IMG/VR virus record: IMGVR_UViG_3300027690_000119
Span: 1,622-65,621 of that record
From: a virus
Reading direction: 5' to 3' (one strand)
Length of the DNA stretch: 64,000 nucleotides
The notes beneath the pieces were generated by a model. The model did no database searches. It was not told the origin of the DNA and saw nothing but the letters and a program-made list of their open reading frames with translations. Of the stretch, positions 1 to 64,000 are shown one piece after another. A program made the position numbers and the translations under genes. Position 1 is the first letter of the stretch. The number at the start of each line of letters is the position of its first letter.

Positions 1-615
1 CATGGGTCTACACGAGGCATCCGGATGCAGCAGGCAGCAGGTTTCCAGGAACTCCCGCACGGTTTCATCCTTCATCCGCAGCGAAAGGGAAACCGACCTG
101 ACACCGAAACTGGTGGTAGGTCCCCTGCCGGGCAGAGAATCCGCCGGGGCGTCACCATATGCAGCCGCCATGCCCCGCACTGCCGAATTGACAGACCCCA
201 GCAGCTCCATCAACTGAGAGATCGCTTCCATCCTGGCCTGCTCCGCGGCAGCTTCGCCGTCCGGCGCGACATATTGCCCGGTTTTTCGGATGGAGGGAAG
301 CACCTCGTGCGTGACCCACCGGCGGAACGGTTTGGCCGCCTCCTTGTTGGATCGGATAATCAGGGTGTAGAGTCCGGATTCGGAGATCACGTTCACGTTG
401 GGATTCCCCGGTTGACCATTTTCAGAATCAATACCCTCAGAAATTCTTAGGGTATTCTTCTCATCTTCGTCCAAATTCCTTACCGCCTCCGTTGGATTAA
501 CCAGGCCGAGAATTACACAAACATCTTTAGCAACAAACCAGGGCAGGCCATCTTCATCCTGGACCACTCTTACCTTTTTCGACTCATACTCAAACGGGAT
601 TACTCTTGTTTCCAT
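1..615 (-). CDS. BRO-N family antirepressor (runs off left edge)
   Basis: Manual translation from ATG at 615: METRVIPFEYESKKVRVVQDEDGLPWFVAKDVCVILGL...ISESGLYTLIIRSNKEAAKPFRRWVTHEVLPSIRKTG (BRO-N signature). GGAG RBS upstream. Not in the ORF track because it lacks a stop in the window. Confidence 0.9.
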   Translation of the reverse strand, partial: METRVIPFEYESKKVRVVQDEDGLPWFVAKDVCVILGLVNPTEAVRNLDEDEKNTLRISEGIDSENGQPGNPNVNVISESGLYTLIIRSNKEAAKPFRRWVTHEVLPSIRKTGQYVAPDGEAAAEQARMEAISQLMELLGSVNSAVRGMAAAYGDAPADSLPGRGPTTSFGVRSVSLSLRMKDETVREFLETCCLLHPDASCRPM

Positions 616-676
616 TGTCTCATTCTCCTTGTGGTTTTAGTGTCTTCAATACCAGCCTTATTTCCAAACAAAAAAA

Positions 677-742
677 GGCCCGACTGGTACTAACGCCCAC
701 AAGAAGCGCCCCGGACCTCGCGGTATCCGGGCCAGTCGAGCC
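677..742 (-). ncRNA. C4-like antisense RNA #1
   Basis: Closing stem GGCUCGACUGG/CCAGUCGGGCC, inner hairpin with GCGA loop, and CUUGUGG-gcg-UUAGUA complementary to direct repeats (T/C)ACTAAAACCACAAG at 811-825 and 628-641 (the latter overlaps the RBS). Followed by a U-run. Confidence 0.75.
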
Positions 743-831
743 CGCAATTCAGCTCAGAGATTATCCCCCCTTTCGCGGCCATATTCGGCGCCGCAGAGCA
801 GGGACGCTCTCTTGTGGTTTTAGTAGTTATT

Positions 832-860
832 CCCATATCAGACCTTTTTTCCCGTGTCAA
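832..860 (-). promoter_or_regulatory. Probable sigma70 promoter for the C4 #1/BRO operon
   Basis: TTGACA (860-855), 17 bp spacer, TGn-TATGGG extended -10 (imperfect). Confidence 0.5.
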
Positions 861-890
861 GGAGCTTTTTTTATATTGCCATGTCGCACA

Positions 891-1274
891 CTATTTCCCT
901 TTAAACGGGCGCCTGGTCCACGAATACAATTTTCCGTTGTTAAAATAACACGTTAATACAGTATCGCCGGTTACCCGCCACGATCCGATTTCAACCCCCT
1001 CAATATACTCATAAATCCTGATCCAATACCGTTCGTTATACGTCTCCCGCCAGCCAAATTCCGTATACCTTCCGGTCCAAACTTCCCTGATCATTTCTTT
1101 ATTGTAGGCGCTATCGGGCGGGCCAAATGCCGAAATCACCTCCTGTTCCGTCATCCCAACCCGCAATATATCGACAGGTTTTTTGGCGTTACATATACCT
1201 TCCAAAGAAAACAGGACTAAAATGGACACAAAGAAAACCACCCTGATCCAACCCAACCCCCAACTCGCTTGCAT
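891..1274 (-). CDS. Exported SmpA/OmlA(BamE)-like small protein
   Basis: N-terminal hydrophobic segment; LRVGMTEQEVISAFGPPD motif. Confidence 0.6.
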   Translation of the reverse strand: MQASWGLGWIRVVFFVSILVLFSLEGICNAKKPVDILRVGMTEQEVISAFGPPDSAYNKEMIREVWTGRYTEFGWRETYNERYWIRIYEYIEGVEIGSWRVTGDTVLTCYFNNGKLYSWTRRPFKGK

Positions 1275-1596
1275 CTCAACACCCCCCCTCTTTTTTTAAT
1301 TTTTAGCAGTATTTCCGCCTATTTTCTTTTCAAACCCCGTCCGCCGTGTCAAGGAAATTTCTTGACAAACGGAAAAAATCGGATGCATAACACTCCTATC
1401 CATAAAACTCGGCAACTTTTCACCCCACAGCCCAATCGATAGCGCGGCTTAGGCACCTCCTCAACCCATCCTCTTTTCCCGTAACAATGTTGACTCGAAG
1501 AGCGATTGGCAAATTCCTGGAATATGTTTTCTTAAACTGCAATATCAAATCGGTTTAATAATAGTGTTGTCGGGTAAAATCTTAAACGGAGACGAC

Positions 1597-1878
1597 ATGC
1601 GAATACTGAGACTCAACCTGAAGCGCAAATGGTGGGAACAAATCCGAGACGAGGAAAAGACCGTTGAGTTTCGCACCGCAACCGAATACTGGAGAAAGCG
1701 CCTGATAGGGCGCGAGTACGACGAAATACACCTCTGCCTGGGATACCCGAAACGCGAAGACGAAAGCCGCACATTGCGCCGCAAATGGAGGCTGGTGACA
1801 AAGGAAACCATAATCCATGAGGAGTTTGGGCCTGAGCCGACAGAGGTATTTTGCATAGATGTTGGGTGCGCCGCGTGA
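1597..1878 (+). CDS. ASCH-domain protein (cassette gene)
   Basis: LNLKRKWWEQIRDEEKTVEFR is an ASCH-type motif. GGAG RBS. Stop codon overlaps an attC-like site. Confidence 0.75.
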   Translation: MRILRLNLKRKWWEQIRDEEKTVEFRTATEYWRKRLIGREYDEIHLCLGYPKREDESRTLRRKWRLVTKETIIHEEFGPEPTEVFCIDVGCAA

Positions 1879-1932
1879 ACACCGAATAGAGCAGACGCGA
1901 AAAAGCCTCGCTGCTCATGCTCAATTTTCGGC
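1874..1932 (+). other. attC-like site 1 (degenerate R')
   Basis: CGTGAAC...T-A-GAGCAG-A-CG...CG-CTGCTC-A...TTTCGGC: R''/L''/L'/R' layout with two extrahelical bases; the G of GTT is replaced by T. Confidence 0.65.
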
Positions 1933-1942
1933 ATAAAAACAT

Positions 1943-2587
1943 ATGACACATAAAGTAGGCATAAGACTTTCCAATACAGGTTCTGAAGAAATAGCTGAAC
2001 AAGTTGTGGAATTTACAGAAAACGAATGGATACAGATGCAAAAATACTTGCATGAGGCCAAGAAACTCCAAACAACGCAATTTATCCTGCAAAATCAAGG
2101 CGTTAATCTCAGTTTTAAATGGGACAAGGATATAGGCATCACTTGGGCTGTTGCGATTCCGCCAGTTGACGAGGTATTGGCGTTTATTCACCGTATGCGG
2201 CCACTTATTCTTCAACAGGAGCATACGTGTTTTCTTAAAACAAGAAAAATGATTGAGCGGAAGTTGCAGAAAGACGGGGACCCTCTTTTGTCATTTCTAT
2301 TGGACCTATTTCAAGGTAAGTCCATGCAAAAGCAGGTAATCATTAAATCAAATGATCAAATTGTTAATTCCGAAAAAATGCTGTTCACATGGCTTAATGC
2401 TCACGAATATCACCGAGATCATGATAAACAGGAATTCCTTGAGACACTTCATAAAATTTTACCACTTGAATGGTCACGTGGGGTATTCGTAAGCCTCCTG
2501 ATTGACAAAGCTAAAGCAATATTCATGTTGGCGGCACTGATTGAACTTATTCTTGGAGATCGTGAAACCATTTCGGTTCAACTATAG
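1943..2587 (+). CDS. Hypothetical protein, integron-type cassette gene
   Basis: 214 aa, AT-rich. ATG lies 10 nt after TTCGGC, which is complementary to the GCCGAAC R'' of the downstream attC. Confidence 0.8.
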   Translation: MTHKVGIRLSNTGSEEIAEQVVEFTENEWIQMQKYLHEAKKLQTTQFILQNQGVNLSFKWDKDIGITWAVAIPPVDEVLAFIHRMRPLILQQEHTCFLKTRKMIERKLQKDGDPLLSFLLDLFQGKSMQKQVIIKSNDQIVNSEKMLFTWLNAHEYHRDHDKQEFLETLHKILPLEWSRGVFVSLLIDKAKAIFMLAALIELILGDRETISVQL

Positions 2588-2641
2588 ACTGCTCAAAATA
2601 TAGGGATGGAGATCCACAAACAATTACAGGATGTTATGATT

Positions 2642-2730
2642 GCCGAACCGGGCGGTTCAATTGACGCCGAGAACGTCTGGGGCCTTGACGGGCAAGTCTC
2701 TTGGCGGCGCAAGCGACCTATCCGTTAGTT
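2642..2730 (+). other. attC-like site 2
   Basis: GCCGAAC-7nt-TT-C-AATTG-A-CGCC...GGCG-CAAGC-GA-7nt-GTTAGTT, matching canonical attC spacing and bulges. Confidence 0.75.
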
Positions 2731-2753
2731 CGGGATGCTTAGAGGTTCTTTTT

Positions 2754-3197
2754 GTGGCTAAGGGCTGGAAAAAGGCCGTGGGTCGGATTGTCCTTTTGAC
2801 GGTTGTGTTTGTGGGGATAGGCGGTTTTGTTCTTTGGGATTATGAGAGGGTGAACAGGGATTTTTCGAGACTGAAGGTCATGCTTCAGGATTCGCGATAT
2901 CGGGCGATCAGGGGGGACCAGGTGTTGGCGGTCCGATTTGTCGGCAAGAAGGCGGTGGTCGAAGATAGAAAGACCGGAAAGGTCATCAAGGAGCTGGATG
3001 TGCCCACCCTGGATCAGGTGAATTACGACACGAACCTTGGGGATGACATGATCATATTTGACGGGCACGGCACCTCGGCATATAACAAGCGCGAGCACGG
3101 GGGTGATGTGAGGTTGAGATCATGGCTGGGTTTCCGGAAAAACATCGCTGTGAACTGCACTGGCCTTGTGACGGAGGGCGTGTACCCCGAGAATTGA
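2754..3197 (+). CDS. FimT/GspH pseudopilin-like membrane protein
   Basis: GTG start with GAGG RBS, one N-terminal TM helix, RLKVMLQDSRYRAIRGDQVLAVRF...FDGHG pattern. No clear prepilin cleavage site. Confidence 0.45.
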   Translation: MAKGWKKAVGRIVLLTVVFVGIGGFVLWDYERVNRDFSRLKVMLQDSRYRAIRGDQVLAVRFVGKKAVVEDRKTGKVIKELDVPTLDQVNYDTNLGDDMIIFDGHGTSAYNKREHGGDVRLRSWLGFRKNIAVNCTGLVTEGVYPEN

Positions 3198-3206
3198 GGT
3201 TGGTGA

Positions 3207-3389
3207 ATGGGTGAAAAACTGGAAAAAAAGGAGATGGTGACCGCCGAGGAGCTGCTGATGTCCCAGATGATCCAATTGGACGCAGTGACCCAGCTCCTCA
3301 TTGAAAAGGGCATCTTCACCGAGGAGGAATTTTATCGGAAATTGAAGCAGGTGCAGGGGGAGTATGAGGGGAGGAGGGCGAACGTGTGA
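3207..3389 (+). CDS. Small hypothetical protein
   Basis: 60 aa, LLIEKGIFTEEEF motif, RBS present. Confidence 0.7.
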   Translation: MGEKLEKKEMVTAEELLMSQMIQLDAVTQLLIEKGIFTEEEFYRKLKQVQGEYEGRRANV

Positions 3390-3410
3390 TGCATAAGTCG
3401 TGTTCAATGG

Positions 3411-3466
3411 CCTCAACCCACCGCTGCACTTCAGGGCAAGGCGAGGCTCAAGCGAAATTTTAGAAG
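3411..3466 (+). other. Degenerate attC-like site 3
   Basis: CCTCAAC-CCACCGC-TGCACTT...CAAGCGA...TTAGAAG directly before the next ATG; right arm is truncated. Confidence 0.35.
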
Positions 3467-3475
3467 GGTAGAAGA

Positions 3476-4063
3476 ATGGCAATAAATGAAGGGGACCGTC
3501 TGCTTCACTGGAACTATTTCTTGGCACTGGAATCGGATATTGAACGGTTGGCGCGATTCGTGGAATTCACAGACAAAAATTTTCTTACGTATTCCATTGA
3601 AATGGCCCACCTCTTCTTGGCTGCTGCATCTGAAACAGAAGTTGTGGCCAAGCAACTCTGTTCGATGCTGGATTCAGCCAATAGCACCAGAAATGCAAAA
3701 GGATATTGTAACGTCCTACGAAACCGCCTGCCCGAGATTGAGAACTCTATCGTCACGATCCCGCGTTATGGCCTTGAACTACGGCCTTGGAGCGCGTTAC
3801 AGGGAGTCAAGGCACCTGATTGGTGGGATGCATATAATAGCGTAAAACATCAAAGACACGAGAACTTTGCTCTGGCAAACCTGAAAAATGTGCTTGATGC
3901 GATGGCGGGTCTGTTTCTCCTCATTCTGTACTATTATCGAGGCACCATAGAAAATCGAAGAATCGAACCGCCGCCGAGTTTGTTCACACCACCAGCTAAC
4001 TTGGCCAGGGTTTGCCCAACAGTTGGGGGACCCATGGCGCTATTTTTCAATGATAATCGCTAA
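3476..4063 (+). CDS. Hypothetical protein, possibly defence-associated
   Basis: 195 aa, helical, conserved-looking WWDAYNSVKHQR motif. Confidence 0.65.
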   Translation: MAINEGDRLLHWNYFLALESDIERLARFVEFTDKNFLTYSIEMAHLFLAAASETEVVAKQLCSMLDSANSTRNAKGYCNVLRNRLPEIENSIVTIPRYGLELRPWSALQGVKAPDWWDAYNSVKHQRHENFALANLKNVLDAMAGLFLLILYYYRGTIENRRIEPPPSLFTPPANLARVCPTVGGPMALFFNDNR

Positions 4064-4141
4064 TCTGGTGTTGGGGCCTTACCCACCAGTCCCCAGGCCA
4101 CCCCTTATCCCGGCCCGCCAGGGGCTGTCCGTTGATACCAA

Positions 4142-5011
4142 ATGAAAGATCCAAGAATCTATCTGTTGAGGATACTTCTAATCTTTTCGATCTTATTCGC
4201 TTTCTCCTCCGATGGTTTGACAAAAATGTATAAATGGGTCGATGAAAACGGCCAGATACATTGGTCAGATTCGGCCCCACCACCGGATGGAAATGCCAAT
4301 ATCCTGAAAGAGTACAATACCATTGAAGATAAGAAAGCGGCAAAAATCCCCTATAGTTCTCAGACCAAAAAGGCCGATTTCACCAAGCCAAAATCCGACC
4401 GTTGGTCTGGGAAGGTTGTTGATGTGTTAGACGGCGACACCATAGCCGTCATGAAAGGATCGGATCGTGTTAATGTCCGCCTCTATGGCATTGACACGCC
4501 TGAGAAATCCCAGTGGTACGGGCAAAATGCCAAGGCGTTCACGTCTTCTCAGGTGCTCGGAAAGGTGGTCAAGGTTGAGGGGTTGGACCTTGACCGTTAT
4601 GGACGGATTGTCGCCATTGTTTCGGTTGGGGATTTAGTCATCAACCGGCATTTGGTGGAATACGGCTATGCATGGGTGTATCGCCAATACTGCAAACAGC
4701 CATTTTGTTCAAATTGGCAGGAACTTGAAGCTGTAGCCCGTGGAAAGAAGAGGGGACTGTGGAAAAACCCGAACGCCATACCCCCTTGGGAGTATCGCCA
4801 CGCAAAGAGGACTGAATCAACGCCGCCACCTCCTCCAAAAGCCCCCGCAACAACAGAGTGCGACTGTTCAAGGGACCGCTATAATTGTTCTAATTTCAAG
4901 AGCCGCGCAGAGGCCCAGGCATGCTTCGACAAATGTGTGAGGGAAGTCGGCAGGGACATCCACAAACTTGATCGGGATGGAGACGGCAGAGTGTGTGAAT
5001 CCTTGCCATAG
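4142..5011 (+). CDS. Exported thermonuclease (SNase) with DUF4124-like N-terminus and Excalibur-like C-terminus
   Basis: Signal peptide; MYKWVDENGQIHWSDSAPP; VLDGDT, RLYGIDTPE, DRYGR SNase motifs; C-terminal YNCSNF...LDRDGDGRVCESL. Confidence 0.9.
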   Translation: MKDPRIYLLRILLIFSILFAFSSDGLTKMYKWVDENGQIHWSDSAPPPDGNANILKEYNTIEDKKAAKIPYSSQTKKADFTKPKSDRWSGKVVDVLDGDTIAVMKGSDRVNVRLYGIDTPEKSQWYGQNAKAFTSSQVLGKVVKVEGLDLDRYGRIVAIVSVGDLVINRHLVEYGYAWVYRQYCKQPFCSNWQELEAVARGKKRGLWKNPNAIPPWEYRHAKRTESTPPPPPKAPATTECDCSRDRYNCSNFKSRAEAQACFDKCVREVGRDIHKLDRDGDGRVCESLP

Positions 5012-5038
5012 CCATTTAGTGAGTGATTTCAATCTTTA

Positions 5039-5064
5039 AAAGCTCACTTCCATGAGTGAGCTTT
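5039..5064. promoter_or_regulatory. Perfect 10-bp inverted repeat between nuclease and methyltransferase (terminator or operator)
   Basis: AAAGCTCACT-tccatg-AGTGAGCTTT. Confidence 0.5.
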
Positions 5065-5080
5065 ATTTGCCCAGACAAAT

Positions 5081-5989
5081 ATGCGAGTATGCCCTATGAT
5101 CAAACCATATTTCACAACTTCACATGGAGTTCTCTACGCCGCCGATTGTCTTCAAGTCCTTTCCCAGATGAAATCGGGTGTCGTTGATACCGTTTTTGCC
5201 GATCCGCCGTTTAACCTCGGGAAGGACTACAAAAATGCGTATAACGACAAGGTGGAAAGGAAGGAGTATCTCGGTTGGTGTCGGGAATGGATACTTGAGT
5301 GTTGTCGCGTCTTGAAACCCGGAGGAGCCTTTTTCCTTTACGCAACACCTGAACTTGCGGTTCAGTTTGCCCCAATTATGGGAGAAATACTTGATTTTCG
5401 TCACTGGATTGCACTTTCAATGAAAGGAACCTTCGCGAGAGGAAAAAAGCTGTACCCGGCGCACTACGCCCTTCTCTACTATACACGGGGAATGCCGCGT
5501 GCATTCAATAAGCTTCGTTTGCCAATTGAAACCTGCCGACATTGCGGAGGCGAGATTAGAGATTATGGGGGGCATCGCAACAAGATGAATCCAGAAGGAG
5601 TAAATTTAACCGATTTTTGGGCGGATACCTCGCCCAACCGCCATAAAAAATTTAAAATCCGTCCGGGTGTCAATGAACTCAAGCTGGTTATTCCTGAGCG
5701 TGCCATCCTTATATCAACAGAACCAGGGGATATCGTCTTCGATCCTTTTGGAGGAGGAGGTTCCACCTACCAGGCCGCAGAGAAACATCATCGAAAGTGG
5801 ATTGGTACAGAGCTGTACGACTCAGAGCATATCCGAAAGCGCATTGAAGAGAATTATCCATTCTCTGCTTCAAAAAAACCAAAATACAACTTTAAGGAGC
5901 TTTTCAAAAATGAAGATAAGCAAGATGAGGTTTTATGGCGGGTCAAGGGAGAAAGTGTGTCGTCTGGGATTGGCTCAGTTATTTCTTGA
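5081..5989 (+). CDS. Type II beta-class DNA methyltransferase, M.BamHI-like (N4-cytosine)
   Basis: FADPPFNL motif IV before DPFGGGGS motif I; LYPAHYALLYY and CRHCGGEIRDYGGHRNKMNPEG closely resemble M.BamHI as recalled. Confidence 0.9.
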   Translation: MRVCPMIKPYFTTSHGVLYAADCLQVLSQMKSGVVDTVFADPPFNLGKDYKNAYNDKVERKEYLGWCREWILECCRVLKPGGAFFLYATPELAVQFAPIMGEILDFRHWIALSMKGTFARGKKLYPAHYALLYYTRGMPRAFNKLRLPIETCRHCGGEIRDYGGHRNKMNPEGVNLTDFWADTSPNRHKKFKIRPGVNELKLVIPERAILISTEPGDIVFDPFGGGGSTYQAAEKHHRKWIGTELYDSEHIRKRIEENYPFSASKKPKYNFKELFKNEDKQDEVLWRVKGESVSSGIGSVIS

Positions 5990-6467
5990 ATTACAGGAAC
6001 TCCTTTTATCCATTGAGATTTATATTCAAAACAAAAAGCAAGCTAACGGTGCAGGCCGCCTACGAGAGTTGATTGACGAGGGATTCGGTTGCTATAAAGA
6101 TTGGGTTAATTCAGCAACCGGCGATATTGATTGGGTCAAGCGAATTCGTTACAATCAAACCATCATATCGAGAATCGGAGTGGAAATTCAAGTATCGGGC
6201 AGAAGCGATCTCCTTGCGCGAGACATTGTGCATATCAGGAATAGCCTTCAAGACAGTCACATTGATGTAGGCGTTATTGTCGTTCCATCAAACGAATTGG
6301 CGTATTTTCTGACTGATCGCGTTGCCGACTTTAACTATGCCATCCGCTACGTTGAGGAGGAGCTTCGCGAGGCAAAATCTTACCCAATTGTCGTTTTGGC
6401 CATAGAGCATGATGGATTCTCAGATGAACCGCTTCCGAAAAAGAAGACTAATCTGGGAAAAGCTTAA
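5910..6467 (+). CDS. BamHI/BglII-family restriction endonuclease
   Basis: Probable start MKISK at 5910 overlaps the MTase end. D...GVEIQ active site; LAYFLTDRVADF resembles BamHI LAYYLTDRVTNF. Confidence 0.8.
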   Translation: MKISKMRFYGGSREKVCRLGLAQLFLELQELLLSIEIYIQNKKQANGAGRLRELIDEGFGCYKDWVNSATGDIDWVKRIRYNQTIISRIGVEIQVSGRSDLLARDIVHIRNSLQDSHIDVGVIVVPSNELAYFLTDRVADFNYAIRYVEEELREAKSYPIVVLAIEHDGFSDEPLPKKKTNLGKA

Positions 6468-6489
6468 TACTCCATGGCGCGTGGCGTTA

Positions 6490-9400
6490 TCACGCCCTTT
6501 TTCGTTGCGCTTCCCCCCACATCTGCCGCTTCACCCGTGACCGTGCCCGCTTGCGGGCCGCGTTGACGATATCGCGGACCACCTCGGCCTTGCGGGCGTC
6601 CGGCATGCGCGACCATTTGTCCGTGCCCACAATCTGTCTGAGCCTGCTGAACGTCAGGGCGCTCGATCGCTCCATATACGCCTCGTACTGGTCGTCGGTC
6701 ATCTGCCTGGGAGTGCCGCCGATGGAAATGGTCCGCGCCGGGGGTCCCATGGGGAGAACCCCGGCCGTCTTGAGCCGGTTGATCTCCTGCATGGCCCGGG
6801 CATGGGCCGGATCGGTCGAGACCACCGGGGGCTTCAAGAATTCCGCCAGGGCCTGGGGCGTCATCTTCTTCACCACTGCGGGGAGGTGCCTGGCTGCATC
6901 CTTGTAAACGGCGCTATACCAGTGCGTTGCCCGGTCCAGGCTCTCCCGCTCCTCCGTTGACAGGCCTTTCAAAAACGTCTCCCGGTCCTTGACGCCGATC
7001 CCCCACAGGGGACTCGCGGCCCGCACGCTGGCATCCATCCCCTGGAGGCTTCCGCCCAGCTCCGCATACTTCTCCAGATAGCCGTGGGCCGCCTTCAGGT
7101 CCCCGTACCGGAGGGCCTGCTTGTAATAATAGAGGGCGTTGGCCGTGTCGCTCGGGATCACGGCGGAGGGTTCTTTCTGCCGTTTTTTCTGCCAGTCGAT
7201 CACGGCCTTGCGCGTGTTCCAGTAGGCCATCTCGCCCGGGTCCGCGGTGTAGAATCCCATGGACAGCACATCGTTCCACAGCCGCTGGGCCACGTCCCGG
7301 CCCCGCTTGGGCTTGCCTGCGGCCCACTGATAGGGCTTTTGCAGACTGAATATGCTCGCCACGTGCTCCCATTTGTCCCTTATCGGCCTCGGAAACTCGG
7401 GATCCGGGAACAGGGACCGGCCCATGATCAGCTCGGCCGCGCCCTTCACGTCCGGCCTGGAGGCCAGCAGGAGCCTTTGCCCCGGGGCCTTCATCATCTC
7501 CTTCACCTGATCGCCCCCGGTCTTCTTTCCCTCGGCCATCTCTTCCAGGTCTTTTACCGCATCCTGAAGATTCAACCACTCCAGGGCGTCGGCCAGGGCG
7601 CCCTCGAACCGCAGAGAAACAATGCTCCCGTCCTCGCGCCGACCCAGTATAATATGGAGGTCCCGCCGCTGGATCTCATCCATCTCGTCATCCTCATCCG
7701 GGAACATGAGCCGGTTCCAGAGCATAATCGCGCCGTAGAGCATGGAGGCCTTTATCCCCAGAACGGCCCCTCTCCATCCAAGCTGAATCCCCATGGCCGC
7801 CAGCCCCCGGGCCGCCGACTTCCCTTCATGGGGGAGGTTCCACATGAGCCGCACATACCGGGGCGCGTTGATCTCCAACCAGCTCCAGAAGGGAAGCGCG
7901 TAACTCCTGAGCCACTGCCCCCCCTTGCTCACGTTGCCGTAATCGCCGATCAGCTCCCGCGCCAGTTTGGCCGCGATCTCCTCCCTTTTAGCCCCGGCCT
8001 GTCGAAGGGCCTCGATCTCCTTGCGCGACGAGGCCCCCACCAGGTCCTTGCCCGGTACGCGGCCTGCCTGGATCTGATCCTTGAAATACCGGTATGCGGC
8101 CAGGCGGAGGAGATTTTCCCGAAACACGGTAAATCGCTTGATGTTCTTCCAGTATTTCTGGGCCAGGTTTTCCTTGTTCATGAGGACATTCAGGAGTCCT
8201 TCCTTTTCCAGAAACCGGGTTACGTCGTGGGCCTCCTGCAAGGCCCAGCCCGACCCCAACACATCGCGCTCCCGGGCCTCGGCCAGCTCGGCAGCCACCT
8301 CTTTGGATGGAGCCTTGACCGCCAGGTCCTTGACCGCCCTGGGAAGGTAATGGGAGATGATTTTAGGCGCATAGGCCATGGCAATGTCCAGGTCGCCCGA
8401 CATATTGTTGATGTTGTACTTGATGACCCGGAAGGGATTGAGGAGGATCCACTGTTTCCATCCGCCCTGGGCGATCCGCAGTCCCTTTGAGATCACGTCT
8501 CCGGACGGGGGTTCCTGGAAATGATCCAGGGTATGGGCCACCTCTTTGGGAATCACCCATTTTTTGCCGGGGACCCGGGCGAACACGTGGGCCACCCGCT
8601 CGGGGATCGGTTTCTGTCCGCTTCGCATCTGCTCCAGCATCTGGTCGGTGACGGCATTGACCGCAAACCATACCCCGTCCGGCCTGGGGTCCCATGCCAC
8701 ATACCCCTCCGGGATCATGTCCCGCCACGTCTTGAGGTCCTTGCCCAGGGTCTCCTCGATGAGCCGGTTCCGTTCGAGAATTGCCTTGAAGATGCCAGCC
8801 GCCTGCTTGGATCCTGCGCCGGGATTGGCCAGGAGATGGGCCAGGAAGGGAAACCAGCGGGGATGGTCGAAAGAGAGGGACGGCCTCGGCTCGCCCGTCC
8901 CTCGTTTGCCGCCCGCCTCTTTCCACTCGGCCACATCTTCGAGATACTCCCGGTGGGCCTCGGCCATGTCGCTCACCACATCCTCGAATCCCGTGCCCGC
9001 CGCCTCGTACAGTCCCCCGGATTTCACCTCGTCTCCGGCCATCTGGATGAGTTCGCCGGTATTGATGGCGATGCGCTGCCTGAAGGGGGCCAGCGGATCT
9101 TCCAGCGGGTTGGGATTGCGTCGGTACAGCTCCGTCAGGTTGGCGTGCTTGGCGGCCTGCTTGCAGGATGAAAAGATGTCGGCCCGCTCCTCAATGGTGT
9201 CCATGGCGGCCTTGACGTCAAGCTGGTGGAGGGCCTGGGAGATGACCTCGAATTCGCTTTCAACATACTCCGTGGAATAGTCCAGCAGGCTTCCCTTGCG
9301 GGCACGCTGCCAGCCCTGGCGGTGGAGCCGCACGTCCTTTTCGCGGGCCTTTTCCTTGAAACGGTATTCCTGGTCCAGATTTTCCAGGGCGCGATACAAC

Positions 9401-18116: not shown

Positions 18117-19451
18117 CTATATCCCTCCCATCGAAATGCCTGACTCGTAAAACCCGGCAGGCACGATCACCCAGTTGGTATTGAGCGCCTCGCCCGTATT
18201 CTGCAAGGCAAGATGTTGCCAGTTGAAATTAGTGGACTGCCCGGATGAATTATCAGCCGGTCCCATGCTCATGTCGTAGGTTTCTTCTTCACCTTGCCGA
18301 TAAGTCTTGAGTAGCCCCACGCGCTCATCTTCCTCGTATTCCAGGAAGTCCGTGGACTTGACAATAATCTCTTCGTTCTTCACCCATACCCGGTATCGGT
18401 TGCCGGTTTCCCCTTCTTCCGGGGGGATTACTTCTTTGACGATCCCTGACGTGTAGAACTCCGACTCTATCCAATGCCCGGAATAGACAAACGGGCTGGT
18501 TTCCTGATGCCACCAACAATGAAGCGGCCATGGCCTACAAAGGATCGCCACAAACTCACCGGGGACGATCTCAGTATTGTCTTCCTTGATCCAGTACCGC
18601 AGCCATTTATGGAGGGGCGGGTCGTCCCCGAACTCCCCGGCATACAGTTCAACGATGGACTTGTCTGTAACAATATACCCCTTGCCCATGAGCTTTTGCC
18701 CTGGGCATTCGCTTTGGACTTTGTCAAACGGGGGCAAGAGTTCGCCGCCAGCCACAACCGACGAGTCAGCGCCTACCGGGTGCATACTTCCAGAGGTTCC
18801 GCTTGACAGGGCGCTCTCGGTCGCCATGGCAATCGCCCACATGACCCCCAACGGTCCAATAGGGAAAGCGATATATCCAACGAACGAAGAACTTGCCTCT
18901 GATGGCCCGGCAGACACATAACATGCGCTATTATCTCCCGGCGTGATCTCAAACCGGGCTTGTTTGATGGTGTATTCCTTATCTCCCGGCAACTCCTGGG
19001 TTACAAGGGAAAGGCTATTCCCACCCGTGGATGTAGTTGGATCTGGCGAAGTAACAGGGGCCTTTAGGGGTTTTGCATCGTCCACCTCACTAAAGAATCC
19101 CTCCAGCTTTTCCATTGTTTCTTCAATGGTCTTCCCGCCGAACTTCAGGACGTTCCCCGCTCCAAATAAATACCAAATGTCATAGGCAATAGGTAAACCA
19201 AGGCCTACCCGAACGGGGATCTTGTCATCCCCAAAATTGAGCGTCCTATCTCCCGGGGCGTAGAGAAGTCGGTCCGACATAATGCTCAAGTCTACCATGT
19301 CAAACAAGGCCTGCATCCTCAACATGATAGTCCCAACGATGTCATACCCAAGGCTCTGCTTTGACCCGAACCGTTCCAGATACGTTATCATCGGGTTTGA
19401 TTCAGAGAAATAATCTTTCAGATATCCGTCGTGCAATAGGTCTTTTGGCAT
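18117..19451 (-). CDS. Virion structural protein with OB-fold-like C-terminal segment
   Basis: 444 aa in the tail cluster; SGIVKEVI...RYRVWVK...YEEDERVGLLK resembles spike/baseplate OB folds. Confidence 0.55.
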   Translation of the reverse strand: MPKDLLHDGYLKDYFSESNPMITYLERFGSKQSLGYDIVGTIMLRMQALFDMVDLSIMSDRLLYAPGDRTLNFGDDKIPVRVGLGLPIAYDIWYLFGAGNVLKFGGKTIEETMEKLEGFFSEVDDAKPLKAPVTSPDPTTSTGGNSLSLVTQELPGDKEYTIKQARFEITPGDNSACYVSAGPSEASSSFVGYIAFPIGPLGVMWAIAMATESALSSGTSGSMHPVGADSSVVAGGELLPPFDKVQSECPGQKLMGKGYIVTDKSIVELYAGEFGDDPPLHKWLRYWIKEDNTEIVPGEFVAILCRPWPLHCWWHQETSPFVYSGHWIESEFYTSGIVKEVIPPEEGETGNRYRVWVKNEEIIVKSTDFLEYEEDERVGLLKTYRQGEEETYDMSMGPADNSSGQSTNFNWQHLALQNTGEALNTNWVIVPAGFYESGISMGGI

Positions 19452-20806
19452 TATCCTACACTGTGGGTCAGGGTGTTTAAAATATCCGCATTTGCAATAG
19501 CTTGAGCTGCGGCTACAGCGGCAACAGCTTTTTGAGATGCAGCCACCCTCCTGGCTTCATTAATTCTTGTTCGGTCAGTCGCTATATCTGCTCGTAGAGA
19601 TTTTTCCTGGTCAAGAAGCTCCTTTTTATTATCCAAGTTCTCTATTTTCTTCCCATGGATCTGATTATCAGCGTCCTTTTGCAGGTTCACGGAATCAACC
19701 TTGAACTGGCCTTCCGCTTCTTCATATTCGATCTCTTTTGCGTTCAATTCTTGCTGAGTGGAAACCTGATCTGTTACCGCAGTCGTTTCGGATTCTACAT
19801 ACCCGGTTTCATCATCTATCAGGTAAGCCTCGCTGATAAGCCGGGAGTTCTCTGCATTCGCGATAAGCAATTCAGATTGTTCAATGGCTAATTCACTGTC
19901 GATTAATCCCAACTTGGCCGTATCCGCTTCGACATTCGCGGTTTCCGCGTCAATCTGATTCCCCCTTGCGCCGGTCTCGACAATATCCAGGTTTGTTTCA
20001 GAAACCCGTATGGCAACTTCTCTGATATCGTGCTGTATCTCCTGACCCCTGACCTCAGACTTTGCAAGGTCAACCGCCGTCATGGAAATATCCAGGTCCA
20101 CCCCGGCCTCTTGAACTTCGGTTTCAGATACCCTTACGCTGATTTCAGCCTCTTCGTTTTCGGCTTCAGTGATCTGTAATTCGGTATTGGTTTTGTCAAG
20201 GGCCACCTGGGTAATGGCAAGCTGGATATTCAGCCCTTCGATTTGGGCATTGATAAGCTCAAGGTCTGCCCGTGCCGATCGTAGTTCCTGCTCGGTAATG
20301 TCCACGTCCACCAAGTCTTGCGCCACTTCCTCAAGGTCGGTTTGGATCTCAAGTTCCTTGATACGTTGTAAAGCCTTGTCCTGGGCAAGTTCAAGCTCCT
20401 GCTGTTTGGTCACAAGGGCTTCCTGGTCCGCTTCGAGGGCTTCTATCTTTGCGTCGTATTCATCGTCAAGGGCGTCAATCTCCGCTTCACGGGTGGCCTT
20501 CCATTCGTTATGGATCTGCTGTTCAATGGACTCGACATAGCGCTTGGCCGCCACGTCCAGAACGAACATGGCCTCTTCATGGGTGATTTGGGCGATGGAT
20601 GCATTGTAGGTGTCCACCAGCCTTTGAAGATCCTCAGCCTCTATTTCCTGAAGGTAACTATGTCCATGGAGATAGGTGTTGGCGTACATCCCGAACAGGA
20701 TGGTTCTCTCCTCTTCATGGACAGTCCCGAACGGCCCGTTAAACTGAAACGGGTTCCAGATAGTGGCTTCCCGTGCTATGGCCCTGTTGTATATTGCGTC
20801 AGTCAT
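19451..20806 (-). CDS. Long coiled-coil virion protein
   Basis: 451 aa, acidic heptad-rich; start/stop coupled to neighbours. Confidence 0.7.
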   Translation of the reverse strand: MTDAIYNRAIAREATIWNPFQFNGPFGTVHEEERTILFGMYANTYLHGHSYLQEIEAEDLQRLVDTYNASIAQITHEEAMFVLDVAAKRYVESIEQQIHNEWKATREAEIDALDDEYDAKIEALEADQEALVTKQQELELAQDKALQRIKELEIQTDLEEVAQDLVDVDITEQELRSARADLELINAQIEGLNIQLAITQVALDKTNTELQITEAENEEAEISVRVSETEVQEAGVDLDISMTAVDLAKSEVRGQEIQHDIREVAIRVSETNLDIVETGARGNQIDAETANVEADTAKLGLIDSELAIEQSELLIANAENSRLISEAYLIDDETGYVESETTAVTDQVSTQQELNAKEIEYEEAEGQFKVDSVNLQKDADNQIHGKKIENLDNKKELLDQEKSLRADIATDRTRINEARRVAASQKAVAAVAAAQAIANADILNTLTHSVG

Positions 20807-20814
20807 GCTTCACC

Positions 20815-22227
20815 CTATGACAGTACATGAACAAGTCTGCTGGTCAACTGTGCCTGTGCCGCCGCCGCCGTAGTCCCTTCGCGTTCTGAAACCTGTGAAG
20901 TAGTGATAGATTGAATAGTTAGAACCTCATCGTCAATCTCAATGTCAGCTACCTCTCCAAGCGTTTCTAATTGAGTCGTCATCGAATGCTCATCGTAACT
21001 AAGTTGAGCGTCTATCATTTCGCTGTTGTTCTCTATCTCTGCTTCAAGGGCCTCTGCCTTCGCTGTGAGATATTCCGTTGCGTTCGTAACCCTGGCCGTA
21101 AGCAGGTCGGATCTCCCGGTCATTCTCGCCACTTCCAGGGCAAGCCTCGCTTCTTTCAGGCTCAAATTGGCTGCTGCATAGTTTGACTTACTCGTCAAGA
21201 TCGTTTGTTTTGCGCTGGCATTTTGGACCGCTACATCTGCAATTTCTTCTTTGACATCCGCAATGGCCTCCTTGACCAACATCCATGCATCAAGTTCGGC
21301 CGCATACGCAATCAAAGCCGTTGACTTGGCGTTTATCTTGGGAATAAGGAGGTTCTTCGCGGTGATCAGGCTTTGCCGTACCGTGTCCAGTCCGGTCAGG
21401 GATGTAACGTACTGGCTCAGGTATGTGGCGTTTAAAAGCTCCTGGTTTACAATCGGTTCCTTGGCTGTGATGAGAGCTTGTTTCTTTTCAACCAATGCCT
21501 CTTTTGCCGCAATCAGCGTCACAATGGCCTCTGCAATCGCCTCCCTTGCCGTGATGAGTTCAAGCCGCTTGTCGTTCAGGCCTTCCTTCTCGGTAATAAG
21601 GGCCTGTTTCCTGTCCGCATTGTTCTCCTCTTCGTCAATGATAAGCTGCTGTTTTTCAAGGACTGCCTCAATGTAGGGGATAACCTCAAGTTTTTTGTTG
21701 GCTGTTACCAGCTTGGCGTTCAGGAGTGCGGTTTCATAAGAGAACGTAGACCGCTCAACATCGAAGAATTGGCGTTTCAGTTCTTCAAGGTCTATTTCAT
21801 ATTGGGCCTTGGCCGCAATGATAACCAATTGCCGCAGATCCGTTTCGATCTTGAGGCGGTTTAGGGCCTCCTTATCCATCTCACGCAATAGCTTGTTGTC
21901 GGCAAACTCCCGTTTCAGTTCGGTAAGGGTTTGGGCTTTTTCAAGCTGCCATGCGATCATGGCCTCTTTCACGGCAATGTCATAGTCAAATCCCGTTTGG
22001 GCAAGCTCTCTCTCAATCATCTGCTGGACAATGGCGAAATTGGCCTCACTCAGCTTGAACTTGGCTTCCCGTTCAATGGCCGTGGCCGCGTCTGCCAGGA
22101 AACCCGGTCGGTAGAGAAACCCCTGACCGGCGACTTGGTTTTCTGCCTGCTTATGTGCAGAGAGATACCCGTCCATGATGGGGCGCTTCTTGATTCTCCA
22201 TAGGGCGTTTTCAGCGGTTTGGGTCAT
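20815..22227 (-). CDS. Long coiled-coil virion protein
   Basis: 470 aa, A/E/K/L/I-rich heptads. Confidence 0.7.
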   Translation of the reverse strand: MTQTAENALWRIKKRPIMDGYLSAHKQAENQVAGQGFLYRPGFLADAATAIEREAKFKLSEANFAIVQQMIERELAQTGFDYDIAVKEAMIAWQLEKAQTLTELKREFADNKLLREMDKEALNRLKIETDLRQLVIIAAKAQYEIDLEELKRQFFDVERSTFSYETALLNAKLVTANKKLEVIPYIEAVLEKQQLIIDEEENNADRKQALITEKEGLNDKRLELITAREAIAEAIVTLIAAKEALVEKKQALITAKEPIVNQELLNATYLSQYVTSLTGLDTVRQSLITAKNLLIPKINAKSTALIAYAAELDAWMLVKEAIADVKEEIADVAVQNASAKQTILTSKSNYAAANLSLKEARLALEVARMTGRSDLLTARVTNATEYLTAKAEALEAEIENNSEMIDAQLSYDEHSMTTQLETLGEVADIEIDDEVLTIQSITTSQVSEREGTTAAAAQAQLTSRLVHVLS

Positions 22228-22235
22228 AATGGCCT

Positions 22236-23849
22236 TTAATTATAAACGGTTACATTAAAATGACGGACGCTTGGATCTTCCAAGGGTCCAGAGGGTGTTG
22301 CTTTTGCAGCAGCAAATAAATCTTCAATGGCTGATGTAAAAGATTCATTTTCCGACATAGTCATAGGACTTGTATCCATGGCATCACGATCCGGGAAAAA
22401 CTCGACAGCAGCTATAATATCCTCATAAACCTCTGAATACGCCGCAGAATAATATTCTTCCCCGCCAGGATACAATTCCATGTCTTCAGGTGGAACATTT
22501 AACGTATAGGATAGTATTGGGGCTGAATAGTAATAAGTTTGAAACATGACCCTTGGAGTTCGCTTCACAAGAACCGGATTCTTTGGGTATATCAATCCAG
22601 GTTCCCCACCCCATTCAGCTAATTCACCAATTCCATAATAAGTGATATCCGAAAACGAACAGGCATTATTGGTAGGTGTCATTCCATCCCATTCGCGCGT
22701 TGATTCCATGCTCAAAGGAATCGAGGCAAGAGACCCCAATGGAGTATCAAAAGACACCGAACCACTTCTCGAATTGCTTTCATATTTTGCGCCAGAGCCA
22801 GACAATACATAACTAAAATCAGGTAGATATGTTTTAACTCTATAGCAGTACTCGTAAGCATCCTCGGTATTTGTGAACTGAGACCACTGCCTAACGACAT
22901 AAAGTATGCTTTCTGGATTGCCTATTTCTCTCAATAAAGCACTTACAAATGGACCCGTAACCCAAACCCCGGCAGATATATCTTCATCATTCTTATTGGG
23001 TTGATTCAATGCCCCATACGCTCTTGATGTAGCCGTGATGGACTGGATTTCGTCCTCCCACCAATGCACACCTTCACCGCTGCCTCTCGATCCTGAACAC
23101 GACGAAGTCCTGTTGGCGCTGACAGTATTTTGATACCCCAACTCTCCAAATTCACTTCTTCCATCGATTTCGCCGGACCCACTGCAACCAGTAGAATCGG
23201 ATATCTCATTAACTCCAGGAGGCAAACTACAATTCGCCAAACACTCGACTGGAGGCAGTAAGTCAGGCTGAGGCTCCTCTGAATCACAGGTATAAACTTC
23301 AGCCGCGTTATATAAAGTAACTTCAGGCAGGCCGACCCTGGATTCTTCTGGAACACTCTCATCCCATGGCCTGCTCATTAACCACAGATACAGAACGTCA
23401 TCGGGAGTTAAGCCTGTTAAATCTGCTTTCCGTGGGAATAATATAGGTTCGTCGTCCCATTCGATACTTGCAACACATTCATTGGCAACATCCCAAACCG
23501 TGTACCAGGTTCCGTTATTGGCGATAGCACAAAGAAGCAGGTAACATGACAAGCATTGTTTTATCCCATCCACAAACCCCACAACCCGCACCGGCGCACC
23601 ATCCGAGTCACACATCACAATCACTTCATCGTCTACGGCAAACGCCGAAGCAGCCCCGTAAATAGCGCCATTGGACCTTAGTTCGCTGTCCGGTTCGCAA
23701 TGGTAATAGAGAGGAACATCCGTGCCATTCTGGTAGCCCTCAACTGTCACGTCTGCAAGGTCGTTGGTTGAATCAACAGCGGTAATGATGCCCTTTGCAA
23801 AGATGTGATTAACGGCATCCCCGAAGTTGTCATGTTGGTATTTTGGCAT
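22236..23849 (-). CDS. Putative receptor-binding/tail protein
   Basis: 537 aa; OB-like N-terminus (KGIITAVDSTNDLADVTV...AFAVDDEVIV); AT-richer, Cys/Tyr-rich C-terminal part. Confidence 0.55.
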   Translation of the reverse strand: MPKYQHDNFGDAVNHIFAKGIITAVDSTNDLADVTVEGYQNGTDVPLYYHCEPDSELRSNGAIYGAASAFAVDDEVIVMCDSDGAPVRVVGFVDGIKQCLSCYLLLCAIANNGTWYTVWDVANECVASIEWDDEPILFPRKADLTGLTPDDVLYLWLMSRPWDESVPEESRVGLPEVTLYNAAEVYTCDSEEPQPDLLPPVECLANCSLPPGVNEISDSTGCSGSGEIDGRSEFGELGYQNTVSANRTSSCSGSRGSGEGVHWWEDEIQSITATSRAYGALNQPNKNDEDISAGVWVTGPFVSALLREIGNPESILYVVRQWSQFTNTEDAYEYCYRVKTYLPDFSYVLSGSGAKYESNSRSGSVSFDTPLGSLASIPLSMESTREWDGMTPTNNACSFSDITYYGIGELAEWGGEPGLIYPKNPVLVKRTPRVMFQTYYYSAPILSYTLNVPPEDMELYPGGEEYYSAAYSEVYEDIIAAVEFFPDRDAMDTSPMTMSENESFTSAIEDLFAAAKATPSGPLEDPSVRHFNVTVYN

Positions 23850-23852
23850 GAT

Positions 23853-25556
23853 CTATCTCGTCAAAATAATCGGCGCCAGTTCGATGAAGTCCAAGCTCTC
23901 AAACCCTTGCAGCTTCAACGTCCACGTCCGTCCATATAGGTTGCGCCCGATAGTCGCCTTCGAGTCGGTGATGGTATAGGTTGCGCTCCCGGACTCGGTT
24001 TCAAGGCGAATGGCCGGCGTCGTCCCCCCGCTCAAACCGAAATATGCCTTGCGAAATCTCTTTTTCCTCTGGGTCCCGAAATACGTCTCGGGCAGCACAA
24101 TGCCCGGCGTAATCGCTCTCCCCGCGTCAGTGGCCCCGGTCAGTACATAGATTCCTTTCGATTTGCACCCGAAAGCCTCATTTTGAAAAACCGCATAGGA
24201 ATTGAAATCGAACCCGCTGTAAACGGACGGAGCAAACTGATTCCCGTTCAACACCCAGCACTCCCAAAGCTCATCACCCAGGAGGATCGTAATGCCGGCC
24301 GTCAGGGTTTCTTCAACCGACAGATTGAGCCGCTGCTGAACCGTCAGGCTGGCAATGATCTCCAGGGCGTCGGACAGGGTTTCGTTGATCCGGAGGCTTC
24401 GAAGAACCGTCTCTGTAATTTGCAGATTTTCGGTCAGGGCCAGGATCGCACGGAAGGCCAAGGTGGCTGTGTCAGAGGCCTTCAGGGACTCGGCCACATC
24501 CTCGTTCCACTGCCAGCCCAATGCGTCCGCTGCCACGGCCTCCTCTTCCGCCGTGCAATACAGGGTCCTTATGACCGTGACCGCAGCAACCACCCCCAGG
24601 GCCTCGGCAATAACCCGATTGAACGTCATGGCCGGGGTAACAACCCCTGAGATCCCCAGGGATTCAGCTACACTGGTTATCATCCGATGCACAAATGACG
24701 TTGTGTCCGTGATAGTGAGGGATTCCGCGGCCGTCTCATTGAACACCTGACAGATGCAAACGCTTCCAAAGGCGCGGAGCATGTCGGTGACGGTCACCGT
24801 GCCGGACCAGAGGCTTGACACGCTTTCCGATGCTTGGAGGTATTCGTTGATCTCCCAGCCCATCTCTGCGGCAATGGCTTCACAGACGTTCAGGGTCTCC
24901 TCAACCGTCAGTATCCATTGCAGGCCGATCTTTTCATAGATGCGGGCGGATTCATTGGCGGACAGGGGAGGAACCAAAAGTACCACATCCGATATGGAGA
25001 AGCTGCCGCTTGCCCGAAAAGGCTCGACAAAAATCTGGATCTGAGGCGTAGCTTGAGCAGCAGCCTCTGCCTTGAACGGTGGACATGATAGCTTATGCTG
25101 AAGGTCCGGTCCCGACATGGAGGCCGTCGCGACAAAAGGCGGACAATCGATAATGATCCCTGCATGAATCCCGGAGCAGTGGAGCGAGGCCTTGGCTGTC
25201 AATGCCTGCGATGGAACCTCGATCTGCGGCGTAGCCTGAAGAGATCCCTCCGCTCGAAACGGCGGGCAGTTGACAACAACCCCTACGAAAATACCGGAGC
25301 AGCTCAGCGACGCGGCCGCGGCCATCGGCTGCAAGGGAATTTGGAGCTGCGGCGTGCCATGGAGCGAGGCGACCGCGGAGAAGGGAGGGCAGGAGAGCTG
25401 TCCCGGAACACTGGCATCCTGCAATGTAATGCTGGGTTCGCCCGGGACGCTTAGGGGGAGCGGACCGACAACAGACCCTGCCGAACCGGCGTTCGCGTCA
25501 GGCGCTGAAATCGCCGGAAAACCCGGGATCTCAAGTTGTTTGATGATGTCGGCCAT
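23853..25556 (-). CDS. Tail structural protein with CPPF repeats
   Basis: 567 aa; four CPPF-containing units, then E(S/T)L-x repeats. Confidence 0.65.
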   Translation of the reverse strand: MADIIKQLEIPGFPAISAPDANAGSAGSVVGPLPLSVPGEPSITLQDASVPGQLSCPPFSAVASLHGTPQLQIPLQPMAAAASLSCSGIFVGVVVNCPPFRAEGSLQATPQIEVPSQALTAKASLHCSGIHAGIIIDCPPFVATASMSGPDLQHKLSCPPFKAEAAAQATPQIQIFVEPFRASGSFSISDVVLLVPPLSANESARIYEKIGLQWILTVEETLNVCEAIAAEMGWEINEYLQASESVSSLWSGTVTVTDMLRAFGSVCICQVFNETAAESLTITDTTSFVHRMITSVAESLGISGVVTPAMTFNRVIAEALGVVAAVTVIRTLYCTAEEEAVAADALGWQWNEDVAESLKASDTATLAFRAILALTENLQITETVLRSLRINETLSDALEIIASLTVQQRLNLSVEETLTAGITILLGDELWECWVLNGNQFAPSVYSGFDFNSYAVFQNEAFGCKSKGIYVLTGATDAGRAITPGIVLPETYFGTQRKKRFRKAYFGLSGGTTPAIRLETESGSATYTITDSKATIGRNLYGRTWTLKLQGFESLDFIELAPIILTR

Positions 25557-26216
25557 TTAATCGATATCTGAAAAATCCATGGAGATTTCATACTGCACCT
25601 CAAGCGCCGAGAGGTGCTGCACGGCCACGGGCGTTCCAAGAACGTCACGCGCCACCAGAAAAGATAGAGGGGTCGATGAGCCAACTAAATGCCCATACCA
25701 ATACAGGCCCACCTCTTTTACGGTGATCTCGGCCCCGCTGTTGTTATTGAATTGCCTCGCGTGGGTGGCAGTCCACGTCTTGGTTCCTCCGTTGTAGCTC
25801 ATGACCGGCACAGCTTGCGCTTGGTAGGCCATCTGCCCGCTGCTCGTTCCGGTTGGGATCAATGCATCCAGACTGTGTTGCTCGGTGGAAAATGCCGCAT
25901 CCCCGGTTCCGATAACGATACCGTTGGTAGAGACCCCCGAACCGGACGTCATGCCATTCGAAGTTGGGCAATAGTGAGACCCTCGATTCGAGGTATAGGC
26001 GCCGGCATAAGTCGCTCCACTTATTTGCCGAGATGTCAGATACCCGGCGCCCCAATCGGAAGTTGTACCGGAGGGCATTGCGTCCGACATTGCGGAGAAC
26101 AGCAGATGCCAGGCATTTCGGGTCCAACTGTGCCCCTTCTCCCGGTATTGGGCAATTACCTTTCCGCGCCGATCTACCAGCTTAATGCCGATAAAAAGAT
26201 CCGGTAACTTGATCAT
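25557..26216 (-). CDS. Minor tail protein
   Basis: 219 aa; HARQFNNNSGAEITVKEVGLY...LVARDVL...YEI pattern of phage minor tail proteins. Confidence 0.65.
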   Translation of the reverse strand: MIKLPDLFIGIKLVDRRGKVIAQYREKGHSWTRNAWHLLFSAMSDAMPSGTTSDWGAGYLTSRQISGATYAGAYTSNRGSHYCPTSNGMTSGSGVSTNGIVIGTGDAAFSTEQHSLDALIPTGTSSGQMAYQAQAVPVMSYNGGTKTWTATHARQFNNNSGAEITVKEVGLYWYGHLVGSSTPLSFLVARDVLGTPVAVQHLSALEVQYEISMDFSDID

Positions 26217-26239
26217 GGTTTTACTCCTTCATGCCTCAA

Positions 26240-26689
26240 TTACGCCGCGGCGTGCCCCAACTGAAACGCCACATTCTGGAATTGCAGGCCGCTCCCTGCC
26301 GCAATCGTGTAGTCCGCGCCGTAGTCGATGCAACCGATTATGGTTTTATCTGCCGTGGTGTCGTCGTACACAAGGATTGATCCCGTCGGCCCAATACTCC
26401 CGCCGTCTGCGGTCCAGGTGGGATTTACGAACGCCACGTCGAGCCGATCGTCGGTGTCGTTTTCCGTCACAGAGTCAACGTCGATCTCCTGCCCGCCCGT
26501 GGTGTATCCATTGCCGTTGGCGACCTCCTTGGACAGGGCATCGACAACAGCCTTCGTGGCGTGGGCGTCCTTGTCGAAAACGAATGTATCGTCCATGAGC
26601 ATCGCCATGAACGTATCGTTCTCGAAGTCGATTTTTTTCGTTCCAAGCATGTAAAAGAAATGATTGGATAGCGTTGCTACAATGGCCAT
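26240..26689 (-). CDS. Minor tail/structural protein
   Basis: 149 aa; GYTTGGQ...NPTWTA...CIDYGAD motif common in phage tail regions. Confidence 0.7.
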   Translation of the reverse strand: MAIVATLSNHFFYMLGTKKIDFENDTFMAMLMDDTFVFDKDAHATKAVVDALSKEVANGNGYTTGGQEIDVDSVTENDTDDRLDVAFVNPTWTADGGSIGPTGSILVYDDTTADKTIIGCIDYGADYTIAAGSGLQFQNVAFQLGHAAA

Positions 26690-26740
26690 AACTGATCTCC
26701 TTGTCGATTCAGGACGCCTGTCGGGCGTCCCGGTTATGGT

Positions 26741-27346
26741 TTATGTGTTGGCAATGGTGATCTGGTAGATCACGGCCACGTTATCGCCGGCCTCTACGGG
26801 CTTTGGGGACGTGAACTTCTTGGCCGCCATGAGCTTGCCGGCCGTATCGGTCGGATCGCTGGACGTGCCCAGAAATGCCCCGTACGCGGTCAGAGACGCT
26901 TCAAGGGTAAACTCCGCTTTGTTGGCTGCGTTGGTGATGACCCCACTGGCGGCCGCGGCGGTGTTGTAGCTGGGATAGGTGTTCTCTACGAAAGAAGCGG
27001 CCTGGATAGCTCCGTATGTCCCTGCTGCGCCCAGGCAAGCCGCCGCCGTATTGGATGTGGCCGGGGTCACGTTGTTGGCAAACAGGCCCACGCACCAGAT
27101 CTTACTGGCCGCCTTGGACGTGGCCCCGAAAACAATGTTCTCCAGGTAGTCCAGGCCTTCGTAGGTGAAGGTATTGGGGGGCTCCCAATAGCCGCCGCTG
27201 ATGAGGTTCCCTTTTCGGTACACGTCGCACCGCCACTGACCGATCACCCGGATATGGCTTTCAAGGGCGTGTTTGGCCGCGTATCGAACGTCCGCGTTGT
27301 CTCTCAGCGGGTCGAAAAAACTGTTAGGGATCACTATGTTGTTCAT
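26741..27346 (-). CDS. Virion structural protein
   Basis: Start MNNIVIP with AAGGAG RBS; PNTFTYEGLDYL...AYGAFL...KLMAAKKF motif. Confidence 0.7.
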   Translation of the reverse strand: MNNIVIPNSFFDPLRDNADVRYAAKHALESHIRVIGQWRCDVYRKGNLISGGYWEPPNTFTYEGLDYLENIVFGATSKAASKIWCVGLFANNVTPATSNTAAACLGAAGTYGAIQAASFVENTYPSYNTAAAASGVITNAANKAEFTLEASLTAYGAFLGTSSDPTDTAGKLMAAKKFTSPKPVEAGDNVAVIYQITIANT

Positions 27347-27379
27347 GATCAGTCTCCTTTGATGGGTGATCCCGGACAC

Positions 27380-27460
27380 AAAAAAAGGCCGGGATGGAGG
27401 ATGTGGCCTCCATACCGGCCTTTTTTTCCTTACACGCTCAGGGGATCAGCCCGGCGTGCG
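27380..27460 (-). promoter_or_regulatory. Late-operon leader motif, copy B (before tail operon)
   Basis: CACGC/GCGUG hairpin with CUGAUC loop, A-tract, GGCCG-GU-AUGGAG-GCCACAUC-CUCCAU-CC-CGGCC, U7. Confidence 0.75.
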
Positions 27461-27479
27461 CCCAAGGTATTGGTTGGTG

Positions 27480-28727
27480 TTAAATCACCTTTCCGTTCCT
27501 CATCACTTCAATCGTGGCCTCATCGCTGATTCCCACTGAATCATTGTCAGGCCCCGAGTAAAAACTGGTCAAAACCTGAAAGTCCCCGTCCCGCTGTCGG
27601 TAGAGTGCAGCCCCTTCACTGCCGGGCGCGAACTTCACCTTCCCCTGCGACAGGTTGAATATCCTGCCCGCCGGATTCCCGGCCACGAATCCCTCCTGGC
27701 TCACCCACACGGGCACGCTCACGTGCTTTTTCTCGGGCGGGGATATCGTATCTCCCAGCTCGATAATGTTGTTGGCATATACGAGGGTTCCGGGAATGGC
27801 CCCACTGCCCACGTCCAACTGCCGCATCTGTGAGGGTTCCGTGCCCAACAGGCAATAGGTGCGATCATCGCACCCGATAAAGAGTCCGGTTCGCATCCGG
27901 GCGATCATCGTTCCGGGTGTGGCGAACTCAAAACGGTTGGTTCCCAATTTGAACCAATCCAAATGAAACGGCTCCGAGTAATAGAGGATGTTGTCTCGCA
28001 TCCCCCACATGCGCCCGAACGCATGACAGAGATAATCCATATATGGGGGTTGGTTCACAAACAGGGTGGGCAAAGGCTCCACGGTCGGGACATGGGTAAT
28101 GGCGTCCACGTCGCCGATGCGATAGAAGATGTGGTCGTTCGGGTCCGTACACCAGACCATGGTATTCGCCGACCGGTTGGTTACGCTGATCCCGCCCGAG
28201 CTTGTCAGTTCGATGCCGGCAATGGGTGAACTTCCGCTCAGGTTGGGGGTGTTGTCATAGGAGGTAAGGCAGACATAATAGACGCCAGGCTCCAGGCCCC
28301 CGGTCGTGGCCGTCAGAACCGGGCCGTTGGGTATGGGAAGGCCCCAATCGCCGAGGGAATTGGTGGCCGGGTTGAATATGCGGTTGGCGTATCGGTTGCT
28401 GATGTAGACCAGGTGGCCCACTTCAGCGTACCAGGTGCGGGCCTTGATCCCGCCGATGTCGCCTATGGTCATAGCGGTGCGGCCAAGAACGCGCTTCAGC
28501 GTCGTTCCGTCCATGACCAGGTGACAGGTGGCCCCGGCCCATTCCGAATGTCCATCCTCCAAATCAATGATCTTGGTGTATCCGTCCCGGCACTCGATCC
28601 TTCCCTTGGCCGTCACATCCGCATTCAGCACGATCCTGGGCTCCACAACGCCCCGGTCCACAAACAGCCCTTCCGTGGACTTGACGTTGTTCATCCCGGT
28701 AAAGCGATCCATCCGAATAGGCTTCAT
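27480..28727 (-). CDS. Tail tubular/DNA-stabilisation (nozzle-like) protein
   Basis: 415 aa; beta-propeller-like; FTGMNN start, GRMWG, LYYSEPF motifs; position after adaptor. Confidence 0.7.
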   Translation of the reverse strand: MKPIRMDRFTGMNNVKSTEGLFVDRGVVEPRIVLNADVTAKGRIECRDGYTKIIDLEDGHSEWAGATCHLVMDGTTLKRVLGRTAMTIGDIGGIKARTWYAEVGHLVYISNRYANRIFNPATNSLGDWGLPIPNGPVLTATTGGLEPGVYYVCLTSYDNTPNLSGSSPIAGIELTSSGGISVTNRSANTMVWCTDPNDHIFYRIGDVDAITHVPTVEPLPTLFVNQPPYMDYLCHAFGRMWGMRDNILYYSEPFHLDWFKLGTNRFEFATPGTMIARMRTGLFIGCDDRTYCLLGTEPSQMRQLDVGSGAIPGTLVYANNIIELGDTISPPEKKHVSVPVWVSQEGFVAGNPAGRIFNLSQGKVKFAPGSEGAALYRQRDGDFQVLTSFYSGPDNDSVGISDEATIEVMRNGKVI

Positions 28728-28800
28728 TTCTGCTCCCCCCCCCTGCTCCCCGCTTCCTACTCCTTCCGCTCCCCGTTCCGCCTTCCGCGTTCCGCGCTTC

Positions 28801-29697
28801 CTAATACCGCGTACTATACCTCTGTCCCTGCAACCGCCTCAAAGCCGTCTCCCGGTTCACCCGCGCAATCTCGGCCAGATAGAGCTTGTGCAGATTCTCA
28901 AACCGCGACAATCCATCCTCGTAGTCCACATTGAACAGCCAGGCCGCCTCATAGCAGATGGCCCGGCAACTGATGGGTGAAAAACGCCATGAATCGTAGT
29001 CCGAATAGACCGGCGACGGCATGGCCAGGTAGGGCACATAGATCGTGTGCCCGCCCGTCTTTGAGGGTGCATCCAGGTAGACCTCGTAATTGGCCGCCGG
29101 CGTGATCACGTAGGCGTCGCCCTCGGCCCATTCGTCGCTGGTCCCGTTGAACAGGGCGCACACCAAATGCGTGTCGTCCGTCACCTCAAGGACCACGCCG
29201 TCGGACCCGTCCACGGTGTTATGGATGGTGTCCCTGACCTCCACCATGGGTTCAAAGAAGGCCCCCGAATCGTTCAGGATGCACCGGCCCCCGGCCGCCT
29301 CCCCCGCGCTGACGGCCGTGCCCGTGACCATGGCCTGACCGCTTTGCACGTCCCGGACGGCCAGCCTTCCGGGGATGTCCTTGGCCTCCGTATGGTTGGC
29401 TCGGTAGATCTTCTCGAACGAGGAGACACGCGGCCAGTAATCGCCATCCCCGTTGTTGTACTTGGCCAGATAACGGCCCTGCCGGTCCTTGAGATAGAGC
29501 CCGATAAAATTGGCAGGCAGGTTGTAGGCCTGCTGGCCCTCCACTGTGCCGATCTCGGCCATGGCCGTCAGGATCCGGGTCTGTCGTACAAAGTCTATGG
29601 CCGCAGCGTCCAGGCAGTCGTAAAAAAACCGCTTGTCCGATTCCGCAATCCCCCCCAGGGCCTGGACCCCGTAGTTATACAGCGTCTTTCCGTCCAT
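28801..29697 (-). CDS. Head-tail adaptor-like protein
   Basis: 298 aa; AAIDFVRQTRIL...YNLPANFI and AICYEAAW pattern. Confidence 0.6.
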   Translation of the reverse strand: MDGKTLYNYGVQALGGIAESDKRFFYDCLDAAAIDFVRQTRILTAMAEIGTVEGQQAYNLPANFIGLYLKDRQGRYLAKYNNGDGDYWPRVSSFEKIYRANHTEAKDIPGRLAVRDVQSGQAMVTGTAVSAGEAAGGRCILNDSGAFFEPMVEVRDTIHNTVDGSDGVVLEVTDDTHLVCALFNGTSDEWAEGDAYVITPAANYEVYLDAPSKTGGHTIYVPYLAMPSPVYSDYDSWRFSPISCRAICYEAAWLFNVDYEDGLSRFENLHKLYLAEIARVNRETALRRLQGQRYSTRY

Positions 29698-29702
29698 GAT
29701 GG

Positions 29703-29984
29703 CTATACCGTTTTCGCCGTGGCCTTCAGAGCGTCATCGATGGACGTCTTCTTTGTCGGCCCCTGGATCCGAAGCTTCTTGATTTGGACAGTCATCCGCT
29801 TTCCCCTGTCCCATTCATCGGTGTTTTCCGACATCCGCGTAACAGTGCCGATGACGAGCAATAGAACATTGTCATTTACACCCACCTGCTTAAAGCCGTC
29901 CGCGCTGATCTTTGCTTTTTCAGGGATAGACAACTCGCACCTGGGCGGATCTTTTACCGCCCTCACTGCTTCACTTTTCGCCAT
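29703..29984 (-). CDS. Hypothetical phage protein
   Basis: 93 aa ORF in the head operon. Confidence 0.7.
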   Translation of the reverse strand: MAKSEAVRAVKDPPRCELSIPEKAKISADGFKQVGVNDNVLLLVIGTVTRMSENTDEWDRGKRMTVQIKKLRIQGPTKKTSIDDALKATAKTV

Positions 29985-29999
29985 GATGCTTCTCCCGGT

Positions 30000-30161
30000 T
30001 TAAAACTCAATCTCCTCCCGCTTGCCCTCATATTCCGCTTCCCCCGCTACCACCCCACAATGGGGACACCGATCCACCTCTTCGTACATCCGGTCGTCTT
30101 CCATCCAGACCGCCCCGCACCGGTTGCACACCCGTATGGGCAGATCGGCAATATTGCTCAT
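30000..30161 (-). CDS. Small zinc-ribbon protein
   Basis: Manual translation MSNIADLPIRVCNRCG...RCPHCG..., 53 aa, GGAG RBS. Confidence 0.6.
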   Translation of the reverse strand: MSNIADLPIRVCNRCGAVWMEDDRMYEEVDRCPHCGVVAGEAEYEGKREEIEF

Positions 30162-30195
30162 GGATTATCTCCGTTGATCCGACTGATGAGACCGA

Positions 30196-30804
30196 TCAGA
30201 AGCTCTCCGCCACGTCCTCGATCGTTACCGTGCTTTCAGCCCCTTCCGCGCTCCCCGCTCCGACTTCCGCGTTCCCTTCCTCTTCCTCCTTCACCTCCAC
30301 GATCTGATACTCAAACCCGGCAATAGAGATCTGGTCGGCAAAGCCCCACCAGTCCGGCCGCCCCGAAAATCCGTACTCCGGCCAAGTGGCGGGTTCAGAC
30401 CAGTCGGCCTTTTTCTTTTTCCCATCCGCAGCCTTGGGCCTGCGCAGATACGTCATGCCGTCCAAATCGCTCGACTCGCCGTCCACGGCCGGAAGTCCTT
30501 CCAACTGCCGGGCCTCCTCCGCCTCTTGCAGGCGCTTATAATGAGCGGTTGACATCTTCTCGCCCACACGGTCCCACCATGCCAGGGCCAGTTTCCGCTG
30601 ATTCGCGGCCCCGATAATGTTCAGTTCCTCTTTCTTTTGCACCGGAGATCCATCCTTGTACCCGTACACGCCATTGGCGTGCAGATAGATCTGCCGTCCG
30701 TCCGACTCCTGCCACGACCGGAGCACGCTCACCGCCTTGAGTCCCGTGGTCCCGTCCGGCTTCTTCACCTTGACAAACAGTTTCTGCGCCATAAATACCC
30801 CCAA
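30196..30804 (-). CDS. Hypothetical phage protein
   Basis: 202 aa; C-terminus contains a heptamer-repeat-encoded segment (GNAEVGAGSAE). Confidence 0.7.
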   Translation of the reverse strand: MGVFMAQKLFVKVKKPDGTTGLKAVSVLRSWQESDGRQIYLHANGVYGYKDGSPVQKKEELNIIGAANQRKLALAWWDRVGEKMSTAHYKRLQEAEEARQLEGLPAVDGESSDLDGMTYLRRPKAADGKKKKADWSEPATWPEYGFSGRPDWWGFADQISIAGFEYQIVEVKEEEEGNAEVGAGSAEGAESTVTIEDVAESF

Positions 30805-30818
30805 GCAATTAATAAGTA

Positions 30819-30893
30819 AGAGTGAATAGTGAATAAGGAGACTGTGTTTTTCCTCAACTATTCACTTTTCACTATTCACTTCTCACTGTTCAC
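30819..30893. repeat. Inverted heptamer array (GTGAATA/TATTCAC) forming an intergenic hairpin
   Basis: AGTGAATAGTGAATA followed by CTATTCACTTTTCACTATTCACTTCTCACTGTTCAC. Confidence 0.75.
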
Positions 30894-30897
30894 TTTC

Positions 30898-31479
30898 CTA
30901 CTCTCCCACAAACAACATCCGCAACGTTGTGGCAGCCGGCGTGACTGCCGGATCCAGCTCGGCCAATCCCGCAGCCTCAACCGCCGCGCCCGCAAATGTG
31001 GGCTGGCTCACCGTGCCCGCCGGGGTCCCGCCGCTGGTCTCGCTCGATGTGAGTGTCCCGCCGCCCGTGGCCTCCAGGTGGTCCGTGTTGAGCGTCACTG
31101 CGTTCCCGCCCGTGCCATCCGCCACCGTATGAGCGTGGCTATGCACTGCCAGGGCCTCCCCGGTAAAGACGGGCTGGCTCACCGTGCCCGCCGGAGTAAA
31201 TCCCGCCGACGTAAAAATCTTGATCTTGTGATTCTCCCGGTCGTACCTGTATTCATACCCGTCCCCGGGCGGCTGCTCGATCAATCCGATGCCCATCTCC
31301 CGTTGAAGACCGAAGTGGCCGATATGCGGCAGGGGAATCCCTCCGCTGGGATAGGTGAGGATGCCGTCTCCGAACCGGATCACGGCCACCCCCATACATT
31401 TGCTCAATGCCCCGTGACCGATATCCCTGTCCCTGGGATTGACGGTCACCCAGACATCCGTACTTGCTAATGCTGTCAT
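30898..31479 (-). CDS. Head fibre/decoration-like protein
   Basis: 193 aa; TPAGTVSQP(V/T)F repeated twice. Confidence 0.65.
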   Translation of the reverse strand: MTALASTDVWVTVNPRDRDIGHGALSKCMGVAVIRFGDGILTYPSGGIPLPHIGHFGLQREMGIGLIEQPPGDGYEYRYDRENHKIKIFTSAGFTPAGTVSQPVFTGEALAVHSHAHTVADGTGGNAVTLNTDHLEATGGGTLTSSETSGGTPAGTVSQPTFAGAAVEAAGLAELDPAVTPAATTLRMLFVGE

Positions 31480-31596
31480 GTTGTGTCCTCCCGTTTAGGC
31501 AGGGAGCAGGGAGTCCCGCCGATGGCGGGATTGAGACCCCGCGCTCCGTGCTCCATGCTCCTTGCCGATTTCTCCGCGTTCCGCGCTCCCCGCTCA

Positions 31597-32058
31597 TTAC
31601 GCCGTTTCCACCAGGTTGCTCAAATTGGCCTTGGTTTCGGGCATGACCTCGACCAGGAGATCAGGCCTGAAATGACCCGCCTTATTGTCCCCGGTCGCAG
31701 GTACGGCCAGCTTTACAACCACTTCGTCTCCCGGTTCCAGAACCGTTCCCAGTGACGCCTCGTCATAGAGCACCTTACCGGCGCCGGTGGTGCCCATGAC
31801 GAAATGGGCAATATCCGCGGCCCCACGGCCAACATCGGACCCGAGCATCGGCCGCAGCTCGTAATCCACTTCCGGCGTTGTGGTGTCACCCCCGCACTCT
31901 TCGGTGACATTGAGTTGAGACCGCACCACTTGGCACTTGAAGGGCACGTGAAACACCCCCACGTCCGCTTCAGCCTGGTCGCAATCCACACCCAGGGGGT
32001 CGTCGTAATCGACAAACAAATCCAGCGGCAGGGAAGTCAAAAGATCGCTTCGTAACAT
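31597..32058 (-). CDS. Capsid decoration/cement-like protein
   Basis: 153 aa, directly downstream of the major capsid gene. Confidence 0.55.
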   Translation of the reverse strand: MLRSDLLTSLPLDLFVDYDDPLGVDCDQAEADVGVFHVPFKCQVVRSQLNVTEECGGDTTTPEVDYELRPMLGSDVGRGAADIAHFVMGTTGAGKVLYDEASLGTVLEPGDEVVVKLAVPATGDNKAGHFRPDLLVEVMPETKANLSNLVETA

Positions 32059-32129
32059 GGTGTTATCCTCCTGATTGGGTTGTGATCAGACAGATCGGCC
32101 GATCCGGCCGATCCGGCCGATCCTGTTGT

Positions 32130-33101
32130 TTACTGGCTGGCTATCCGCACGATCCGCGCCTCGCGGTCCGTGGCGGTCGGGAACTTCACGCCATAGGCCA
32201 CGGTCCCGTACCAGGCCACCGCATGCCGCCGCCCGAAGTCGGCCACATAATTGGGTTGCGCCCGAAGGTGCGGAAATTCGATCTCGATCCGGGCCACCGC
32301 ATCCTTGCCGAAGATCACCCCTTCACCCAGGACATTGCCGCTCCCCACGGAATTGCTGAGGGCCGACTCGTTGTTGACCTCCATCATGCGCACGCTCTCG
32401 ACCTGTCCAATCTCTCCCCGGTAGATGTGGTCCCCCTTGCGGAGGTACATGTTCCAGGCCTCGATCACCCGGTCATCCCGCAGCCCGCGCAACGCCTTGG
32501 TGCTCATGAGCCCGATATAGTGCTCGCCCTCGTAATAGGGGACGTGCAGGTCCTTGTTCATGTAGTCGCGGATGGTGGAGACGTGGTGCTTGGTGAGGTT
32601 GACCAGAGCCATAGTGGACGGGGTCCCGTCCGTGTCCCAGACACCGCCGGTGAGGCTGGTGGGGATAAAGATCACCTTGGCGTCCGCCCCTGTAAACTCC
32701 GAGGCCGCGGCCACGTCCATGGCCTGGTTCATCTGGTCGATCAGGCCCTCCTGTGCCCCCTGCTTGGGGTCGAATTTACTGAGCTGCCGCGCCAGGTCGG
32801 TGTACTCCAGGCCCCGTCCCCATTCCTTGATGGTGATCTCCGATTTTCCCATGGTGAGCTGATCGATGGGGATCCGGGTGGTCTCCTCCAGCTCCGCAGA
32901 AGCGGGGTCGCTCAAGGGCTTGTAATAAATGAGCGTGATGCTCTCCCCCTTGCCCTTGCCGAACGAATCCTCCTTCTTGGTGAACGGCACAAATTTCCAC
33001 TGCCGGGCCGCCACCTTCAAGAGTTGCCCTGACAGGTGATGATTCTTGTAAACGCCCGTCTGGGCGTCGTAAGTCCAGGTAAATGTCGCTTCGGTTGGCA
33101 T
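32130..33101 (-). CDS. Major capsid protein (N4-gp56-like)
   Basis: 323 aa; GKGKGESITL, ITIKEWG, GEIGQVESVRMME, DFGR motifs; follows scaffold. Confidence 0.85.
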   Translation of the reverse strand: MPTEATFTWTYDAQTGVYKNHHLSGQLLKVAARQWKFVPFTKKEDSFGKGKGESITLIYYKPLSDPASAELEETTRIPIDQLTMGKSEITIKEWGRGLEYTDLARQLSKFDPKQGAQEGLIDQMNQAMDVAAASEFTGADAKVIFIPTSLTGGVWDTDGTPSTMALVNLTKHHVSTIRDYMNKDLHVPYYEGEHYIGLMSTKALRGLRDDRVIEAWNMYLRKGDHIYRGEIGQVESVRMMEVNNESALSNSVGSGNVLGEGVIFGKDAVARIEIEFPHLRAQPNYVADFGRRHAVAWYGTVAYGVKFPTATDREARIVRIASQ

Positions 33102-33181
33102 TGCTTATTTCCTCCGTTGGCGGGGAGCAGGGGCAGGGGGCATGGAGTTGGTTTCCGCGCTCCGCGCTCCTCGCTCCGCGC

Positions 33182-34261
33182 TTATAATCGCCGCTCCTCC
33201 ATGGCATCCTCAAGGGCGTCATTCAGGGTCACCACCTTGGGTGCCGGGGGTTTCCCAGCGCTCCGGTCCGCCGGGGACCGGCCCAAAGGGAGGCTTTTTT
33301 CCTGATGGGCTTCACTCTGCCTTTCCGCCTCTTTCTTAAGGCGCTCCTGGAAGCGCTGCTCCTGTTTTTTGTGATATTCCCTGGTGGCCTCGATGGCCCA
33401 TTGAACCTGATCGTCAAAGGAAAGGGCCTGTCCGTCCGGCCCCTGGCTCGGGGCATAGGTGCAAATCATCCGAAAATAGTCGTCTTCCGGATCGATCTTT
33501 GCGTTCCTGGCCGCCTCTTCCGCCATGGCCCAGGCCGCAGCAGGGTCTTCCGCGCTCCCCGCTCCGCCTTCCGCGTTCCGCGTTCCGAGTTCCGCGCTCC
33601 CCGCTTCCAGCTCCCTCCGCTTGACCTCAATAGCCGCGTCCTTCTCGGCCCACACCCGGGCCACCCGCTTTCGATAGTCCTCAGCGTCCGGATCCAACTC
33701 GTCGATTTTGTCCAAGGCCTGCTCGTGTTGCTCGGCCATAAAATCCACCAGATTCCGGTCCCGCTCTTCCTGTTCCTTCCGCTGTTGTTCCGCATCCTGG
33801 GCCGTCTTGAGTTCAGCCCGCAGCCGGGCGGCCTCCTGCTCGGCCCGCGTCTTGGCGGCCTGCAAATGCCGGTATCCTTCTTCGGCCTCCGTATGGTCCT
33901 TGAAACGAAACCGCGGCTTCTCCTCTTCCGCGCTTTGCGCACTGCCTTCCGCGCTCCGCTTTCCGCCTTCCGCGTTCAAAGGCGCTTCCCCTTCCTTGGG
34001 TTCCGCCCCTTCCTTCTCCGTCTTCGGTCTTTCGTCTCCGACTTCCGACTTCCGACTTCCGACTTCCGCGCTCACTCCCGGAGGGCTGTCATCTGCACCA
34101 TCGGAATCCGGGGTAATGGCTTTCTCTTCCGAGCTCCGTGCTCCTTGCTCCGAGCTCAAATCTTCCCGGGCCGCCTCTTCGAGTTCTCCCTGGAATCGCG
34201 CCATGCCCTCATCCATAATCTGATCCAGATCCAGCGTGGTCTCCCCTGCTTGTGTTCCCAT
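33182..34261 (-). CDS. Scaffolding protein
   Basis: 359 aa, acidic, coiled; FKDHTEAEEGYRHLQ; between portal and capsid; contains several heptamer-derived inserts. Confidence 0.75.
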   Translation of the reverse strand: MGTQAGETTLDLDQIMDEGMARFQGELEEAAREDLSSEQGARSSEEKAITPDSDGADDSPPGVSAEVGSRKSEVGDERPKTEKEGAEPKEGEAPLNAEGGKRSAEGSAQSAEEEKPRFRFKDHTEAEEGYRHLQAAKTRAEQEAARLRAELKTAQDAEQQRKEQEERDRNLVDFMAEQHEQALDKIDELDPDAEDYRKRVARVWAEKDAAIEVKRRELEAGSAELGTRNAEGGAGSAEDPAAAWAMAEEAARNAKIDPEDDYFRMICTYAPSQGPDGQALSFDDQVQWAIEATREYHKKQEQRFQERLKKEAERQSEAHQEKSLPLGRSPADRSAGKPPAPKVVTLNDALEDAMEERRL

Positions 34262-34316
34262 AAAATTCCTTTCCTTCCGCGTTCCGCCTTCCGCGTTCCG
34301 CTCTCAAGTGGGGCAT

Positions 34317-34400
34317 AAAAAAAGGCCGACATGGAGTGTATGGCCTCCATACCGGCCTTTTTTCGTAGCCTTGGGGTGATCAAGCCCCTCAGCCGCCCCG
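34317..34400 (-). promoter_or_regulatory. Late-operon leader motif, copy A (before scaffold/capsid operon)
   Basis: GGGG/CCCC hairpin with CUUGAUCA loop, A6, GGCCG-GU-AUGGAG-GCCAUACA-CUCCAU-GU-CGGCC, U7. Confidence 0.75.
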
Positions 34401-34430
34401 TCTTTTAGTCGATCGGTCCGATCAGCCCGA

Positions 34431-34775
34431 TCAGCCCGATCCGTTTAATCTCTTTATTCCCCCCATATGCGCCTGATACAATTTATCCACGGCCTGCTTG
34501 GCCGCATTAAACCGGTGCCCCATATCTGCAATGATCTTCTGGTACCCGGAGGCCTCCGGATCGTCGCGGATCAACTCCAGGACTCTGGCAATCAGCCGCT
34601 TTTCCACCAGGCCCCGAAACCGGGCGCCCTCATCGGAAAACCCCAGGGCCAGGTCCTCAGCCCTTGCCCGCAGCTCGGCCTCGGTCTGCGCCCGCTTCCG
34701 CTCCCGATCCGCCTGGCCGCCGTCCAATACCTTGGGCCGCCGTGTCACAATGTCGATGCTCGCTCCCGGTTCCAT
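34431..34775 (-). CDS. Hypothetical phage protein
   Basis: 114 aa helical ORF after the portal. Confidence 0.65.
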   Translation of the reverse strand: MEPGASIDIVTRRPKVLDGGQADRERKRAQTEAELRARAEDLALGFSDEGARFRGLVEKRLIARVLELIRDDPEASGYQKIIADMGHRFNAAKQAVDKLYQAHMGGIKRLNGSG

Positions 34776-34849
34776 CAGACCACCCCCTAAAGAATTTTCT
34801 CACACAGAGCCCACAGGGCCACAGAGGTTTAAATTAGCAGAAAACCTTT

Positions 34850-35032
34850 TCACCTTCTCTGTAGTTTCAAAATGAGCTTTTTCGGGCTGATAGCGTGTAT
34901 TTTGAACGTGCTCCCCTTTAATTCAACAATTTCACCAACTCGGAAAACCCCAGAATCCGTGGGCCACTTTTTTTCAGCTTGTTCAAAGATATCTTTTGGT
35001 ATCTCGGCGAAATACCCATTCCCTGTATCCAT
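34850..35032 (-). CDS. AT-rich small cargo gene flanked by inverted 9-mer arrays
   Basis: 60 aa; AAGGAG RBS adjoining the repeat at 35046-35072; inverted copy at 34799-34827. Confidence 0.7.
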   Translation of the reverse strand: MDTGNGYFAEIPKDIFEQAEKKWPTDSGVFRVGEIVELKGSTFKIHAISPKKLILKLQRR

Positions 35033-35085
35033 TTATGGCTCCTTTCTCTGTGTCTCTGTGCCTCTGTGTGAGATATGCCCTTGTC

Positions 35086-35190
35086 CCGACTTCCGCGCTC
35101 TCTACTCCCCACTCCCTGCCCCTTGCTCTTTGCTCTTTGCCCCATGCTCCCTACTGCCTACTCCCTACTCCCTGCTCCCTGCTCTCTCCT
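35086..35190. repeat. Heptamer tandem array (CTCCCTG/CTCTTTG/CTCCCTA variants)
   Basis: More than ten degenerate 7-nt units at the portal 3' end. Confidence 0.8.
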
Positions 35191-37063
35191 CCCCGCCCGG
35201 CCCTTCCACCGCAGCCACCAAGTCCGCCATCTCCTTCACCTCTGCCACATTCCGATCCGCGTTCGCCTGATCCTCGGCCTGGGCCGCCCGGGCCTGGTTA
35301 TCCTTGTCGATCGCCTTGGCCTCGTCCTCTGTCACGATCACCCCTTCATCGTTCAGGTTCACCCGCTCCACAACCGCCGTCAATGTCTTATAGGCCCGGA
35401 TATACCGCCCAAACGGCGCCTTTTCAGCCAGCGGAATAATGATTTCCTGCAACGCCTTCAGGGCCTCGTTTTCCTTCATCAGGGCCTGGATGCCCGAGAC
35501 ATGAAATGTCCCATCGAATGCCGGCACGCCCGACACGCCGTTAGGCGCCTGGGGGTTGGGCGCCAGCCCGTATTCCACTAACTCTTCCGGACTGAATATC
35601 CCGGCATAATCCTGATATCCCGCATGGGTCTGAATAATCTCCAGGCCCGCCATGATCGCCTCCACGGCCCCGGCCTCGATGTTCTCGCCCATTAAGGAAT
35701 AGACCCCCATGGCCTGATCCAACAGCATGGCCGATTCCCGGTAGGTCATGTCCTGCCGGTATCCAGGCAGGCCCTGGACTGCATCCGTGACAAACGACCC
35801 CCGTTGAAACTGCTGGTCCCGGTACTGCATCCCGGCCAGCACGTCATTGGTCCGGCTCCGGCGGTCCACGGTCCGCACGGCCTGCTGTCCGCTGATGGTA
35901 TCCTTTACCGCATAGTTCTTGCCCGGCCAGCCCTCCACATCGTTGGGATCCACCAGGGCGTCCACGTTCACTTCCGTCATGGGATTGACCACCCACTGGA
36001 GATAGTCCTGGTCCAGGCACATGATATTGTTCATGGCCTCCCAGATCGAGAGGACCCCTTCCAACAGGCCCCGGCCTCCAAAGGCCAGGAGGTTGGGCAG
36101 GGGCGAAAACGCAATCCCCGGCCACCGCAGCCGTTGGTAGGGCACGGCCCGGGGCATCTGGATCACCCGGCCCCCGGCCACGGTGTAGGTGGCCCTGGGC
36201 AGCAGGACCTCCCCTTTCGGATCCAGCACAATCCCCCAGAACTCCGATGTCAGGATCAAGGTTCGGAATTGGGACCGCTGCCATATCATTTCCTTGCGGG
36301 CTGCAATGGCCTCTTTGGTCATCAGGGGATTTTCCGGGTCCTCGTCGGTGACCTCCTTGACCCGGGCCACGTCAACATACCGCTCCGCCTTCTCGCCCTG
36401 CTTCAGCACAAAATAGTCGAGCCATTCCTGGTGAACCCAGAAGATCCCGGACTGGCAGTCCCGGTTGAGGGCATCCGGATCACGGTGGATCTTCCACGGC
36501 TCGATCAGGGTGTATTCCAGGCCCTTGCCCGGAACCCACCGGGGAACCATCTCCAGGGAGACGCCCACGGCCAGGGCCATGGTCACCGCATCCGTGAACC
36601 GGATGGGGAAATTGGCGTGCGATTTATTCAGATGCCGCTCCATCACCTTCTGATGAAACGCTGCGGCCCTCTTATTGACCGCGTTTTCCACACTCAGAAA
36701 ATTGGGCGAAAAGGCCTTTTTAACGGCCGCGGCCCCGTACTGGACCGTCTGAAAGGGTTTGGGCACCACAATCCGCGACTGCCACTCCTCTTTATCCGCA
36801 TAACTGACCGGCTCGTTCTCGTTGTAGACGTTCCAGCAATCGCTCTGAATGCGGCGGATATCCTTCTGCGCCTCGATGGACTGCTTCAAACAGTCCTTGC
36901 AGTAGTCCACAAAATGCTGTTCATTCTCACCCGAATAGGCCCGGGCCGCCTCCTCCCGTTCCTTCAATTCCTGCGGGTCCCGCACCGAATTGGGAGAAAG
37001 CGTATCCATCTCCCGCTTGCGGTTCAACAGCTCGAATGAAGGGTCCGCCATCTGAATGGGCAT
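35165..37063 (-). CDS. Portal protein
   Basis: 632 aa; WQSRIVVPKPFQTV motif; size and position between terminase and scaffold. Confidence 0.85.
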   Translation of the reverse strand: MPIQMADPSFELLNRKREMDTLSPNSVRDPQELKEREEAARAYSGENEQHFVDYCKDCLKQSIEAQKDIRRIQSDCWNVYNENEPVSYADKEEWQSRIVVPKPFQTVQYGAAAVKKAFSPNFLSVENAVNKRAAAFHQKVMERHLNKSHANFPIRFTDAVTMALAVGVSLEMVPRWVPGKGLEYTLIEPWKIHRDPDALNRDCQSGIFWVHQEWLDYFVLKQGEKAERYVDVARVKEVTDEDPENPLMTKEAIAARKEMIWQRSQFRTLILTSEFWGIVLDPKGEVLLPRATYTVAGGRVIQMPRAVPYQRLRWPGIAFSPLPNLLAFGGRGLLEGVLSIWEAMNNIMCLDQDYLQWVVNPMTEVNVDALVDPNDVEGWPGKNYAVKDTISGQQAVRTVDRRSRTNDVLAGMQYRDQQFQRGSFVTDAVQGLPGYRQDMTYRESAMLLDQAMGVYSLMGENIEAGAVEAIMAGLEIIQTHAGYQDYAGIFSPEELVEYGLAPNPQAPNGVSGVPAFDGTFHVSGIQALMKENEALKALQEIIIPLAEKAPFGRYIRAYKTLTAVVERVNLNDEGVIVTEDEAKAIDKDNQARAAQAEDQANADRNVAEVKEMADLVAAVEGPGGEERAGSRE

Positions 37064-37074
37064 GGGTTGCTCCG

Positions 37075-37440
37075 TTATCCCTCGGGCTTTTTGGCCTCAT
37101 CGGGCGTCTTGGATGTGCTGCTATTCAACTGCCTCAACGCCATATAAAGAGTCCCGGCGCTCACGGACCATCTATACGTGAAGGTGAGTTCATCTTCACT
37201 GTCAAGGCCAAATTCTGTTTGGTTAAGCATGAGCTTCAGGATCTTTCTCTTTGCGGTTCTCACAAAGAAATCCCGGAGGCAGGCATACACATTGTTCACC
37301 ACGGCCATCTGGTCAGGGATCGGCAACTCAGAAAATCGGAATAACGGCTTACGATCTTCAGGGTTAATAAGGGCGTTGTATTCTCTTATTATGGCGTCAT
37401 CCTTTATCGTCTTTACAGCCTTCTCTTTACGCTTAGCCAT
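37075..37440 (-). CDS. Hypothetical phage protein
   Basis: 121 aa, AT-richer, RBS present. Confidence 0.65.
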   Translation of the reverse strand: MAKRKEKAVKTIKDDAIIREYNALINPEDRKPLFRFSELPIPDQMAVVNNVYACLRDFFVRTAKRKILKLMLNQTEFGLDSEDELTFTYRWSVSAGTLYMALRQLNSSTSKTPDEAKKPEG

Positions 37441-37675
37441 TAGCGACCTCCTTCTTCATCCTCGGCATGGCCTGTATCCGCACGCTGCTTGCAATACGCC
37501 CGCCGCCGATGGTCACCTCGGGAACCATTATGCAATCAAACCGCTGAAGCACGATGTCGATCTCGTTCATACACCGCTTCTCACGCACCCGGTCGTCCCC
37601 CACAATTTCCTTAACCCTCTGCTGCCTGGCCGCCCCCGCCATGGCCGCCTGAAACGGATCCATCGTAGTTGCCAT
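37433..37675 (-). CDS. Hypothetical phage protein
   Basis: 80 aa; GGAGG RBS. Confidence 0.65.
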   Translation of the reverse strand: MATTMDPFQAAMAGAARQQRVKEIVGDDRVREKRCMNEIDIVLQRFDCIMVPEVTIGGGRIASSVRIQAMPRMKKEVANG

Positions 37676-37700
37676 AAACCCTCCTGTGTCATTGTGTAAG

Positions 37701-37775
37701 TGGAGGCGGGGAGGGGAATCGAACCCCCGGTTTCCGGCGTATGAGACCGGCGCCTTACCGCTTGGCTACCCCGCG
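37701..37775 (-). tRNA. Phage-encoded tRNA with CAT anticodon (atypical Met/fMet-like)
   Basis: Cloverleaf; anticodon arm CCGGU-CUCAUAC-GCCGG; TTCGATT T-loop; 3' CCA encoded; C1xC72 mismatch, U73. Confidence 0.85.
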
Positions 37776-37973
37776 CTACGGTTTACTTGTCTTCATCCCC
37801 GTCTGCGGATCGCGCCCCATGCTGATCCGGACCAGCCCGATCAACAGCGTCAGGATATGGTCGTCAATCACCCACCGGGTCTTTTTGGCGACCCATTTCA
37901 GCCCGCCCAAAAAGACCAGGATGATCGGTGCGATCCACCACCAGTTGGCGATGATGACGGTAACGGCGTCCAT
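37776..37973 (-). CDS. Small membrane protein, holin-like
   Basis: 65 aa with two hydrophobic segments and a basic loop. Confidence 0.5.
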   Translation of the reverse strand: MDAVTVIIANWWWIAPIILVFLGGLKWVAKKTRWVIDDHILTLLIGLVRISMGRDPQTGMKTSKP

Positions 37974-37976
37974 TTT

Positions 37977-38165
37977 TTAGTCCTGCTTGTAACCGAAGGC
38001 CCCGTCCGCCATGGCCACGACCCGGTCGTCCCAGATGTTGTCCGGTCTATTGACCTTTTCAATCAGCACATCCCGCAACATGGTCCGATACAGCATATCG
38101 CCCGCCGAAAACCCCATCGATTCAATCGTGCTGACCCCTACATTGGGTGATAATTCATTTGGCAT
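37977..38165 (-). CDS. Small hypothetical protein
   Basis: MPNELSP..., PDNIWDD motif, GGAG RBS. Confidence 0.6.
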   Translation of the reverse strand: MPNELSPNVGVSTIESMGFSAGDMLYRTMLRDVLIEKVNRPDNIWDDRVVAMADGAFGYKQD

Positions 38166-38179
38166 AACCGTTTCTCCTT

Positions 38180-38383
38180 TCATTCTTTATCGATCATTTC
38201 TCGAAATTGCCTGTCCGACTCCCTTGCCGCCTTCAATTTGTCGTCCAACTCATCCCGGCCCCTTTGGCGTCTCTTAGCAATCCGCTCCCACAATCTCGTC
38301 AGGTTCACCTTCCCGCCGATCCGCCAGTGCCCCCGCCGCCTGGCCATGTGCTCATATGCCTCTTGCGTGCCTTCCAAGCTCAC
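38180..38383 (-). CDS. Small basic hypothetical protein
   Basis: 67 aa, overlaps the upstream stop. Confidence 0.55.
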   Translation of the reverse strand: MSLEGTQEAYEHMARRRGHWRIGGKVNLTRLWERIAKRRQRGRDELDDKLKAARESDRQFREMIDKE

Positions 38384-38634
38384 ACCCCAGCCCCCGGACT
38401 CTCCGGGAATATGCGCTCCAAATTCCGCCGATACGCCCCGCTCACCCTTCCGGGAGACCAGTCCGTCTCCCGGCTCCTACATCCCGGATGACAGCGATGC
38501 GGATCCGGTTCGCCATTGTGCCCTTCATCCGGGTAGGTCACGGCCCCGCAGTCCTTGCACTTGAAGACCTGCTCGCCCTCGTCATAAGGACCGCCCTCGG
38601 TCATCTCCCAGTACCGCTCATATCTCCCGCTCAT
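38380..38634 (-). CDS. Small zinc-finger protein
   Basis: CKDCG...HRCHPGC. Confidence 0.6.
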   Translation of the reverse strand: MSGRYERYWEMTEGGPYDEGEQVFKCKDCGAVTYPDEGHNGEPDPHRCHPGCRSRETDWSPGRVSGAYRRNLERIFPESPGAGV

Positions 38635-38673
38635 CCCTTCTTCCCCTTGCTCCTTGCTCCCTGCTCCCTGCCC

Positions 38674-40113
38674 CTACCCCACCGCCCTTCTCCCGTAATT
38701 CCCGCCCCGATAGCTCCGCGCCAGTTTCATTTTCGCCATCTTCTCCTCCAGGCTTGCCTTCTTGCTCTTTCCCTTGACCTGCGTGTACGGAAAGAGCAAG
38801 GCCACGATAGAAGCAAGCGCGTCTCCCGGATGGCTGAACCGGTCCTTGACCGGTAAGGTTCCCACAATGTTTCCGGAATTGTCTGTTTTCCAGTGCCAGC
38901 CGCCGTTGAGGGCGCGATGTAACAAGTAGGCGGACTTTGAAATCAAGATACGGGGAGAGCCATCAGTGGCATCCGTGAGGAGCGAAGTCTTGGTCGGCTG
39001 GATCCGGGCCGACCATGACGTAGGCCCCGGCTCGAATCGGGTGTCCAGCATCCGTTCAATCCGGCGTGCGGCTGTCTCGGTCCGGGTGGACTGGTCCGGG
39101 GTGCGCATGCTGGGGTCGCCGACATCCCGCCAATCCTCAATCTTGTCTTTGTATTTGGGCGAATTGAGAAGGGGCCTCACCTTCTGCTCGATCAGCTCCT
39201 TGACTCCAATGTTTTCATCAAAACAGACGTCGTGGATCCAGAGCTTGCCGGGAGGAATAAACTGGCATACGAGACAACAGGGGTTGTGCCATCCGTCCCA
39301 CCCGCGGATTCCGATACCGCCCCGCACCACCGGCAATATCAGATCCCTGGAAAAGTGTTTGATCGGATTGTATTCGGGCGTGACCTTCTTCCCCCGCTGG
39401 ACCGGCGCGGCCCGTCCCTCGATATACCGGGCCTTTTTCCCCGGGTCCTTCGAAAACGCCGCAATGTGGGCCGCCCGGGCCTGGGGGTTTAGGTGCCGGT
39501 TCTCCCGGTAGGGAATGCGGTACACGGCCAGGTGGATCTCGAAACCGGTCACCGGATCTACGGCCAGCACCTCCGGCCCGCTGGCCATCTCCTCGGTCCA
39601 GTGGTCCTCGTCCGCCGGGTTCTGGGTGATCTGAAGCCGCATCAGGGTCCCCTGCTGCCTGGCGGCCCGGGCCAGGGCCATCTCAAACACCTCGTAAGGA
39701 AGCCCTGCATTGGCCTTTTCAATAATGGGCGCGGGTTCTTCCAGCCAGATGAGGGAATACTGAGGCCCCTGCAATTTGGAAAGAGACGCCTCGTCGTCAA
39801 TACCGAAGAGGTCCATCTCCACCCGGGGCGTGGAATGGATGATCATCACTTTGTTATCGTCATGGAAGGACACACGGGAACCCAACATCTCCTTGATATC
39901 GGGCACCGTGCTGATCTTGATGTTCTGGTGGGTATCTCGAATCAGGGCGCCTCGAATGGGACGGCCGCACCGCGCCGCATGCCGGATCCCGCCGATCACA
40001 CCGGCATAGGTCTTCCCCTCCCCCATGGGACCCATGAGCATGACCACCTCTGCGTCCGAATGCACAAAGGCGTCCTGGGTCGGGGAAAGTTCTACATACC
40101 AGGGATCACCCAT
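38674..40113 (-). CDS. terL: Terminase large subunit
   Basis: GPMGEGKT Walker A, LIWLEE Walker B, GWDG and SHPGDAL RNase H-like motifs. Confidence 0.9.
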   Translation of the reverse strand: MGDPWYVELSPTQDAFVHSDAEVVMLMGPMGEGKTYAGVIGGIRHAARCGRPIRGALIRDTHQNIKISTVPDIKEMLGSRVSFHDDNKVMIIHSTPRVEMDLFGIDDEASLSKLQGPQYSLIWLEEPAPIIEKANAGLPYEVFEMALARAARQQGTLMRLQITQNPADEDHWTEEMASGPEVLAVDPVTGFEIHLAVYRIPYRENRHLNPQARAAHIAAFSKDPGKKARYIEGRAAPVQRGKKVTPEYNPIKHFSRDLILPVVRGGIGIRGWDGWHNPCCLVCQFIPPGKLWIHDVCFDENIGVKELIEQKVRPLLNSPKYKDKIEDWRDVGDPSMRTPDQSTRTETAARRIERMLDTRFEPGPTSWSARIQPTKTSLLTDATDGSPRILISKSAYLLHRALNGGWHWKTDNSGNIVGTLPVKDRFSHPGDALASIVALLFPYTQVKGKSKKASLEEKMAKMKLARSYRGGNYGRRAVG

Positions 40114-40750
40114 CCTTGCCCCCTTTGATCAAAAAGGGTTTGTACTGCCCGTCTCCCTGGGCCGGGGCCTTGCCGCCGGTCCGATCTACAATGTAAATGG
40201 GGCTCTTTCCTTCATCGTCCAACAACCCGGCCTGCCGCAGCTTCAGGTCGATAATCTTGATGGCCGTGTTCATGGCCTTGTCGCGTTGGTTTTGCAGCCG
40301 GTCTTCACGGGCCATCAGCTCCAGGCAGTCCCGGATGATCCGCCTGACCAGCACCCGTTGCCCGTCCGCGTCCCGCTCTTCCAACAGCATATAGCGCCAC
40401 CGATCGATCCATCCGGCAATCTGCTCTGTGGCATCGGCCATCCGCTCTACCCGGTCCTTGCCCGCCTCCCTGGCCCACTCCAGGCATTGCGACTCCATCT
40501 CTTCGAGGGCTTTCAGGTCATCCGGGATCACCTTGTCCACATGATCCCGGATGACTCCAAAGGCCTTACTCTCAGCCTCTTCGCGCACCTTGCTGACGTA
40601 GCGGATAATGGCCGATTCGCTCACATCCAGATCCGGCCGGTCGGTCTTGACCCTTGCCGCGATCCGCCTGGCCGACAATCCTTCTGAGGCCAGCTCCTGG
40701 ATCCACGTATCCAGTCCCATCTGCTCTATCTTCGTCCGCTTATTCGCCAT
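40106..40750 (-). CDS. Terminase small subunit-like HTH protein
   Basis: Start MANKRTKI; GLSARRIAARV...SESAIIRY HTH; overlaps the terL start. Confidence 0.7.
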   Translation of the reverse strand: MANKRTKIEQMGLDTWIQELASEGLSARRIAARVKTDRPDLDVSESAIIRYVSKVREEAESKAFGVIRDHVDKVIPDDLKALEEMESQCLEWAREAGKDRVERMADATEQIAGWIDRWRYMLLEERDADGQRVLVRRIIRDCLELMAREDRLQNQRDKAMNTAIKIIDLKLRQAGLLDDEGKSPIYIVDRTGGKAPAQGDGQYKPFLIKGGKDG

Positions 40751-40813
40751 CTTCCCCCTCGATCCGACCGATCCGTCCAATACCCCTGATCCGACCGATC
40801 TCTTCTCCCCCAC

Positions 40814-40897
40814 AAAAAAAAGCGGCTGCATGGAGAGCATGGCCCCATACAGCCGCTTTAATATCGTTTGCCGCCCCGGTTGATCAGTCCGCTCGGC
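40814..40897 (-). promoter_or_regulatory. Late-operon leader motif, copy C (before terminase operon)
   Basis: GCCG..CGG/CCG..CGGC hairpin with ACUGAUCAA loop; GCGGCU-GUAUGG-GGCCAUGCUCU-CCAUGC-AGCCGC, U8. Confidence 0.7.
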
Positions 40898-41273
40898 TAT
40901 TCAGTTTTCAATTCCGCGTTCCGACTTCCCTGCCCCCTGCTCTTTGCTCCCTGCTCAAAATGTTTCAACAGGCGTCCCGGCTCCCGGGAAAGGAGGCATG
41001 CAAAATGAGAAAACGTGCGATGAGGTTAAAGTCCCGTCGGATGGGTTTCATCAACCCGGTCCCCGGACCGCCTGTTGTGATCCGATCATACCACACGTTT
41101 TTTAACCGCCCGCCCCAAACCGCCTCAAAAAAGCTCTCGACAAAAATTTTGCCATTTATAGCCAAACCTCAAAAATAAAAAATTCGAAAAAAAAGACTTG
41201 ACAAGGGTTTTTTCTCACACAGAGGACACGGAGTCACAGAGGGTTAAATCTTCAGGTTGGGAACCCTTCAGTT

Positions 41274-41621
41274 TCATTCAAGATACTCGACTGGTTTTCC
41301 TTCTTTTATTGCATATTCAATTTCTTTCCGGGTTGATTCTCCAACATATCCGCCAACATTAATCACCATCACCTTGTCTGATATGTCGATTTTCCTAAGA
41401 TGTAGCTCATCAAGCTCCTCTTTTATTCCTGCCTTTTCTCCGAAATGGTCATGCCCACCCCATCCCTGTGCTTCAGCATACCAAGCTGGTAGATAATTTA
41501 TCATCAACACTATTGCCCCTTGTTTTTCCAGCTCCCATCTCATTATTGCATGATGGTCCGCAAATCGCGTAGACCCACATAAGCATATTACTGGAGGTTT
41601 TCCGGTTACGTGTTCGTCCAT
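41274..41621 (-). CDS. DUF4406/nucleoside-deoxyribosyltransferase-fold protein, AT-rich cargo
   Basis: ICLCGSTRF...HLRKIDISDKVMVINVGGYVGESTRKEIEYA; flanked by inverted 9-mer arrays at 41214-41242 and 41637-41663. Confidence 0.75.
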   Translation of the reverse strand: MDEHVTGKPPVICLCGSTRFADHHAIMRWELEKQGAIVLMINYLPAWYAEAQGWGGHDHFGEKAGIKEELDELHLRKIDISDKVMVINVGGYVGESTRKEIEYAIKEGKPVEYLE

Positions 41622-41688
41622 TTTATTTCATCTCCTCTCTGTGTCTCCGTGCCGCTGTGTGAGACCATGCCCTTTCTTCAGCGTTTCC

Positions 41689-41994
41689 CTACCTCCCCTT
41701 ATTCATCTGCAAAATCAACACATCCAAAACCTCCCGGTCCGTCAACCCCTGGCCCTCGATCCAATACGACCGATCCTTGCCGAACTCCATGAAATACCCA
41801 CCCCGGCTGTCGGTCTGCCCCCAGGTCAACCCGCCGTTGGTAAAGTCCCACACCTGGATCTGGTTCCCCTGCCGCTGCACGTCCAGCATGCGGCTGGTCC
41901 CCTGGTTGTCCCACACCCGAACCGATTCGGCCCCGGCCGCACCCGCCAACCCCACCGCCATCGTCACGACCCATACCGCCATCCACCTTTTCAT
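41689..41994 (-). CDS. Secreted hypothetical protein
   Basis: Signal peptide MKRWMAVWVVTMAVGLAGAAGA; GAGG RBS. Confidence 0.65.
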   Translation of the reverse strand: MKRWMAVWVVTMAVGLAGAAGAESVRVWDNQGTSRMLDVQRQGNQIQVWDFTNGGLTWGQTDSRGGYFMEFGKDRSYWIEGQGLTDREVLDVLILQMNKGR

Positions 41995-42011
41995 AGCCCC
42001 TCTCCTTTCCC

Positions 42012-42200
42012 TCACCCCTCCGCGTTCTCTATGGATTTCCTCATCTCTTCCCCGATTTTCAGGCCCACCTCCATCCACACCCCGTGGATCTTCGCGCGAA
42101 GGCCCCCAGGGCAGCAGGCATCGGTTTCCAGCCTCCGCCTCGCCTCAGACGCAATGCTTTCAACAACACGATCTATATCGAATTCTTTAAATTTTGCCAC
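42012..42200 (-). CDS. Hypothetical protein
   Basis: 62 aa ORF in the early cluster. Confidence 0.5.
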   Translation of the reverse strand: MAKFKEFDIDRVVESIASEARRRLETDACCPGGLRAKIHGVWMEVGLKIGEEMRKSIENAEG

Positions 42201-42546
42201 CTATACACCGATCAATCTCACATGGACTGTCTGTGTCCGGGGTCCTCCCCCCGGATTCCGCTTGTCTCTTCCTCACCCTCTCGGTAAGCAGTTGAATGCT
42301 CTCCAGGTGGCTTGAACTGCACCCCAGGCCTTTACACTCGTCGTAATACCGTTCAAGCATGCCCGGCACCCCCAAATCGTCGGCAGAAAAGACGATCGCA
42401 TTGTACTCAGTGCGAATGCGTCCGTTGCATGGGTTTACAGCCAGAAGCCTGTATTTTCGATCAATCACTTCCTGTTCCAGCTTTCTCACCCGGTTCACTT
42501 CCGACATAACTTCCCTGTATATTCTTTCCCGAGTCTCTGATTCCAT
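42187..42546 (-). CDS. Hypothetical phage protein
   Basis: 119 aa; GGAG RBS. Confidence 0.65.
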   Translation of the reverse strand: MESETRERIYREVMSEVNRVRKLEQEVIDRKYRLLAVNPCNGRIRTEYNAIVFSADDLGVPGMLERYYDECKGLGCSSSHLESIQLLTERVRKRQAESGGRTPDTDSPCEIDRCIGGKI

Positions 42547-42627
42547 TGTCGGTTCTCCTTTAACCGATGTTTAAGTTTCACAAGTCCCCGCCTTACGATA
42601 AAGTATAACAAAATTCCCCATTCCTCT

Positions 42628-43131
42628 CTACAACCACAAGCCGGCATCGTTCGGGATGTCACTCCACGGCTCATCCCAGCCCTGTTGAATCCACCCGGGA
42701 ACTCCAAGCGGATACATTTTCTCGATATCGTTCTTCGTAAAACCCACAACACCGCCACTTTGAACCGAGGCCAAGTCCAAACCCGATCTAACACAGCAAC
42801 GGAGCATCGCGGCGAATTTTCCACCACACCAACAATCTTCTTTTCGGTTCCACCCGTGGTAATCGCGAAAGATCTCGTCTTCAAACCACTCGGAAAAAGA
42901 GAGCCCATCATAATTACCATCCCATTCTGTTAAGGCCTGCCAAGTGTGTCCCGACGCCCATCTTCGCATGGGGTAGCGCCCATCCCAAGTCAACGTGTCA
43001 AACATCCCCTTGATTTCTCGTATCAGTTTTGCCCGACGCCTGGGTGTAATAGCAAATGCGGTCGCCGCCATTCTTAGGGAAAAATCTCGCCATCGCCGAA
43101 ACTCGACTCTCCTCATTTTCCTGTCCTCCAT
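42628..43131 (-). CDS. Hypothetical phage protein
   Basis: 167 aa, Trp-rich; GGAGG RBS. Confidence 0.65.
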   Translation of the reverse strand: MEDRKMRRVEFRRWRDFSLRMAATAFAITPRRRAKLIREIKGMFDTLTWDGRYPMRRWASGHTWQALTEWDGNYDGLSFSEWFEDEIFRDYHGWNRKEDCWCGGKFAAMLRCCVRSGLDLASVQSGGVVGFTKNDIEKMYPLGVPGWIQQGWDEPWSDIPNDAGLWL

Positions 43132-43167
43132 AAAAACATGGCCAGATTCGCCGTACGCCGAGAGTTA

Positions 43168-43587
43168 TCAATCATCCCTCTCTATCCCGAGCCTGGCCCT
43201 CATATTGGACTCTGTGTCGGACATATAAGCAGATAGGATTTGCAGACAACCGTCATTCATCTCTATCCCCAACCTGGCTCTTATATTTCCCACCCTGTCC
43301 CGCGCATGAGAACCCAGGATCTCCAGACAACCATACAGACCGTCCATCAGCCTATGCTTTTTGTCAATTCCACATCCTTCCTCCGACCAATCGGCATCGT
43401 TCATCTGTCTATACAAATCCCCTATCGCCTCAATCCCGACCGAGATCTTATCAATCTGATCAAGATCAAACTCCACCCCGAACATCCGTCTCCCCAACAG
43501 ATCCATAACTGTCTTTGGCTTTTCCGTATCTGTCGAGCCATCCCCTCCAACGCCGGTCATTGGCTTTTTCTCTTTTTCCGATCTCAT
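43168..43587 (-). CDS. Hypothetical phage protein
   Basis: 139 aa; (I/M)RARLGIE repeated twice; coupled to the BRO stop. Confidence 0.6.
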   Translation of the reverse strand: MRSEKEKKPMTGVGGDGSTDTEKPKTVMDLLGRRMFGVEFDLDQIDKISVGIEAIGDLYRQMNDADWSEEGCGIDKKHRLMDGLYGCLEILGSHARDRVGNIRARLGIEMNDGCLQILSAYMSDTESNMRARLGIERDD

Positions 43588-44564
43588 ACCCTGCCTCCTT
43601 CCATGGCAGGCATCGCCACTGCCGGCACCACCACTCCGCGAACCGGCGATCCACTCAACCGCAATTGAACAGATCGCGCACCGGGTATCCGAAGAAGGGT
43701 GTCGCGTACCGGGACACGGCTCCAGTTATGATGAGCGTCCATCAACAGATGTTCTTCGATGGAAGCCGGGTGAAGAAAGACTCCGTTATTTGTCTTTTTG
43801 ACCCCGCAACGTTCCAGAATCGGCCCGAACTTGACGTACATGCCGGCGTCTGAGACAATCTCTCTCACGGTATAACAAATGTCGTTGCTATCGCCATTAT
43901 TGCCATCCACCGGGATGAGAGATTCCATAAGGTCCTTGAACATGGTCATCCCTTTCTTTTCGGCCAGGCCCTCGAAATCCCAGTTGGGCACATAGTCGCG
44001 AATGCGCGCCATAGCGAGGCAATCCACCCCGGTCTCCTCCCGGGTCAGACGGTTTGCGGCCACAATCTTCTGTCGGTGGTTCATAGACCCGATCCGGCGA
44101 TACACCCGGTATGAGGCGTCAAAAGCCCGGGCCACGCAGATCAGCTTGTCGGCCCCGCTCCTGAGACGGTCCATCGCCTCATCGCTGAGCGGCGCCACAT
44201 GTCCCGGCGCCCGCGCGTCATCATCTATGACCGGCGCCACATATCGCCCCGTCTTCCGGATAGCCGGCAACACCTCGTGGGTCACCCACCGGCGGAACGG
44301 TTTGGCCGCCTCCTTGTTCGAGCGGATGATGAGGGTGTAGAGTCCGGATTCGGAGACAACCAACATCTCTTGTGGACCACCAAGGGTATCGATTTTATCT
44401 ACCCCCTTTTCATCATCTTCTAAAACTTTGGCTACAGTATCATTGTGATTTTCTATCCCAAGAATCTGGCAAACATCCTTAGCCACAAACCAGAATTCAC
44501 CTTCCTCATCCTGGATCACTCTTACCTTTTTCGACTCATACTCGAACGGAATAACGTTTTTCAT
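43584..44564 (-). CDS. BRO-N family antirepressor
   Basis: WFVAKDVCQILG...VSESGLYTLIIRSNKEAAKPFRRWVTHEVLPAIRKTG. Confidence 0.9.
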   Translation of the reverse strand: MKNVIPFEYESKKVRVIQDEEGEFWFVAKDVCQILGIENHNDTVAKVLEDDEKGVDKIDTLGGPQEMLVVSESGLYTLIIRSNKEAAKPFRRWVTHEVLPAIRKTGRYVAPVIDDDARAPGHVAPLSDEAMDRLRSGADKLICVARAFDASYRVYRRIGSMNHRQKIVAANRLTREETGVDCLAMARIRDYVPNWDFEGLAEKKGMTMFKDLMESLIPVDGNNGDSNDICYTVREIVSDAGMYVKFGPILERCGVKKTNNGVFLHPASIEEHLLMDAHHNWSRVPVRDTLLRIPGARSVQLRLSGSPVRGVVVPAVAMPAMEGGRV

Positions 44565-44578
44565 AACATAGACCTCCT

Positions 44579-44863
44579 TTAATCCACTGAAATACCCGAG
44601 ATCAATTCGGACGTGTGGTCGATACGCTCCCTGAGATCGCAGAGCGTCACCTCAAAATCAGCCTGAAAACCTTCAAGCGCCCGTTCATGCCCGCCGATCA
44701 GGTACTTGGCCACGCCAAGCATCCCGGAGACCCTGCTCAGCTCCAGCAATGCGTCATCCAGGATATGGAAATTCGACGGTTTCCTTGTGTCATCCTGTTT
44801 AGTTTGTTTAATTTTTTTGGCTTCCCTGAGGACAAACGGAGAAATGCGTTTCGGGTCGGTCAT
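44579..44863 (-). CDS. icd-like small ORF between C4 RNA and antirepressor
   Basis: MTDPKRIS..., 94 aa; RBS AGGAGG overlaps the TCCAAGG antisense target. Confidence 0.6.
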   Translation of the reverse strand: MTDPKRISPFVLREAKKIKQTKQDDTRKPSNFHILDDALLELSRVSGMLGVAKYLIGGHERALEGFQADFEVTLCDLRERIDHTSELISGISVD

Positions 44864-44925
44864 AGCGAACCTCCTTGGATAAGGGTTGGAAGAGATCCGC
44901 CTTCTTTCGCTGTCAAACAAAAAAA

Positions 44926-44999
44926 GGCGGGTTGCACGCGGTTGACAGACCGGCTCCAAGGGGACCGGCGAGCCAGAAGGCTCCCGCGCACAACCCGCC
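44926..44999 (-). ncRNA. C4-like antisense RNA #2
   Basis: Stem GGCGGGUUGUGCGCGG/CCGCGUGCAACCCGCC. Internal CCUUGGA and CUGUCAA are complementary to TTTGACAG/TCCAAGG repeats upstream (45052-45076) and downstream (44873-44918). Confidence 0.8.
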
Positions 45000-45393
45000 A
45001 GAGGGTTCGTACGGACAAAAAAGCGCCGTACGAAATCGAGGCGCTTGCGCACCTTGGAATATGCCGGCTGTCAAACCGGGCCGCGGATTTTGCCGCAACG
45101 TTATTACGCTGGCACATCCCCAAGGGCTTGTCAAGGAAAAAAAATGACTCTGAATCGGAAAACCCGTATCTTGTTCGACGGAGGTTCATCATAGAGCTAC
45201 GCTCACTTTCTTCAAAGTTTCAAAGTCTGACTAAACACAAGTTCATCCAAAGCGGAACAAACAAGCGGGGGCTTAAACTCAACAGATAACATCCTATTCA
45301 CCCCACTATCCCAAACCTCATCTGCCCACTCAATTTTAGTTGCCATAATCCCTCGCTTTATTTCATTTTTTCCCCGCGCTCTGCGTTAAAATG

Positions 45394-45846
45394 TCAAACG
45401 TCAGTTGGGGCATCAATCTTTTCCGCTTCGTTGCGAAGCCAAACTGCTAAATCTTCTAAAATCTTAACCCACTCCATCGCTGTTTCGCTTTCCCCTTCAA
45501 ATTCTCCGAAAGTCCTCTTGATGCATGCTACGATATCTATGTGAATTCCAAATTCGGGATCGTCCTCGTATTCAAGACATTCAACGTCTATAACTCCAGG
45601 AGCAGAATAACTGGCCCATGGAATGGCGTTTTTTACAAAATATTGCCAAGACTCAGACGCAACGTCGTTTGCTATGTCCGGGAAAACGGTGCAAAAAAAG
45701 CCCATTAAAAGCTCAAGGGTATCATTCACAAGTTCTTTTACGCGAGGCTTTAATAATCCAGTAATTTCAACATACCTACCTTGCGATAACTCCGGCCTCC
45801 AGACATGTCGCTTTTCCATTTTGCCCCCTATTTTTTTAATTAACAT
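45394..45846 (-). CDS. AT-rich hypothetical cargo gene preceded by a 9-mer array
   Basis: 150 aa; repeat at 45853-45887 immediately upstream. Confidence 0.65.
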   Translation of the reverse strand: MLIKKIGGKMEKRHVWRPELSQGRYVEITGLLKPRVKELVNDTLELLMGFFCTVFPDIANDVASESWQYFVKNAIPWASYSAPGVIDVECLEYEDDPEFGIHIDIVACIKRTFGEFEGESETAMEWVKILEDLAVWLRNEAEKIDAPTDV

Positions 45847-45888
45847 TTTCTCCTCTGTGCCTCTGTGCCTCTATGCCTCCGTGTGAGG

Positions 45889-47493
45889 TCATGCCCTTTC
45901 TTCCACATTCCCCGTTCCGATTTCCGCGTTCATCACCACTCCCATATCCCGGTAGACGCGCATCCGGCCCCGATAACTCCCCTGCAACACCACCGGCCTG
46001 TCCCGGTAATCATAGACCCGTGGCACATGGTCTCCGAGCTTACTCCGCAACAACCGGCCCACGGCCTGGGCCAATATGGCCGGGTTGCGGAGGGGAGATG
46101 CCACAAACAGACAGGAGATCTTTTTTACATCCAGTACCCCGAAGCTCTTGCCGGTCACACAGATGACCTGGACTTTCCCCTTATCGAACGCCTGGAGGAT
46201 GCCCGACAGATCCCCTTCGGACGTCTGCCCCGACACCATTGCGCATTCGCGATGGTTCGCCTCAAACGCCTTGCGCAGTGCTTCCAGGTGGATCAACCGC
46301 TCCACAATCACCACGGCCCTGGCCTCGCGCGAGGCCGCTGTTTCGGCCAGCACATCCAGGAGTATTTGCCGGTTTCGATCCGGATCCACAGACAGGGCCG
46401 CCACCATGGCCTTCCAATCCTCCCGGTAATCCCAGTCAAACTCGGTATCCTTCCCCACAAATACCGGCCTCACCACCGTCGATTCCCTGAAAACACGCTC
46501 CGTATCAATCTGGTGAAGGCGGGGACCGATATAGGCGTACATCAACTGGGTGAGTTTATCATCGCGTTTCCCGGACGCGGCCAGGCCCAGCATATACGCA
46601 GAAGGGATGTGCCGCACAAACTTGAAAAACGTGTTGAGGTTGCACTGATCGCACCCGTCCACAATCAAAAAACCTATTGATTCCGCTATGTCATCCAACA
46701 TGCGATAGAGAGATCGATGGATTGCCACGGTAAAGAGCCGACCCCGTTCCTGCCTGCCGTCGCCTATCAATCCCAGGGTATTGTCTGAAAGCCCCAGGAA
46801 TTGCCCGGCCAGCTCCAACCACTGATACGCCATGGATTTCGTCTGCACGATCACCAGGACCGGCACCTGCCGCTCCGCCGCAAGGTAGAGTGAAATCACC
46901 TTTTTCCCCGCCCCTGTTGTTCCCACAATAGTTCCAAATCTGCGAGCACGGATAGCCTCGACAGCCTCCATCTCATAGGCATAAAGCCGCCCATAAAAAC
47001 GAAACGGGGCTTCTCCGGCGCGAAGGGTACAATCATCATACTGACCCAGCACGCGATGGGCCTGGAGGATGCGCAGAAACTCGCTGGCAAAGCCACGGGT
47101 CATATACAGGTACCCGTCCCCCTCCCAGTAGCAGGTCAGTTCCCTCGTGATCTCGGGCGTCAAGGTCCCGGCCCTGTGGGACCTTACCCATATGGGATTT
47201 CGGAAGGTGAGGCGTTGGGCCACCCGATCCACCACACCTTCGGGCAGATCGGCCAGGGCCACGCGCAGCTCCCGCTCCACGCGGATCCGGACGGGCCGGG
47301 ACGGATCGGCGGGGTGTTCAACTGGGGCGCGTTCCGCGCTCCGCCTTCCGCGTTCCACGTTCCCCACTCCCTGCTCCGTCGGGGTATCGTCACACGAAGG
47401 CGTCACAGGTCCTGGCGGTTTAGGGCCTGGCGCTCCGGAGCTGATGTCATTATCCAACCCACTGTATTTATTTAACATGTCCTCAAATTCCAT
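45889..47493 (-). CDS. SF2 (ResIII/XPB-like) helicase with degenerate motifs
   Basis: GTTGAGKK, LIVDGCD, GLAAS and QAVGRLLR; start uncertain (ORF open to 47541). Confidence 0.8.
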   Translation of the reverse strand: MEFEDMLNKYSGLDNDISSGAPGPKPPGPVTPSCDDTPTEQGVGNVERGRRSAERAPVEHPADPSRPVRIRVERELRVALADLPEGVVDRVAQRLTFRNPIWVRSHRAGTLTPEITRELTCYWEGDGYLYMTRGFASEFLRILQAHRVLGQYDDCTLRAGEAPFRFYGRLYAYEMEAVEAIRARRFGTIVGTTGAGKKVISLYLAAERQVPVLVIVQTKSMAYQWLELAGQFLGLSDNTLGLIGDGRQERGRLFTVAIHRSLYRMLDDIAESIGFLIVDGCDQCNLNTFFKFVRHIPSAYMLGLAASGKRDDKLTQLMYAYIGPRLHQIDTERVFRESTVVRPVFVGKDTEFDWDYREDWKAMVAALSVDPDRNRQILLDVLAETAASREARAVVIVERLIHLEALRKAFEANHRECAMVSGQTSEGDLSGILQAFDKGKVQVICVTGKSFGVLDVKKISCLFVASPLRNPAILAQAVGRLLRSKLGDHVPRVYDYRDRPVVLQGSYRGRMRVYRDMGVVMNAEIGTGNVEERA

Positions 47494-47509
47494 AGCGACC
47501 CAGGACCGG

Positions 47510-47868
47510 GGTGTCACACGATAAACAACCCCTTGTGACACCTAAAAATTGATTTAACTTCATGTTTTTATTTATTTTTTCCACAAAAAAACCGCCACTG
47601 TCACACGTCACAGCCCTAAGAAAGATACTTATAAATTTCTTTTTGATTTTTTGAACGCACACACAACCCGATGTCTTTCATTTTTTCGTTACATTTTTTC
47701 TACCGTATCTCTTTCCCTAAAATGGTGTGACAGCGTGACACGTCCCATCCCTCCTATACTAACTAACTAACTTATTATTATTATTATATTATTATTATAG
47801 GGGGGTGGTCCAAATTGTGACAGGCAGCCGTCACACAGCCCGTCACAACCCGTCACACTGTCACGCTT
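47510..47868. repeat. Putative replication origin: GTCAC(A)/(T)GTGAC iterons around an AT-rich tract
   Basis: About a dozen direct and inverted GTCAC copies flanking AT-rich DNA at 47545-47800, downstream of the primase. Confidence 0.6.
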
Positions 47869-48780
47869 CCCGCTGCCCTGTTTCAGTGGCCCCGCACCTT
47901 CTAAAGCTGAAGTTTCTTTCTTCATTTCCAAAGCCTTATACGAAAAGCCGCATTCAAAACATTCAAAAATCCCACGCGCTCCATATGGATGAGGGGGGAG
48001 GGAGTCCCGGTCCCCCGGTTTCCCTTTTCGGGTGTTTCGATCCCTGCATCCCACCGATCGCGCCGACGCGCACCTGGCCGCCCATCGATCGCGACGTCCA
48101 GGTACCAGGCAGGCCCTCCGCCCCGCTCCACAGAAAAGGAGGAGGTCTCCTCACCCCTGCTCCATGCCCCTGGACCACACCCGACAGCATCCCGCAGCGC
48201 CTCAGCCCAGCCGTCCATATCCCTCCCACCTCTCCCCATCTTTCCGCCATGTCGCCCCATTATCCCCTCAGTCAATCCCGATCTTCCACCGTCTGATGTC
48301 CGCCAAACCGCCATAACCCCCCCAACTGCCACAACAAACCGTTTATCATCACCTCCCCAACTTTTCCCGAATAGTTGAGGAGTCCCCTCTTGCTATTCCA
48401 CCACTTTCTCCTGGTGTTGAGTCTACCGCTCAGACCATTTTTCTCTTCAAATCCTTTCCTCCGCCGCTGGTTATCAAGCCCGAATGCCAGACCCTTCTTC
48501 CATCGGTCCACGTAATCCAGGACCACCCACCAACCATATTCCCAATTTCAACTCCCATCGCACCCCTCCATCGCAAAACCGCCACAAAAAACCCCGACCG
48601 CCTCCCTCCCTGTTATGGTTTTGCTCTATTTCGATCACTCTCCAGTATCAAATGCCACACTTACCAATTTTGTCTCATATCACCATGACGGTTTATCTTT
48701 TTAGAGGGTTGTCGTCGTTTTCCCTTTCGATATCGATGTTTTCAAAAATTGATCATTTTAAAAAAAGGGCACGGGAAAAA

Positions 48781-51666
48781 TTAAAACCCAAAAACCTGCC
48801 ATGGCAGCACTACCCCCCGAACACGCGACCCACCCAGCCTTAGCTGCCGAGCTTCCGCCCCAACGATTCTCAGCAGCATATCCCGGATATTCAGGCCCTG
48901 CCATTGCGTCCCTTTCAGGAGCGCCTTTACCACCGTGTCAGGATGCAGGAACAATCCGCCGTTGCCATCTACAGGCTTCAGGCCATGCGCTTCCAGCACC
49001 TTTCGCGGTTCTTCGGCAATCTGATGTTTGGCCACCATCAATTGTGACACCATCCGGGTCACGTAAACCGTCTTTGAAGACTCATAACCGTTTGTCCTCA
49101 GCTCTCCCTCTGTCTCCTCCGGTAAGCGTACCTGTGCCATCATGATGTCCTCGATTAACTTCTCCTCGTCCTCCAGGATGCCTCCCTGAAACCGCTCCCG
49201 CCACCCATTCAGATAATCGGTCAGCAATCTCGTCAAAGTCCCTATCCCGTCATTCGACGTCACAGCGATCATGGAGAACGGCACTGATAGCGACTCAATA
49301 AAGCGAGGATCATTCTCCCCGATCTTTCCCACCTTATCCAGCAGCTCACGAGCACGAAATGACGCCCACAGGACATAGGCCACAATTTTAGCCCGCATCT
49401 TGGCCGCATCCGAAATCTTAGGAATATATGGCTGCCGGTCACTCGACTTCTTTGTCTCAATTGTGAGATAGCGGCTATTTTCAGCAGCCCGATAAATGCC
49501 ACGCTCGATGCTGGCCAAAAAAACCATATGCCGCAACTTAGCTTCAACAGCCTTTTGACTACTCGACCCCTTACGGGTAATTCCCCCACGCCCGGCACTT
49601 CGGATATAATAGATGATCTGTTCCCGATGCTGGCTCTTCTCGATCTCGTCGATCGCCACTAACACTGAGTCACACCCAATGCTCTGCCGCAACCCCGGTT
49701 CCGTCAATGTCTGTCCTTCACACGGAAGCGCCAGACGCCCCCCAAGGGCGACCAGCAATTCCTTCATCACCGTTTTGCCACTCCCGGCCGTTCCGGTTAG
49801 CCATAAATGCGGCCGCCAGGCCCACATGCTTTGTAGATACTGCGCCAAATACCACCCGCAAATCAGCCACACGTCCAATTTCCCGGAAAACCCCCATTGG
49901 AAAAAAACAGCCATCAACTCGTCCAGAATATCTATCGCGATGGAATTGTCCATCCGCGCCAGAACGCTTACGACATCATCCATATTTACCCAATCATAGC
50001 CTTGCCGCCAGTCGATTAGCCGCCCCTCGATGACTGGATGCTCCCAGCGAACCAGACTCTTGCCATCCCACACCCATGCCCGGCCCCCTACTACCAGGAC
50101 CAGTTCATCCCCGTCCAAGCCATGGATTCCTTGCCCGATATATTCCGGGTTCCATAACTGCCGCTTCCCCGCCTGCACAATGATTCGCTTTTTAACGTCC
50201 GCAAATAATACTTGTCCTGCCGAGTACGATGCAGCAGACCGCGCAACCCTCGCCGCAACCTCCGCCCCGCCGATCTGCACCAATTTGTCTAAATTGAAAT
50301 CCTTCAGTGCCACAGAATAGAGCCTTTCGTTGATCTTCGACCACAGCAATATCCGCTCATCTTGCAACTCCCCCAGGACCTCAAATGAAGCAAATGTATA
50401 GGCGTCAGGATTTGAAGGCGGAGGCGGATTAGGCGCTCGTCCCTTCCCGCGCTCCCCTTTGCCAGGAGAGGCCCCCGCAGGCCCGGGAATCGGTTTGGCG
50501 ATCTTCCTGGCCGCCTTTTTCAGCCGCTCCAATTCTGCCTTCGGGTCTTCTGCCAACCGCAGGATATCGTCAATATCCGACTTGGCCCCGTCCTTACCAG
50601 GCGGGATCTCGATCACCCGCACATCCCCGCCCGAAGCCAGAAGCGTATTGGCATATATCCTTGTGTATCGCGCCCCAGCCCCCTCCGGCTTGTTAGGAGG
50701 CGGAGGATCGTTGTCGAACCCCAGATACCACGCCCGACCTTTAGCCACAGTCTTCAGCCGCTCCAGGATCGCAGGCTCGTTGTAGCTGGCAATAGTCGCC
50801 ATGCAATCCTCGTGGCCGCCCAGATCCATCACCGTGATCCGGTCATTCTCCCCCTCCACGATGATCACCGGCCCATCCTGATCCAGAACGTCCTGGCCGT
50901 AACAAAGCCATGCCACCGGCGCAAACCGCTTTTTGAGCTGCCATGGCCGCTTTTTTTCCGGGTCCTTGAGCGAAAAAAATTGAATCTTTCCCTGGCTCTC
51001 ATGCGGATAAACAAACACCCCGTTGGACACCGTAGCCCTCCACCCGGTCTTGTGCTCCTGGGCCAGTCCCACCGCCGCCAGTTCCTCCAGACTGACGCCC
51101 TTGTTTTTTGCATGAGCAATCAGATTGCCACCGCCCAGCCCTGCCTTTAGACGCTTTAGGATCTCCGGACTGTGCTTGCGCACGTCCACCTGGTACGACC
51201 AGGCCTTGCGGTCTTCCAGGAGGCGACCGTGGTAATACTCTGCCGCCATCCTGCGGACATCGCACGCCCGCTCCGGATCGATCTTCAGCACATCCTCCTC
51301 TACTTGCACCTTTTTATCAGTCTTCTGCTTCTGATCCGGCTCTCTGGCTACGCGCACACCGCCATCTTCCCCATCTAAAACCGGCATTCCCCGCTTGGCC
51401 GCAATGGACATGGCCGCTTCCAGGGGACTCCCCAGCTTGCGGTATTGTTGCTCAAACTCGATAACATCGCCGCCTTCTTTGCACGAAAAACACTTATAAA
51501 ATTGCTCCTTGTCATTAATCGTGAAACAGTCCTTGTGCCCACAAAAAGGACAGGGGTTGAGGCGCCACGATCCGCTACCGGCTCGTCGCGCCTCCCCCCC
51601 TGTCTCCAGCTCAATATATGATGTAATCTCAACCAGGTCTTTCACCCGGTCAAACAATCCAGCCAT
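48781..51666 (-). CDS. Primase-helicase (CHC2 zinc finger, TOPRIM, P-loop ATPase)
   Basis: CPFCGHKDC...CFSC; VEGEND, GFDND; WLTGTAGSGKT, AIDEIE. Confidence 0.9.
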   Translation of the reverse strand: MAGLFDRVKDLVEITSYIELETGGEARRAGSGSWRLNPCPFCGHKDCFTINDKEQFYKCFSCKEGGDVIEFEQQYRKLGSPLEAAMSIAAKRGMPVLDGEDGGVRVAREPDQKQKTDKKVQVEEDVLKIDPERACDVRRMAAEYYHGRLLEDRKAWSYQVDVRKHSPEILKRLKAGLGGGNLIAHAKNKGVSLEELAAVGLAQEHKTGWRATVSNGVFVYPHESQGKIQFFSLKDPEKKRPWQLKKRFAPVAWLCYGQDVLDQDGPVIIVEGENDRITVMDLGGHEDCMATIASYNEPAILERLKTVAKGRAWYLGFDNDPPPPNKPEGAGARYTRIYANTLLASGGDVRVIEIPPGKDGAKSDIDDILRLAEDPKAELERLKKAARKIAKPIPGPAGASPGKGERGKGRAPNPPPPSNPDAYTFASFEVLGELQDERILLWSKINERLYSVALKDFNLDKLVQIGGAEVAARVARSAASYSAGQVLFADVKKRIIVQAGKRQLWNPEYIGQGIHGLDGDELVLVVGGRAWVWDGKSLVRWEHPVIEGRLIDWRQGYDWVNMDDVVSVLARMDNSIAIDILDELMAVFFQWGFSGKLDVWLICGWYLAQYLQSMWAWRPHLWLTGTAGSGKTVMKELLVALGGRLALPCEGQTLTEPGLRQSIGCDSVLVAIDEIEKSQHREQIIYYIRSAGRGGITRKGSSSQKAVEAKLRHMVFLASIERGIYRAAENSRYLTIETKKSSDRQPYIPKISDAAKMRAKIVAYVLWASFRARELLDKVGKIGENDPRFIESLSVPFSMIAVTSNDGIGTLTRLLTDYLNGWRERFQGGILEDEEKLIEDIMMAQVRLPEETEGELRTNGYESSKTVYVTRMVSQLMVAKHQIAEEPRKVLEAHGLKPVDGNGGLFLHPDTVVKALLKGTQWQGLNIRDMLLRIVGAEARQLRLGGSRVRGVVLPWQVFGF

Positions 51667-51682
51667 GCATGCCTCACGTCAG

Positions 51683-52267
51683 CTATAACTCGTTCTGATA
51701 TACGTCCCTGATCTCTTCCGGCTGGATGCAAAGGTAATCCAAGGTCTGACGTTGCGAGGAGTGGTTGAAGCACACCATCAACCGGGGAAGATCCACCCCG
51801 AACGTCACCCTCTGATGATATCCCCACGTCTTGCGCAATGTATGGCTGCCATAATTCCCCTTCAGGTTGATCTCCCGGCACCAGCTCTTCACCATGTTGT
51901 TGACAGTGCTCACGGTCAACGGTCCACGTTGGCCCACAAACAGAAAGTCCTGATCGTCTCTATCGTCTGCCGCCAGGAGAGACTGTATCGACCCCACGGC
52001 CGCTCCATTAAGCGTCACCTTGCGTGCCTTCCCGGTCTTTTTTTCCCGAATCTCAATCGTCTCTCCGGCCATCACATGCCGCACCTGGCCTACCCGCAGG
52101 CCCAACAGATCCGAGGCCCGCAGATTGGTGTTGATGCCGAGCACAAAGAGACACAGGTCCCGCGGTTTGTCTGCCAGCAATCGCTTAATGAGCCGGATAT
52201 CCTTCAGATCCCGGATCGGCTCCACCTTGATCACATCCCCCGCCTTCGGATGATTCCCGTTTTTCAT
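51683..52267 (-). CDS. Short tyrosine recombinase (resolvase-like)
   Basis: LRASDLL, HTLRKTWGY, NHSS...TLDY catalytic residues; no arm-binding domain. Confidence 0.9.
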   Translation of the reverse strand: MKNGNHPKAGDVIKVEPIRDLKDIRLIKRLLADKPRDLCLFVLGINTNLRASDLLGLRVGQVRHVMAGETIEIREKKTGKARKVTLNGAAVGSIQSLLAADDRDDQDFLFVGQRGPLTVSTVNNMVKSWCREINLKGNYGSHTLRKTWGYHQRVTFGVDLPRLMVCFNHSSQRQTLDYLCIQPEEIRDVYQNEL

Positions 52268-52763
52268 CGTTCGCCTCCTTGTTTGGCTTTAGTTCTACAA
52301 CCAGAATCTCAAATTGCTGAATCCACAATTTAAAACGCAAATCCACCCTCTTCTGAAAAGCCAGATCCACATCCCGCCGCCCGTCTGCCACCAGACGGCC
52401 CGGGCACGGCCTCATCCAGTAAATCTGATCATACGTCGCCATCCAGGCCAGGGCCGGATCCAGATAATCTTGCACCACGCCACCCATCCCTGCCACCGCC
52501 GCATACACCAGACTGTCCATAGCGGTCCGGTCGCAGATGACGATCTCCGCCCTGGCCGAGGCCTCCAACTCCATCAGCATATGCCGATGGTAAATCCACC
52601 GCTGGCTCTCCTCTGTGGTCTCCTGGTTGATCGGCCACTCACATGACCTGGCCACCTCCGTCACCATGGCCACATTCCGCTCATGCGCCCCCAGGCTCTT
52701 CTCCAGCGCCCGCGCCAGCGTCGTCTTACCCGTCCCATGAGCTCCCATGATTCCTATTTTCAT
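52185..52763 (-). CDS. AAA_28/NadR-like P-loop kinase/ATPase
   Basis: KIGIMGAHGTGKTTL, ICDRTAMDSLVY. Confidence 0.8.
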   Translation of the reverse strand: MKIGIMGAHGTGKTTLARALEKSLGAHERNVAMVTEVARSCEWPINQETTEESQRWIYHRHMLMELEASARAEIVICDRTAMDSLVYAAVAGMGGVVQDYLDPALAWMATYDQIYWMRPCPGRLVADGRRDVDLAFQKRVDLRFKLWIQQFEILVVELKPNKEANDEKRESSEGGGCDQGGADPGSEGYPAH

Positions 52764-52787
52764 AAAGCCTCCATTAAGCCTGACGCC

Positions 52788-53075
52788 TCACAGTATTTCC
52801 TTCGTTCCTTGAACTACAATGGCATCCTCCGAATTTACGCAAACCCGAACCGCTGTGTATCCCTGCCTGTGCAGCTCTGACAGCCAGCGCATTTTGATTT
52901 TTTTGATCCGGGAACACTCCTGCTGATATTCTGTCTCGTTCATAGGGTTCGGCATAGCGACATCCAGGAGCATGTTCAACATATAATTTGGCAGCCCGAT
53001 AACCCGCCATTTCGTTGGCTGCACAAACTCATCCCCTGTGTCGAAGGCCGTTGGCCCGGTAAATAAAAAGATCAT
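52788..53075 (-). CDS. Hypothetical protein
   Basis: 95 aa, overlaps the upstream stop. Confidence 0.55.
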   Translation of the reverse strand: MIFLFTGPTAFDTGDEFVQPTKWRVIGLPNYMLNMLLDVAMPNPMNETEYQQECSRIKKIKMRWLSELHRQGYTAVRVCVNSEDAIVVQGTKEIL

Positions 53076-53503
53076 TTTATGTAGCCCAGCATCCTCATCC
53101 GATAAACCAAGCGCTTCAAAAATTGCTTAGGAATCTCCACCGGCTCCCGGTCTATTCGTTCATTGGGGTCGCCACGCTGCGCCGTCTTCTTTCCGACTTC
53201 AACGCCGACGCTCCTCACAAAGTTCCGATACTGTTCGGGGGTCAGGTCCTCCAACAGCTTCGCCTCTTTCAACTCTTTCGGCAACTCGTCCCTGTTGGCA
53301 AACACGCCGGTCAGGTGGAATCCTGGACACGTCCCGTCGTCGAGGGCAAAGCGAAATGAAGCGATGAAATTTATAACTTTGGCTACAGTGATGGTTTCGT
53401 AGATCGATACTTCACAGCCCAAGCCATCTCTGATCCTCAAATGAAACTCGTCCCCTGGCTCCAACCACGTTGATTTATTATTCAGGCTCGTAATTACAAT
53501 CAT
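53072..53503 (-). CDS. AT-rich hypothetical gene preceded by a 9-mer array
   Basis: 143 aa; repeat at 53533-53559. Confidence 0.6.
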   Translation of the reverse strand: MIVITSLNNKSTWLEPGDEFHLRIRDGLGCEVSIYETITVAKVINFIASFRFALDDGTCPGFHLTGVFANRDELPKELKEAKLLEDLTPEQYRNFVRSVGVEVGKKTAQRGDPNERIDREPVEIPKQFLKRLVYRMRMLGYIK

Positions 53504-53513
53504 GCGGCCCTCC

Positions 53514-53735
53514 CTATTTATTTTGATTCCCTCTCTGTGTCTCCGTGCCTCTGTGTGAGACCATTTTCCGTGCCAGCCATAGCGGGACTACTACCGCGCC
53601 GGGGATCCACTCGCAGTCGTCATACGGAAGATATGCCTTCCTGCCGTCCCTGAAGGTCACGGGCACTCCGCCGCCAGGAGTCATGTCCCCCACATCCTCA
53701 ATCCTTAGCAATATGTCAGGTCCTGGCCTTGGCAT
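53514..53735 (-). CDS. Hypothetical protein with repeat-encoded C-terminus (MVSHRGTETQR)
   Basis: MPRPGPDILLRIEDVG..., 73 aa. Confidence 0.55.
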   Translation of the reverse strand: MPRPGPDILLRIEDVGDMTPGGGVPVTFRDGRKAYLPYDDCEWIPGAVVVPLWLARKMVSHRGTETQRGNQNK

Positions 53736-53746
53736 ATCATCCCCTG

Positions 53747-54076
53747 TTATCCCTTCGGCCGGTACACCTTCCCATTCACCGGATTCACAAGAAGCGCCTG
53801 CTGCTCGTCTTGCTTCGCCGTCAACCGGATTCTCCGCTGTCTCCGCTTGGCCGGTGCAGGCAGAAACGGTATATCCAAGAGTCCATTGATCCACCGGTCC
53901 AGCACTTCAGTATGATACAGCCGTGTCCGGTTGTCCCCGCCATGCGGCAAATCCACTGCCACCGCCCGATCATCAAACATGCTCCGCGAGATCCCGCAGT
54001 ACGCCGCCGCCTCCTCGATCCGCAACCACGGCGACCTCACTACCTTTCGCCCATCCTCAAAGACTACCTCGCGCAT
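53747..54076 (-). CDS. Excisionase/AlpA-like HTH protein
   Basis: SPWLRIEEAAAYCGISRSMF. Confidence 0.75.
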   Translation of the reverse strand: MREVVFEDGRKVVRSPWLRIEEAAAYCGISRSMFDDRAVAVDLPHGGDNRTRLYHTEVLDRWINGLLDIPFLPAPAKRRQRRIRLTAKQDEQQALLVNPVNGKVYRPKG

Positions 54077-54202
54077 AGCTTCTGCCTCTTTTCCATGAGC
54101 CGCGCTTCCGCCGCGATATCCCGCTTTGCCAAGTGGGATGGATGCCCCGTATTTCCGCGCAGACCCGCCCACATCGCCGCCCGCCGCGCCGCCCGTGCCC
54201 GC

Positions 54203-54448
54203 TTACTCCTCTGCGTTTTGCCCATGTCTGCACTCCCGAACGATCAGCAATGTCGCCGGGCTCACGAGCCAAAACAACTTGAAGATCAAGATGCCCACCC
54301 ATGTTCCAGTCACATCCATCACCCATCGCATCAACGGATTCGCTTCATACGCGCCCAGGTCCAGAAGCAGCTTTGTCTGATGCCCATCGACAACGGAATA
54401 CGCAAAAATAGCGGCATACAGCAGCCAAACCACCACCATGTTCTTCAT
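54203..54448 (-). CDS. DUF5658-like membrane protein
   Basis: VDGHQTKLLLDLGAYEANPLMRWV with flanking TM helices. Confidence 0.7.
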   Translation of the reverse strand: MKNMVVVWLLYAAIFAYSVVDGHQTKLLLDLGAYEANPLMRWVMDVTGTWVGILIFKLFWLVSPATLLIVRECRHGQNAEE

Positions 54449-54692
54449 GGCCCACCCCTCAATTAAAGGACAACCAAATGGCGAGCGTCGGCCCAATGCA
54501 CATCCAGCATCCCGGCCCAAGGATGCCCACCAAAATCACCTTACCGCCCGGATACATCTGTGCCATCGCCGTCATCCTCCCGCCACCGCCAGGTAATGCC
54601 ACGCATAGCCGAACGCTGTCCCGGCCACAAAAACCAGCAAAGCCACAATAAACCGCTTCAACATGATTCCTTCCATGACATCTCTCCCATCT

Positions 54693-56330
54693 CTACTTTT
54701 CGAGGATCTCCGCCGGCACCACCCCGGCCAGGTCCACCCCGGACTCCAGGAATATCCGTTTCAACTCTCCTTTTTTGCAGGACTTGAAGTTCCCTCGTTT
54801 TTTGAGGAGCTTCTCATACAGGAAGGTATGGGCCGCCGCCTGCTCGAATACCTTGAACTCCTCCGCGATCGCCAGGATCTCGCCGATGGTCTTTTTGTTC
54901 AAATACTCCTCTGTGATCCGCCATTCCTCCTGGAGGGATATCCCGATGTGCTCCGCGATCTCGCGCCGGGACTTGGCGTCATATTGATCCTGCATGATCA
55001 CGCGGATTGCGGCCTCACTTAATTCGGCCGCTGCGTCCACATCCTGCATGCCGGAGATCTCCTGCCATATTCCATCCAGCTCACTATATATGGCGTCACG
55101 TCCCTTATTATGTTTCTGAAAAAACCATTCCCGAAGATTGTGATTTGATTTAAGGACCGCAAACAGCTCTATGCGGGCCGTGACACGCCCCGCCAGCCGT
55201 TTAGGCAGCTCGGTTTCAAAAAACTGTTCCCGGAAGTACTCCCCATGCCAGGAAGGGGGTCTGCGCGTTTCGGTTTCCCCCGGCGACGCAGCGGACCCCT
55301 TGCTGCCGGATGTGGATGCCTGCGCCTGAAAACACGCCTTGTCGCCGATGCAGACCTTTCCGTTACCGAACGAGACCGATCCGTCCAGCTCGATCAGGGT
55401 CACGAAGCTCTTGCAGGCCAGGCATTTGGCTTTCGGGTTATGGTGGAATATTTCAAAATCATTCCAGTTCACGTCCCCTGCAAACCGGAATCCGTTGGTC
55501 TTGTGCTGCTTCCGGTACCCGGTCCTTCCCCAGTGGGCAATGAGCCAGTTGTTCTGGTGTTTTTTGAAGCAGGCCGGATCCAGGCAGTGGGCGCCTTTCA
55601 GGTCTTCGGGTTCGAACAGCGTCTTCTGCACGTCGCTGTTCTGCTGGCAGGCCGGACACCCGGCCTTTTCCAGGTTGAACCTGGCGGATTTGAGTGCCGG
55701 TGCGTCCCGGTTGATCTCCTCCCGCAGCCGCCGGACCGAATACCCGCCTCGCCAATGCAGGACCTCCTGGGTTCGTTTGGCGATCTCTTTGGGATTGCTC
55801 AACCGGGAAAGCTGCTCAAGGTGCCCGTATTTGAGTTCGCCCGATTCCCACGCCTTGAGGGTCTTTTTGGGAAGGCCCAGCACGGCCACGCGCCGGCGGA
55901 TATACCTTTGGTTAATGCCGGTTCGCTCGGCAAGCTCAGGCAGGGCGTCCATACCACGCCTATCCAAATAGGTTTTGAATCCTTCGGCCTCTTCCAGTTC
56001 GCTCAGGTCCTCCCGGTGAAGGTTTTCGATGCACATGAGATCGAACGCCTCATCGTCCGACAGCTCTCGGACCATGGCCGGGATGCGCTGCCCGTTCAAC
56101 CCGCCCGAGGCCTCGGCCGCGGCCAGACTCGCCCGGTACCGGCGCTCGCCGGCCACGATCTCCAGGGTATTGTCTTCCACCGGCCGCGCCAAGATCGGCT
56201 CGATCACCCCTTTTTGCTTGACCGACGCCACCAGCTCGTCGAACCGCGGCCCCTCGAACCGCTTGCGCGGGTTCAGCGGGCTCGGCCGCAGCCGCGACAG
56301 CTCCACCTCCTGATAAACACCATTATCCAT
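54693..56330 (-). CDS. ParB/RepB/Spo0J-family protein with long C-terminal extension
   Basis: LRPSPLNPRKRF, ELVASVKQKGVIEPIL, IVAGERRYRA, ENLHREDL. Confidence 0.9.
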   Translation of the reverse strand: MDNGVYQEVELSRLRPSPLNPRKRFEGPRFDELVASVKQKGVIEPILARPVEDNTLEIVAGERRYRASLAAAEASGGLNGQRIPAMVRELSDDEAFDLMCIENLHREDLSELEEAEGFKTYLDRRGMDALPELAERTGINQRYIRRRVAVLGLPKKTLKAWESGELKYGHLEQLSRLSNPKEIAKRTQEVLHWRGGYSVRRLREEINRDAPALKSARFNLEKAGCPACQQNSDVQKTLFEPEDLKGAHCLDPACFKKHQNNWLIAHWGRTGYRKQHKTNGFRFAGDVNWNDFEIFHHNPKAKCLACKSFVTLIELDGSVSFGNGKVCIGDKACFQAQASTSGSKGSAASPGETETRRPPSWHGEYFREQFFETELPKRLAGRVTARIELFAVLKSNHNLREWFFQKHNKGRDAIYSELDGIWQEISGMQDVDAAAELSEAAIRVIMQDQYDAKSRREIAEHIGISLQEEWRITEEYLNKKTIGEILAIAEEFKVFEQAAAHTFLYEKLLKKRGNFKSCKKGELKRIFLESGVDLAGVVPAEILEK

Positions 56331-56493
56331 CCCTTATCCTCCTCTTATTGAAGTGCTTTATCTTGTGTCCACCGTGACACAAATTAAACTTACTTCAACT
56401 CATTCTTACGCCCCCTTTTATGAGATTTCTTGTCTATCTCCTCGAAATCATTCAGGTGCACCGAAGTAATCCCTTGATAATCCCTCGGTAGTA

Positions 56494-56537
56494 CCTCCGT
56501 CCTCCCTTGGTCATCCCTCCGTCCTCCCTTGGTCATC
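56494..56537. repeat. Perfect 22-bp tandem duplication upstream of parB
   Basis: CCTCCGTCCTCCCTTGGTCATC x2 plus a partial third copy. Confidence 0.8.
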
Positions 56538-56576
56538 CCCCTGTCCTCCCCAGGTAATACCGACACGGCAAAAAAA

Positions 56577-56846
56577 TTATGGTAAGCCTTCCAATAAGGC
56601 GATAACCGCCTTCTGATATTTCTTGAGTTTGGTTTCCTGGTCGTAGAATTGACGGTAAAAAATGGCGGCATTGCGCAGGTATTCAGAGAGGGATAAATCG
56701 TGGCTAAAGCAAAAATCTCTCAGCTCAGCCTTCATGGAATCTTTAAACTTGACAGTTGTAGGAGTGGTCTCGGATTCTCCGGACGGATCGCTGAAATTGT
56801 TTACAACCACCTTCCCGTTGACCGTCTCAAACATGGTTTGCTGCAT
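56577..56846 (-). CDS. RHH-like DNA-binding protein
   Basis: TTVKFKDSMKAELRDFC...LSLSEYLRNA. Confidence 0.6.
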   Translation of the reverse strand: MQQTMFETVNGKVVVNNFSDPSGESETTPTTVKFKDSMKAELRDFCFSHDLSLSEYLRNAAIFYRQFYDQETKLKKYQKAVIALLEGLP

Positions 56847-56857
56847 TGCATACCTCG

Positions 56858-57145
56858 CTATTCCGGAAACAATTGGCCTACCTCCAATCTCAATTTCTCA
56901 GACAGGGCAGCCATAACGTCCTGGTTCACCCTTCGGCCCGCAATGGTATTGGAGGCCGTCACCACGCTGACCTTGCCGTCAGACAGATCTTTCAGCTTGA
57001 TTTCATTGAGATCCATCAGCGCTTTGCGGATCCCGGGCAAAGAAAAGCCGTTCTGGACCATGCAGTCCAGAACCGCCTCGTTTTTGTTTTCGGCTTGAAA
57101 ACTTTTTAACTTTGTGCTATTGATAATGTGTTTAAATAGTTTCAT
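56858..57145 (-). CDS. Cro-like HTH regulator
   Basis: IKLKDLSDG...ASNTIAGRRVNQDVMAALSEKL; divergent from the CI-like gene. Confidence 0.6.
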   Translation of the reverse strand: MKLFKHIINSTKLKSFQAENKNEAVLDCMVQNGFSLPGIRKALMDLNEIKLKDLSDGKVSVVTASNTIAGRRVNQDVMAALSEKLRLEVGQLFPE

Positions 57146-57236
57146 TTTTAGAGATCCCTTTAAAAACTATTCTCTTGGCCGTTAATTGTTTACCCAGGCT
57201 GTTATTACCAACAGATGTAATTCAGGATAAGGATAC

Positions 57237-57776
57237 ATGTCAAGAAAAAAATATCCTCAAAGCGAAGATAGTTTAGGCGGTAGGTTGCGGATCTATCGCG
57301 AGACACATCACAAGACCATAACTGAATTCGCAAAACTGCTTGAAATATCTCAAGGTTCATTGTCGGATCTCGAAAATAACAAGACCAAACCCTCTTCAAT
57401 CCCCCTCGGAAATATTATTCATAAAACGGATATCAGCGTCTATTGGCTCTATATGGGTATTGGAGATATGACAAGGACGGAGGCTGAAATCAGGGGGCAG
57501 GCACCCGAACTGGGACCGACAGATCCGACGATCAGGATGCTTCTCGAATCCGCGCGAGGGGTCCTCGAAAGCGGCAATCAGCCGATAGCCGATTCCATGG
57601 CAAGGTCCATTCGGTATTTTGAGAAAACCTTGGAGGCCGACACGCGCACCGCTGCCCTTGAGAAAAAACTTGACCAGGTAATTGAAGAGGTGAAAAACTT
57701 GAGGAAAGAAATCAAAACCCAGGATCACCCGGAGGAGGAACAGGCTGGGGAAACTACAGGCGCAGCGGCAGCATAA
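57237..57776 (+). CDS. CI-like XRE repressor without S24 peptidase domain
   Basis: TITEFAKLLEISQGSLSDLENNKTKPS HTH; C-terminus is a coiled coil. Confidence 0.85.
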   Translation: MSRKKYPQSEDSLGGRLRIYRETHHKTITEFAKLLEISQGSLSDLENNKTKPSSIPLGNIIHKTDISVYWLYMGIGDMTRTEAEIRGQAPELGPTDPTIRMLLESARGVLESGNQPIADSMARSIRYFEKTLEADTRTAALEKKLDQVIEEVKNLRKEIKTQDHPEEEQAGETTGAAAA

Positions 57777-57883
57777 AACAACCGCCCGGCCTTATCCTCT
57801 GCCTCTGCGCCAATGACCATGCGTATGAGAATTATCAGGAGATAGGCTGGTCGCGATTCCTCTGGGATTGGAAACAGAGCCAA

Positions 57884-64000: not shown

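Follow-up and report, generated by a model that had tools for sequence, protein, structure and literature searches.

A 3491-residue polyvalent protein from the last gene of a provirus virion block

To our knowledge, almost none of the polyvalent proteins, which are believed to encounter the host before any other phage protein does, has been tested. The window analysed here, a 64,000-nucleotide stretch of viral DNA (positions 1,622 to 65,621 of IMG/VR record IMGVR_UViG_3300027690_000119), contains a gene for a protein of 3491 residues, and raises the questions of which activities this giant combines and whether it enters the host together with the phage DNA. As an earlier note on this DNA had proposed, it belongs to the polyvalent proteins defined by Iyer et al. 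2017 (PMC5512222); it carries four enzyme domains, and its gene closes a podovirus-like virion module. We consider it fairly likely that the protein is a late product which enters the capsid of a short-tailed temperate phage and passes into the host together with the DNA.

The giant gene and its surroundings

The region from 6490 to 16965 on the minus strand forms a single uninterrupted ORF, with an ATG start, no internal stop codon and an AGGAG Shine-Dalgarno site 8 nucleotides 5' of the ATG. The length of this ORF and the existence of about 50 full-length-scale homologues indicate that it did not arise by chance. The completeness of the provirus that carries it was estimated at 100% by CheckV. 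The gene is the final one, at the 3' end, of the late/virion block, is read from the same strand as the virion genes and starts 12 nucleotides from the stop codon of the preceding gene; no promoter-like site has been reported near its start. The genes of the block are the following.

6490..16965, minus strand: whole giant gene, 3491 codons plus stop, last of the late/virion block
16978..29697, minus strand: virion genes upstream of the giant gene and read in its direction, including some of unknown function
28801-29697, minus strand: adaptor-like gene, in the virion block upstream of the giant gene
27480-28727, minus strand: head-closure-like gene, in the same upstream block
23853-25556, minus strand: virion structural gene, in the same upstream block
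19451-20806 and 25557-26216, minus strand: tail-fibre-like genes, in the same upstream block

Capsid, portal and terminase genes also lie upstream of the giant gene on the same strand. The upstream block (16978..29697) contains no gene of tape-measure size, and no other obvious ejection protein was recognised among the virion genes. Next to the giant gene lies an accessory region that encodes a nuclease and a restriction-modification pair.

When the virion block was compared with 50,697 phage records by megablast, no match appeared. Just upstream of the giant gene, the neighbouring genes were not conserved in comparison with P0002, P0003, P0004 and the phages LASTA and Bcep22; the sole similarities concerned the adaptor-like gene (contig of P0002) and one 149-amino-acid gene (contig of P0003). 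The gene of P0002, the closest relative of the giant, directly follows SU10-adaptor-like genes.

Enzyme domains

From its N-terminus to its C-terminus, the giant consists of an N-module, a methyltransferase, unknown regions, a RadC-type JAB domain with an adjoining small alpha/beta domain, a zincin, a phosphoribosyltransferase (PRTase), a C-module and a terminal domain, the modules being connected by five long, low-complexity linkers that are acidic or Pro-rich. Cysteine accounts for 0.1% of the residues. NCBIfam scans of the unknown middle regions found nothing, and a Pfam scan of the giant detected no RNA polymerase, peptidoglycan hydrolase or helicase domain. The domains of the middle part (the cargo) are the following.

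14362..15048, minus strand: class I SAM methyltransferase cassette (residues 640-868, Pfam core 684-826)
12106..12477, minus strand: RadC-clade JAB domain (residues 1497-1620; H1573, H1575, S1583, D1586)
11704..12006, minus strand: small alpha/beta domain 3' of the JAB domain (residues 1654-1754)
10951..11595, minus strand: zincin-like metallopeptidase domain (residues 1791-2005; H1882-E-x-x-H1886, E1935)
10141..10896, minus strand: type I PRTase domain (residues 2024-2275; PRPP loop V2163-VVVDD-ILTSGGS)

The methyltransferase domain was recognised by the Pfam models Methyltransf_25 (1.8e-18) and Methyltransf_11 (2.4e-18), with 67.4 bits against a cut-off of 27, and its motif I reads ILEIGTGNG at residue 701. 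Its best sequence matches in the PDB are small-molecule methyltransferases such as Rv0560c; the earlier note had announced a small-molecule-type SAM methyltransferase. The (D/N/S)PP(Y/F/W) motif of DNA methylases is absent from residues 640-868, and the Pfam, NCBIfam and PHROG hits are small-molecule, RNA or protein methylases with one exception, phrog_11787, which is labelled DNA methyltransferase and matches weakly (E 0.0033, 17.4 bits). Judged by these motif and profile data, the enzyme is of the non-DNA type, as the note had it. It would modify, for example, a small molecule, an RNA or a protein, and not adenine N6 or cytosine N4 of DNA. The cassette is 70-71% identical to that of the giant P0028, whose C-terminal module differs; we take this as direct evidence of cargo exchange between chassis.

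The JAB domain, described beforehand as having an intact HxH...SxxD motif, does possess the complete metal site H-x-H-x7-S-x2-D (H1573, H1575, S1583 and D1586) and matches the Pfam RadC model PF04002 (3.9e-13, 49.8 bits, cut-off 22.1). Fold-search Z scores of about 8 were treated as the level clearly above background. The JAB model superimposes on RadC 2qlc with a Z score of 15.3 (rmsd 1.9 A, 114 residues aligned), whereas the next fold matches, to the deubiquitinase-type proteins JAMM1, Sst2 and BRCC36, have Z scores of 8.0 or less. As modelled, the domain is thus of the RadC type and not of the deubiquitinase type. RadC-clade JAB domains have been argued to lack the groove for the ubiquitin tail and may act on nucleic acid (PMC5512222). 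Cleavage of ubiquitin-like conjugates, which had been suggested for this domain, is not favoured because the domain belongs to the RadC clade. The small alpha/beta domain that follows is confidently predicted in the AF2 model and is kept after RadC in P0002, P0005, P0008, P0048 and P0055.

For the zincin-like domain, no Pfam model reaches its threshold and a PDB sequence search gave no hit; the only curated-profile matches are those of single relatives, to DUF6782 (0.0022), M48 (0.039) and DUF2268 (0.17). The motif HEAFH is found at residue 1882, and E1883, H1886 and, 49 residues downstream, E1935 are invariant across 8 homologues. Some relatives have the variant HExxxH, and in P0002 the first His of the motif is lost. 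In the AF2 model, which also includes the JAB domain, HEAFH closes model helix 394-405 at its C-terminus, and His1886 falls immediately past the assigned helix. The fold matches to model residues 312-508 are exclusively zincins, with modest Z scores of 4.5-6.1 that all lie below the level of about 8: 6.1 for 3e11, 5.5 for 1oz9, 5.4 for 2ejq, 5.0 for YbeY, 4.7 for Wss1, 4.6 for lethal factor and 4.5 for jannalysin. The HExxH zincin of the earlier note is supported by the motif, the invariant residues and the modest but exclusively zincin fold matches, and by no Pfam model.

The PRPP loop of the PRTase (VVVVDDILTSGGS, residues 2163-2175) fits the pattern of four hydrophobic residues, (D/E)D and xx(T/S)GG(S/T), and its second Asp is invariant in 47 members of the PRTase family, 45 of which match Pfam Pribosyltran. 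With the giant's own sequence, PF00156 (cut-off 26.3) scored 23.6 bits on the whole protein and 28.1 bits on the isolated domain, the match being confined to some 55 residues around the loop. The AF2 model of the domain has a pLDDT of 89, and its top fold matches are all type I PRTases (Foldseek probability 1.0), in agreement with the PRTase that the earlier note named from its VVVVDD-GGS loop; VVVVDD is at 2163, with TSGGS after it. The closest fold is that of ComF (7p0h, Z score of 10.4 over 158 residues), and about 40 other PRTases have Z scores of 6.4-8.9. ComF/ComFC handles single-stranded DNA in transformation, in which DNA is transported across the membrane (PMC9005727). The idea that the domain drains PRPP is not favoured because its fold is closest to ComF and not to salvage enzymes. 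An exhaustive HMMER search assigned 173 members to the family, stand-alone PRTases included; a word-index search for stand-alone relatives of 149-475 amino acids, which has limited sensitivity compared with HMMER, had returned zero.

Conserved end modules

The end modules are conserved among the relatives of the giant, whereas the middle part differs from one relative to the next. Two such modules and an optional terminal domain were delimited.

15691..16668, minus strand: N-module (residues 100-425), Gly/Ala-rich and hydrophobic
6901..10020, minus strand: C-module (residues 2316-3355, about 1040 amino acids)
6520..6837, minus strand: optional terminal domain (residues 3377-3482)

The N-module contains hydrophobic helices at residues 195-232, 292-319 and 376-394 and the motifs GLWEA.PEA.G and E..TE..T..GQ. 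It is shared with 8 other giants and with gp01 of Klebsiella phage LASTA, residues 343-626 of which match it by HMM at 4.5e-46 with about 30% identity and are also matched by tblastn. The N-module had no meaningful match in Pfam, NCBIfam or the PDB, its profile did not hit Bcep22 gp75, and no stand-alone N-module protein of 178-620 amino acids was found.

The core motif of the C-module, LIGDYGN..(x)..PF(Y/W)SW.EINAPRY, is followed by a hydrophobic helix (residues 3055-3086). About 45-50 giant proteins with varying cargo share the module, at 21-50% identity, and it was found in 29 genome loci by a contig scan with its 181-residue core, and in IMG/VR in at least 88 contigs. Phages of anaerobic and environmental bacteria that have received little study commonly carry the family. 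Comparison of the C-module with Pfam, NCBIfam, PHROG and the PDB gave no meaningful match, and tblastn against the 50,697 phage records gave none. The cargo of its relatives includes Zeta toxin, ART, ddrB-ParB, GGDEF, RelA/SpoT and SNF2 helicase with DNA methylase, and the relatives P0003, P0013, P0030 and P0026 carry SLT or M23 peptidoglycan hydrolases. Most C-module proteins stop short of the terminal domain, which is common to P0050, P0055, P0051, P0028 and P0002; only P0002 of these has the main C-module.

A kinship of the C-module with the tails of NF032893 (PLxRFG, 'tail-700'), LASTA gp01 or Bcep22 gp75 was considered and rejected (hmmsearch; hhalign 0.4-10%). For NF032893, the hhalign probability was at most 2% and the model did not hit residues 2300-3491 of the giant at E values up to 1, unlike P0046, which matches it at 104.8 bits.

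The ejection-type scaffold of the earlier note corresponds to two uncharacterised modules, neither of which matches a known ejection protein. These conserved end modules, for which the databases hold no model, are good candidates for a packaging and ejection signal.

Class membership, packaging and delivery

The giant resembles the class of Iyer et al. in several respects: unrelated enzyme domains with disparate activities (methyltransferase, RadC-type JAB, zincin and PRTase) are joined in one (pro)phage-encoded polypeptide beside late virion genes, the zincin is the hub domain of the class and shows the same HExxH/HExxxH variation as among the giant's relatives, and RadC-type JAB and ComFC-like PRTase are both among the cargo listed (PMC5512222). 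It differs in that none of the Pfam domains LPD1-39 was detected at E values up to 1 and in that no Pfam, NCBIfam or PHROG model covers its N-module or its C-module. LPD domains are frequent but not obligatory in polyvalent proteins; in the same kind of scan, LASTA gp01 and Bcep22 gp75 do match LPD39, LPD3 and LPD38. The usual methylase of the class is an EcoKI/TaqI-like DNA adenine methylase (PMC5512222), whereas that of the giant is of class I and of the Methyltransf_25/11 type. The giant adds a new example to a class already described, and the concept is extended, not changed.

Among phage giants, LASTA gp01 (4433 amino acids, annotated as 'DarB-like antirestriction' or 'PLxRFG domain-containing protein') shares the homologous N-module, which directly follows an SLT domain there, and its gene likewise closes the virion block of a temperate podovirus of about 62 kb. 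It differs by its SLT, Eco57I-type DNA methylase, helicase and LPD39 domains and by its C-terminal 'tail-700' (NF032893). The N-terminal part of the coliphage N4 virion RNA polymerase gp50 is needed for injection. This podovirus protein of 3500 amino acids, similar in size to the giant and with a central enzyme between end regions, is packaged and injected and contains a zincin domain within the part that encapsidation requires (PMC5512222); unlike it, the giant has no detected RNA polymerase domain, and no sequence similarity between the two was found. Bcep22 gp75 and JC1 gp69 (about 4500-4600 amino acids, 'DarB-like', Burkholderia Lessievirus) are multidomain giants that end the virion module of temperate podoviruses of about 61-64 kb, and JC1 gp69 was identified in purified virions by mass spectrometry with 51 peptides (PMC9144972). 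They have no detectable sequence or profile similarity to our giant and contain SLT, DNA methylase, LPD3 and LPD38 domains. Protein gp47 of Stx phage phi24B (2811 amino acids), another polyvalent podovirus protein, was found in virions by proteomics, is invisible in the cryo-EM map and has been proposed to be a capsid-packaged ejection protein (bioRxiv 10.64898/2026.04.10.717836); its reported domains (LPD5, LPD1, LPD38 and MuF-C) were not found in the giant. DarB of phage P1 is carried in the capsid, acts on entry and protects phage DNA (as cited in PMC9144972 and PMC5512222). It is a dyad of DNA adenine methylase and helicase, neither of which is present in the giant.

The giant is probably packaged and injected, as judged from the position of its gene, from the SLT and M23 domains of C-module relatives, which fit a passage through the cell wall, and from these virion proteins. 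The latter count by analogy and not by homology, because no relation could be detected between the C-module and the tails of Bcep22 gp75, LASTA gp01 or NF032893. The C-module, and perhaps the N-module too, would be the chassis for encapsidation and for exit via the portal-tail channel. The host envelope would be engaged by hydrophobic helices, the Gly-rich ones of the N-module and the single one of the C-module. The linkers may let the chain be threaded or cleaved, and the zincin may release the enzymes from one another by cutting it; processing of polyvalent proteins by a zincin has been proposed (PMC5512222). The cargo would then act at an early stage of infection; incoming DNA or nucleotides are the most likely substrates of the ComF-like PRTase and the RadC-type JAB.

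The same hydrophobic helices and the peptidoglycan hydrolases of the relatives would also suit a chiefly structural ejection protein that extends the short tail as a conduit across the envelope, like T7 gp16, and whose enzymes serve DNA entry and not counter-defence, the PRTase by handling DNA as ComF does and the RadC-type domain by acting on DNA ends. Such a role has been proposed for phi24B gp47 by its authors (bioRxiv 10.64898/2026.04.10.717836), ComFC, whose fold is the best match of the PRTase, acts in DNA transport across membranes (PMC9005727), and the virion block offered no other obvious ejection protein. We nevertheless regard this role as unlikely: the diverse cargo of the relatives (toxins, ART, GGDEF, DNA methylase-helicase) suits effectors better, the giant itself has no peptidoglycan hydrolase domain according to Pfam, and it is not obvious what a non-DNA methyltransferase would do during DNA entry. 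Still less probable is an unpackaged cytoplasmic factor (for example for counter-defence, takeover or superinfection exclusion) that is made in the infected or lysogenic cell and whose gene just adjoins virion genes. In its favour, the gene ends its block next to an accessory region, where morons often sit, and the PRTase family has stand-alone members. Against it, the gene follows its neighbour closely on the virion-gene strand with no promoter-like site reported nearby, P0002, LASTA and Bcep22 have theirs in an equivalent position, peptidoglycan hydrolases would be senseless in cytoplasmic relatives, and packaged analogues are known (JC1 gp69, phi24B gp47).

A broader reading, which we put forward tentatively and as rather doubtful, is that the N-module and the C-module of about 1040 amino acids form an undescribed, widespread delivery chassis whose interchangeable enzyme cassettes move between unrelated chassis types. 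The proposed users of this chassis are environmental phages of about 60-65 kb of Desulfobacterota, Nitrospirota, Gemmatimonadota and other phyla. The four enzyme domains of the giant have confident boundaries and intact active-site motifs, and each can be expressed and assayed on its own. Should the chassis reading be true, it would represent a natural reprogrammable protein-injection system, with the C-module as a new encapsidation and ejection domain.

Genomic setting of the giant gene

The gene for the 3491-aa polyvalent protein (hereafter the giant; residue numbers are its own) is intact, and the coordinates and motifs reported for it in the earlier note proved exact. The source record is an IMG/VR provirus of 70,939 bases (CheckV completeness 100%), of which the window covers bases 1622-65621. 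The genes from the virion structural protein to the helicase were assigned by profile matches.

4142-5011, plus strand: staphylococcal-nuclease homologue of the secreted type (DUF4124 + SNase + Excalibur)
5081-5989, plus strand: N6/N4 DNA methylase
5667-6467, plus strand: BglII-like endonuclease ORF (weak match; the real start is probably later)
6490-16965, minus strand: giant gene, one ORF with an ATG start, 3491 codons and zero internal stops
23853-25556, minus strand: virion structural protein
27480-28727, minus strand: head-closure-like protein
28801-29697, minus strand: SU10-adaptor-like protein (match slightly under the Pfam cut-off)
32130-33101, minus strand: major capsid protein
35165-37063, minus strand: portal
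38674-40113, minus strand: large terminase
43584-44564, minus strand: Ant-type antirepressor
45889-47541, minus strand: helicase

Read from high to low coordinates, the minus-strand block starts with the helicase and ends with the giant gene, and its virion part also contains genes with profile matches to tail-fibre-like proteins. An AGGAG box is located 8 nt 5' of the ATG of the giant gene, which belongs to the same transcription unit as the preceding 378-aa gene, since the stop of the latter is only 12 nt upstream. No tape-measure-sized gene was found among the ORFs from the adaptor-like gene to the giant gene, and the phage therefore looks short-tailed. The tail-fibre-like and unknown genes directly upstream of the giant gene (18001-24000) have a G+C content of 47-50%, compared to 55-64% in the remaining virion block, which suggests a horizontally exchanged host-recognition segment. 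The genes at 4142-6467 (plus strand) are convergent with the 3' end of the giant gene, have a G+C content of 47-50% versus 55-64%, and appear to form a region of restriction-modification and nuclease cargo carried by the prophage.

Conserved end modules and variable cargo

The modular plan of the giant was derived from BLAST and HMM comparisons with its relatives. Its modules are set apart by five low-complexity charged linkers, and it has a cysteine content of just 0.1%. The N-module (residues 100-425), with Gly/Ala-rich hydrophobic helices at 195-232, 292-319 and 376-394 and the invariant motifs GLWEA.PEA.G and E..TE..T..GQ, is common to eight other giants and to gp01 of Klebsiella phage LASTA, in which it directly follows an SLT domain. 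The C-module (residues 2316-3355) is common to about 45 giants of 2072-5609 residues, at 21-50% identity, and has the core LIGDYGN ... PF(Y/W)SW.EINAPRY followed by a hydrophobic helix (3055-3086). Neither module matched any entry in Pfam, NCBIfam, PHROG or PDB, and the C-module has no detectable relation to the LPD38/LPD39-bearing tails of LASTA gp01 and Bcep22 gp75 or to the NCBIfam "PLxRFG tail-700".

A search of bacterial genomes and MAGs gave 29 loci with the C-module core, mainly from Desulfobacterota, Nitrospirota and Gemmatimonadota with single bins of Anaerolineales, Bacteroidetes and Rhodospirillaceae; at least 88 IMG/VR contigs also have it, and many of these are 60-66 kb long. The C-module of the closest relative, P0002, is 48% identical; this protein carries RadC and a Zeta toxin as cargo, and its gene follows SU10-adaptor-like genes at a distance of a few genes within a same-strand gene run. 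No conservation of the genes directly upstream of the giant gene was seen among the relatives. An optional terminal domain of about 105 residues (3377-3482; window 6520-6837, minus strand) is missing from most proteins bearing this C-module and is present in P0028, P0050, P0051 and P0055, which are giants with other C-terminal module types.

Between the end modules, the cargo varies by relative and includes Zeta toxin, ART, ddrB-ParB, SLT, M23, GGDEF, RelA/SpoT and 2H phosphoesterase domains, as well as Strawberry-notch or SNF2 helicases with N12 DNA methylases. The exact four-domain combination of the giant occurs in no second protein of a 5.8-billion-sequence collection, where its cluster has a single member. 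Sub-combinations occur elsewhere, with a zincin adjoining a PRTase in P0085 and RadC with a PRTase in P0055 and P0177. The methyltransferase cassette (residues 640-868; window 14362-15048, minus strand) is 70-71% identical to residues 596-824 of P0028, a 4831-aa giant, whereas chassis parts among true relatives reach merely 21-50%. As the C-terminal module of P0028 is of another type, this points to a recent transfer of the cassette between polyvalent proteins.

The four enzyme domains

The methyltransferase domain matched Pfam Methyltransf_25 (1.8e-18) and Methyltransf_11 (2.4e-18) over residues 684-826, with motif I (ILEIGTGNG) at residue 701. Rv0560c and other small-molecule methylases are its nearest solved structures by sequence, its NCBIfam matches are arsenite, ubiquinone and fatty-acid methylases, and the (D/N)PP(Y/F) motif was not found in the domain. 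"Small-molecule type", as the earlier note had it, is a fair description, RNA or protein targets also being possible. Since most methylases reported in polyvalent proteins are DNA adenine methylases of the EcoKI/TaqI-like kind (Iyer et al. 2017, PMC5512222), a class I non-DNA methylase is an unusual cargo, found also in P0028 and P0038 (another related protein).

The JAB metal-site motif is complete (H1573-x-H1575-x7-S1583-x2-D1586), and the Pfam RadC model scored 49.8 bits (cut-off 22.1). Residues 1480-2010 were modelled with AlphaFold2 from a 14-sequence alignment (mean pLDDT 83.8). The JAB part matched Chlorobium tepidum RadC (2qlc) with Z 15.3 and rmsd 1.9 A over 114 residues, compared to Z of at most 8.0 for deubiquitinase-type JAMM proteins; its Foldseek match was 2.9e-6. 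RadC-JAB cargo has been argued to be without a ubiquitin-tail groove and may be a nuclease (Iyer et al. 2017, PMC5512222). Against a viral structure library, the entire JAB-to-zincin block matched RadC-like, "large polyvalent protein associated" and MuF-C proteins (best 6e-26).

The model places the zincin motif, HEAFH at residue 1882, at the C-terminal end of a helix. No Pfam model reached threshold in this region, and its profile matched no solved structure by sequence. Four positions do not vary among eight homologues (23-35% identity): Glu and the second His within HExxH, a Gly after these, and a Glu located 49 residues further downstream. Some relatives have HExxxH instead, a variant known for polyvalent-protein peptidases (Iyer et al. 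2017, PMC5512222). All structural matches of this part (model 312-508) are zincins: 3e11 (Z 6.1), AQ_1354 (5.5), TTHA0227 (5.4), YbeY (5.0), Wss1 (4.7), anthrax lethal factor (4.6) and jannalysin (4.5). Because these scores are modest, the zincin proposed earlier is likely but not proven. In the zincin-region alignment, P0002 has MEEILH at residues ~1900-1910 where HExxH is expected, the remaining domain being conserved, and has probably lost zinc binding.

The PRPP loop of the PRTase consists of VVVVDD at residue 2163 followed by ILTSGGS. The Pfam PRTase model scored 23.6 bits in the full-length giant, under the 26.3 threshold, and 28.1 bits on the isolated domain. When residues 1990-2300 served as the query of an exhaustive HMMER search, 173 representative proteins were retrieved (57 at less than 1e-30); some are stand-alone (250-500 aa) and others lie within different giants. 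Pfam Pribosyltran was matched by 45 of the 47 aligned family members, and the family profile matched OPRT, APRT and HGPRT at the PRPP loop. The AlphaFold2 model (pLDDT 89.1) had type I PRTases as all its leading fold matches, with Helicobacter pylori ComF at the top (Z 10.4 over 158 residues) and about 40 other PRTases at Z 6.4-8.9. Judged by this model, the domain resembles ComF, which handles single-stranded DNA in transformation (PMC9005727), more than nucleotide-salvage enzymes. Polyvalent proteins are known to include a distinct PRTase group with an arginine in common with ComFC (Iyer et al. 2017, PMC5512222). Residues ~2226-2275 (window 10141-10290, minus strand; ..ARQNLSQRLQGLRD..) form the conserved C-terminal helix of the family (consensus ENA..KLT..LQGLLD in the family alignment; model helix 227-253). 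This main-frame stretch is real coding sequence and no frameshift shadow.

The observation in the earlier note is thus confirmed and its interpretation partly supported. Its specific functional ideas, cleavage of ubiquitin-like conjugates and a drain on PRPP, are weakened because the JAB domain is of the RadC and not the deubiquitinase type and the PRTase appears ComF-like.

Proposed role and known polyvalent proteins

Polyvalent proteins, as defined by Iyer et al. 2017 (PMC5512222), are encoded by phages and plasmids next to late genes, combine 2-15 disparate domains and are predicted to reach the host cell together with the DNA; the giant belongs to this class. LASTA gp01 and Bcep22 gp75 have the same genomic position. 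Experimental evidence of packaging comes only from analogues. The 4515-aa "DarB-like" gp69 of Burkholderia phage JC1 ranked second by score in mass spectrometry of virions (51 peptides; PMC9144972). In Stx phage phi24B, the polyvalent protein gp47 (2811 aa) was detected in virions, though absent from the cryo-EM map, and was proposed to be an ejection protein (bioRxiv 10.64898/2026.04.10.717836).

We infer packaging, ejection and all enzyme targets of the giant. It is probably a late product that is packaged and, when a cell is infected, leaves the particle through the portal-tail channel. Its two conserved end modules would serve as a chassis for exchangeable effectors in the middle, and the hydrophobic helices may engage the membrane. 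The zincin, the commonest hub domain of polyvalent proteins and a suggested polypeptide processor (Iyer et al. 2017, PMC5512222), might process the giant itself. The main alternative, rather unlikely in our view, would make the giant above all a structural conduit, with its enzymes helping the DNA to enter. A cytoplasmic role of an unpackaged protein is more doubtful still, being disfavoured by the operon position of the gene and by the peptidoglycan hydrolases in relatives. The most useful features of the giant are its two undescribed conserved modules and the clear shuffling of cargo.

Follow-up and report, generated by a model that had tools for sequence, protein, structure and literature searches.

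Late gene blocks and the three RNA modules

The window (the whole stretch of 64,000 nt analyzed here, taken from a 70.9-kb record) belongs to a prophage of a temperate podovirus-like family from sediment bacteria. Over its whole extent (about 56.7 to 6.5 kb), the phage is transcribed in one direction. Its sequence was found in three runs only, all of them DNA metagenomes of sediments, and related prophage contigs were found in MAGs of Desulfosarcina, Deltaproteobacteria, and Planctomycetota. The best conserved early gene codes for a tyrosine-recombinase-like protein of 194 amino acids. The late genes are organized in three blocks on the minus strand. Block 1 (34431–40750) comprises the packaging genes, with the small terminase (start at 40750), the large terminase (38674–40113), a portal-like gene (35165–37063), small ORFs, a tRNA-Met, and a conserved gene for a protein of 114 amino acids (34431–34775). 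Block 2 (27480–34261) contains the head genes, with a scaffold-like gene (33182–34261), the major capsid gene (32130–33101), head-completion genes, and a gene for an Hc3-like head closure protein (27480–28727). Block 3 (6490–27346) holds the tail and ejection genes, including one coding for a polyvalent protein of 3,491 amino acids (6490–16965).

Each block is preceded by one of three paralogous RNA modules of about 100 nt, which are all encoded on the minus, i.e., the coding, strand: copy A (40908–40802), copy B (34404–34303), and copy C (27469–27366). From 5′ to 3′, a module consists of a hairpin (P2), an A-rich linker, a second hairpin (P3), and a tract of seven or eight U. A first-pass annotation of this DNA had located the three elements correctly, and the distances of 64, 56, and 34 nt that it gave to the downstream genes agree within 1 nt with the 63 nt (A), 55 nt (B), and 33 nt (C) found here between U tract and start codon. 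Its statement that the element stands in front of every late operon holds insofar as the packaging, head, and tail blocks are each preceded by a copy; these blocks, however, form one co-directional gene string with three borders.

The P2 hairpin spans positions 40870–40897 in copy A (stem GCCG..CGG / CCG..CGGC, loop ACUGAUCAA with GAUC at 40885–40882), 34393–34367 in copy B (loop CUUGAUCA, 34384–34377), and 27459–27432 in copy C (loop CUGAUCC, 27449–27443). All three loops contain YUGAUC, as had been described. The A tract reported for every copy was recovered in B (A6, 34363–34358) and C (A7, about 27427–27421), whereas copy A has only AUAUUAAA at this place. P3 is a GC-rich hairpin of 13–14 bp whose core GUAUGGRG / CUCCAU is common to A, B, and C. 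In copy A, P3 and U8 together occupy 40814–40856 (−24.8 kcal/mol), with the 5′ arm at 40856–40843, the loop CCAUGCU at 40842–40836, the 3′ arm at 40835–40822, and U8 at 40821–40814. In copy B, the arms 34357–34345 and 34336–34324 enclose the loop GCCAUACA (34344–34337) and are followed by U7 (34323–34317). The arms of copy C (27420–27407 and 27400–27387) enclose the loop CCACAU (27406–27401); its U7 lies at 27386–27380 and the ATG of the following gene at 27346–27344. The terminator stem with a conserved core and U7–8 noted in the first pass is thus present in all copies, the core reading GUAUGG(A/G)GGCCA, and the outer stems are indeed compensated, with GCGGCU/AGCCGC in A versus GGCCG/CGGCC in B and C. 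The 13-mer GGTATGGAGGCCA occurs without mismatch only in B and C within the 64 kb. In these two copies an outer helix, P1, is formed by CGGGGC and GCCCC and closes 2 nt beyond the U tract; its strands lie at 34400–34395 and 34314–34310 in B, and in C it is present but weak.

Candidate promoter, predicted leader, and conservation of the modules

Upstream of copy A, a candidate late promoter of the extended −10 type without a −35 element (AAAAC-N-TGTG-N-TATGAT) was identified on the minus strand at 41085–41101, with the TG at 41093–41092 and the hexamer at 41090–41085. Like P1, this promoter had been overlooked previously. The motif has a single match in the whole window. In the 600 nt or so that precede B and C no promoter-like site was found, nor was there one between any of the three modules and its gene. 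The predicted leader RNA of copy A (40822–41078, minus strand, its start placed according to the promoter position) extends over about 265 nt from this start to the U tract, holds P2, and carries a short array of heptamers (CGGAACG-like units). All six phages compared, whose terS proteins are only 31–72% identical to that of the window, carry the promoter block, consisting of TGn and the −10 hexamer, ahead of the A-type module. Immediately 5′ of the TG motif lies a conserved AAAACC block, and leader lengths among the relatives range from about 95 to 275 nt. A −10-like repeat 3′ of the promoter was seen in only one of the phages compared (L120), and no clear promoter-proximal pause element was detected. 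As judged from its sequence, the region has the layout of the lambda PR′-leader-tR′ region, with a promoter, a short leader, and a terminator before the first late gene; the six phages compared share this layout, and in the window it is confined to copy A.

Since the next ATG follows the U tract of copy C at a distance of only 33 nt, read-through is obligatory at this site. More generally, the lack of promoter-like sites between modules and genes means that the late genes are expressed only via transcription through the modules. Both observations support the earlier interpretation in this respect.

Among related metagenomic phages, homologous modules stand at equivalent positions. Two modules of the same architecture also precede the portal and tail blocks of G001, an unrelated 67-kb phage with no detectably shared proteins. 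In three relatives the A-type P3 with its U tract is 91–100% identical, the adjoining terS DNA 70–74%. Unguided RNAalifold analysis recovered P1, P2, and P3 with compensatory changes in 11 of 27 pairs. The number of pairs exceeds that of shuffled and slid controls, and the covariation comes from some 14 distinct sequences, of which many are close relatives. GAUC is enclosed by P2 in all 14 instances, on stems that are very different and covary; the conservation of loop and core claimed in the first pass exceeds what structure alone requires. One of the G001 copies retains the architecture but has neither GAUC nor GUAUGG, and therefore these motifs are not universal. A diverged fourth copy (D) was found in L015 and L040 before a paralogue of the first tail gene (33–34% identity); apart from the YUGAUC loop, GGUAUGG arm, A-rich linker, and U tract, nothing of the module is retained there. 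Distant relatives, too, possess a hairpin and a terminator ahead of both terS and the scaffold gene, with unrelated sequences. The module flanks could not be aligned between relatives.

Within one genome the copies are more alike than between genomes: copies B and C of L015 share 76% of their positions (88% over P3), the orthologous C copies of L015 and the window 56% (67%). The same pattern is known from nutL and nutR of lambdoid phages. Recent duplication or gene conversion, and not selection, could account for the sequence likeness of the copies.

Predicted terminator function and alternative readings

The P3 hairpins of A, B, and C have folding energies of −22 to −25 kcal/mol, and in the 34-kb late region no other strong hairpin on the coding strand is followed by a U tract. 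Folds of 101 nt gave z-scores of −3.0 (A), −6.3 (B), and −5.8 (C). Because of G-U pairs, the sense strand is more stable than the antisense strand in all copies (A, −40.4 vs. −32.0; B, −52.3 vs. −45.1; C, −50.1 vs. −48.1 kcal/mol). The entire modules B and C scored 100.2 and 85.7 bits, respectively. The equilibrium probability of P3 is close to 1.0 in A, B, and C. With its GC-rich stem-loop, its U run, and its orientation in gene direction, P3 plus U7–8 has the anatomy of a Rho-independent terminator, and this anatomy and the positions of the copies bear out the earlier claim of terminators ahead of the late blocks. Termination in vivo is predicted to be efficient at all three sites.

Searches for a known RNA family or regulator gave no candidate. 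Rfam contained no gathering-level match at A, B, or C, in line with the view that the motif lies outside known RNA families, and permissive scans produced only chance-level matches at A and B (E 0.2–10, far below gathering). Six-frame HMM searches of the entire 70.9-kb record for Phage_antitermQ and Antiterm (PF03589, PF06530) yielded no match at E ≤ 1, and the six-frame search for NusG (PF02357) was empty; together with the ORF searches, they agree with the reported absence of a Q-like gene and extend it to NusG-like genes. Pfam and PHROGs scans of the tested early ORFs revealed nothing relevant and no antiterminator candidate, and atlas look-ups of the three genes immediately upstream were uninformative. 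No PRD/CAT or ANTAR protein was found among the ORFs scanned, and no family match to an arginine-rich N-like protein among the early ORFs, although small ARM peptides could evade such searches. The module linkers contain no boxA-like motif, and GGCCGGUA in P3 resembles the ops core only loosely by eye.

The modules might be ordinary constitutive terminators without dedicated antitermination, acting as leaky attenuators, insulators, and 3′-end stabilizers by which a single long late transcript is divided into parts. Their likeness would then stem from duplication and gene conversion, and P2 would merely shield terminator folding from upstream sequence. The dominance of P3 with no competing fold and the empty regulator searches of the record and the scanned ORFs are in keeping with this explanation, as are the paralogues that are closer within a genome than the orthologues, the origin of copy D together with a duplicated gene, and the wholly different sequence of the equivalent terminator in distant relatives, which implies that the positional function needs no particular sequence. 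However, a hairpin of −22 to −25 kcal/mol with U7–8 is expected to stop most transcripts, and three of them in series, the second before the scaffold and capsid genes whose products are most needed, would starve the head and tail genes. Furthermore, P3 is conserved far above the neighboring coding DNA, and the P2 loop is invariant across diverged copies, for which simple terminators have no need. We consider plain constitutive termination a possible but rather improbable explanation.

A role as RNA processing sites appears unlikely. Here, A:U pairing would extend P3 to a duplex of 19–20 bp that is closed by P1 in read-through RNA, and RNase III-type cutting would yield, from the polycistronic late RNA, messages the size of one module with protective hairpins at their ends. 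Such a site calls for an uninterrupted duplex of about 20 bp or more. RNAfold paired the A tract with the U tract and so lengthened P3 to 19–20 continuous pairs in both B and C, whereas A does not reach this length; the extension reaches about 24 pairs in L034, and the elements recur at the borders of gene blocks. P1 exists only in read-through RNA, since it needs sequence past the U tract. U7–8 directly after a GC-rich stem, however, is a mark of termination and not of RNase III sites, and the A-type copies lack both the A tract and P1. Processing is compatible with termination and could be a second role.

The first-pass annotation had proposed an attenuator or antitermination switch recognized by a phage protein or RNA, and had noted an alternative pairing of GUAUGG with an adjacent CCAUAC that it described as perfect in copy A. 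The perfect pairing lies in B instead; A has CCAUGC with a 2-nt spacer, and C has none (CCACAU). No upstream antiterminator segment able to sequester the 5′ arm of P3 was found for the three copies, and with P3 at a probability of about 1.0 a self-contained attenuator or alternative-fold switch is not supported. The competing mini-hairpin is worth only −5 to −8.5 kcal/mol, whereas the terminator reaches −18 to −25 kcal/mol. From the dominance of P3 and the weakness of this competitor it follows that any regulation requires a factor acting in trans. In the switch as proposed earlier, a protein or RNA would stabilize the GUAUGG-NNN-CCAUAC mini-hairpin or another fold and keep the 5′ arm from the 3′ arm, in the manner of RAT elements. 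The P3 loop contains CCAUAC or CCAUGC in 8 of 12 GUAUGG-core copies (types A–D and the second G001 copy), the same feature recurs in other letters in the first G001 copy (UGUGG/CCACA) and the A-type copy of G003 (AUGUGG/CCACAU), and the mini-hairpin is transcribed ahead of the 3′ arm. Yet it is missing in the C copies of the window and L015, its spacer is just 2 nt in A and L034, the best intermediate fold is often GGCC:GGCC, and its margin over shuffled loops is slight (fraction 0.02 to 0.5). The outer 5–6 GC pairs beside the U tract could still form, and the scanned ORFs include no PRD/CAT or ANTAR protein, so that such a switch seems very doubtful.

It is highly improbable that the modules are DNA-level elements (portable regulatory cassettes, recombination hotspots for module exchange, or recombinase sites) with an incidental RNA fold, because despite the inverted-repeat geometry of P3 (roughly 13-8-13), the bounding short inverted repeats (P1), the position exactly at module borders where the flanking genes of relatives differ, the concerted evolution, the occurrence in G001, which shares no proteins, and the tyrosine-recombinase-like early gene, the sense RNA is distinctly more stable than the antisense owing to G-U pairs, every copy keeps its U tract and its orientation to transcription, and direct-repeat recombination sites would delete essential genes.

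Proposed antitermination in trans and comparison with known systems

The best explanation, to which we give about an even chance, is that the leader terminator and the internal terminators are overridden by a trans-acting antitermination factor, possibly one that reads the P2 loop and the P3 core. The modules would be paralogous cis-acting RNAs whose working part is the strong Rho-independent terminator formed by P3 and U7–8. Copy A would serve the late transcription unit as its leader terminator, where the putative sigma-70 extended −10 promoter would give rise to a short terminated leader RNA unless the polymerase is terminator-resistant. Within the same gene string, B would be an internal terminator between packaging and head genes, and C one between head and tail genes. 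Before and shortly after induction of the lysogen, all three modules would shield the virion genes against transcription arriving from upstream; in the late phase, trans-acting antitermination would carry the polymerase past A, B, and C, making read-through at the modules a regulated event. P2 stands beside every GUAUGG-core terminator, its loop and the GGUAUGG of the P3 5′ arm remain constant while the stems vary, and we therefore infer that both are read on the nascent RNA by the factor, be it of phage or host origin. Loading would be local and nut-like at each site, as opposed to a single loading at the promoter; a promoter-loaded Q-like factor could do without P2 and without conservation of the P3 core, and it is from conservation only that local recognition is deduced. 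A more specific version, which we put forward tentatively and hold to be rather unlikely, is that of a self-addressed terminator: each copy would carry its own loading site (YUGAUC loop and GGUAUGG arm) for a sequence-specific RNA-binding antiterminator, perhaps a host factor common to unrelated phages of the same hosts, and late genes would be gated locally at every border and not once at the promoter.

Lambdoid late control consists of the PR′ promoter, the 6S leader, the tR′ terminator, and the Q antiterminator. This type of layout has also been described for Stx phages (PMC7547250) and for the Q21-like factor in BaGTA (bioRxiv 10.1101/2024.11.20.624540). The phage analyzed here resembles lambda in its apparently constitutive promoter, its short non-coding leader, the strong intrinsic terminator before the first late gene, and the additional terminators that must be passed within the late operon. 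It differs in that no Q-family protein was detected in the 70.9-kb record and no clear pause element was found. In addition, the downstream late terminators of lambda are unrelated to tR′, whereas the internal ones here are paralogues of the leader terminator, each with its own conserved-loop hairpin.

With the N-nut systems of lambda, P22, and phi21 (boxA and boxB), the modules share a small nascent-RNA hairpin with a conserved phage-specific loop and a variable stem upstream of terminators, and copies that are alike within one genome but differ between phages. In contrast, nut sites lie near early promoters and act processively, whereas here the hairpin is located 15–30 nt before each late-gene terminator; the loop is YUGAUC and not the GNRA-like pentaloop of boxB, and neither a boxA-like sequence nor an arginine-rich N-like protein was found. 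As in HK022 put and EAR, structured RNA precedes terminators with no recognizable protein partner, but there is neither a sequence nor a structural match, Rfam being empty, and put elements render the polymerase terminator-resistant without any factor, which would make the adjacent strong terminators pointless. RAT (BglG-SacY-LicT) and ANTAR systems likewise have a hairpin that overlaps the 5′ arm of the terminator and, when stabilized by protein, could block termination, but the overlapping mini-hairpin here is weak and some copies lack it, and no PRD/CAT or ANTAR domain was found among the ORFs scanned. Control by RfaH or another NusG paralogue (ops) differs in that the record has no NusG-like gene. 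In T7, related R sites, which are RNase III sites, lie between genes. Like these and the T4-type PeSLs, the modules are sequence-related stem-loops between gene modules with signs of spread and homogenization in the genome; however, PeSLs pair an early promoter with a stem-loop, whereas here only copy A has a promoter, and R sites lack U tracts, whereas the modules have U7–8.

Only a few types of phage, such as those with lambda Q, P2 Ogr, Mu C, and the RinA family, have a late-gene control that is understood in detail. In the phage analyzed here no known regulator was found, yet it possesses a clear and conserved cis architecture of one promoter and three paralogous terminator modules. Newly described are the promoter about 265 nt upstream of copy A and the obligatory read-through at copy C. 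If the modules are plain terminators, they provide a tidy annotation of the transcription units, and their hairpins are an example of regulatory elements that evolve in concert within a phage genome. If, on the other hand, a new antiterminator docks at the conserved loop and core, the modules would offer a direct handle for finding this factor and would constitute a compact, portable “stop unless licensed” part.

The phage and its three late-region modules

The window covers most of a 70.9-kb IMG/VR provirus record. The phage extends roughly from 6.4 to 59.7 kb, with an integrase next to a tRNA-Ala gene at its end. At the attachment-site end, a hairpin terminator (59640-59690) reads GGCCGTCTCGAAAGACGGCC and resembles Neisseriaceae DNA-uptake-sequence terminators. 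Almost all phage genes, early and late, are carried by the minus strand, on which the virion genes extend from the small terminase (terS; start at 40750) to a 3491-aa polyvalent protein (6490-16965). PHROGs assignments comprised a large terminase, a portal-like protein, a major head protein, an Hc3-type head closure protein, and virion/tail proteins. The 13.7-kb late region had no Megablast match among 50,697 phage records, and among sequencing runs the window sequence occurred in DNA runs only. Upstream of the late region, at 43.6-45.0 kb, lie a P1-type C4 antisense RNA (44920-45005, minus strand; Rfam, 64 bits) and an antirepressor. The loop of the C4 RNA, CCUUGGAG, matches CCAAGG at two places, upstream and at the following gene's ribosome site (44875-44885, 45055-45062), ahead of the Ant-type antirepressor; together these elements give the integrated podovirus-like phage an immunity of the P1/P7 type. 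Among the early proteins, the best conserved is a 194-aa member of the tyrosine-recombinase family without the N-terminal domain (51683-52267, minus strand), whose identity to its counterparts in the compared phages G002 and G003 (74-75%) exceeds that of the helicase and primase.

At the borders of the packaging, head, and tail blocks, the coding strand carries modules A (40908-40802), B (34404-34303), and C (27469-27366), each consisting of a hairpin with a YUGAUC loop (P2), an A-rich linker, a GC-rich hairpin of 13-14 bp (P3), and U7-8. The coordinates, spacings, and compensatory outer stems given in the first-pass annotation were correct. The three-module observation is real, it extends to a family, and the modules are predicted intrinsic terminators with an attached conserved hairpin. 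The energies of the P3 hairpins alone were -24.8 (A), -21.6 (B), and -23.9 kcal/mol (C), and the 101-nt segments had fold z-scores of -3.0, -6.3, and -5.8, respectively. Owing to several G-U pairs, sense RNA of the three modules folds better than antisense RNA. Scanning of the whole window detected no other hairpin plus U-run of comparable strength on the late-region coding strand, the only other clear sites in the window being those of the C4 RNA, and a 13-mer common to B and C is unique within the window.

RNAalifold, applied to eight B/C-type sequences, independently predicted three helices with compensatory changes in 11 of 27 pairs: an outer helix (P1; CGGGGC with GCCCC(G)) that closes 2 nt past the U tract, an extended P2, and P3. 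The hand-drawn structure had 85% paired cells versus 38-66% with slid partners and ranked above nearly all shuffles. In all 14 GAUC-bearing instances tabulated, GAUC is enclosed by P2, whose stems range from GGGG/CCCC to CCAAAGAA/UUCUUUGG. The first-pass annotation had not recognised the motif from known RNA families, and the module matches no Rfam family; a covariance model built from these sequences, a check which that annotation had named, scored A-type copies at 29-37 bits and the copies of the unrelated 67-kb phage G001 at 31-47 bits.

Spread and conservation of the module

A capsid search in IMG/VR retrieved 13 related loci, and in the close relatives among them (capsid identity of 83-92%) homologous modules occupy the same three positions. 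The loci L015 and L040 additionally contain a diverged fourth copy, D (L015:18630-18719, L040:5007-5106), whose stems differ while the YUGAUC loop, GGUAUGG arm, A-rich linker, and U tract are retained. Since D precedes a paralogue of the first tail gene (33-34% identity), gene and upstream module were apparently duplicated together; an empty-site comparison was precluded by flanking genes that could not be aligned. In more distant relatives, with terS 31-61% identical, the terS and scaffold positions are occupied by a small hairpin and an A-tract/hairpin/U-tract terminator of unrelated sequence, which indicates that the positions are old and the particular sequence is clade-specific. The exact core pattern gave only chance matches in coding DNA of viral contigs, and scans with the looser pattern that was required added L120, L156, L040/L050, and L034 from other contigs. 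L034 is part of the complete phage G001, which shares no detectable protein with the window phage and has two modules of the P1-P2-P3 design, one ahead of the portal gene and one ahead of the tail-side block. Upstream of that portal gene, a 94-aa ORF (L196:10778-11062, record 50778-51062) carrying an NrdR-type zinc ribbon at a sub-threshold score terminates 33 nt ahead of the GUAUGG-type module. The scaffold protein had no match in species genomes, and a capsid profile search matched six MAG contigs.

Comparison of the window with L013, G002, and L120 gave identities of 98, 91, and 100%, respectively, for P3 plus U tract of the A-type copies, and of 72, 70, and 74% for the first 450 nt of terS. 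Around B, conservation among the window, L013, and L015 starts at the 5′ strand of P1 and stops at its 3′ strand, and the module is flanked on both sides by unrelated short tandem-repeat arrays. Arrays with a period of 7-9 nt flank the terminator modules in every relative (window sites 34262-34300 and 40900-40930). In the flanks examined (L015, L013, L019, G003, L095) the period is kept and the sequence is hypervariable, being phage-specific and even site-specific (window, CGGAACG/CGGAAGG; L015, GTTTTGA, CAATAGT, and CGAACAT; G003, CATCTTG; L095, TCTAACC). Tandem 9-bp units GATCGGNCN also occupy late-region intergenic spaces (40761-40800, 34411-34441, 32085-32125, 30170-30200), where they adjoin A and B and follow the capsid gene. 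The window contains 434 GATC sites versus 240 expected, a 1.8-fold over-representation.

Within L015, copies B and C are 76% alike (88% over P3), versus 56% (67% over P3) for C of L015 against its orthologue in the window. Two explanations fit such within-genome likeness, homogenisation by recombination or co-evolution with something that reads the copies. The retention of loop and arm in the old D copy favours a reader over recombination, but one G001 copy without both the GAUC loop and the GUAUGG arm warns against generalising this interpretation. Regulated read-through by an as yet putative trans factor is the most economical account, to which we give about even credence; its main rival, plain leaky terminators kept alike by gene conversion, appears unlikely.

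Alternative readings and candidate partners

The remaining rivals, which are RNA processing sites, a RAT-like switch with a protein-stabilised hairpin, and a DNA-level cassette, rank after plain leaky terminators. The first-pass annotation had proposed that GUAUGG can pair with an adjacent CCAUAC, perfectly in copy A, and thereby break the terminator. The pairing is perfect in B, contains wobble pairing and a 2-nt spacer in A, and is absent from C. When RNA was folded from 60-150 nt upstream through the U tract, P3 had a pair probability of 1.000 in A, B, and C, and truncation before the 3′ arm gave no sign of a conserved pairing between the 5′ arm and upstream RNA. The intermediate of 5′ arm and loop reached -5 to -8.5 kcal/mol, only marginally better than with shuffled loops, and its best fold was often GGCC:GGCC, not GUAUGG:CCAUAC. 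With P3 this stable, the mini-hairpin weak, and the 5′ arm not sequestered upstream, the module is not a switch by itself. In many copies, two diverged ones that use other letters among them, the P3 loop contains the complement of the inner 5′ arm, which keeps the RAT-like hairpin among the candidates, and the absence of the mini-hairpin from C copies argues against it as a common mechanism.

Several other readings were rejected. A host-type terminator was discarded as the model is absent from five MAG genomes with related prophage contigs, apart from one weak match. An embedded promoter (YTGATC as -35, GATATT as -10) fits the A-type spacing of 16-17 nt, but not the module in general because no -10 is present in B, C, or D and the distance between GATC and TATGG ranges from 26 to 32 nt. 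Hairpin promoters of an N4-like virion RNA polymerase were dismissed, as the only domains of the 3491-aa protein are methyltransferase, RadC/JAB, and PRTase. The C4 RNA loop targets CCAAGG at its own operon, and as CCAAGG adjoins P2 in B only, a partnership with the modules was taken as chance. The anticodon arm of a phage tRNA-Met (CAU; 37701-37775, minus strand, inside late block 1) is complementary to the P3 5′ arm (GUAUG, then AGGCC; 10 bp with one bulge); since no module-carrying relative has a tRNA gene, a T-box-like role was rejected and the complementarity is probably coincidental. Every copy has short frames that start at an AUG in the P3 5′ arm; a leader-peptide reading was rejected because, by eye, these frames are not conserved in L013.

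Concerning the putative factor of regulated read-through, Pfam and PHROGs searches of the early ORFs tested identified a helicase, a primase-type zinc finger, a ParB-like protein, the 194-aa recombinase-like protein, and the antirepressor, and no transcription elongation factor. Six-frame searches of the whole record for Phage_antitermQ and Antiterm were empty, in line with the earlier failure to recognise a Q-like gene, and found no NusG match either. Conservation in G002 does not extend to the three genes that separate the antirepressor from the late promoter, and atlas look-ups returned nothing usable for them. One of the three, a 119-aa gene upstream of the promoter, was rejected as regulator, its closest homologue being found among chromosomal hydrogenase-maturation genes. 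An unannotated 53-aa zinc-ribbon ORF of the head block (30000-30161, minus strand; CxxC-16-CxxC), conserved in G002 and G003, was discarded as a Com-like zinc finger given its generic zinc-ribbon matches and its position downstream of A and B. As G001 has the module but no proteins in common with the window phage, the factor is equally likely to be of host or of phage origin.

Candidate late promoter and transcription layout

In six phages, a conserved block AAAACC-N-GTG-N-TAT(G/A)AT is located about 95-275 nt upstream of every A-type terminator and corresponds to an extended -10 promoter motif with strictly kept TGn and without a -35. The candidate late promoter of the window (AAAAC-N-TGTG-N-TATGAT, 41085-41101, minus strand; hexamer 41090-41085) is present in all six relatives compared. 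There is no second such site anywhere in the window and nothing comparable ahead of B or C. A second conserved block, CCCTTGTCAAG followed by T8 (41197-41206, minus strand), is found about 105 nt farther upstream in all six relatives compared and is similar to the sequence of the -35 region in the C4/ant operon promoter (CCTTGACAAG, 45127-45136).

Owing to the conserved extended -10 upstream of it, copy A is predicted to be a leader terminator behind the late promoter, an arrangement with the same layout as lambda PR′-tR′. B and C are internal terminators of the late gene string. Between the U tract of C and the following start codon lie 33 nt, too few for a promoter and a ribosome site; tail-gene expression requires transcription through C. 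This layout, in which one terminator follows the late promoter and two more (three in some relatives) lie within the run of late genes, represents a variant of lambdoid late control.
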